This document shows positions 1 to 36,150 of a stretch of DNA of 36,150 nucleotides, piece by piece; position 1 is the stretch's first letter, and every line of letters begins with the position of its first letter. Source of the DNA: a virus (lineage: Duplodnaviria; Caudoviricetes); the IMG/VR virus record IMGVR_UViG_3300024988_000239, positions 1 to 36,150 of that record; one strand, given 5' to 3'. The position numbers and the translations under genes are program-made. The notes under the pieces were generated by a model. That model was not told the DNA's origin. It did not search any database and saw only the letters and a program-made list of their open reading frames with translations.

Positions 1-858
1 TTATATCGAGATTATTATGGCATCTAATGGAGAGGTAATGCTGCTGGGATTCAAACGGGCAATGTGAAGGTAAGTTGCTGTTGTTTTGAAGGAGGTATGA
101 CCCATGAATTCCTGAATCTGCCTAATGTTTACCCCGGCTTCAAGCAAATGAGTTGCAAAAGAATGTCTTAAAGTATGTACAGTCACATCTTTTTTAATGC
201 CGGCTTTTTTGGCACTACTCATAACAACATGACTAACCATCGTCTCAGACATCTGTTTGCCCTTACTTCCTATTGGTTCAAACAAATACGTCGAGGGTCT
301 TTCTGATAGATAGTATTGGCGAAGCACAAAAAGGGTTGTCTCAGAAAGTAAAGTATATCGGTCTTTCTTACCCTTTCCCTGTACCACCCGGACTCGCATG
401 CGTTGTGAATCAATGTCTTTGAGGGTCATTTGTATCACTTCCATTTTACGCAAACCAGCCGAATAGGTAAGCATGATAATCGCTTTGTGTTTGAGGTTAG
501 AAGTGACCGATATCATACGTCCAATCTCAGAAAGCGATAACACAACAGGCAATTTTTTCTCTGATCTTGGTCTTTTTACATGAAATTCCTTCCATTCACG
601 ATGGCAAACATCAACATAAAATAATTTAAAGGCACTGATCAGCTGATTGATAGTGGAGACGGAGGCCCTTTTTTGGGTAATCAGGTATTGAAGGCGGGAC
701 TTGAAGTCTTCGGTATCGACTTCATACAAAGATTTCTGAATAATATGCTCCAGATTTACTAATAAAGAACAGTAGGTTTTAATGGTGCGTCCACTGTAAT
801 TGCGAATCTGCATCTCCTTGGTCAGCAGATCCTCGAAAGGTTGAAATGAGCTACTCAT
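1..858 (-). CDS. Tyrosine recombinase/integrase (XerD/integron-integrase-like, N-terminal SAM-like domain)
   Basis: Motifs YSAGLR, VVQGKGKKDR, HTLRHSFATHLLE, MGH..FKTT..Y. N-terminal RNYSGRTIKTY. ATG at 858 preferred; the ORF track extends to 885. Confidence 0.93.
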   Translation of the reverse strand: MSSSFQPFEDLLTKEMQIRNYSGRTIKTYCSLLVNLEHIIQKSLYEVDTEDFKSRLQYLITQKRASVSTINQLISAFKLFYVDVCHREWKEFHVKRPRSEKKLPVVLSLSEIGRMISVTSNLKHKAIIMLTYSAGLRKMEVIQMTLKDIDSQRMRVRVVQGKGKKDRYTLLSETTLFVLRQYYLSERPSTYLFEPIGSKGKQMSETMVSHVVMSSAKKAGIKKDVTVHTLRHSFATHLLEAGVNIRQIQEFMGHTSFKTTATYLHIARLNPSSITSPLDAIIISI

Positions 859-1204
859 GATGATAATTTTTAAAGTGTTTAACACCTCAAAATTATCACG
901 AATTTTAATTACCGGGACGGTTTAGTTCAACACGTTTATATCTACACCTCCTTTTTCTGTATCTACATATTGATTGTTTATATATCCTACTTAGTTATTC
1001 TTAATTCAAACATTAACTATAACACAATCAGCACTATACATTAGGTTTGCTGTTTTAACACATATGTATATACAGGAAATCATGTCAGCACAATATTCAA
1101 TAGTCAATCAACATTTCATAGTTCATCTTAGCGCAAATATACAAATATACATTTATAAAACACAAAGAAGTGTAAAAAATATTTTATTTGACTATGTTTG
1201 ATTA

Positions 1205-1283
1205 AGTTAAACAATTGTAAATCAGCTTGTTGTCCTGTGCTGAAAGATTGCATTTCACCAAATCCCTTAGTAAGTTTGTATCA
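1205..1283 (+). promoter_or_regulatory. Repeated promoter unit, copy 1 (AGTTAAACAA ... TAAGTTTG)
   Basis: TAAGTTTG at 1271-1278 matches the Bacteroidota -7 consensus TAnnTTTG. AGTTAAACAA starts 66 nt upstream, at 1205. Confidence 0.7.
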
Positions 1284-1321
1284 AAACACGATCACATTAA
1301 TCATTTATAAAACAATTGGTT

Positions 1322-1768
1322 ATGACAGCATTATTCAACAATCCATTATTATCGGCACAGTCAATCAGCAAAAAAGCAGTTGAAAGGTCTGGCCAGCTAC
1401 TTTACGATTTCTTCTCCGCAATGGAGGCTCAGGGTTACATCGAAGGTTTTGAATTCGAGATGAAGCCGTATAACAACGGATATGAGCTTAGATTTGAACC
1501 TGACTGCAATCTCGAGAAGCTGGAAAGTATTCCTTCTGGTTTACGGAACTACTGCTTCGGAACATATATTATCTGTTTCTATCCGGAGAGCTTTTTCAAT
1601 TCCTACTTTAAAGAAGGAGGTGCGTCACTCGCATACCGATTATTCAACGGTGAATATAAAACCATCAAGGTCAACGAAGAAACCAACTGGGATACTCTGA
1701 TAAACGACTTTTGGAAAGCCAACTGTTCAAAACTAAGCGAAGCAAGTGAGCTGTTAATGTCAAGGTAA
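1322..1768 (+). CDS. Hypothetical phage protein
   Basis: ORF between promoter copy 1 and a terminator. ATG at 1322 in an AT-rich context. Confidence 0.75.
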   Translation: MTALFNNPLLSAQSISKKAVERSGQLLYDFFSAMEAQGYIEGFEFEMKPYNNGYELRFEPDCNLEKLESIPSGLRNYCFGTYIICFYPESFFNSYFKEGGASLAYRLFNGEYKTIKVNEETNWDTLINDFWKANCSKLSEASELLMSR

Positions 1769-1787
1769 TCATAATTTTGAATGCTCA

Positions 1788-1816
1788 GAAGGGGGTGTAA
1801 ATCACTCCCTTTTTTT
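1788..1816 (+). terminator. Intrinsic terminator
   Basis: GAAGGGGGTG-taaat-CACTCCCTTT followed by a T tract. Confidence 0.75.
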
Positions 1817-1829
1817 GTGCGAAAATATT

Positions 1830-1908
1830 AGTTAAACAAATATAAATCAGTTAGTTATATGCGAATAGCTGTTTGCAAATATTCCCAATCCTTAGTAAGT
1901 TTGTATCA
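1830..1908 (+). promoter_or_regulatory. Repeated promoter unit, copy 2
   Basis: AGTTAAACAA at 1830, -33 TTTG at 1872-1875, -7 TAAGTTTG at 1896-1903 (20-nt spacer). Confidence 0.78.
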
Positions 1909-1936
1909 TAATTAAAACACTAAAAACTAAATAGTT

Positions 1937-2128
1937 ATGACTACGCAAAAGCAAATACATTCAGAATTAACATTCACCTACGAATTGTTTTATAACGAGT
2001 ATTTCTGTGATAGCTTTACATACTTAGACGATGCCATTAGCAGGGCCAAATATATCATAAATGCTAATCCTGATTCCAAAGGTGGTTTTACCATAGTATT
2101 GAACAGCACAATTATAGCAGTATACTAA
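1937..2128 (+). CDS. Small hypothetical phage protein
   Basis: First ORF after promoter copy 2, abutting the next ORF. Confidence 0.65.
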   Translation: MTTQKQIHSELTFTYELFYNEYFCDSFTYLDDAISRAKYIINANPDSKGGFTIVLNSTIIAVY

Positions 2129-2130
2129 TC

Positions 2131-2376
2131 ATGGAAACCAAAACTAACAAAGCCCTTTCATTATTCAGCTCCGGTGACATTGCCGGAGCATTGAAAATCT
2201 TCAAAACATTCCGGATAGGACTAACCGCAGATGAAAGACGAATTCTTCAGATAGCCCAGGAATCATTAACCGGAAAAGAAAGCTTCTACCAGTCATTACA
2301 GCTCAATACAGAAGCAATCAAGCAAGAAGCAATACAAATCATCAAACAGAAGTATAGTCTTAAAAAAACGCTCTAA
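2131..2376 (+). CDS. Small helical hypothetical phage protein
   Basis: 81-aa ORF in tight operon spacing. Confidence 0.75.
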   Translation: METKTNKALSLFSSGDIAGALKIFKTFRIGLTADERRILQIAQESLTGKESFYQSLQLNTEAIKQEAIQIIKQKYSLKKTL

Positions 2377-2440
2377 CTATAAAATTTCCAGCTAACAGTA
2401 GCTAATCACATTTTAATAGAATTATCAAAAATCAAGTAAA

Positions 2441-2770
2441 ATGGAAACGAATACAGACATCAAACCATTCTGCAACCTATATCTTTGGACAGATGTGGAA
2501 CCTTACGAAGTTGTAGAAGTAGTCAGCCCGAAAAAAGTAATGATCCGAAAAATGGATGCGGTGCTAAAGGTGGCACCTCAAACTTTCCATCAGGGTGGTT
2601 TTGCTGCCCACTGCGAGGATAACGATTCTCAACGTTGGGAGTGTACCAGTAATCCGGATTATCCACTTGAAACAATCACTCTTACCAAAAACGGCTGGGG
2701 AAAGCCCGGCAGTCATGGAAGGTATAAAATGAGTGATAAGCCAGTGAAGTTTTATGATTATAATTTTTGA
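2441..2770 (+). CDS. Hypothetical phage protein
   Basis: 109-aa ORF with an A-rich initiation region (PYEVVEVVSPKKVMIR...GGFAAHC...KFYDYNF). Confidence 0.78.
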   Translation: METNTDIKPFCNLYLWTDVEPYEVVEVVSPKKVMIRKMDAVLKVAPQTFHQGGFAAHCEDNDSQRWECTSNPDYPLETITLTKNGWGKPGSHGRYKMSDKPVKFYDYNF

Positions 2771-2775
2771 AAGCA

Positions 2776-2967
2776 ATGAAAACAGTCAATGTAGTAGTAA
2801 TGGATTATTCATGCTGTAAGGTAACACACCTACAAAACATCATCATACCCGAAGAGAACGACGTTGTTGAAAGCACCATGATTGAAAATTACCTTTCGGA
2901 TAACGGATTCCACCTTTCCAATTGCAGTTGGATGTCGAGTGAGGATGAAATCGAGTTTGAAATGTAA
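2776..2967 (+). CDS. Small acidic hypothetical protein
   Basis: ATG at 2776, five nt after the previous stop. Confidence 0.65.
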   Translation: MKTVNVVVMDYSCCKVTHLQNIIIPEENDVVESTMIENYLSDNGFHLSNCSWMSSEDEIEFEM

Positions 2968-3036
2968 CCTTATGGATATGTCAGGATAATTCAACGGAAC
3001 TCATTCAATATCAAATTGTTGAGATTATGTTTAATT

Positions 3037-3080
3037 AACAGAAAGTGCTTGTCAAATAAGCATTTTCTGTTTTATTTTTG
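3037..3080 (+). promoter_or_regulatory. Putative late promoter: TGCTT-N7-AAGCA palindrome plus -7 TATTTTTG. The extended hairpin could also act as a terminator.
   Basis: AAAGTGCTTGTCAAATAAGCA at 3042-3062 and TATTTTTG at 3073-3080. Near-identical motif precedes the lysis cassette. Confidence 0.65.
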
Positions 3081-3116
3081 TCTGAAAGAATTTATTAAAA
3101 TACTTATTAAGTATCC

Positions 3117-3791
3117 ATGAACGAGAAGATTTTAGCGCTGTTGACTAATAAATTCACACAGGCACGAAAAGACGGATTGCAGCAGTTGGCACGCTCACTG
3201 GCGTTACAGGTTGCTGATGAATCCGAAGCACAGGCACTCATCGACAAACTAACGGTCGAGAAAGTTACTGATTTCATCAAAGAATGGAGACGTGAGGTTG
3301 ATTCGGAAGTTTCCAATGCCAACAAAACCTTTGAGAGCACACTACGCTCGAAGTATGATTTTGTTGACAAGAAACACCAACCGGAATCACACAAAACCGA
3401 AACTTCCAAACAAGAAACTCCTGACGAGGTAGCCGAGATTATCAAACAATCCATTCAGGCTGCCGTACAACCCCTTCAGGAAAAAATCTCACTTCTTGAG
3501 AACGGAAAAATCACCGATTCACGTAAGCAAACTCTCGAGCGTAAACTCAAAGCAGCTCCGGAAGCATTTAAGAAAACTGTAATGAGCAGTTTTGGTAAGA
3601 TGCAATTTCAGAATGAGGAGGAGTTCAACTCTTTCATATCTGAAACCGAGCAAAATCTTGAAGCATTTACGCAGGAGGCTGCAAACTCCGGATTGGGAAG
3701 CTTCCCCCGCCCTGGCATTCCTGCAGGGACTGTTTCTCAGGAATCGGTTACTGCCGACATTAAAGCCTGGGCAGGCACCCGACAGGAATAA
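3117..3791 (+). CDS. Putative capsid scaffolding protein
   Basis: Helical, charged 224-aa protein heading the structural operon, directly before the decoration and capsid genes. Confidence 0.7.
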   Translation: MNEKILALLTNKFTQARKDGLQQLARSLALQVADESEAQALIDKLTVEKVTDFIKEWRREVDSEVSNANKTFESTLRSKYDFVDKKHQPESHKTETSKQETPDEVAEIIKQSIQAAVQPLQEKISLLENGKITDSRKQTLERKLKAAPEAFKKTVMSSFGKMQFQNEEEFNSFISETEQNLEAFTQEAANSGLGSFPRPGIPAGTVSQESVTADIKAWAGTRQE

Positions 3792-3826
3792 CTATCAATC
3801 ATTTATTCACTTTTGAAATTTAAGCT

Positions 3827-4399
3827 ATGCAGATTAAAAAAGAATATGCACGGGCTGGAATTCCTATTTGGCAGAGTAAAAACACTCAGGTTGCCCAAGG
3901 TGGTTATTTGCTGCATGATTCAGCATTTAGCACCGAAGGTACAGTTGTTCCTGCCGGAATTCCAATCGGTTTTGACGATACCACACGCAAAGCAAAGGTT
4001 GGCAAGTTTGCAGTAATGCAGGCAAGCGCAACCGCTTCTGCTACTGATTACAAAGTAACCAAAGGGCACCGGCTCAAAGTTGGTATGGCTCTCACTTGCG
4101 GTACAGCTTCCGGATCACAAAACATCACTGAAATCAACACCACCCATCAGGATTACGATGTGGTGAAACTCTCTGCAACGCTGGGAGTTGCTTTTTCGGT
4201 TGGAGATGCTTTGTATGTGAACGATGAGGGTTACACCCAACTCAAAGGCTTACTTTACGAGGATGTTGTCATAGACTCTAACGGAGTTGCTGATGTTGCC
4301 GTAGTGCTTCGGGGAACTGTTTATGCACGTAGGATTGTGCCGGTTCCGGAAGCTATTCAGGCAAAACTACCTCTTATTATTTTCTCACAATCTTATTAA
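3827..4399 (+). CDS. Putative head decoration protein
   Basis: Between scaffold and capsid. VVPAGIPIG...KGLLYEDV...VVLRGTVY pattern typical of decoration proteins. Confidence 0.7.
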   Translation: MQIKKEYARAGIPIWQSKNTQVAQGGYLLHDSAFSTEGTVVPAGIPIGFDDTTRKAKVGKFAVMQASATASATDYKVTKGHRLKVGMALTCGTASGSQNITEINTTHQDYDVVKLSATLGVAFSVGDALYVNDEGYTQLKGLLYEDVVIDSNGVADVAVVLRGTVYARRIVPVPEAIQAKLPLIIFSQSY

Positions 4400-4411
4400 G
4401 GAGGATAACAT

Positions 4412-5500
4412 ATGTCTAAAATACAATCCATTTTTGGGGTATATGCAAGCAGTTTGCAGGCTATCATCGACAATAGTCTCGACCGTTTCGCTCCTAACTG
4501 GTATCCTAAATACTTTGGTTGGGCTCCGGCACAACAAACCCTTACCTTCACTTCGGTGGTAGGTGCAAGCCGTATTGAAGCAGCCGCTTCGATTGTCAAT
4601 CGTTCTTCGGAAGCACCGTTGAGGGCTCGTTCAGAAATGAGCAAGTATCAGGGTGAAATTCCTGCTATTAAGCAGAAATTCTCCATGCGTGAAGGTGATT
4701 ACCGTGATTTCCTTGCTCTTCAGGCATCGAGTCTGGATGAAGCAGCTAAGAAAGCCCAGCTGTTGGACTTCTTATTCGATGATGTGAAGAAAGCCGGAAG
4801 TGCTCCACACAAACGTTTGGACATTATGGTTCTTCAGGCCATCTCTACCGGAAAGATTTCGCTCACTGTGGATAACAACCCAGACGGTATCATCTTAAAG
4901 GAGGATTTAGACCTGTTGATGCCGTTGGATAACAAGCTTTCGGTTACTACCACTGCTGAACGCAAGTGGCGCAATCCGCTTACTTCCACACCACTTACCG
5001 ACATTACCAATGTTGTTACTCAGGCCCGACTGAAAGGTCACTCGTTTGAAAAAATTCTGATGAGCATGACGCAGGCCATGCAGTTGGCTAAAAGCAAGGA
5101 AGTGATTGATAGCTTAATCTCTTTCAATCAATTGCAAAAAGGTGCTGCAATTGCTACTATTGCAAAGGTTAACGAGTACCTGCAGGCCAACTTACTTCCA
5201 CCTATCGAACTGGTAGATGAAGTGATTGGAATTGAAAAGGATGGTGTAATCAATACTATTCGTCCATGGCAGGAAGGAAACATTTCTTTCATTCCATCGG
5301 GTAAGCTGGGAGTAATCAAAAACGCTGTTTGTCTGGAACAGATGCAGCCCGTTCAGCACGTAAACTATGCCGTTTACAACCGAGCATTACTCAGCAAATG
5401 GCAGGAAAACGACCCGTGGGCAGAATTCACGGCTGTTGAGTTGAATGCTTTCCCGGCATTTGAAGCCATCGATAAGGTGTACATTCTGAATGTGGATTAA
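4412..5500 (+). CDS. Major capsid protein (lambda gpE-like family, HK97 fold)
   Basis: 362 aa, position in operon, GEIPAIKQK and LQAISTGKI motifs. Confidence 0.88.
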   Translation: MSKIQSIFGVYASSLQAIIDNSLDRFAPNWYPKYFGWAPAQQTLTFTSVVGASRIEAAASIVNRSSEAPLRARSEMSKYQGEIPAIKQKFSMREGDYRDFLALQASSLDEAAKKAQLLDFLFDDVKKAGSAPHKRLDIMVLQAISTGKISLTVDNNPDGIILKEDLDLLMPLDNKLSVTTTAERKWRNPLTSTPLTDITNVVTQARLKGHSFEKILMSMTQAMQLAKSKEVIDSLISFNQLQKGAAIATIAKVNEYLQANLLPPIELVDEVIGIEKDGVINTIRPWQEGNISFIPSGKLGVIKNAVCLEQMQPVQHVNYAVYNRALLSKWQENDPWAEFTAVELNAFPAFEAIDKVYILNVD

Positions 5501-5503
5501 TCT

Positions 5504-5809
5504 ATGACTACAAGGCAATACCTGCAAATAGCTCTTTCAAAGTTTGAAGTTGGTGATTCGTTGATTGATTTAATAGTTGTTGAGAACAGTCTTGACCCGG
5601 ATTCCGATGTGTGTGTTGATGATATAAAGCGAGCGATTCATCGGAGTCTGGGCACTTGGTTGCCTGTTCAGGCATCTGTTTCAGAGGGAGGTGTATCAAT
5701 GACATGGAATTTGGATGCTATAAAACTCTACTATTCATCTCTGAGTCGGGAATTGGGCTTAGAGGATGTCACAAAGCCAACCATCAGGGATTATTCAAAC
5801 ATTTGGTAG
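5504..5809 (+). CDS. Head-tail adaptor/connector
   Basis: Follows the capsid gene. SVSEGGVSMTW beta-hairpin motif typical of adaptors. Confidence 0.72.
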   Translation: MTTRQYLQIALSKFEVGDSLIDLIVVENSLDPDSDVCVDDIKRAIHRSLGTWLPVQASVSEGGVSMTWNLDAIKLYYSSLSRELGLEDVTKPTIRDYSNIW

Positions 5810-5810
5810 C

Positions 5811-6119
5811 ATGAAGGGATTTGTTCGGGCGATGTATCAAACCTTAGGAGGTATCAACGAGGATGGAGAACCTATTGCAGCAGTAAAGACATGGGGAGAA
5901 TATATCCCCTGTCAGTACGCTGCCAATACGCTTTCCAACAAGGGGGTTTACGTGGGTAAAGAGTTTCAGGAATCATCCTTTACCATCACCCTGAAGGATA
6001 TGTCGTTCAAAGCAGATTTCATTCTACTTTCCAACTCCAAAAAGGAGCTGGTATGTGAAAAGCAGGTATTAAGTCTTGAAGTGTTGGAATCCGTAAAGCG
6101 TGTGAAAATTACCGTGTGA
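5811..6119 (+). CDS. Putative head closure (stopper) protein
   Basis: Synteny. GGINEDGEP...WGEYIPC motif. ATG at 5811 directly after the upstream TAG. Confidence 0.65.
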   Translation: MKGFVRAMYQTLGGINEDGEPIAAVKTWGEYIPCQYAANTLSNKGVYVGKEFQESSFTITLKDMSFKADFILLSNSKKELVCEKQVLSLEVLESVKRVKITV

Positions 6120-6562
6120 TGCCTATTCAACAGAAAACACCACAAACACTCATTGATGAGTATTTAGCCAAACGTCTGAAAGAGCGGGAGGCCAAACTCA
6201 TTTATATGCTTGAATATGCAGGTGTCCTTTGTGTTCGGGAAGCAAAACTCAATCCCGGCTACATCGATCAAACGGGTAATTTACGCAGCTCTATCGGATA
6301 TATGATACTAAAAGAGGGAAGAGTTGTTAGCAGGTCAGGCTTTCATCAGGAAAAAGATGGTGATGATGGTGTAAAAGAGGGAAAGAATTTCCTGAAAAGC
6401 CTTATTGCCAACAACCAAAAAGGGTTGGTTTTGATAGTGGTTGCCGGAATGAATTACGCAGCTTATGTGGAGACCAAACGCAACGTCCTCAAAAAATCAG
6501 AATTACTGGCAGAGGAGTTAGTGCCCAAATTATTACGGCAGTTAGGATTCAAAGTGCAATGA
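6119..6562 (+). CDS. Neck/tail completion protein (HK97 gp10-like)
   Basis: DQTGNLRSSIGY and AGMNYAAYVE motifs. Confidence 0.82.
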   Translation: MPIQQKTPQTLIDEYLAKRLKEREAKLIYMLEYAGVLCVREAKLNPGYIDQTGNLRSSIGYMILKEGRVVSRSGFHQEKDGDDGVKEGKNFLKSLIANNQKGLVLIVVAGMNYAAYVETKRNVLKKSELLAEELVPKLLRQLGFKVQ

Positions 6563-6966
6563 AAAAGACCGGAAGTACATTTGAAAAGGAAGTGTTTCAG
6601 CTCATCAGGGATAGCCCGCTTAAAACGGCTATTTCGGGCGGAATATACCGTGATGGAATGCGCCCTTTCAACTCTCATCAGGAGGATGCGATTGTCTCAT
6701 TTCTGACAGGTATTGATGGCCAATTCCAGCGTGGGATTGTAAACATCAATATCTTCATTCCGGACATTGAGTTTGGTGGTCAGAACAGGGTAAAAAACAT
6801 CGCCCGGTGCAATCAGATTGAGGAGTTGTGTCAGGGGGTTATTTCATCCCTCAAAAAGGATGGATATCGCTTTTCGCTGGATTCACTTATCCAGACTTTC
6901 AAAGCAGAAGAAACCGACCAACACTTTGTAAATGTGAAGTTGAGATTCGATTACGTGACATTTTAA
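6559..6966 (+). CDS. Putative tail terminator protein
   Basis: Position before the tail tube. ISGGIYRDGMRP...VNINIFIPD...QHFVNVKL. Confidence 0.72.
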   Translation: MKKTGSTFEKEVFQLIRDSPLKTAISGGIYRDGMRPFNSHQEDAIVSFLTGIDGQFQRGIVNINIFIPDIEFGGQNRVKNIARCNQIEELCQGVISSLKKDGYRFSLDSLIQTFKAEETDQHFVNVKLRFDYVTF

Positions 6967-6978
6967 AATTTTGAAGTT

Positions 6979-7434
6979 ATGGCTTTATCATGGGGAAAAC
7001 CAAAAATAGAAGTAGCACCGTATGTTGATGGTGCTTTGCCTGCTTCTCCTGCATATACTGCATTTCCCGAAGTTCGGGAGGATAGTGCACGTCTTTCCAC
7101 TACCAAGGGAAAGAAAAGGGAAGCAAGGGCAGAAGGAGGTGATTTAGTGGATATGTGCTATTCCAAAAACTCCTACACTTTCGAGTGTGAGGTATTCGTT
7201 AAGCCCGGAGATACCCGGCCCATCGAGGATAACGATGGTGTGATTGCAACCAAATATGCAATTCGTTTAACACCGGAAGACCCGACAGCAGAAGGATTCT
7301 TGTTTGAAAAAGCACTGGTAAGTGTGGAAGAGATATGGAGTTCGGCTGATGGAAAGCTCATCAAATACACTTTTGAAGCACTCAAACCTGCAAATGGTAA
7401 GATGTGCAAACCTTATACGGGATCGGCTGTATAG
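6979..7434 (+). CDS. Major tail tube protein
   Basis: 151 aa, MALSWGKPKIE start, beta-rich, located between the terminator and chaperone genes. Confidence 0.78.
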   Translation: MALSWGKPKIEVAPYVDGALPASPAYTAFPEVREDSARLSTTKGKKREARAEGGDLVDMCYSKNSYTFECEVFVKPGDTRPIEDNDGVIATKYAIRLTPEDPTAEGFLFEKALVSVEEIWSSADGKLIKYTFEALKPANGKMCKPYTGSAV

Positions 7435-7444
7435 CCTCTTTTTT

Positions 7445-7521
7445 AGCGGGGGAGAACGACGGTTGTTCGTCTGTTTATCAGTAACAGAAGGTTGGTGGTT
7501 CGATTCCACCCCTCGCAACTA
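7445..7521 (+). ncRNA. tRNA-like cloverleaf (degenerate, initiator-tRNA-like scaffold, TCA at the centre of the anticodon loop)
   Basis: Acceptor GCGGGG/CCTCGC; D stem GAAC/GTTC; anticodon stem TCTGTT/AACAGA around TATCAGT; variable loop AGGTT; T arm GGTGG-TTCGATT-CCACC. Confidence 0.72.
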
Positions 7522-7541
7522 TTTTTTTATGAAGGGACGAT

Positions 7542-8015
7542 ATGCGAGTTGAAGAAAAAGTAGCAAGTACAATTTTTCAGGAAGCTGGAAAAATCATGAT
7601 AGGCGGTAAGGAGTATCCAATGGCTCCACCTACTACTGCCACACTTATTCAGGTGTCGAGATTGATTTCAAAACTACCGGACATCAAGCTCGAAAACGAT
7701 GAAGTGTTTTTCGGGTCACTAATGATAGCCAGAGAATGCCAGATTTTGGGCAAAATAGCCGCAATATTAATATTGGGCGTCGACAGGCATATTTTTTATC
7801 ATTCCGAAAGAAAAACGCTCTTAAATCGCCTTAAAACTCCTCATGCCCGAAAAGTTGATGAACTGGCCGATAAAATTCTTTTTGAATGCCGGCCAAGCGA
7901 AGTGAATTCTTTCATCGTAAACCAACTATCAAAGATGGAGATAGGTGATTTTTTCGGGCTTACCACTTCCCTTTGCGAAATAAACATTCTAAGAAAAACA
8001 AGGGGGGTGGTGTAG
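7542..8015 (+). CDS. Tail assembly chaperone (lambda gpG analogue)
   Basis: Between tail tube and tape measure, contains an in-frame slippery heptamer T TTT TTC. Confidence 0.78.
   Translation: MRVEEKVASTIFQEAGKIMIGGKEYPMAPPTTATLIQVSRLISKLPDIKLENDEVFFGSLMIARECQILGKIAAILILGVDRHIFYHSERKTLLNRLKTPHARKVDELADKILFECRPSEVNSFIVNQLSKMEIGDFFGLTTSLCEINILRKTRGVV
7949..7955 (+). other. Putative -1 programmed ribosomal frameshift site TTTTTTC
   Basis: Frame 0 reads GAT TTT TTC. The -1 frame opens right after TGA at 7946-7948 and runs to 8218. Confidence 0.72.
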
Positions 8016-8218
8016 AAAACGACAGTATCTGGTCACTGGTTGCCGGTATGGCCAAAAACTTTCCACAACTAACTTTCAACGCAATTTTATTTGAATTAAG
8101 CTACGCCAATCTTGTACTGTACAGTGCAGTATTGCCAACGTATGAAGAGGATAACGGTGATATTGATGCTGATGACCCACGAAACAAACATCTGATAAGG
8201 AGCATGCTGTATGATTAA
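7949..8218 (+). CDS. Frameshift extension of the tail chaperone (lambda gpT analogue)
   Basis: Open -1 frame overlapping the chaperone end and the tape measure start. Confidence 0.7.
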   Translation, partial: FFRAYHFPLRNKHSKKNKGGGVENDSIWSLVAGMAKNFPQLTFNAILFELSYANLVLYSAVLPTYEEDNGDIDADDPRNKHLIRSMLYD

Positions 8219-11200
8219 CGATTCCGGAAAAATATGGTACTCAACAGGTATTGATAATTCCCAATTACAGAAGGATGCTGAAAAAGCCAAAGGGCTTATC
8301 GGTGGCATCGGCCAAAAGGCGGTTGATGAGGGTAACAGGATTGATAATACCCTTAGCAACCTTAGCCGGGCTGTTGCAACTGTTTTTACCATTCAGCAGG
8401 CAACCAATTTTGCCCGTGAGATAGCAAACGTCAGAGGAGAATTCCAACAGTTGGAGATCGCTTTTACCACCATGCTCAGAAGCAAGGAGAGGGCAGATAA
8501 ACTCATGCTGGAAGTTGTGGACTTTGCAGCGACCACTCCATTCGACCTTCAGGGGGTGGCATCGGGTGCTAAACAGTTATTAGCTTATGGATTTACAGCA
8601 GATAGTATCCGTGAAAATCTCACCATGTTGGGTAACGTTGCTGCTGGTGTTGGTTCGCAGATTGGAGATATAATCTACCTGTACGGAACACTTAACGCTC
8701 AGGGTAAAGTGATGACCAAAGACCTGATGCAATTTGCAGGTCGAGGAATTCCGATCTACAAAGAGCTTGCAGCCGTACTTCAGGTAACAGAAAAAGAAGT
8801 GATGGACTTAGCATCATCCGGTCAGCTTTCCTTTCAGCATGTCGAGCAGGCTTTCAAAAACATGGTGAGCTCATCCGGAATGTTTCACAATCTGATGCAG
8901 GAGCAATCCAAATCCATCACAGGGCAGCTTTCCAACTTACGGGACTCCATCGATCAGATGTTTAACGAGATGGGTCAATCATCGGAAGGTGTAATTACAA
9001 GTGCTATTTCGGGTGCTTCGTATTTGGTGGAAAACTACCAAAAGGTGGGAGAAATTATTGCATCCCTTGTTGCCCTTTATGGAACCTACAAGGCTGCTGT
9101 GATGGTATTCAATGTTGCTCAATCCACATCCATCGCTTTAAGCAAGGGCTGGACAGTTGCTGAGCTGGCAAAGTTCAAAGCGCTGGTAATGGTTGAAGGA
9201 GCTCAAAAACTCCTCAATAAAACCATGCTGGCCAATCCTTATGTTGCAGCAACAATGGCTGTTGTTTCACTAACAACTGCTTTAACCTTTTACGCCCGCA
9301 GTGCAAAGAAAGCCCAATCAGAAACTCAAATGCTGGGCGACATTACAAAGGAAGCGGAGACTAATATCAAAGCGGAGATTACGGAACTTTCAGGCCTTAG
9401 AAAGGTGCTGGATGATTCCACTAAGGGTTATTCCGATAGAAAGAAAGCACTGGATAAAATAAAGGAGATTGTACCCGAATATCACGCATCACTCACTACC
9501 GAAGGGACGCTGATAGATAATAATTCCGAAGCACTGGATAGCTATGTAAAGAAGCTCAAATACACCGAACAGGTACGAATCGCTGTTGCTAAACAGGCAG
9601 AAGCTCAGGAGGCACTCGATAGCTGGAAAGCCAAAAATAGGGATGTTCTTGCTAATGCAGTAGCTAAAAAATACGGTGGTCGGGAGAATGAGATGTTTGC
9701 CGGAGAAAAGGCGGCCATGGACATCTACAAGCGACTTTCGGATGAGGCACACAAATACTCACTGGTGATTGATAAGCTTCAGGAAGAAATGCTTAAGGTA
9801 ACTCCTGACAGTCCTGATTTCACAGCACCTGAAAAGGAGGATAAAAACTCAGCTAAACTACTCGATCAGATTAAGAACGAAAAGATTGAAATCCAACGGA
9901 CAAAGGAGGATTTATACTTCAAACGTGTGGAAGCAGAACTCGAACTATTGGAAGATGGTTCTGCCAAAGAGCTGGCTCAACTGGAACTTAATTTCCGTCG
10001 AAAGATTACCGAAATCAACCGACAGGAGGATGAACTTCTTCAGGTTCTTCGCAATCATGCCAAAAAGGAATGGGAAGCAAAAGGTGGTCAGGGAACTTTT
10101 AACGAAAACTCCATCACTCTACCTAAGGAGCAGGCCGATGAGTTTGAACGCATGAGGGATGCCGAAAGTAAGGCTTACGACGTTGCCCAGGGTAATGTGT
10201 ACAAAAAACTCCTTGTGAAATACCAAACCTATGCTGAACAAAGGAAAAGCATCGAGGAGAAGTTTCAAAAGGACATTGCCGAGCTTTCAACCAAATTCGG
10301 AGCTGATAGTTCGGCTGTAAAGGTTGCCAACGAGCAAATGAAGCAAGCACTCGATGAGCTGGCCAAAGAAGTGCTTCAGGATAACGGTTCCGGATTGTTG
10401 GACTTATACCTTTTTGGTGATGGAACGGATTTTCTCACTTCCAAAATCAAAGAGGCACTTCCGCTATTCAAGGATATCACCAAACTATCCTACAACGAGC
10501 TTTCAAAGGTTAAGGAAATCATCGGTAAAGTGACTTTTACCGACGAGCAGTTAGCACTGTTTGAAGAAGCTGGTATCGATGTCGAGAAACTCAAAACGGC
10601 ACTGGATGAAGCTAAAGAGTCAGCCGATGAGATGCTGGATGTTAAGGCATGGGAAAAGGTTGTTGAGATGGCCCGAAAACTTTCTGATTCACTGGGTGAG
10701 TTAGGAGACTCACTTTCTACCTTTTCAGGAGCACTAGGTGAAATCGGAAAAGCTATTTCCGGCATATCAGGTAGTTTGGATGATGTGCTTACTGCATTTG
10801 ATAAAAACGCTACTTCAACGGATATCGTCAGTGCTGGTATTTCCGGACTTTCCACACTGCTTTCCATGGTAGGCAATCAGATAGCTGAAAACAAGCAGGC
10901 TCAGGAGGACTGGAATCAAAAGATACTCGAATCAGCTCACAACATGTCATTGGCTCGCATCGAGATGGAAGCCTATAGGGAATCCAACATCTTCGGTGTA
11001 GAAAATCCCTATGCAAAGGCTATAGCCGGAGCACGGCAGTATTCATCTGCTATGCTGGAGCTCAAAGCAACTGCCAACACTCTTTCTCAGGGACAGGTAC
11101 AAACCGGAACCAAACAACAGGTAGATGCCGGCAATGTCGCTACAGGAATAGGCGCAGGAGCTGCCATAGGCGCAGCCGTGGGCTCTTTTATCCCTGTAAT

Positions 11201-12065
11201 AGGCAACTTGCTGGGAGCAGCTATTGGTGCTGTTATCGGAGGAATAGCAGGAGCTGTAACCACCAAAACAGTTCCGGTATTTGAGACACTGGCTAAAACC
11301 TATGGTGAGATATTCGACAAAGATACTTTCGAACTCAACCCTCAGATACTGGCTGATTACGATAAACTGGATGAAGCAACAAAGTCTATCATTGATAACT
11401 GGCAGGAGATAGCCGATAAAGCCCGGGAAGCGCAGGAGCAAATGCGTCAAACCTTCTCGGATCTGGCCGGAGAAATTGGCTCGATGCTTTCCGATGAGCT
11501 GGTAAATGCTTTTCGAGGTGGAGATGTCTTCGGGGCTGTTGATTCCTTCAAAGGTAAAGTGACAACGGTAATAGAGGATATACTTTCACAATTCATTTTT
11601 GCTCAATACTTCGAAGGATTATTCAATAATCTCGAAAAGGAGATGATGGATAGCTTTGGCTATGATGGAGACCAAAATATTGTGGATGATATTGTTCGGT
11701 TTTCGGAAAGTTATAAAAATGCTTTGGGAGAATACTCTCAGGCAATGACAACGGTACAGGAAGAACTGGCCAAACAGGGCTTCGATATTTTCACCAATGC
11801 CCGAGTGGGTGCCAGCAAAGGTTTTCAGTCGATGTCTCAGGAGTCTGCCAATGAGCTAAACGGCAGGTTTACCGCTATTCAGGCGCATACTTATCAAATC
11901 TCAGAAAGCATTAAAAGCTTGCTGATAAACAGTGCTCAATCACTGAAATACTTATCGGGTATTGAAAGCCATACTTCAAGGCTTGAAACGATAGAAAAGT
12001 TTCTGGGTAGTTTAAAGTCAGGTATCGATGATATTAACATCAAAGGAGTGTACATAAGAGGATGA
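8211..12065 (+). CDS. Tail tape measure protein
   Basis: 1284 aa, helical. FAATTPFDL and GQLSNLRD tape-measure domain motifs, glycine-zipper hydrophobic segment near the C-terminus. Confidence 0.93.
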   Translation: MINDSGKIWYSTGIDNSQLQKDAEKAKGLIGGIGQKAVDEGNRIDNTLSNLSRAVATVFTIQQATNFAREIANVRGEFQQLEIAFTTMLRSKERADKLMLEVVDFAATTPFDLQGVASGAKQLLAYGFTADSIRENLTMLGNVAAGVGSQIGDIIYLYGTLNAQGKVMTKDLMQFAGRGIPIYKELAAVLQVTEKEVMDLASSGQLSFQHVEQAFKNMVSSSGMFHNLMQEQSKSITGQLSNLRDSIDQMFNEMGQSSEGVITSAISGASYLVENYQKVGEIIASLVALYGTYKAAVMVFNVAQSTSIALSKGWTVAELAKFKALVMVEGAQKLLNKTMLANPYVAATMAVVSLTTALTFYARSAKKAQSETQMLGDITKEAETNIKAEITELSGLRKVLDDSTKGYSDRKKALDKIKEIVPEYHASLTTEGTLIDNNSEALDSYVKKLKYTEQVRIAVAKQAEAQEALDSWKAKNRDVLANAVAKKYGGRENEMFAGEKAAMDIYKRLSDEAHKYSLVIDKLQEEMLKVTPDSPDFTAPEKEDKNSAKLLDQIKNEKIEIQRTKEDLYFKRVEAELELLEDGSAKELAQLELNFRRKITEINRQEDELLQVLRNHAKKEWEAKGGQGTFNENSITLPKEQADEFERMRDAESKAYDVAQGNVYKKLLVKYQTYAEQRKSIEEKFQKDIAELSTKFGADSSAVKVANEQMKQALDELAKEVLQDNGSGLLDLYLFGDGTDFLTSKIKEALPLFKDITKLSYNELSKVKEIIGKVTFTDEQLALFEEAGIDVEKLKTALDEAKESADEMLDVKAWEKVVEMARKLSDSLGELGDSLSTFSGALGEIGKAISGISGSLDDVLTAFDKNATSTDIVSAGISGLSTLLSMVGNQIAENKQAQEDWNQKILESAHNMSLARIEMEAYRESNIFGVENPYAKAIAGARQYSSAMLELKATANTLSQGQVQTGTKQQVDAGNVATGIGAGAAIGAAVGSFIPVIGNLLGAAIGAVIGGIAGAVTTKTVPVFETLAKTYGEIFDKDTFELNPQILADYDKLDEATKSIIDNWQEIADKAREAQEQMRQTFSDLAGEIGSMLSDELVNAFRGGDVFGAVDSFKGKVTTVIEDILSQFIFAQYFEGLFNNLEKEMMDSFGYDGDQNIVDDIVRFSESYKNALGEYSQAMTTVQEELAKQGFDIFTNARVGASKGFQSMSQESANELNGRFTAIQAHTYQISESIKSLLINSAQSLKYLSGIESHTSRLETIEKFLGSLKSGIDDINIKGVYIRG

Positions 12066-12865
12066 ACGGTGTTTTTATTGTTAATGGGATTAGTTCTGAA
12101 AGCATGGGTGTTTATCTGATGGAGGACAGCTATGCTTCACTGCTTTCTTATCCACCACTAAAGGAACCACTTCAAAACAGTTGGGCAGAAGAAGATGGAC
12201 TTGAAGTGGATTTGTCAGCTCCAAAGCTGGATGTTGCAATCCGCAAATTACACTTCATTTCACTTTCAGGAAGGATTGATGAGTTCATAGCAACGCTTTT
12301 ATCCACTACTAAATCAGAGTTCATGTTTCCGGATTTAGGGCTTAATATCACACTTCGTTACATGGATTGTGAATCGTTTGAGCTGTATTCCGGTGCTGTG
12401 TTTACGCTTACTTTTTCCCAAGATGTGCCCATTGATGGATATACCTACACTTCACCATACTGGCTCAAAGTAGGTAGTCAGGGTGTTTCAATTGATGGAG
12501 TGGATTTAAGTTCCTACGGTATTCAGGTGTTGGAAAACACGCTTTCAAATACCCGAAAAGCTCCGGCAGCAAAAGAGGTAACCCTCATCAACTCTCTTTC
12601 ACTTCATGGACAAAAAGTCGATGAAACAAAACTAAGGAGGAAAGCCCGGGAAGTAACCCTTCATCTTTTTCTCCGGTGTGAGTACGATTATCAGTTCCTT
12701 ACAAATTACCATGCTTTTCTGCACGACCTAATACTTCCAAAGGAAAGGGATTTGGGGGTTGATGGCCGGATATATAAATGCTATTACAAGCGCTCTGAAA
12801 TAAGGCATTTTACACTTGGAAACGGTGTGTGGTGTGAATTTGATGTTGTGTTTTGCTTAACGTAG
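12062..12865 (+). CDS. Putative distal tail protein (two similar halves)
   Basis: Follows the tape measure gene. Halves FIVNGISSESMGVYL...PPLKE and VSIDGVDLSSYGIQV...PAAKE resemble each other. Confidence 0.7.
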   Translation: MNGVFIVNGISSESMGVYLMEDSYASLLSYPPLKEPLQNSWAEEDGLEVDLSAPKLDVAIRKLHFISLSGRIDEFIATLLSTTKSEFMFPDLGLNITLRYMDCESFELYSGAVFTLTFSQDVPIDGYTYTSPYWLKVGSQGVSIDGVDLSSYGIQVLENTLSNTRKAPAAKEVTLINSLSLHGQKVDETKLRRKAREVTLHLFLRCEYDYQFLTNYHAFLHDLILPKERDLGVDGRIYKCYYKRSEIRHFTLGNGVWCEFDVVFCLT

Positions 12866-12868
12866 GAT

Positions 12869-15307
12869 ATGAAGTTATTTGATAAAGGTGGTGATGAAAT
12901 AGTTGATTTGATTGTAGGGGATGATAGCTACCGGAATCGAAGAATTATGGGGGAGGATTCCATCACCCTCAAAGTACAGCTATTTGAACATATAGAAATC
13001 CCTGTTGGTGCATACTGTTTGCATCAGGGGGAAACTTATACCCTTTTACGGCCTCAAAATATAAGGAAAAACCACACCCGCAGTCTTGAATATACGCTTA
13101 TTTTGGAGGCTTATGCCGCTAAACTGGGGCTTTATAAGTTCAGGGATACAACAACAGGAAAGCTGAAATTCTCACTCACTGGTAAGCCTTCAGATTTTAT
13201 GGCCATGCTATTGGACAACCTCAATCAAAGGGAGCCGGGCTGGACTTTGGGTACTTGTATTGAAGCAAGTGAGAAAACCATTTCTTTTAATCATAACAAC
13301 TGTAACGAAGCATTGAAATTCATTGCAGATGCTTTCGAAACAGAATTTGAAATAATTGGAAAAATCATTTCTCTACATAAAGTAGAATATGGCAAGGAAT
13401 CTCCATTGGCTCTTTCCTATGGCAAAGGGAACGGCTTTAGAACGGGAGTAAGAAGGGAGAATTTCGAGAACTCTAACGCAATAGATATTCTCTTTGTGCA
13501 GGGAGGAACCCGAAACATCGATGCCAGCAAGTACGGATCAACAGAGCTTTTACTTCCTAAGAGCCAAACACTCACCTACGAAGGTAGAACATACCAAACC
13601 GATGAATCCGGACTATTCGTTAGTCAGGCGGATAAGACTATTTCTTTCAACGTGGAAGATAGCCTGGACTGTGCTCACTTCTATCCATCACGGGTTGGAA
13701 AGGTTTCTTCAGTGGTTGTGGTAAATGCCTCAAAGAATTTTTACGACTTTATCGATGCCACCATTCCGGAAGAGCTGAACTACAAGGACTGTCTTATAGC
13801 TGGTGAAAAAATGACTGTCGTTTTTCAATCCGGAATGCTTGCCGGAAAGGAGTTTGACTGCGACTATTCTCATCAGGATAGAAAATTCCAGATTGTCCCT
13901 CAGGAAATTGATGGGCAGATAATGCCTAATGAAATCTTCAAACCTGTTATCGATGATTCCTATGCTATCTTCGGGATTTCACTACCTGAGGCATACATAT
14001 GCAATAACTCTGATAAATCGGGCTCTTCATGGGATATGTTCCGTGAAGCTGTCAGATATTTATACGAGAATGAAGACCCTCGTTTTTCCTTCACAGGTGA
14101 GCTCGACCCGATTTGGGCAAAAAGGCAATGGCTGGAAATAGGTTCAAAAATCCGATTGGGTGGATATGTGGCTTTTACCGACGAACAGTTTCAGGCGGAA
14201 CCAGTGCTGATACGCATTATTGGCATTAAGGATTACATCAATTCTCCTTACAGTCCTGAGATAGAACTTTCCAATGTGACTATCGGAGGTGGCTTTTCCA
14301 ATACCATTAAAAAGCTGGAAACAACCGAAGTCGTAGTGGAACAAAAACATCAAGAGTCTATACGGTTTGCAAAAAGGGGATTTCGTGCAGCGCAAGAAAC
14401 AACCGAACTACTCAAAGATGCTTTCTCCAACTTTAACGGCTCGATATCCCCCGTAACCATCAGTACGATGCAGCTTTTGGTTGGTGATGAAAGCCTGCAA
14501 TTCCGCTTTGTTGATTCAAGTGATACTTCCATCGAAGTAAACCACCTTATTTCCTTTGATGCCGGAACTAAGATTCTACGTGCAGAAGCAGGGGTTATTC
14601 AGCACATGACTATCGGGGTTGAACAGATTTCCACTTCTCACAACCGGAAAGTATGGTTTATGGAAGCATATCAGTCGCCCTATTTGGATAAACCGGACAC
14701 GGCATACTACTTATACGCCAAAGTTGAGCGGGATGGGGATACGGGCGCTTTCCTGCTTTCAGAAAAACCAGTAAAGATGGAGGAGTTCACCGGATATTTT
14801 CATCTATTGGTGGCCATTGTTAACTCAGAATATCAGGGAGACAGAAGTATCGCCACCTTGTATGGATTTTCAGAAATTCTGCCCGGGAGGATTACAACAA
14901 AAAGGATAGTTTCATCGGATGGAAAAACCTATTTCGACCTTCAAAACAACCAGATTGGAGGGAATATAAAATTCATCTCAACGGATGGGGATTACACCGA
15001 TATTAACGACAAGATAACCGATGTAGAAGAAAACGTAACTTATAAAGTAGAGATTTTCAGCACAAACGGAAATACATTTCGTAATGATTTAATTGATACT
15101 ACTCTTATAGCGATGGTTTACAGAGGCAAAGAAGAAATTACATCAACTCTACCTCACACAGCCTTTCGATGGGTGCGTCAATCAGACAATCCCGATTCAG
15201 ACACAATTTGGAATCAAAGGTATTCAACTTTTCATTCTCATGTGCTCGTAATCAACAGCGATGATGTTGATGGTAGGGCTGTATTTAATTGTCAGGTAAG
15301 CATTTAA
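12869..15307 (+). CDS. Tail tip/baseplate hub (Tal-like) protein with a C-terminal Ig-like domain
   Basis: Synteny. IMGEDSITL, LSYGKGNG and GGTRNI motifs. Terminal Ig-like domain ~15041-15307. Confidence 0.8.
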   Translation: MKLFDKGGDEIVDLIVGDDSYRNRRIMGEDSITLKVQLFEHIEIPVGAYCLHQGETYTLLRPQNIRKNHTRSLEYTLILEAYAAKLGLYKFRDTTTGKLKFSLTGKPSDFMAMLLDNLNQREPGWTLGTCIEASEKTISFNHNNCNEALKFIADAFETEFEIIGKIISLHKVEYGKESPLALSYGKGNGFRTGVRRENFENSNAIDILFVQGGTRNIDASKYGSTELLLPKSQTLTYEGRTYQTDESGLFVSQADKTISFNVEDSLDCAHFYPSRVGKVSSVVVVNASKNFYDFIDATIPEELNYKDCLIAGEKMTVVFQSGMLAGKEFDCDYSHQDRKFQIVPQEIDGQIMPNEIFKPVIDDSYAIFGISLPEAYICNNSDKSGSSWDMFREAVRYLYENEDPRFSFTGELDPIWAKRQWLEIGSKIRLGGYVAFTDEQFQAEPVLIRIIGIKDYINSPYSPEIELSNVTIGGGFSNTIKKLETTEVVVEQKHQESIRFAKRGFRAAQETTELLKDAFSNFNGSISPVTISTMQLLVGDESLQFRFVDSSDTSIEVNHLISFDAGTKILRAEAGVIQHMTIGVEQISTSHNRKVWFMEAYQSPYLDKPDTAYYLYAKVERDGDTGAFLLSEKPVKMEEFTGYFHLLVAIVNSEYQGDRSIATLYGFSEILPGRITTKRIVSSDGKTYFDLQNNQIGGNIKFISTDGDYTDINDKITDVEENVTYKVEIFSTNGNTFRNDLIDTTLIAMVYRGKEEITSTLPHTAFRWVRQSDNPDSDTIWNQRYSTFHSHVLVINSDDVDGRAVFNCQVSI

Positions 15308-15332
15308 AAATTTTCAATCATTAAATAAGAAT

Positions 15333-16739
15333 ATGGCAAAATTAGTTTCAACAGGACAAATTACCATCGTTGATAATAACGATGCAAGGCCGATAACGGC
15401 ATTTATCACTGCTAGTCAGGGAACACAACAAATCTACACAAAGGATGAAAGCACAGTTACCTCAGTTCCAAACTGGTCATCGACTCCCAATATATTAAGT
15501 GCTAAGGTTTATGTTGGTGGTACTTCTTCGGCAGTTGATGTAACAGCACAGTTAGCAAACAGAAAGTGGTCGAATGATCTTAATACATCTATTGGAAGTG
15601 GAACAACCCTGACAGTAAACACAAACATGGACCCGGTTTCTGCTCCATCTAAAGTGTACTACTTTGAAGCTGACTATACCGATCCTATTACTGGACTGGT
15701 TTCTCATATTATAGCTCAAATCACACTAACAGTTGTCCGTACTGGTACCAATGCTGTATATCTCTTACCAAGAGGAACGACTGCTATTCAGCAAGCTGAC
15801 GGGAGTACTAAAAATGTGGCAGTAGTTTGTGTTGACTTGGTTCGTGCAGCAGGAATTGACACCTCGGGTATTACCTATAAATTCTACGAGTCAAATGGTA
15901 CGGTTCAGGTTACTACCTCCATGAATACGAAATACGGAATGAAAACCACTTCCACCTCATCTGCTCCAACAGGAACGGCATCGGACATTGGAAGTAATCT
16001 GCCGGCTTCCAATGCCTGGTCAGCGCATAATACACTGGTTATTCACGAAACGGCAGTTGCCGATATTGCTGTGTTCCGTGCTGAAGCTAAAGATGCTGAT
16101 GGCAATATCTATCAGTGTTATTTTACTATTTATGATGTTTCTGATCCATATGAAGTTAAGCTCATCTCTACAGCCGGAGAGAAACTTCAAAACGGAGTAG
16201 GAAGTACAAATATCTATCCCATGGTTTGGAACGGAGCAAGTCAACTGAGTTTGGGTGATACTGCCAACTGGTCGTTCACGTGGTTTTTCTACGATGGCGC
16301 TGCTCCTGGCAATCGTGCCGGATTTATTGATACAACCCGAACAGCCGTTGCAGGTGGACGAAGTATAACGTCAAATACTGCTGGAGCAGGTAGTGTGATA
16401 ACATATTCGGGTGCTGCAATCACTTTTGCTGCTGGTGATATGGTGAAAATTGTAAAGGGAGATGGAACCGCCAAATACTATGAAGTAGCAAGTGGAACAA
16501 CTACATCCAACCTTACATTAAGAACCGCTACAGTTTCAACATTCCTAAATAGTCCATGGCCTGCTGCTTCGATTACATCCAATGAATTTGCGGGAGGTAA
16601 ACTTTATGTGTGTACAGGTTCGGGAAGCACTGCCGGAACAAGAACAACAACGGGTACTGGTTCTTCCAACTTCATCACGGTAACAGGTGATGAAATTGAT
16701 GGTAAAGGAACCATTATCTGTGAAGCAAATCGCCCATAA
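15333..16739 (+). CDS. Tail fibre/filament subunit with tandem Ig-like domains
   Basis: Thr/Ser/Gly-rich beta protein. The last domain aligns by eye with the C-terminal domain of the upstream Tal-like protein. Confidence 0.72.
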   Translation: MAKLVSTGQITIVDNNDARPITAFITASQGTQQIYTKDESTVTSVPNWSSTPNILSAKVYVGGTSSAVDVTAQLANRKWSNDLNTSIGSGTTLTVNTNMDPVSAPSKVYYFEADYTDPITGLVSHIIAQITLTVVRTGTNAVYLLPRGTTAIQQADGSTKNVAVVCVDLVRAAGIDTSGITYKFYESNGTVQVTTSMNTKYGMKTTSTSSAPTGTASDIGSNLPASNAWSAHNTLVIHETAVADIAVFRAEAKDADGNIYQCYFTIYDVSDPYEVKLISTAGEKLQNGVGSTNIYPMVWNGASQLSLGDTANWSFTWFFYDGAAPGNRAGFIDTTRTAVAGGRSITSNTAGAGSVITYSGAAITFAAGDMVKIVKGDGTAKYYEVASGTTTSNLTLRTATVSTFLNSPWPAASITSNEFAGGKLYVCTGSGSTAGTRTTTGTGSSNFITVTGDEIDGKGTIICEANRP

Positions 16740-16748
16740 TTATTCTAC

Positions 16749-16779
16749 GAGGGCTGTTGAGTAGCAGCCCTCTTTTTTT
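16749..16779 (+). terminator. Intra-operon terminator or mRNA-stabilising hairpin
   Basis: GAGGGCTGTT-gagt-AGCAGCCCTC followed by T7. Confidence 0.8.
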
Positions 16780-16802
16780 ACGAACAGACTTTTTACGTTG
16801 AC

Positions 16803-19715
16803 ATGTCCAAATTAGTTAGTACTGCACAAATAACACTTACAGATCAGAATGACTATATTTTTACAAGTTCAATTCCTCCAGCAAATCCGATTACAGGATT
16901 GACCTTGTGGATTGATACTTCAATTACACCTAATCACTTAAAGCGATGGAATGGCTATGATTGGGAAATAGTGAATGATGTGAAGATTGGAGGGACTAAC
17001 TTACTTCCTAATTCAAGTTTTGAAGATAAGATCAACTTGTGGACAGTTCATGGGCCAGATGTCGTTCAAAGTGTTACTGGTGGATATGACGGAGGTTTGT
17101 GTATTTACATTCCTGGGGTAGGACAGGTAAATGCTGGATTATATCTTCCGCATGTTACATGTGAAACTGGACAGGTATACACCTTCAGTTGCATGGTTAA
17201 AGTTGTCTCGGTTGGTATACGTGTAAGTCTTGGCTGGAGAGATAGTTATAATTCGTCAATCCAAGGTCAACTGGCAAGCTTACCACTAAATACATGGCGA
17301 AAGGTTAATGTTACATTTATGGGTGATGGTTCAACAGCGCCAATTTATTTAATTTCGACAGGATATAATCTGTACATCGATCATGTGAAATTGGAGAAAG
17401 GCAACACAGCAACTGACTGGTCACCTTCTCCACATGATACAATTAAGATTGCAGGCAGAAATCTTTTAACAAACAGTGGTATGCCAATAACGAGTAGTGC
17501 CTATCTTGTTAAAGAATATCAGGTAACTTCACTATCTGTAAATGAAAAATATACGATTGTTATAAAAGCAATTGTTGCTATTGGACAAATGTTGGGAGTT
17601 TATTGGAACGGAGGCTTTAATCTTGCTAAAATTTTCAACAGACAAGAAGGTGAAAGCCTGTATTATGCTCATATTACCAGCCCTAATTCATTAACAAGCA
17701 ATTCTCTTTGGGTGTATAATTTGCCAAATTCGGGTGCACAAATGACAATCAAATTTGCATGTTTGTACGAGGGGCATATTTCACCTCCTATTGACTGGTC
17801 GCCAGCTCCTGAAGATATGCTTTTACAGCTGAATGATATTTCAGATGATAACAAACTTACACCTGATGAAAAGCAAAGGGCTTTAAAGGAATGGGAATCA
17901 ATACAGAGTGAAGTTAGCCCTATCAGAACTCAGGCTGATTTATTCAAAGTCAGTCGTACAATCTATGATGCCGTATATTCTACTTTACATTCATACATTA
18001 CACCGTTATTGTCAAATCTCACTACAACGAGTGATATCGTTGGCTCAACATTCAGATCTAGGTTTAATGAATATTACACTGCAAGAACAAATTTATTGTT
18101 AGCCATCAGCAAGCAGCAAATGGACAATGTTGATAACATCATTGTAGGTGGTGAAAATCTCTACAACGACAGCAAAGAACTGTATGTTTGGTCTCCTGGA
18201 GGTTCAACACCAACAATAGCAAGGAACACTACAAATACTCCAAACGGATTTGAATTTTTATCTTCAGATGGCGGAAATGGTGTTGATGTGAGAATATCAA
18301 ACGTAATACATGGAAATGGTTACTACGTAGTTTCATTTTGGGCTAAAGTAATATCCGGGACTCATTCCATCAATGTGGATTTGGCTGATAATTTTGCCGG
18401 ATCTTTTGTTTTGAATACTAGTTGGAAAAGAATTGAAGCTATCGCTAATGTGCAGAATTACACTCAGACAATCTACCATTTTGTGGATATTTCTACCAGC
18501 TCGTACATGACGTGTTATGTTAAAGATTTTCAAGTTCAAAGAGGTAATAAATCTACGGAATACAGAAAATCTACGGAATTTATAACTCAAGCAATTCAAG
18601 GAAGCACTGATATTAACGGAGGTTTAGTTGCAACTCATTTATTGATGCTTAAAAACAATAGTAATTCTGTTACGAGTGGAGTGTCCGGGCTAAGTTCAGA
18701 CAATATTGGATTTTGGTCAGGAGGAACTTACAGTGAAGCATTAAATGGCTCTGCAAATACGTTAATCAGAAAAGATGGAAGTGGTCATTTTGCCGGAGGA
18801 AATATAAACTGGGATGTCTCGGGAAATATTGCCTTTAGAGGTTTTGTTGATGCAATTGGAGGACGAATAGGAGGAATGACAATCCAGCAAAATTCACTTG
18901 CCACATTGAATCTAAGTTTTTCAGATACTCCGGTTGAATCCATTGCCAGTCTGCTTTCTCCATCAACTGCATATTTTTATTATCAGAGCACTTGGTTTAA
19001 TTCTGATATGAATACTGCACATGCGTATACACAACAACTGTATTTGACTATTGATGCACAAATTTCTTTTAAGGTAACTACAACCTCAGATGGCGACGCT
19101 AAGAGGTGGAGAGTAGAAATCATTAATCCGGATAGTCAAATAGTTTTTGCTGATACAGGTATAGGGGTCATTACTAAAAAGCTGTACACAATCAATTTGA
19201 GAGCTGGTTCTTATGTATTACATGCTTACTCAACAAGCTCAGCTATAATACCCTTGATAGCATTAAACTCAGCTTTAATTGAGGGTGCGTTTCAATCAGA
19301 CTTATTGCAGGCAACCGGTTTTGTCAATCAAACTAAAATTGGGAACAATGGATTATATTCTTTTTGGAGCAATCAGCTTTATCTGTATTTCTCCAGTCAA
19401 ACAGGATTTGAACTAAAAGGTCCAACGAACATGCCTGGTGTTTTAGCTAGTGGAAGTATAGATAGTTCCGGAGCTCATACAAATTATTGGGGAGCAAAGA
19501 TAAACACATCAAATGCCAGTTATACAGCTACAGGCATCTATGATGTTCCGCATAGAGCAGGGTCAGTTTATCAGGTTATGATACAGCCAACCATTGATAA
19601 TGTACGTGCTGTTGTTACATCAAAAGGATACAATACATTCAGAGTGCAGCTTAGAACTAACTCAGGTTCAGCAACATTGGGAAGTTTTGATTATGTGATT
19701 TTTGGGGATAATTAG
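16803..19715 (+). CDS. Tail fibre/receptor-binding protein with three carbohydrate-binding-module-like repeats
   Basis: Repeat starts KIGGTNLL, KIAGRNLL, IVGGENLY. Repeat ends KLEKGNTATDWSPSP, DWSPAPED, QVQRGNKSTEY. Confidence 0.75.
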   Translation: MSKLVSTAQITLTDQNDYIFTSSIPPANPITGLTLWIDTSITPNHLKRWNGYDWEIVNDVKIGGTNLLPNSSFEDKINLWTVHGPDVVQSVTGGYDGGLCIYIPGVGQVNAGLYLPHVTCETGQVYTFSCMVKVVSVGIRVSLGWRDSYNSSIQGQLASLPLNTWRKVNVTFMGDGSTAPIYLISTGYNLYIDHVKLEKGNTATDWSPSPHDTIKIAGRNLLTNSGMPITSSAYLVKEYQVTSLSVNEKYTIVIKAIVAIGQMLGVYWNGGFNLAKIFNRQEGESLYYAHITSPNSLTSNSLWVYNLPNSGAQMTIKFACLYEGHISPPIDWSPAPEDMLLQLNDISDDNKLTPDEKQRALKEWESIQSEVSPIRTQADLFKVSRTIYDAVYSTLHSYITPLLSNLTTTSDIVGSTFRSRFNEYYTARTNLLLAISKQQMDNVDNIIVGGENLYNDSKELYVWSPGGSTPTIARNTTNTPNGFEFLSSDGGNGVDVRISNVIHGNGYYVVSFWAKVISGTHSINVDLADNFAGSFVLNTSWKRIEAIANVQNYTQTIYHFVDISTSSYMTCYVKDFQVQRGNKSTEYRKSTEFITQAIQGSTDINGGLVATHLLMLKNNSNSVTSGVSGLSSDNIGFWSGGTYSEALNGSANTLIRKDGSGHFAGGNINWDVSGNIAFRGFVDAIGGRIGGMTIQQNSLATLNLSFSDTPVESIASLLSPSTAYFYYQSTWFNSDMNTAHAYTQQLYLTIDAQISFKVTTTSDGDAKRWRVEIINPDSQIVFADTGIGVITKKLYTINLRAGSYVLHAYSTSSAIIPLIALNSALIEGAFQSDLLQATGFVNQTKIGNNGLYSFWSNQLYLYFSSQTGFELKGPTNMPGVLASGSIDSSGAHTNYWGAKINTSNASYTATGIYDVPHRAGSVYQVMIQPTIDNVRAVVTSKGYNTFRVQLRTNSGSATLGSFDYVIFGDN

Positions 19716-19769
19716 GATTTATTAGAAATATTTCATAGCTTTGCACGTATAATCAAATACTAACTATTT

Positions 19770-21605
19770 ATGAAAAAGCCTATTCTGAATTTATTTTTCA
19801 TTCTAATTGGAATTGCTTTTGTAAGTTGTGATGAAGAAGTTGACCCTAAACTGTTGCCAGTTGTTAGCACGACAGAAGTTAGATCAATTTCATACTACTC
19901 AGCTCAAAGTGGTGGTGTAATCACTGGAGATGGTGGTTATGATGTAATAGCCCGTGGAGTTTGTTGGAATACTTCTCCAAATCCGGATATTAAAGGCTCA
20001 AAGACAGTCGATGCTGCCGGAACAGGAACTTTTGAAAGCTCGATAGATAGCCTTTTACCCGGCACTACTTATTATTTGAGAGCTTATGCAACCAACAAGA
20101 AAGGAACATCTTACGGATTGCAAGTTACTTTTACTACAAAAAATCTCACTTTATCTGAAGTTATTACATCTCCGGTAACATCAATCACGAGTACTTCAGC
20201 CTTAACAGGAGGTTCAATTTTTATAGATGGAGGTACACCAATAACTGCCCGTGGAGTCTGTTGGAGTATGGCACCAAATCCCACGAAAAATGATAGTACA
20301 ACCGTTGATGGGGCCGGTATTGGTAATTTTATCAGCACACTTTCAAGATTGAAAACCGGCACTACGTATTATGTAAAAGCATATTCGACAAATTCTCAAG
20401 GCACTTCGTACGGTAATGAAGTGCAATTTAGAACACAATTATCAATACCAGAAGTAAGAACTTCTGCAATTACTTCTATTACATCATCTTCTGCAATTTC
20501 GGGAGGTGAAATTTTACATGATGGAGGTGAAGCAGTAAGTGCTAGGGGGATTTGTTGGAGCACATCACCAAGCCCTACTATCAATAACAGTAAAACTGTG
20601 ACCGGATCAGGAGTAGGAAGTTATACAAGCACACTTTCAAATTTAAAATCCGGAACTCAATACTACGTTAGGGCTTATGCTACTAATTCAATAGGAACTG
20701 CCTACGGGAATGAATTAACCTTTACTTCAACATTAGGCTTGCCTGAACTTTCTACTATTAAAGTTACAGATATAATATCAGGCACGGCAAAGTGTGGTGG
20801 CATTATTACGCATGATGGTGGAGCCGAGATTACCTCAAGAGGTGTGTGTTGGAGCACTTCACCAAATCCTTCGTTAACCGACAATAGAACAACAGATGGA
20901 ATTGGGACTGGTAGTTTTACAAGCAATTTGGTAAACTTGCAGCAAGGGGAATTTTATTTTGTCAGAGCCTATGCAACGAATTCAGTTGGTATTTCATATG
21001 GCAATGAAATCAAATTTTACATAACTAATCCGGGAGAGGTTTATAATCCTGTCACCGGAAGAATTTGGATGGACCGAAACCTTGGTGCAAGCCGTGTTGC
21101 TACATCAGCCACTGATGAACAAGCCTATGGAGATTTATATCAGTGGGGACGTGCTACGGATGGACATGAGAAGCGCACTTCTCCGACAACTACTATTTTA
21201 AGTATTCGTGATACTCCCAATCATGGTTATTTTATCATCGTAAAAAGTGGTGTTTTAGACTGGCGTACACCTCAAAACAATTACCTGTGGAGTAAAAAAT
21301 ACAATATTAACAATCCTTGTCCTGAGGGATTTCGCGTACCCACTGCAGATGAATGGGAGGCAGAACGTGCCAGCTGGAGTAGTAATGGCTCGGCAGGAGC
21401 TTTTGATTCTCCTCTGAAATTGCCCCTGGCGGGCTACCGCTTCCTCGGCTCAGATACGCTTTTCAATGTTGGTACCAAAGGTTATTATTGGTCAGCTGAT
21501 GTGCATGGTACGTACGCTAAACTCCTGTATTTCTTCAGTAGCGAAGCGCACATAAACACCCTAAGCCGTGCGTACGGATTCTGTGTTCGCTGCATCAAAG
21601 ATTAA
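19770..21605 (+). CDS. Lipoprotein with four FN3-like repeats and a C-terminal Fibrobacter succinogenes major-domain-like (CLec fold) region
   Basis: Lipobox FVSC then DEE. Four ~97-aa repeats RGVCW...YYxRAYATN...YG. WMDRNLGA, GDLYQWGR, PCPEGFRVPT, GYYWS, GFCVRCIKD. Own -7 element TAGCTTTG at 19736-19743. Confidence 0.85.
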   Translation: MKKPILNLFFILIGIAFVSCDEEVDPKLLPVVSTTEVRSISYYSAQSGGVITGDGGYDVIARGVCWNTSPNPDIKGSKTVDAAGTGTFESSIDSLLPGTTYYLRAYATNKKGTSYGLQVTFTTKNLTLSEVITSPVTSITSTSALTGGSIFIDGGTPITARGVCWSMAPNPTKNDSTTVDGAGIGNFISTLSRLKTGTTYYVKAYSTNSQGTSYGNEVQFRTQLSIPEVRTSAITSITSSSAISGGEILHDGGEAVSARGICWSTSPSPTINNSKTVTGSGVGSYTSTLSNLKSGTQYYVRAYATNSIGTAYGNELTFTSTLGLPELSTIKVTDIISGTAKCGGIITHDGGAEITSRGVCWSTSPNPSLTDNRTTDGIGTGSFTSNLVNLQQGEFYFVRAYATNSVGISYGNEIKFYITNPGEVYNPVTGRIWMDRNLGASRVATSATDEQAYGDLYQWGRATDGHEKRTSPTTTILSIRDTPNHGYFIIVKSGVLDWRTPQNNYLWSKKYNINNPCPEGFRVPTADEWEAERASWSSNGSAGAFDSPLKLPLAGYRFLGSDTLFNVGTKGYYWSADVHGTYAKLLYFFSSEAHINTLSRAYGFCVRCIKD

Positions 21606-21629
21606 AGCATAGCTGAACCATTTTATAAG

Positions 21630-21666
21630 AAAAAACCGGAACATCACTGCTCCGGTTTTTGTTTTT
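21630..21666. terminator. Bidirectional terminator between convergent lipoprotein genes
   Basis: AAAAAACCGGA-acatcactgc-TCCGGTTTTT. Confidence 0.78.
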
Positions 21667-22231
21667 AATGCAATCCCTGCTTTTTCAATTCCCTATATTC
21701 AGCACCCGTTATTGGCCTAAACTTAAATGCGTTGTAGAATAATCTATACACTTCATCGTATTTCTGTTCTGCAAAAGCCAAACGAATTTTCCGTTCTGCT
21801 TCTCTTAACACTGCATTCGGAATATAGGCGATTGTGTCAATGTCATCGTTTGCTCTAAATATTTCAATAACCATATCATACGCTTCAAGTAAGTCCGGTA
21901 TAAAATATCCATCAGGATGTAATATATCAGTGGCATATCTTAGTAATGCCGGTTCTTCTGAAATGGTATCTTTCCCGGCAAATCCTATAGATGCACCTAG
22001 TCCGGTTGTAGCATTCAATGCTGCATTGTAGCATCTGATATTGTTAGCTCGTTTGACGATCTCCAAATGAGTAAGATGTTCCGGGTTTTCGGAGACTCTT
22101 TGTGCAATTGCATTCGACATTTGCTTCTCTCCTTTTATTTGCAACATAGTTGTAGGGTCAAGATAGAACCCTCTTTCTTGCTCACATGATATGAGCGTAA
22201 CAATCAACGAAATAAATAAAATCCTATTCAT
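21665..22231 (-). CDS. Lipoprotein of unknown function (moron)
   Basis: Lipobox LISC then EQE. Minus-strand TATATTTG -7 element at 22258-22265. Confidence 0.8.
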   Translation of the reverse strand: MNRILFISLIVTLISCEQERGFYLDPTTMLQIKGEKQMSNAIAQRVSENPEHLTHLEIVKRANNIRCYNAALNATTGLGASIGFAGKDTISEEPALLRYATDILHPDGYFIPDLLEAYDMVIEIFRANDDIDTIAYIPNAVLREAERKIRLAFAEQKYDEVYRLFYNAFKFRPITGAEYRELKKQGLH

Positions 22232-22301
22232 GACAAAATATATTAGTATTAAAGTAGCAAATATAGCATATATTATAATATATTACAAATAATTATTTAT
22301 A

Positions 22302-22339
22302 AAAGTGCTTGCCGTATAAGCATCTTATTGGTAAATTTG
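22302..22339 (+). promoter_or_regulatory. Putative late promoter of the lysis cassette
   Basis: AAAGTGCTTGCCGTATAAGCA at 22302-22322, then TAAATTTG at 22332-22339. Confidence 0.68.
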
Positions 22340-22357
22340 CGATATATTTCTAATGAC

Positions 22358-22642
22358 ATGGTTAATCAAAGTGATAAGATTACTCCAAAAACCTGGATAG
22401 GCTGGGCGTTAACAATCATTTTGTCGATTGTAGGTGCATGGACTTCCATGAGTTCGAGGGTTTATTCCACGGAATCCCAAATCCGGCTTTTGGAATTACG
22501 TGTTTCGGCAGTCGAAAAGGGTTACGATAAACAGCTTGAAACGATGGTGAAGCTGAATGAACAATATAACGAAATTAAACAGTCATTAATTCGGATTGAA
22601 GGTGTGTTAAACACCAAAGCAGATAAACAATACAGACAATAG
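22358..22642 (+). CDS. Single-TM coiled-coil lysis-associated protein (holin/XhlA-like)
   Basis: N-terminal TM WIGWALTIILSIVGAW followed by a heptad coil. First gene of the lysis cassette. Confidence 0.6.
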   Translation: MVNQSDKITPKTWIGWALTIILSIVGAWTSMSSRVYSTESQIRLLELRVSAVEKGYDKQLETMVKLNEQYNEIKQSLIRIEGVLNTKADKQYRQ

Positions 22643-22645
22643 GTT

Positions 22646-23011
22646 ATGATGAACATTGTGGGGTGGATTAAAGGTAAGCTAAAAAGCTTTCCGGAGTTGT
22701 ATTCAATACCCATTGCTTTACTGGCATGGGTGATAAGCATTGAGTTTTTGAGGGCATTGGATGAAACGGTTGGTATTTATGATTCCGGAATTTTTCAGAT
22801 TCCGATCTTTTCAATCATTTTACTATTCACCTTTTTATCGGTTGCATGGTTGGCAATGGGCTTAATCTTTGGCTCATTGAGAAGATTTTTGAAGGATGAA
22901 TTTAAAAACGCATTTCAGCAGTTAGATGTATGGGAAAAGGTTCTATTGTCGTATATGGTGTTCTTCTCGCTTGTGTTTTCACTTGTAGCTCTTTCCTTCG
23001 TGCTGACATAA
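22646..23011 (+). CDS. Putative holin (3 TM segments)
   Basis: Three hydrophobic stretches, directly upstream of the endolysin. Confidence 0.65.
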   Translation: MMNIVGWIKGKLKSFPELYSIPIALLAWVISIEFLRALDETVGIYDSGIFQIPIFSIILLFTFLSVAWLAMGLIFGSLRRFLKDEFKNAFQQLDVWEKVLLSYMVFFSLVFSLVALSFVLT

Positions 23012-23466
23012 GGCAAAAGGTTGTCGGTATTTATTCAGCAGAAATTGGAGTAAGGGAACGAACCGGAAACAATGATGGTGAAAAGGTGGAGATGTATTTG
23101 AAATCATGCGGTCTGAAAAAAGGCCAGCCATGGTGTGCTGCCTTTGTCACATGGACCTTCCAGCAAGCCGGAGTTGAAACCGTTATCAGTGCTTATTCTC
23201 CTTCATGGTTCCCGGCTAAAAAGGTTATCTACACTCATGGTTCAAAACAGAATCTTATTCCGGTTCAGGCCGATGTTTTCGGTATTTACTTCTCCTCCAA
23301 AGGTCGGATAGCTCATGTTGGTTTTATTGATCAATGGGCTGAAAATTCATCTTTCTGTATTACAGTTGAAGGAAACACAAACGAAGCCGGGAGTCGGGAA
23401 GGGGATGGTGTTTATCGAAAAAGAAGGTTAAAAAAACAGATATATAAGGTTAGCAGATGGATTTAA
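22930..23466 (+). CDS. CHAP-type endolysin with an N-terminal hydrophobic signal
   Basis: PWCAAFVTW (catalytic Cys), AHVGFI (His), TVEGNT. Confidence 0.88.
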   Translation: MGKGSIVVYGVLLACVFTCSSFLRADIRQKVVGIYSAEIGVRERTGNNDGEKVEMYLKSCGLKKGQPWCAAFVTWTFQQAGVETVISAYSPSWFPAKKVIYTHGSKQNLIPVQADVFGIYFSSKGRIAHVGFIDQWAENSSFCITVEGNTNEAGSREGDGVYRKRRLKKQIYKVSRWI

Positions 23467-24017
23467 GGATTACAAAGCTGATGATAGTTAACATACTGTT
23501 GTTGAGTGCGTGTTCTGTTCACCGGAAACCTTCACCAATTATTTCAAAACAAAGTTCAGGGGAAACTGAACTGGTTCGTAAAGTCGTTGTTGACACTGTT
23601 AACACTCAACTAAAAGCGGAGAATATCGCTACTGAACAAAGTTCGACACAAAACATTGAGTTGATCTCCATCGTTCGGGAGTTTGATACCGAAAAACCTG
23701 TTTCTGAAATTACTGGTACCCCACCAATTAAAAAAGAGTCCATTACAGCGACTCTAAGCGTTTTAAAATCACAACTCAATAATACCCATCAAATAACTTC
23801 AAGCGGCACTAGAAGCTTATCAAAATCATTTGATGAGTATTTACGAGAGAGATACAATATCGATAGCCTGGTAAAAGTTGAAGTTGCCAGTATCAATGCT
23901 GAAAAGAAGAATACCAAATTACCATATGTTGTTTTGATTGCCATTGTTGTTTTGTTTTTTTTCTTTCATACCTACATCTATAGGTTGTTTCAATTTTTAA
24001 TCAAAAAGTTGTATTAA
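23457..24017 (+). CDS. Putative unimolecular spanin-like lipoprotein
   Basis: Lipobox LLLSAC plus C-terminal TM (YVVLIAIVVLFFFF), last gene of the lysis cassette. Confidence 0.65.
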   Translation: MDLRITKLMIVNILLLSACSVHRKPSPIISKQSSGETELVRKVVVDTVNTQLKAENIATEQSSTQNIELISIVREFDTEKPVSEITGTPPIKKESITATLSVLKSQLNNTHQITSSGTRSLSKSFDEYLRERYNIDSLVKVEVASINAEKKNTKLPYVVLIAIVVLFFFFHTYIYRLFQFLIKKLY

Positions 24018-24040
24018 CAGATTAGTTTGCGATTATGCCG

Positions 24041-24072
24041 AGCCTTCGTTGTGAAACGAGGGCTTTGTTTTT
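24041..24072 (+). terminator. Intrinsic terminator after the lysis cassette
   Basis: AGCCTTCGTT-gtga-AACGAGGGCT followed by TTGTTTTT. Confidence 0.75.
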
Positions 24073-24091
24073 AATGCGCTGTATGTCAATT

Positions 24092-24170
24092 AGTTAAACA
24101 ATATTAAACACAGAGTTAACCAACTCTAAAAGTATTGACAATACAAATATACTAAAGTAAGTTTGCTTCA
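24092..24170 (+). promoter_or_regulatory. Repeated promoter unit, copy 3
   Basis: AGTTAAACAA at 24092 and TAAGTTTG at 24158-24165, same 66-nt offset as copies 1 and 2. Confidence 0.72.
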
Positions 24171-24198
24171 TAATTAAATAGCAGTAAATCAAATAGAT

Positions 24199-24606
24199 AT
24201 GAGCTTAATAACTAAAAATAAAGAAGTCGAATTACTTCTCAACCTACTTGAAGGTAATGGTTCCTTCGCTGAAAAATTCGGAAAAGATATTCCAGTGATG
24301 ATTGAAAACATCAAAAAGGATTTCCCGATAGAAAACGGAACCTCAATCATAGCAGACGAGTTTAAGCACATTCGGGAGAAGGAACAGCTTCTTCAGAATT
24401 ACGAGAATGAAATCGGCCAGTTGAATAAAGAACACGAAGCCCAGCTTCAGGAACTGTATATCTTCTTTCTGAAATGCGATAATGAAAAGATGTACAACAA
24501 AGTGGTAGCTGATTTAGGAGTTGAAAAAACTATCAAGCTTAAACATCAGCAACAACTTCCTTTTACAGAGAGTGAAATAAACTACATGGTCAACAAATTA
24601 AAGTAA
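24199..24606 (+). CDS. Hypothetical helical phage protein
   Basis: 135-aa ORF directly after promoter copy 3. Confidence 0.75.
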   Translation: MSLITKNKEVELLLNLLEGNGSFAEKFGKDIPVMIENIKKDFPIENGTSIIADEFKHIREKEQLLQNYENEIGQLNKEHEAQLQELYIFFLKCDNEKMYNKVVADLGVEKTIKLKHQQQLPFTESEINYMVNKLK

Positions 24607-24612
24607 TCCACT

Positions 24613-24804
24613 ATGCAACTCTTCAAAGTATACACAAAGGTCACAAGGCAGGGCACACTGCTTTACAATTCCTACTACTTAGTCCGGGCCGAAAATAAGC
24701 AGAAAGCCCGGGAGAAAGCAAAAGAGATAGCCTGGATTGAGCATGCACCTTCGATGCAGTCCAAACTTTCAGTCAAAACATCATTAAACGATTTCGTAAA
24801 ATAA
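24613..24804 (+). CDS. Small hypothetical protein
   Basis: Operonic spacing. VRAENKQKAREKA beta-beta-alpha pattern common in small phage proteins. Confidence 0.65.
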   Translation: MQLFKVYTKVTRQGTLLYNSYYLVRAENKQKAREKAKEIAWIEHAPSMQSKLSVKTSLNDFVK

Positions 24805-24835
24805 TAGCAACTAATCAATTAAAATTTTTTACATC

Positions 24836-25291
24836 ATGACAGTTTACAAAAGCCCCATGCCCGAAATTTCAATCAAGTACAAAGCAGGGCACCTTAAAAA
24901 AGCACTCGTTACATGTTCTCAACATCTTTATGAAGTATTCAAAGAAATGTACGACCAAGACACCGTCGAAATCATTGAATCTATGGTTGTCCTTTACTTG
25001 AACAATGGTAACAAAACAATAGGCTGGACAAGGCATTCATCGGGTGGAACCTGTCACACGGTAGTAGATGTGCGGATGATTATGACAGAAGCACTCCTAT
25101 GCGGAGCTACCACCATTGCAATCAGCCATAATCATCCTTCAGGCCAGTTGTTTCCCAGCAAAGAGGATGAAAGAATCACTCAGAAACTAAAAGCAGCATG
25201 TGATTTCATGCAAATGCGATTACTGGATCATATCATAGTCCCGGGAGATTTAAACGGTTATTATTCATTTTGCGATGAAGGAAAAATCTAA
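24836..25291 (+). CDS. RadC-like JAB/MPN domain protein
   Basis: E...LYLN, SHNHPSG..PSKED, LLDHII motifs. Confidence 0.92.
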   Translation: MTVYKSPMPEISIKYKAGHLKKALVTCSQHLYEVFKEMYDQDTVEIIESMVVLYLNNGNKTIGWTRHSSGGTCHTVVDVRMIMTEALLCGATTIAISHNHPSGQLFPSKEDERITQKLKAACDFMQMRLLDHIIVPGDLNGYYSFCDEGKI

Positions 25292-25309
25292 TCAATAAAA
25301 TATCAGGTT

Positions 25310-26422
25310 ATGAAACTTATAGTTCACAATTTCACACCAAACGGGCTGCAAAAAGCGCAGCCCTTAAATGAACTTCCAATCGGAATGAAAGTATATGCTT
25401 ATGGAGCATTCGGTTCAGAAAGTATTTACTGCATTACAGGCCCAATGACAAAACGTGGTCAGGAGATGTGTTTGATTTCCCGCTGGAGTCCGAACGCTTA
25501 CTTTGCCAGCCCCAAAAATTATCTTGATACTTATAGTAAGCCTGTTTCAAAAAAGTTTGGAATTGGTTTCTACTGGGATGATGTCGATAACCATATCTTC
25601 CCTGAATCACGAGTAAAAGCAGCTATCAGGCGTGCTGAATGGATAGAGAGGAAGATTGCCAAAATGAATGAAGAAAAACGACAGGCAGAGCAGAATGAGC
25701 TTGCAGAACTACCGGGCCGTTATCCTCACTTAACACCGATACCAAACGATTGTAAGGATTGGTACAGGGCAGTCAAGGCAAACATTGTCGCCGAGTTGAA
25801 GCATCACTTTCCCGACCATAAGTTTTCAGTGAACAAAGATGGTGACAGATCTGTCAGAATTAGCTGGTACGATGGATTAGTGAGCGAAAAGGTAGATGAT
25901 GTAATGCGCAAGTTTGAAAGCCATAAAAGTGATGTTACAGGCGACTATTGGGATTTTTCACCTTCCTGTTTCAATACTGTTTTCGGAGGAATGAAGTTCG
26001 TATTCATTAATCGGTACATGTCGGAAGAAGTGAAGAAACTCACCAAACAGGTTAAAGAAATTCTTCCTGACAGGTATAAGGCTGTCGACCAGCAGCTACT
26101 TCGGGAGTACTGGTCAGAAACCGATTTTCCATTCAATGCTACCAACATAAGGGTAGTAGAAAACCCGGATGCCAAAGGTGTCAATGATTTATTCTCTTTT
26201 CAGTACGATATTCCGGAAAAGCTTACTTCTGTTGCTTCTCCTGAAGGAATACAAGTCGTAGAATACTCACCCAAAAGCTTTGCTGTAATCGGTGATACAA
26301 AGCCCCTAAAAGACAAATTAAAAGCCCTTGGTGGTAAGTTTAACTTCCGGCTTACTTGTGGAGCTGGATGGATTTTCCCAAACACTCTTAAAGAAAACGT
26401 CTTAGAAGCTTTACAGTTATGA
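25310..26422 (+). CDS. Multidomain protein with an LPD29-like (polyvalent protein-associated) domain and a C-terminal small domain
   Basis: ANIVAELKHHFPDHKFSV...SVRISWYDG...FNTVFGG and YSPKSFAVIGDTKPLKDKLKALGGKFN...GWIF. Confidence 0.72.
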   Translation: MKLIVHNFTPNGLQKAQPLNELPIGMKVYAYGAFGSESIYCITGPMTKRGQEMCLISRWSPNAYFASPKNYLDTYSKPVSKKFGIGFYWDDVDNHIFPESRVKAAIRRAEWIERKIAKMNEEKRQAEQNELAELPGRYPHLTPIPNDCKDWYRAVKANIVAELKHHFPDHKFSVNKDGDRSVRISWYDGLVSEKVDDVMRKFESHKSDVTGDYWDFSPSCFNTVFGGMKFVFINRYMSEEVKKLTKQVKEILPDRYKAVDQQLLREYWSETDFPFNATNIRVVENPDAKGVNDLFSFQYDIPEKLTSVASPEGIQVVEYSPKSFAVIGDTKPLKDKLKALGGKFNFRLTCGAGWIFPNTLKENVLEALQL

Positions 26423-26709
26423 AAGAATTCATCAAAGAAAAGCTGGTTGAAATGTACTCAACCTGCACTACTGACCAGTACGGTCAGGTTGCAAAGTTTA
26501 ACTTCGGACTTAAAAGATTATTCGGAGACAAAACCGAAGAGGTGTTGGAATACATCAAAACCGACCCGGTGATAAGTTACTCAACTTATGGCAATCGTTA
26601 TGGCACCTACAAAGCAGTAATGGACATTCTCGATGAGGAAATTAAAAGCGCTTGGGTTGATGCCCTGAGAAGCAAGGTAAACTATCAACGTAATATGAGG
26701 AGCTGGTAA
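26419..26709 (+). CDS. Hypothetical protein
   Basis: ATGA overlap with the upstream gene. Confidence 0.72.
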   Translation: MKEFIKEKLVEMYSTCTTDQYGQVAKFNFGLKRLFGDKTEEVLEYIKTDPVISYSTYGNRYGTYKAVMDILDEEIKSAWVDALRSKVNYQRNMRSW

Positions 26710-26711
26710 TC

Positions 26712-26882
26712 ATGACAAAGACAAGACAAGCTGAAATAACGCTTTATTGCAATGGTTACAGCATCGAGTATGCAATCTCTCCAAGAGAAAAGAAGCTGGC
26801 AGTAGCTGTCAAAGATGAAAAGCGAACCTACGGAACCACAGTGCCGGAACTGGTGAAAAAGCTGAATCTAATCAATCATTAA
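26712..26882 (+). CDS. 56-aa hypothetical protein, absent from the ORF track
   Basis: ATG 26712 to TAA 26882 (MTKTRQAEITLYCNGYSIEY...LNLINH) fills the gap between neighbours almost exactly. Confidence 0.65.
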   Translation: MTKTRQAEITLYCNGYSIEYAISPREKKLAVAVKDEKRTYGTTVPELVKKLNLINH

Positions 26883-26891
26883 AACAAAGTT

Positions 26892-27107
26892 ATGTTAGCA
26901 AACAGACGAGACCTTCGCAAACTAAAATCAATCTCCGGAATGGCAGGCAAACTTCGGTCTGCCTATACCGGACTTTCTCAACCCACAAAAGAGATGCTTC
27001 AACGGGAGTTCCGTGGTGGAACTGAAAACCATATTATCCGGTTTGAAGCGAACATAAATCAAGTTGTTGAATCCATTAAATCTGAAAAACATGAAAGTAC
27101 GTTGTGA
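26892..27107 (+). CDS. Hypothetical basic protein
   Basis: 71-aa ORF in operonic spacing. Confidence 0.65.
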   Translation: MLANRRDLRKLKSISGMAGKLRSAYTGLSQPTKEMLQREFRGGTENHIIRFEANINQVVESIKSEKHESTL

Positions 27108-27267
27108 TATTTGCCGGGATTTATATATCCTGACGCCTAAAGAAGCACTTTATAATGAAGGATTGCTCGAAACAAGAATTTGCCCGGATTGTGAGCTGTA
27201 TGTTGATATGAGCCCGGCTGATAGTTGTGAGTATATGTCGTATTCGGATGCTGATAGCGGATTGTAG
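27091..27267 (+). CDS. Small zinc-ribbon-like protein
   Basis: CDIC...CPDC with an acidic tail YSDADSGL. ATG at 27091. Confidence 0.65.
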   Translation: MKVRCDICRDLYILTPKEALYNEGLLETRICPDCELYVDMSPADSCEYMSYSDADSGL

Positions 27268-27292
27268 TTTATAAGGTAATTTCAAAACAATT

Positions 27293-27333
27293 GGCAGAAT
27301 CTCTGGCTTAATAAGTCGGGGATTTTGTGTTTT
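27293..27333 (+). terminator. Intrinsic terminator
   Basis: GCAGAATCTCTGGCTT-aat-AAGTCGGGGATTTTGT followed by a T-rich tail. Confidence 0.6.
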
Positions 27334-27685
27334 AAGTGTATTGTTCTTAACCAAATATGTGTTCATGCACTGAGAGTAATTGCTGGTGGTTACAATTGAA
27401 TTTAACATCAATCAGTTAAACACTTCGAAGTTAATACTTGATAATGTCGATTATTTAGCTCTATCTTAGGGTATGCATCATAACACATTTGAATAATAGT
27501 ACAAATATGTATGCTGTAAAACATGTATTTTGTTTACTGAATTTGGAAAATAAAAACGTATTTTTGCAATAATCGTAAACCTATCGGGAGCGCTGTTTTG
27601 TGTCATTTGTTAACTGCAAGCTTGACCACAGAAATGTAAGAAATAAGAATAATTACAGTAACAAGTATCGTAAAAATTAAATATA

Positions 27686-28099
27686 ATGAAATCGTATTTT
27701 CCAAAACAATGTTTTCTAACGTTAAGACTGTTGATAATTAGTTCATTATCCATTTTGACCTTTTTTTCTTGTTGTGAAGAGGAAATAGACAATAATAGCA
27801 CATTAAACAAAGACAATTACTATGTGAATTATATTATTAAAGCTCCTGTACCATATGGTAGATTTAGCAATTGGACTGCATCTACCCCTGATGGGACATA
27901 TAGTAATAGTGGTTTTCTGACAAGTAGTTGGGGTCAAACATTCGGACCTGTTAAAAAGGGATTTAATTGTAGCGTACAAATTGGATTTTATCAAGGAGGA
28001 ATTCCTAATATTGAAATTCATGTTTCAAAAAATGATGAACCTTTCGCTTTAAAAGCAAATGAAACAGGAGCATCAGCATCATACGTTATTAATTTTTAA
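27686..28099 (+). CDS. Lipoprotein of unknown function
   Basis: Hydrophobic signal ending FFSCC then EEE. Upstream TATTTTTG at 27559-27566. Confidence 0.75.
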   Translation: MKSYFPKQCFLTLRLLIISSLSILTFFSCCEEEIDNNSTLNKDNYYVNYIIKAPVPYGRFSNWTASTPDGTYSNSGFLTSSWGQTFGPVKKGFNCSVQIGFYQGGIPNIEIHVSKNDEPFALKANETGASASYVINF

Positions 28100-28853
28100 A
28101 GTATTGATGATTTTGCTTGTGCTTTAGAGTTTAACTGATTATACAATGCTATCCATTACTAATTAGGACTTTTGGGATTTGGCACCGCATCTGTAATGAA
28201 GCATTGGTAGATAGAAATTTCTGAAACTAACATCGCTACACTTGGGTTATTGGCAACAAACAAAACTCCATTAAACTCCAGCGATTTATGAACTTTTTAG
28301 CAGAAATCGGTGAAAATCGGCTCAAAAGTAATAAAGTTTAGTGTAGTTTATACGGGGGGTACAAATATCAAAAGGCAATTATCAATAGTGAAGTATAAAT
28401 CAACTATCTAAGTGTCTGATATTAAGCATCACTTTTAATAATATTTCGTAGATAATCATTTCTGTAGAAACGGTTTTGTTGGTGATTTCCAACTAATACT
28501 TGTTACTGTAAAGGTACATCTACGTAAATAACGCCACTTAATTGAATATACGCAAAACAGAAAAGCGAACGACGATGATACGCTTTAGCCAAAAGGCAAG
28601 GGGTATAGACAACAGACCTGCTTCTGTAAACAGGAATCAAGAATGCAGTGAAAAGGGGAACATAAGTACAGCGATAGGTTATCAAAGTTCATCTACATTA
28701 TAAAAAATGGTCATTGCCAAGTTTTTTTACTGACTGTGAAAGTTAATTAGCAATTTAAAAAAAACAATGCCCAGTAGAGAGTGAATTACATATTAAATTC
28801 TATCTTTACAGCCATTAATAATTAAACACACAAAATTAGTTTTATCACTGATT

Positions 28854-29300
28854 ATGTCAGCTTTACAACTACACTGTTCAAAATATTTAGATATATATTC
28901 GGCTCAAACCGATACCGAGCATGTGTTGCCATTGCTCGAAGGAATTCAAGCAGGTTTCCCCTCCCCTGCCGCTGACTTTATTGACATTAGCATCGACCTC
29001 AACAAGCATTTAATCAAACATCCCTCAGCAACTTATTATGCACGTGCTAAAGGCGATTCGATGAAAGACGCAGGTATTTTCGATGGCGATTTGCTGATTG
29101 TTGATAAAAGTATCGACCCTGTGGATAATAAAATTGCTATTTGCTATATCGATGGCGAATTTATGGTGAAGCGCATAAAAAAACAAAATGATGAACTCTG
29201 GCTAATGCCAGCCAACAAAGCCTATCAACCCATTCAACTGAAAGAAGGCAATAACCTGATGATTTGGGGAATTGTAACGCACGTAATAAAATCACTCTGA
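28854..29300 (+). CDS. umuD: UmuD-like S24 peptidase (Pol V subunit)
   Basis: AGFPSPA cleavage site, GDSM Ser, VKR Lys. Confidence 0.93.
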   Translation: MSALQLHCSKYLDIYSAQTDTEHVLPLLEGIQAGFPSPAADFIDISIDLNKHLIKHPSATYYARAKGDSMKDAGIFDGDLLIVDKSIDPVDNKIAICYIDGEFMVKRIKKQNDELWLMPANKAYQPIQLKEGNNLMIWGIVTHVIKSL

Positions 29301-29318
29301 CTTCTAATTTCTAACTTT

Positions 29319-30578
29319 ATGTTCGCCCTGATTGATTGCAATAATTTTTATGCCTCGTGCGAACGGGTTTTTAATCCTTCGCTCAATGGCAAACCAGTTG
29401 TGGTTCTCTCGAACAACGATGGGTGCGTTATTGCACGTAGCAACGAAGCCAAAGAATTAGGAGTACCCATGGGCGCACCCGCTTTTAAGTTTAAAGATCT
29501 TATGGAATCAGGCGAAGTTCATGTTTTCTCCTCGAATTTTGCGCTGTATGGAGATATGAGTAATCGTGTAATGACTATTCTGGGTGCTTTTTGTCCAAAT
29601 ATGGAAATTTACAGCATCGACGAAGCTTTTTTGGATTTTTCGGGTTTCGAGCTCCACGACCTCGAAGCGATAGGCCGCGAAATGCGCAAACGTGTTTTGC
29701 AGTGGACAGGAATTCCTGTTTCGGTTGGTTTTGCCCCTACTAAAGCATTGGCTAAAGTTGCCAACCGCATAGCCAAAAAATTTACAGAACGAACAGATGG
29801 CGTTTACAAAATTGAAACCGAGGAACAGCGCATAAAAGCATTGAAGTGGTTAAAAATTGCAGATGTCTGGGGAATAGGACGACGACATGCCCGACGATTG
29901 CAGGAAATGAATGTGCTAACCGCCTATCAGTTTACACAATTATCGGATAGTTGGGTGCGCGACAAAATGACCGTAATGGGATTACGCCTGAAACACGATC
30001 TGGAAGGAAAGCCCACTCTACTACTCGAAGAAGTAAAAGACAAAAAGAACATTGCGACAACACGTACTTTCGACCATAATTACAGCGATTTTGCATCAAT
30101 AAAAGAAAGGGTAGCCAGTTTTGCGGTTTCATGTGCCGAAAAACTACGCCGTCAACACTCCTGCTGCAACAGCATTATGGTTTTTATTCACACCAATGGT
30201 TTCAGAGAAGACCAACCCCAATACAGCAAAAACATAGTTATCAAACTTCCTTACGCCACCAATTCATCCATCGAGTTAGTAAAATTTGCTGTAATTGGGC
30301 TTGAACATATTTTCGTAAAGGGGTATGGATATAAAAAAGCAGGGGTTATTGTAGGAGATTTCACCCCTGAAGATAATCAGCAATTAAACTTGTTCGATAA
30401 CCGCAATGTAAAGCATATTGCAGTAATGAAAGCGATCGATAAAATCAATCATTCGTTAGGACAACAAAAAGTACGGTTGGCTGTACAGGATACGGGTCGT
30501 GTATGGAAAATGAAACAGGAACGCCTATCGCCACGCTATACCACCAACTTAGACGAAATAATTACCGTAAAAACCTGA
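29319..30578 (+). CDS. umuC: Y-family DNA polymerase UmuC
   Basis: [29 protein letters not shown]-terminal [14 protein letters not shown]. Confidence 0.95.
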
Positions 30579-30602
30579 TTAATTCATAGTTTGTATGTGA
30601 AT

Positions 30603-31253
30603 ATGTGCTTCCACTCCAAACAATCGAAAGATGCGCAAACACTCGAAAAACGCTACAAGGCGAAACTCGAAAATCCCGAACTGTTTAGAACAGGAGATGT
30701 AAACGGCTTCGAACATCCTTTTTGCGCCATTATTACAAACGACAAGCAAGAGATTATTCAGTTTGCACAATGGGGCTTACTGCCCGATTGGGCAAAAGAT
30801 AAAAGCATACAAAACAGTACTCTGAATGCTAAAATTGAGACTATTCACAAAAAACCATCATTTAAAAAAAGCACATCGCAGCGTTGTTTAATCCCTGCTG
30901 ATGGTTTTTACGAATGGGAATGGCTCGACCCCAAAGGCAAGAAAAAACTAAAATATCTTATTCACCTACCCGGTGATGAGTTATTTTCATTTGCCGGACT
31001 TTGGAATGTGTGGAAAGATAATGTTACAGGTGAAACATTTCACACATACACCATACTTACCACCGAAGCCAATGCGCTCATGTCGGTTGTACATAACTCT
31101 AAAAAACGAATGCCCGTAATAATAAACCCCAAGGCTGAAAAAGAATGGCTTGACAACGGCAAACTCGAAATGATGAACGATTTTTTACAAGCTGACCCTC
31201 TAAAATTGGCATACGAACAGCTTGAATTATGGCGTGACGATAACCTATTGTGA
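30603..31253 (+). CDS. SOS response-associated peptidase (SRAP/YedK/HMCES family)
   Basis: ATG 30603 gives the N-terminal Met-Cys. WGL, NAKIET, RCLIPADGFYEW, HN..RMPVI motifs. Confidence 0.92.
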   Translation: MCFHSKQSKDAQTLEKRYKAKLENPELFRTGDVNGFEHPFCAIITNDKQEIIQFAQWGLLPDWAKDKSIQNSTLNAKIETIHKKPSFKKSTSQRCLIPADGFYEWEWLDPKGKKKLKYLIHLPGDELFSFAGLWNVWKDNVTGETFHTYTILTTEANALMSVVHNSKKRMPVIINPKAEKEWLDNGKLEMMNDFLQADPLKLAYEQLELWRDDNLL

Positions 31254-31429
31254 TAGTTGTTGCTACTTTGTTAAAATAATTGGTTGGGTGTAGAGCAGTA
31301 ACAAAGAGGCTGTCTCAAAATAGATGTAAAGTCTTTGAGAATTGAATATCCGGATTTGTTCCCGGATAGGTATCCGAATAAAAAGAGGGTGAAATCACAT
31401 TGAACTGAACCCTCTTTTCGCAAAAATTA

Positions 31430-31600
31430 ATATTTAATTTGCATAGCCAGTTTAGAGATTTTTTATAGCGTACGATTCCGCTACCTTTGACCGACTTCAT
31501 GTACATTTTAGCATCCAGTGCCAGGTCGATTATGCCGGAAAGAGGTTTGTAATGCACGTTGTAGCGGCGGATACGGACGATGCTCGGTTGTCTTAGTTCA
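31430..31600 (-). pseudogene. Probable 3' remnant of a Bacteroidota hypothetical gene
   Basis: Protein-like stretch RIRRYNVHYKPLSGIIDLALDAKMYMKSVKG..RYKK with no credible start. Family recalled only loosely. Confidence 0.35.
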
Positions 31601-31762
31601 ATATAGAAAATGAGATAACTTTGTGCAAACAATAATTGGTGAAAATTATGGAAGTATCAATAGTAAAAAATTTGAAATTCTAGGGGCTTCAGATTAAGTA
31701 AAACTTAATTGGAATAATATCAAATAATGGATAAAGTTGAATTGATTCTTGAAATAATTAAA

Positions 31763-32124
31763 TCATAACTGTTTTCGCAACGCTTTCAGGCGTTTAAGTC
31801 TGGTAACCGGGTCTTCACGAATGCACTTTAGCATCATCACCAGATCCTGACAGTCCATTAGGTACTATCGGTATTCGAGATCGTAAGCAAGCTTACTCAA
31901 GGTTGCCTTCTTCGAGCCGTTTCATATACAGAACCAATCCGCCATTTTCGGCATGAAGAAGCTTGATGGTGGTGCGGTTGCGACTGATGAAAATAAAATA
32001 TCGCGACCATACGGACTTCATAACCCATTTGGTTTTGAACATCACCACACAAGGTGGAGTCCTTTTTGCAAATAGGTTTTGCCGGGACTTAAAAATAACG
32101 AATTATATCATTTAGCGAGAACAT
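31763..32124 (-). pseudogene. IS66 accessory TnpB (Orf2) pseudogene
   Basis: MFSLNDIIRYF...FIFISRNRTTIKLLHAENGGLVLYMKRLEEG, interrupted by frameshifts and stops. Confidence 0.8.
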
Positions 32125-32482
32125 AGGCCGGGTAACGTTGGTTAAGCATCTGAAGGGCAATCTCCGTTTGTTGCTGACCTGAAAACAAACTTCCACACCA
32201 CCCGGGAACTTGATGTTAATTTCACCCGGAGTGACATCCTCAGGTTGTGATGAACAAGCTGTACCGGGAAGTGCCGAATTCAACCTAACCGGTGCGATAG
32301 CAAGAGGGGCAAGCTCTTTACAACTTTGCGATCGGTAGGGTCTTGCAAATCCAAACATACTTTTCCAAAAATGAAAACTCGAAACGCGGTATGTTTCATT
32401 AGAAAAAAACACTAATGCTTAATCCGCTTTGCTGCTTGCGATCCACAATCGCCTTGAATTCTTATTTGCTGATTGGAATCAT
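32121..32482 (-). pseudogene. IS66 TnpA (Orf1) pseudogene
   Basis: QQSGLSI...SSFHFWKSMF...EINIKFPGGVEV with an early in-frame stop. Confidence 0.7.
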
Positions 32483-33092
32483 AATGTAAACTTTGCCTGC
32501 AAAGGTCTCGGTAAATTTCAAATCCTACAACATGTACTTTATCGAGGGCTTACCTTTCACCTTGCATTAAAAAACTATTATACTAGATTACTACCAGCTA
32601 TTCGGTCTTTTAAGGTTCGAAGTTTTCTGGTAGGAAGACGAAAGGTTTTTTGACGTTTAAGTGAAACAGGGGAGATGTGTTATTCGGTTGATGAAATTGT
32701 TTTTCAATTTGAAACCGGAATATACATCTTTTCTAACTATTACTTCAAGGCAAAGTATGATTACATATTGAAATATGGTTGGCGGACAATTCTCCCTATC
32801 CCTTTAAGTTAATATATGCACTTTGGATTATTGGAATAGTTCGTTTGAGATCACTTAGAAAGTTGGAGGTGGAGTAAAAAAACATTGGGTAACTTCACAG
32901 CCACCCATTGTACATTTAACCTATACCTTAACTATGAAAAATAAGTGCTTTGGGGCACACACTACAAAGGTAGTCAAATTTTGACTTCTATAAAAATATT
33001 GTGGGCATGGAAAGTTTTTTCTATCTTCGGAGGACCAAAAACGAGGGTTATTGTGGGCCATCTTTGAAGTACCACATATATGTTAAAAAAGC

Positions 33093-33114
33093 TTTGGTGG
33101 ACATTTGGTGGACA
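33093..33114. repeat. Tandem 11-bp direct repeat TTTGGTGGACA x2 (candidate integrase arm-type sites)
   Basis: Exact tandem copies ~60 nt from the tRNA 3' end. Confidence 0.6.
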
Positions 33115-33128
33115 CGGAGAATGAAATA

Positions 33129-33170
33129 AAAAATGCTAATCGCTGATATTCAGTAGATTAGCATTTTTTT
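33129..33170 (-). terminator. Hairpin downstream of tRNA-Lys
   Basis: AAAAATGCTAATC-N14-GATTAGCATTTTT inverted repeat. Confidence 0.7.
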
Positions 33171-33173
33171 AAG

Positions 33174-33246
33174 TGACCCCAGTGGGGCTCGAACCCACGG
33201 CCCACAGATTAAGAGTCTGTTGCTCTACCAGCTGAGCTACGGAGTC
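33174..33246 (-). tRNA. tRNA-Lys(CTT)
   Basis: GACTCCGTAGCTCAGCTGGTAGAGCAACAGACTCTTAATCTGTGGGCCGTGGGTTCGAGCCCCACTGGGGTCA, canonical cloverleaf. Confidence 0.96.
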
Positions 33247-33408
33247 GGCCGGGTTTTAGTTTGAAAAACCGGCTGCAAAGATATAAATTTTTTTCTTCTC
33301 CAGAAGCCAATCGCGCTAACTTTTTCTGAAAAAAATAACGAAATTATGAGCTTAAATGGCGTAAAAACTTAATTGATAGCCGGTTAGTTTCAACTTCCCT
33401 TGCTGTGG

Positions 33409-33855
33409 TTATCGTGTAAGTGTAATTACATTGGAGCCGCTGATGGTGCCGCTCATCATCAGCATCGTCATGGTCCAGGTGCCTTCGTAGGTCTCATTGA
33501 TGACGATTTTGTCTTTTTCGGCACTGCCGGTGCGTTTGACGGTGATGTGTGTGTCTACGCCATTCATAGAAGCAGTGCTGGTTTCGTCTTCAAAAATCAG
33601 CTCTTTACCCTTCAATTTACAGATCAATCCGTTGATGCTGAGTTCGTCGCCGGAAGTTGTCACTTTCGAAACGGACATTTGCTCCTGCATGCTGATCGGC
33701 GATTCACCCATCGGTTCATTGTCCATGTTCATCACAATAGCGCCCGAGACTTCGGCAGTCCAATCGCCTACATACGCATCGCGCACATCAACCTCTTTTT
33801 CACAGGATGTAAATAGCATACCTGCCAGCGCTACGAAGAAGAATACTTTTTTCAT
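33409..33855 (-). CDS. Host lipoprotein of unknown function
   Basis: MKKVFFFVALAGMLFTSC then EKE, RDAYVGDW motif. Confidence 0.82.
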   Translation of the reverse strand: MKKVFFFVALAGMLFTSCEKEVDVRDAYVGDWTAEVSGAIVMNMDNEPMGESPISMQEQMSVSKVTTSGDELSINGLICKLKGKELIFEDETSTASMNGVDTHITVKRTGSAEKDKIVINETYEGTWTMTMLMMSGTISGSNVITLTR

Positions 33856-34202
33856 TGGATACTTTTTTATGGTGTACTCCACACGCAGGCCTTGTTTTTC
33901 TGTTCTTCGGTAAGAAGTATAGACCGCCTGTTTCGTACAACTATTTTTTGTAAAATATTGATTAAATTAGCAAATAGATGCAAATATACGGTAAATTTAA
34001 TTTATGTCAAAGTATGTTTCCTGAAAAATTAACAAATGCTATTAAAAAAATATGATGAATGCCGGAAGCCCTTCTCCAGGAGCGTTATTAAATTGTCAAT
34101 AAGCTGAAAACTGTTTGCCCACACGAGCTTTTATTCCGGAAAAAAGCTGTTTTGATTCAAAAAAAATGAGTATTTTTGCAGCACGAATTAAAAATAGTCA
34201 GA

Positions 34203-35111
34203 ATGAAGCCAACTTTATTTGTACTTGCAGCCGGAATGGGTAGTCGTTACGGCGGTTTAAAGCAGCTCGACGGTCTGGGACCCAGTGGAGAAACCATCAT
34301 GGATTATTCGATTTACGACGCCATTCGCGCCGGTTTCGGAAAAGTAGTGTTTGTGATCCGTGAAAGTTTTGAAAAGGATTTCCGCGCGATCGTCATTAAT
34401 AAATACAAAAACCTGATCGATGTAGAAGTTGTATTTCAGGACCTTGCCAATATTCCTGAAGGATTTAGTTACAATCCGGCCCGCGAAAAGCCATGGGGAA
34501 CCAACCATGCGGTGCTAATGGGTAAGGACGTGATTAAAGAGCCGTTTGCTGTGATTAATGCCGATGATTTTTACGGACAGGAATCGTTCAAGGTATTGGC
34601 CGATTTTCTGACGGGGGTAACCGGCAAGCAGAATGAGTATTGCATGGTGGGTTATCATGTTGGGAATACCTTGTCGGAAAGTGGTGCCGTAAGTCGCGGT
34701 GTATGTGTGGTCGACGAAAACAATTTGTTGCAGACGGTAGTCGAACGTACGCATATCGAGGAGAAATCGGGCGATATTATTTACCTCGACGAAAAAGGAG
34801 AAGAAGTTTCCATACCGGCCAATACACCGGTGTCGATGAATATGTGGGGATTCACACCCGATTATTTTGAGTATTCGGAAGAGATTTTCAAATCCTTTCT
34901 GAAAGAAAGAGGTCAGGAGCTCAAATCGGAGTATTATATTCCGCTGGCAGTGAACGAGTTGATCGTGACGGGTAAAGCTACCTGCAAGGTGCTGGATACG
35001 AGCTCTAAATGGTTTGGGGTTACCTATGCCGAAGACCGTCCGCAAGTGGTGTTGAAACTCAATGAATTGGTTCGCAAAGGGGTATATCCTGCTCAATTAT
35101 ATAAAGCTTAA
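34203..35111 (+). CDS. Sugar-phosphate nucleotidyltransferase
   Basis: LAAGMGSRYGGLKQ, KPWGT, INADDFYG motifs. Confidence 0.92.
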   Translation: MKPTLFVLAAGMGSRYGGLKQLDGLGPSGETIMDYSIYDAIRAGFGKVVFVIRESFEKDFRAIVINKYKNLIDVEVVFQDLANIPEGFSYNPAREKPWGTNHAVLMGKDVIKEPFAVINADDFYGQESFKVLADFLTGVTGKQNEYCMVGYHVGNTLSESGAVSRGVCVVDENNLLQTVVERTHIEEKSGDIIYLDEKGEEVSIPANTPVSMNMWGFTPDYFEYSEEIFKSFLKERGQELKSEYYIPLAVNELIVTGKATCKVLDTSSKWFGVTYAEDRPQVVLKLNELVRKGVYPAQLYKA

Positions 35112-35115
35112 GCAT

Positions 35116-36150
35116 ATGTCGAAAGTATTAGTGACCGGTGGTACCGGGTATATTGGCTCCCACACGGTGGTGGAGCTTATCAACGAAGGCTTCGAAGTAG
35201 TAATTGTCGATAACCTTTCGAATTCGAATGTAGCGGTACTCGATGGAATCGAGAAGATTACCGGTGTTCGTCCCGCCTTTGAAAATATCGACTGTGTGGA
35301 CTACGTAAGTATGGACCGTATGTTTGCTAAATATGAAAACATCGATTCCATCATTCATTTTGCTGCCAGTAAGGCTGTGGGCGAGTCGGTCGAAAAGCCT
35401 CTGATGTATTATCGCAACAACCTGGTATCGCTCATCAATATATTACAACTGATGCCGATTCACAAGGTGAGGAATTTTGTGTTTTCGTCGTCGTGTACTG
35501 TTTATGGTCAGCCCGATGTACTTCCGGTAACCGAGGATGCCCCGATTAAACCTGCCATGTCGCCTTACGGGAATACGAAGCAGATTGGCGAAGAAATCAT
35601 AAGAGATACCATTCATGCCGCACCGGCCAGTTACCAAAGCATTATTCTTCGCTACTTCAACCCGATTGGGGCTCACAGTACGGCGGAAATCGGCGAACTT
35701 CCCAACGGAGTGCCCAATAATCTGCTGCCTTTTGTGACCCAGACAGCCATTGGGATCCGGAAGCAGTTGCAGGTGTTCGGCGACGATTACGACACCCCCG
35801 ACGGATCGTGTATCCGCGATTACATACACGTGGTGGATCTGGCGAAGGCGCATGTGGTAGCCGTGAAACGGATGTTGCAGGGCAAGTCGCTGTCGAATGT
35901 CGAAACCTTCAATTTAGGTACGGGTCGCGGGCTTTCGGTACTCGAAATCCTCACTACGTTCGAAAAAGTGAATGAGGTGAAGGTACCGTATAAAATCGTG
36001 GGCCGTCGCGAGGGGGATATTGAAAAAGTGTGGGCCGATCCTACCATTGCCAACGAAGTACTGGGATGGAAAGCTACTGAAACAGTGGAAGAAACGCTTC
36101 GCAGCGCCTGGGCCTGGGAGCAGAAACTCCGCACTCAAACCACCAACTGA
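35116..36150 (+). CDS. galE: UDP-glucose 4-epimerase
   Basis: GGTGYIGSHT, HFAASKAVGES, YGNTK, LRYFNPIGAH, RDYIHV motifs. Confidence 0.96.
   Translation: MSKVLVTGGTGYIGSHTVVELINEGFEVVIVDNLSNSNVAVLDGIEKITGVRPAFENIDCVDYVSMDRMFAKYENIDSIIHFAASKAVGESVEKPLMYYRNNLVSLINILQLMPIHKVRNFVFSSSCTVYGQPDVLPVTEDAPIKPAMSPYGNTKQIGEEIIRDTIHAAPASYQSIILRYFNPIGAHSTAEIGELPNGVPNNLLPFVTQTAIGIRKQLQVFGDDYDTPDGSCIRDYIHVVDLAKAHVVAVKRMLQGKSLSNVETFNLGTGRGLSVLEILTTFEKVNEVKVPYKIVGRREGDIEKVWADPTIANEVLGWKATETVEETLRSAWAWEQKLRTQTTN

Follow-up and report, generated by a model that had tools for sequence, protein, structure and literature searches.

A probable donor-strand joint between consecutive tail-fibre proteins encoded by a prophage

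Two consecutive genes of a prophage tail operon stop inside an Ig-like domain, and each is followed by a gene that opens with what could be the missing strand. How such proteins are joined is of general concern: little is resolved of the way in which long flexible host-recognition fibres attach to phage tail tips, as such parts often blur in cryo-EM and have mostly been modelled singly. The original prediction was that a Tal-like protein, a 468-aa protein (the extender) and a 970-aa protein (the tip) are chained by donor-strand complementation as in pili, and that the middle subunit could form a repeating shaft. Here we ask whether the gene ends are genuine, whether ends and strands belong together, and whether the product would be a short fibre or a polymer.

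The window, by which we mean the whole stretch of 36,150 nucleotides analysed, is part of contig C14 of a 4.18-Mb bacterial genome and carries a siphophage-type morphogenesis operon, as identified by profile searches and Pfam/PHROG annotation (Table 1). The tape measure gene is succeeded by the 267-aa gene, Tal, the extender, the tip, a gene with FN3 and Fib_succ_major domains and the lysis genes. The closest named relative of the extender gene (94% over residues 1-288) sits in a Paludibacter assembly, and we therefore infer that the window is a Bacteroidota prophage. Both gene breaks are covered by one contig of an independent sequencing run, X1 (13597-18153, 0 gaps), and independent related loci terminate the corresponding genes at identical residues. 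Therefore, the breaks are genuine, and a frameshift or assembly artefact was rejected.

Table 1. Coordinates of tail-operon genes and of the putative joint elements in the window.
Feature	Position	Strand	Basis or description
Major capsid gene	4412-5500		Siphophage-type operon
Tape measure gene	8211-12065		Siphophage-type operon
267-aa tail gene, Dit position	Between tape measure and Tal genes		phrog_6305
Tal-like baseplate hub protein, 812 aa, fibre anchor	12869..15307	+	Pfam Prophage_tail, E 2.4e-9
Putative socket 1, C-terminal Ig-like domain of Tal ending after strand F	15041..15304	+	Sequence; socket-profile search of the library
Extender, 468 aa: donor strand and three Ig-like domains, the last without strand G	15333..16739	+	phrog_3267, E 2.8e-40
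Donor strand 1, extender residues 2-17, ends in DNND	15336..15383	+	Monomer model, conservation, complex model
Socket 2, third Ig-like domain of extender, residues 272-468, ends at strand F	16146..16736	+	DSSP of model
All-beta insertion of ~93 aa (residues 340-432) within socket 2	16350..16628	+	AF2 model
Intrinsic-terminator-like hairpin, 10-bp stem (16749-16772) and T run	16749..16780	+	Between extender and tip genes
Tip protein, 970 aa, without socket	16803..19715	+	Donor, small beta module, likely carbohydrate-binding modules, putative C-terminal tail-fibre end
Donor strand 2, tip residues 2-17, ends in DQND	16806..16853	+	27.5 bits, profile trained only on extender N-termini

Two genes lie between the tail and lysis genes. 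The first (19770-21605, + strand) encodes FN3 repeats and a Fib_succ_major domain in 611 aa and has a hairpin with a T run behind it; the second, of 188 aa, is on the opposite strand (21665-22231, - strand). Both proteins have N-termini that look lipoprotein-like by eye, and both are likely cargo genes. Adjoining the prophage lysis genes, the stretch 24836-31253 contains a RadC-like JAB, an LPD29 and an SRAP gene (Pfam), together with an S24 peptidase and impB/mucB-family polymerase pair.

All of the motifs quoted in the original prediction were found where it had placed them. The Tal protein, which also matches phrog_19846 (E 8e-183), has YKVEIFS at residue 725, where its terminal domain begins, and stops immediately after ...RAVFNCQVSI. 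The extender starts MAKLVSTGQITIVDNND and stops after ...KGTIICEANRP, and the tip gene opens with MSKLVSTAQITLTDQND. The hexapeptide AQITLT occurs at 15714 and at 16824, with synonymous codons differing between the copies. The claim that Tal and the extender share one Ig-like end held up: their terminal domains are homologous over the first half (hhalign probability 47%, E 2e-4) and both match phrog_3267. The extender belongs to this family, its residues 2-345 matching most of the profile (positions 2-349 of 369).

An AlphaFold2 (AF2) model of the extender monomer, made from a 92-sequence alignment, has a mean pLDDT of 89 and an Ig-like fold (NCAM Ig1, Z 9.3, rmsd 3.1, 98 aligned), the match covering mostly residues 22-271. 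Domains 1 (residues 21-137) and 2 (143-271) each close with a predicted G strand (123-137 and 259-268, respectively), whilst domain 3 ends with strand F (459-466). Most of residues 1-15 have a pLDDT below 50 and all lack secondary structure, therefore the donor strand is unpacked from domain 1. Thus in the AF2 monomer we saw neither an N-terminal strand packed into its own first domain nor a complete terminal sandwich, no strand following F. Searches for relatives of known structure gave little: Foldseek of the whole model returned only generic Ig, cadherin and adhesin repeats (TM-scores ≤0.30), the extender and tip profiles had no solved sequence relative, and neither did the socket profile when searched against solved structures (best E 0.21).

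The two ends are also constant amongst homologues, 306 of which were found. Of the 120 listed, 118 have the donor motif at their start and 117 end exactly 10 residues past the E-F loop motif, as does the window protein. The most conserved part of the extender is the donor (residues 4-17), with 79% mean identity versus 42-53% elsewhere. Residues G8, Q9, D14, D17, D268 and D271 are invariant in 92/92 aligned sequences, and the N-terminal junction (D14xxD17, strand A at 21) mirrors the internal one (D268xxD271, strand A at 273). Linkers between cadherin domains bind calcium; by analogy, the conserved acidic residues at the junctions (D14, D17, D268, D271 and D456) might do likewise. The insertion in the third domain is missing from Firmicutes extenders of 366-375 aa, and the clade that bears it, including the window's extender, is found with both Bacteroidota- and Proteobacteria-type anchors. 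Neither Pfam nor PHROG yielded a hit for it, and no sequence hit in the PDB went below E 0.024. The insertion had escaped the original prediction, as had the hairpin between the extender and tip genes. Extra inserted sequence makes some extenders still longer, at 573-634 aa, and in these the donor and the open socket are both retained (L118:7971-9740, which is Basilisk gp50, L073 and L102); that of Basilisk is 589 aa, and length variation comes from inserted domains.

We trained a donor profile on extender N-termini alone and ran it over the host genome's 9798 ORFs of 100 aa or more. The top two hits were the N-termini of the extender (42.7 bits, the training family) and the tip (27.5 bits), followed by five other ORFs at 8-16.5 bits. 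As the two N-termini rank highest in this set, a chance motif was rejected.

If ends and strands belong together they should occur together elsewhere, and they do. We collected 115 loci that hold an extender (window included), of which 56 are non-redundant at <80% identity. The gene upstream of the extender ends no more than 10 residues from the socket profile in 56/56 of these, although the profile was built from 15 anchors and about a quarter of the loci (or their duplicates) are thus not independent. The anchors are of several types, among them Bacteroides-type Tal, the central fibre J (gpJ), collagen-type or small fibres (16 proteins scanned) and Bacillus myophage tail proteins. Three loci, in which the extender is cut or the downstream DNA too short, were left out of the donor count, leaving 53 complete loci. 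At a threshold of 8 bits, a donor begins the immediately following gene in 43 of them and the gene after that in 6 more (49/53). Among 391 control ORFs only 6 reach the threshold, all of them donors one gene further on. The 10 loci without a hit in the next gene therefore comprise these 6, three low-scoring Firmicutes donors that can be seen by eye (6.4, 2.6 and -1.1 bits) and one fusion. Exactly two donor-starting genes are present in 50/56 loci, and no tip gene in the 56 ends in a socket. Truncated Ig ends and N-terminal strands thus co-occur across homologous loci, a check that the original prediction had proposed.

A library-wide search with the socket profile recovered 1988 cluster representatives, of which 985 have E ≤ 1e-10. 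The best 150 of the 1988 all carry the copy no further than 4 residues from the C-terminus, a result favoured by a profile made from terminal copies, and none of the 150 begins with a donor. No socket was found in the 300 other genomes searched from the host's phylum. Across 13 loci compared, the extender keeps ~75% identity even where little or no relationship is left between the Tal bodies and between the tip bodies. Judged by sequence comparison, the mobile unit among phages consists of socket, extender and tip residues 1-60.

Some loci depart from the usual arrangement. In L020, L034, L039, L063, L067 and L098 an uncharacterised gene of ~390-480 codons (stop to stop) stands between extender and tip; at least four of these genes appear related by eye, and the one scanned is a weak match to a PHROG of unknown function. 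In phage Izhevsk an HNH gene occupies this place. The Tal socket of Listeria phage LP-HM00113468 (L119:4888-8266) is internal (residues 375-463, with 301 residues behind it) and the next gene starts with a donor, an arrangement that may represent a side branch rather than an end-to-end joint. In L076 (L076:5986-7302) both donors and both sockets depart from the consensus jointly, the donors being identical at 12/14 residues; together with L008, grouped as a similar type, we label such loci a natural test case for shared specificity.

Natural fusions place the same elements on one chain. In phiNIT1 orf1237, socket 2 runs directly into a donor-like strand and then the small beta module of the tip, whilst in B4 gp247 the anchor socket is joined directly to a tip-type donor and the extender is absent. 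P0156 is a single chain of socket (260-349), donor, extender, donor (737) and tip module. The known fusions contain one extender or none. P0156 (1671 aa) terminates in an additional open socket (1583-1669), and its chain may therefore continue with another gene; a single-sequence fold of this protein was set aside (mean pLDDT 31).

We then modelled the strand in its socket, pairing socket 2 with residues 1-140 of the extender itself. The complex scored an ipSAE of 0.72, compared with 0.00 for the best of three controls; the runs share at least 94% of contacts and the partner has a pLDDT of at least 81. The ipSAE mark is reached by 116/157 solved and 2/215 mismatched pairs, which are rough counts as our own alignment was used. 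The confident interface consists exclusively of extender residues 2-16. In the model the donor strand runs antiparallel to F (11:460, 8:463, 6:465) and adjoins A (10:277), with I10 packed against core residue 294, and the modelled geometry is that of donor-strand complementation. The model contains no steric bar to self-assembly of the extender, and the insertion does not block it. As the mark is often reached even when a true partner is replaced by a close cousin (10/12 colicin pairs), the model shows no partner preference. Covariation gave a mixed picture: across 49 loci the pairing of the donor with the extender's own socket ranked highest (ratio 1.49; anchor socket 1.31, background 1.21), whereas across 118 sequences the modelled contact pairs had a mean Z of 0.24 (p ~0.03, uncorrected) versus Z 5-7 for internal F-G pairs. 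Of the self-assembly predicted for the 468-aa protein, modelling bears out the fit of the donor to its own socket, whereas a repeating filament goes beyond the one pair that was modelled.

Taken together, the gene ends, co-occurrence, fusions, unpacked N-terminal strand and complex model make it highly probable that Tal, extender and tip join by donor-strand complementation. Co-occurrence, the fusions and the extender's monomer and complex models also back the roles first assigned to the three proteins, namely Tal as acceptor only, the extender as donor and acceptor, and the tip as donor only. We propose that the three genes would give one central tail fibre consisting of a base (Tal), an extender and a tip. 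The unfinished Ig-like domain of Tal would accept the N-terminal strand of the extender, whose own unfinished domain would accept the strand of the tip, and the most likely product would be a short chain with one or few extenders. To this reading as a whole we give a probability of roughly 0.6. Tal proteins are trimeric, and three parallel strings per Tal trimer may be expected. The tip would mediate adhesion to the host, and the split into genes would benefit tip exchange. Sequence similarity makes carbohydrate-binding modules in the tip likely (PF02018 is on record for its homologue P0122), whilst phrog_19846, already noted for Tal, recurs in the tip, where residues 592-701 align with its C-terminal part. 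In the window the two donors are identical at 10/14 residues and in other loci at up to 13/14, so the donor strand cannot set subunit order; no ordering mechanism was identified for the fibre parts. The constancy of two donor-starting genes per locus and the change in length by inserted domains favour a short chain.

The extender could instead homopolymerise into a pilus-like shaft, with Tal and tip as chain stoppers and the expression ratio, set partly by the terminator, determining mean length. We regard this as possible, though rather unlikely. The extender-extender model supports it as much as the joint itself, as the donor fits its own socket and the insertion is no obstacle. Within a locus the two donors share 10.1/14 residues, compared with 9.15 across loci (50 loci; 0/20000 permutations reached it), and non-consensus donor residues are shared in 37/94 cases versus 14% across loci; third positions, at 39% versus 34% expected, do not point to recent DNA copying between donors. 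However, with nearest-neighbour loci as the reference this resemblance is weaker (27 better, 15 worse, 8 ties). The conservation of the extender beside unrelated Tal and tip bodies is also in keeping with a shaft. The hairpin behind the extender of the window (-17.7 kcal/mol) is the strongest behind any of 15 window genes tested, and hairpins of ≤ -10 kcal/mol follow the extender stop in 15/50 loci and the anchor in 0/50, 12 of the 15 falling among the 18 loci with gaps of at least 30 nt; yet 49/280 other ORFs have one too (p = 0.05 against these), 3 of the 15 lie in coding sequence and most loci have none. Codon usage gave no mark of high extender expression.

Data on virions bear on the same point. 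The Tsamsa extender homologue, gp222, is 94% identical to that of Izhevsk and is among six named virion gel bands in the available part of the article, which makes no mention of gp221 and gp223 on either side of it as bands (PMC3903500), although detection of a gel band is not equal to copy number. The terminator after the extender and this virion band fit extra extender copies better than a 1:1:1 ratio. Against a long polymer, Izhevsk has the split cassette and its fibre-like structures, in the accessible text, reach only up to 30 nm (PMC7685451). Moreover, the fusions carry a single extender, B4 manages without any, and no chaperone or usher family was present among the 30 of 56 window ORFs scanned with Pfam. 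The predicted repeating shaft is thus feasible in the complex model, but both the published EM and the fusions rather favour a fibre that is short and defined. In its widest form the polymer account makes the 468-aa protein a phage-encoded, chaperone-free pilin that would build a variable shaft on any socket-ended anchor (Tal, gpJ or myophage tail proteins), with an exchangeable adhesin cap and terminator-tuned length, which we put forward only tentatively.

It is improbable that the terminal domains are instead stable six-strand or self-trimerising sandwiches, with N-terminal strands that are relics of gene fission or bind elsewhere: AF2 is confident on the extender's last domain when it is modelled alone (last blocks at pLDDT 86-95) and there is no solved relative to compare that domain with, but a relic would decay, whereas the donor is the best conserved part of the protein; fusions have the donor directly behind the socket, and the complex model has it between strands A and F.

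Our preferred reading, a short fibre held by donor-strand joints, has several consequences. A portable socket-and-strand joint would explain the swapping of tips between unrelated tail types and would offer a 16-residue tag for fixing modules onto phage particles. It would also give a function to an unannotated family of dairy and Bacillus phages, which are easy to study. Should the extender polymerise, this would be a pilus-like polymer made inside the cell without chaperone or usher.

Lastly, we compared the proposed fibre with known systems. In chaperone-usher pili (Fim, Pap, CFA/I) an Ig-like subunit lacks strand G, and the next subunit fills the gap with its own N-terminal strand. The extender resembles these in its modelled G-less domain, in its N-terminal extension, predicted to complete a neighbour's fold, and in the predicted base-shaft-tip logic. 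However, signal peptides are absent, as the extender and tip begin directly with the strand; no periplasmic chaperone or outer-membrane usher family was found among the ORFs scanned; and the context is a phage tail operon. Membership of this class was therefore rejected. Chaperone-usher pili are exported, whereas the phage fibre would be assembled on the virion. The phage chain would grow outward from the anchor's socket with the tip as donor, whilst the chaperone-usher tip adhesin is an acceptor. Moreover, unlike in those pili, the extender has three domains and fused forms exist. The type V pili of Bacteroidales, also invoked by the original prediction, are the wrong comparison in polarity, because type V pilins are made as lipoprotein precursors and donate a C-terminal strand. 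The extender and tip have no lipobox, and the spare strand is N-terminal with none at the C-terminus, so this class was rejected too.

The nearest known phage joint is that of Lactococcus phage Tuc2009, where, in the accessible part of the article, the C-terminal beta-hairpin of BppU completes the C-terminal sandwich of BppA in a crystal structure (PMC4742702). As predicted here, a phage adhesion device has one Ig-like (titin-like) domain completed from two proteins. In the Tuc2009 joint as described there the polarity is opposite and the number of strands differs, the downstream protein here being predicted to give a single N-terminal strand, and a subunit with both donor and acceptor ends is found here only. 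A joint of the BppU-BppA type was therefore rejected.

The same three-domain extender, with the same ends and gene order, occurs in the phrog_3267 tail proteins O1205 ORF43, bIL286 orf55, Tsamsa gp222 and Izhevsk gp202, and is fused in phiNIT1 orf1237, which is annotated as phiEF24C gp31-like. Dairy phages carry the cassette in split form (ORF42/43/45 of O1205 or Sfi11; orf54/55/57 of bIL286). Gene order places the extender between the anchor and the host-adsorption genes, and the Tsamsa homologue points to its presence in the virion (PMC3903500, available part). According to the accessible text, phiEF24C gp31 has been mapped to one thin tail fibre, 78.6 +/- 4.2 nm in length (PMC3201976); this length says little, since the link is only via the phiNIT1 annotation and the protein would be of the fused type. 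The accessible parts of six articles (PMC11406892, PMC11741397, PMC5371800, PMC3952083, PMC10454425 and PMC12917162) do not describe the joint; Kirov has 'a protruding fiber-like structure', its length not stated. Sources available in part yielded no useful virion proteomics or EM for P59 and Basilisk. The joint was likewise undescribed in the open-access articles retrieved on phage tails, tail tips or tail fibres with donor strand or strand complementation. This is probably a real, widespread and undescribed split-Ig joint in phage tail fibres.

Streptococcal and lactococcal siphophages have single-chain Tal extensions in which, as far as the accessible text goes, a hub is followed by a helix, an Ig-like domain, 3-beta modules, carbohydrate-binding modules and a trimeric end (PMC9437275, PMC9692632). 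This order resembles that of Tal plus tip here. The fusions, and the match of phrog_19846 to both Tal and the tip's end, suggest that the three genes behave as pieces of one Tal extension; in the phages described there it is one polypeptide, whereas here it is split across three genes inside the Ig domains.
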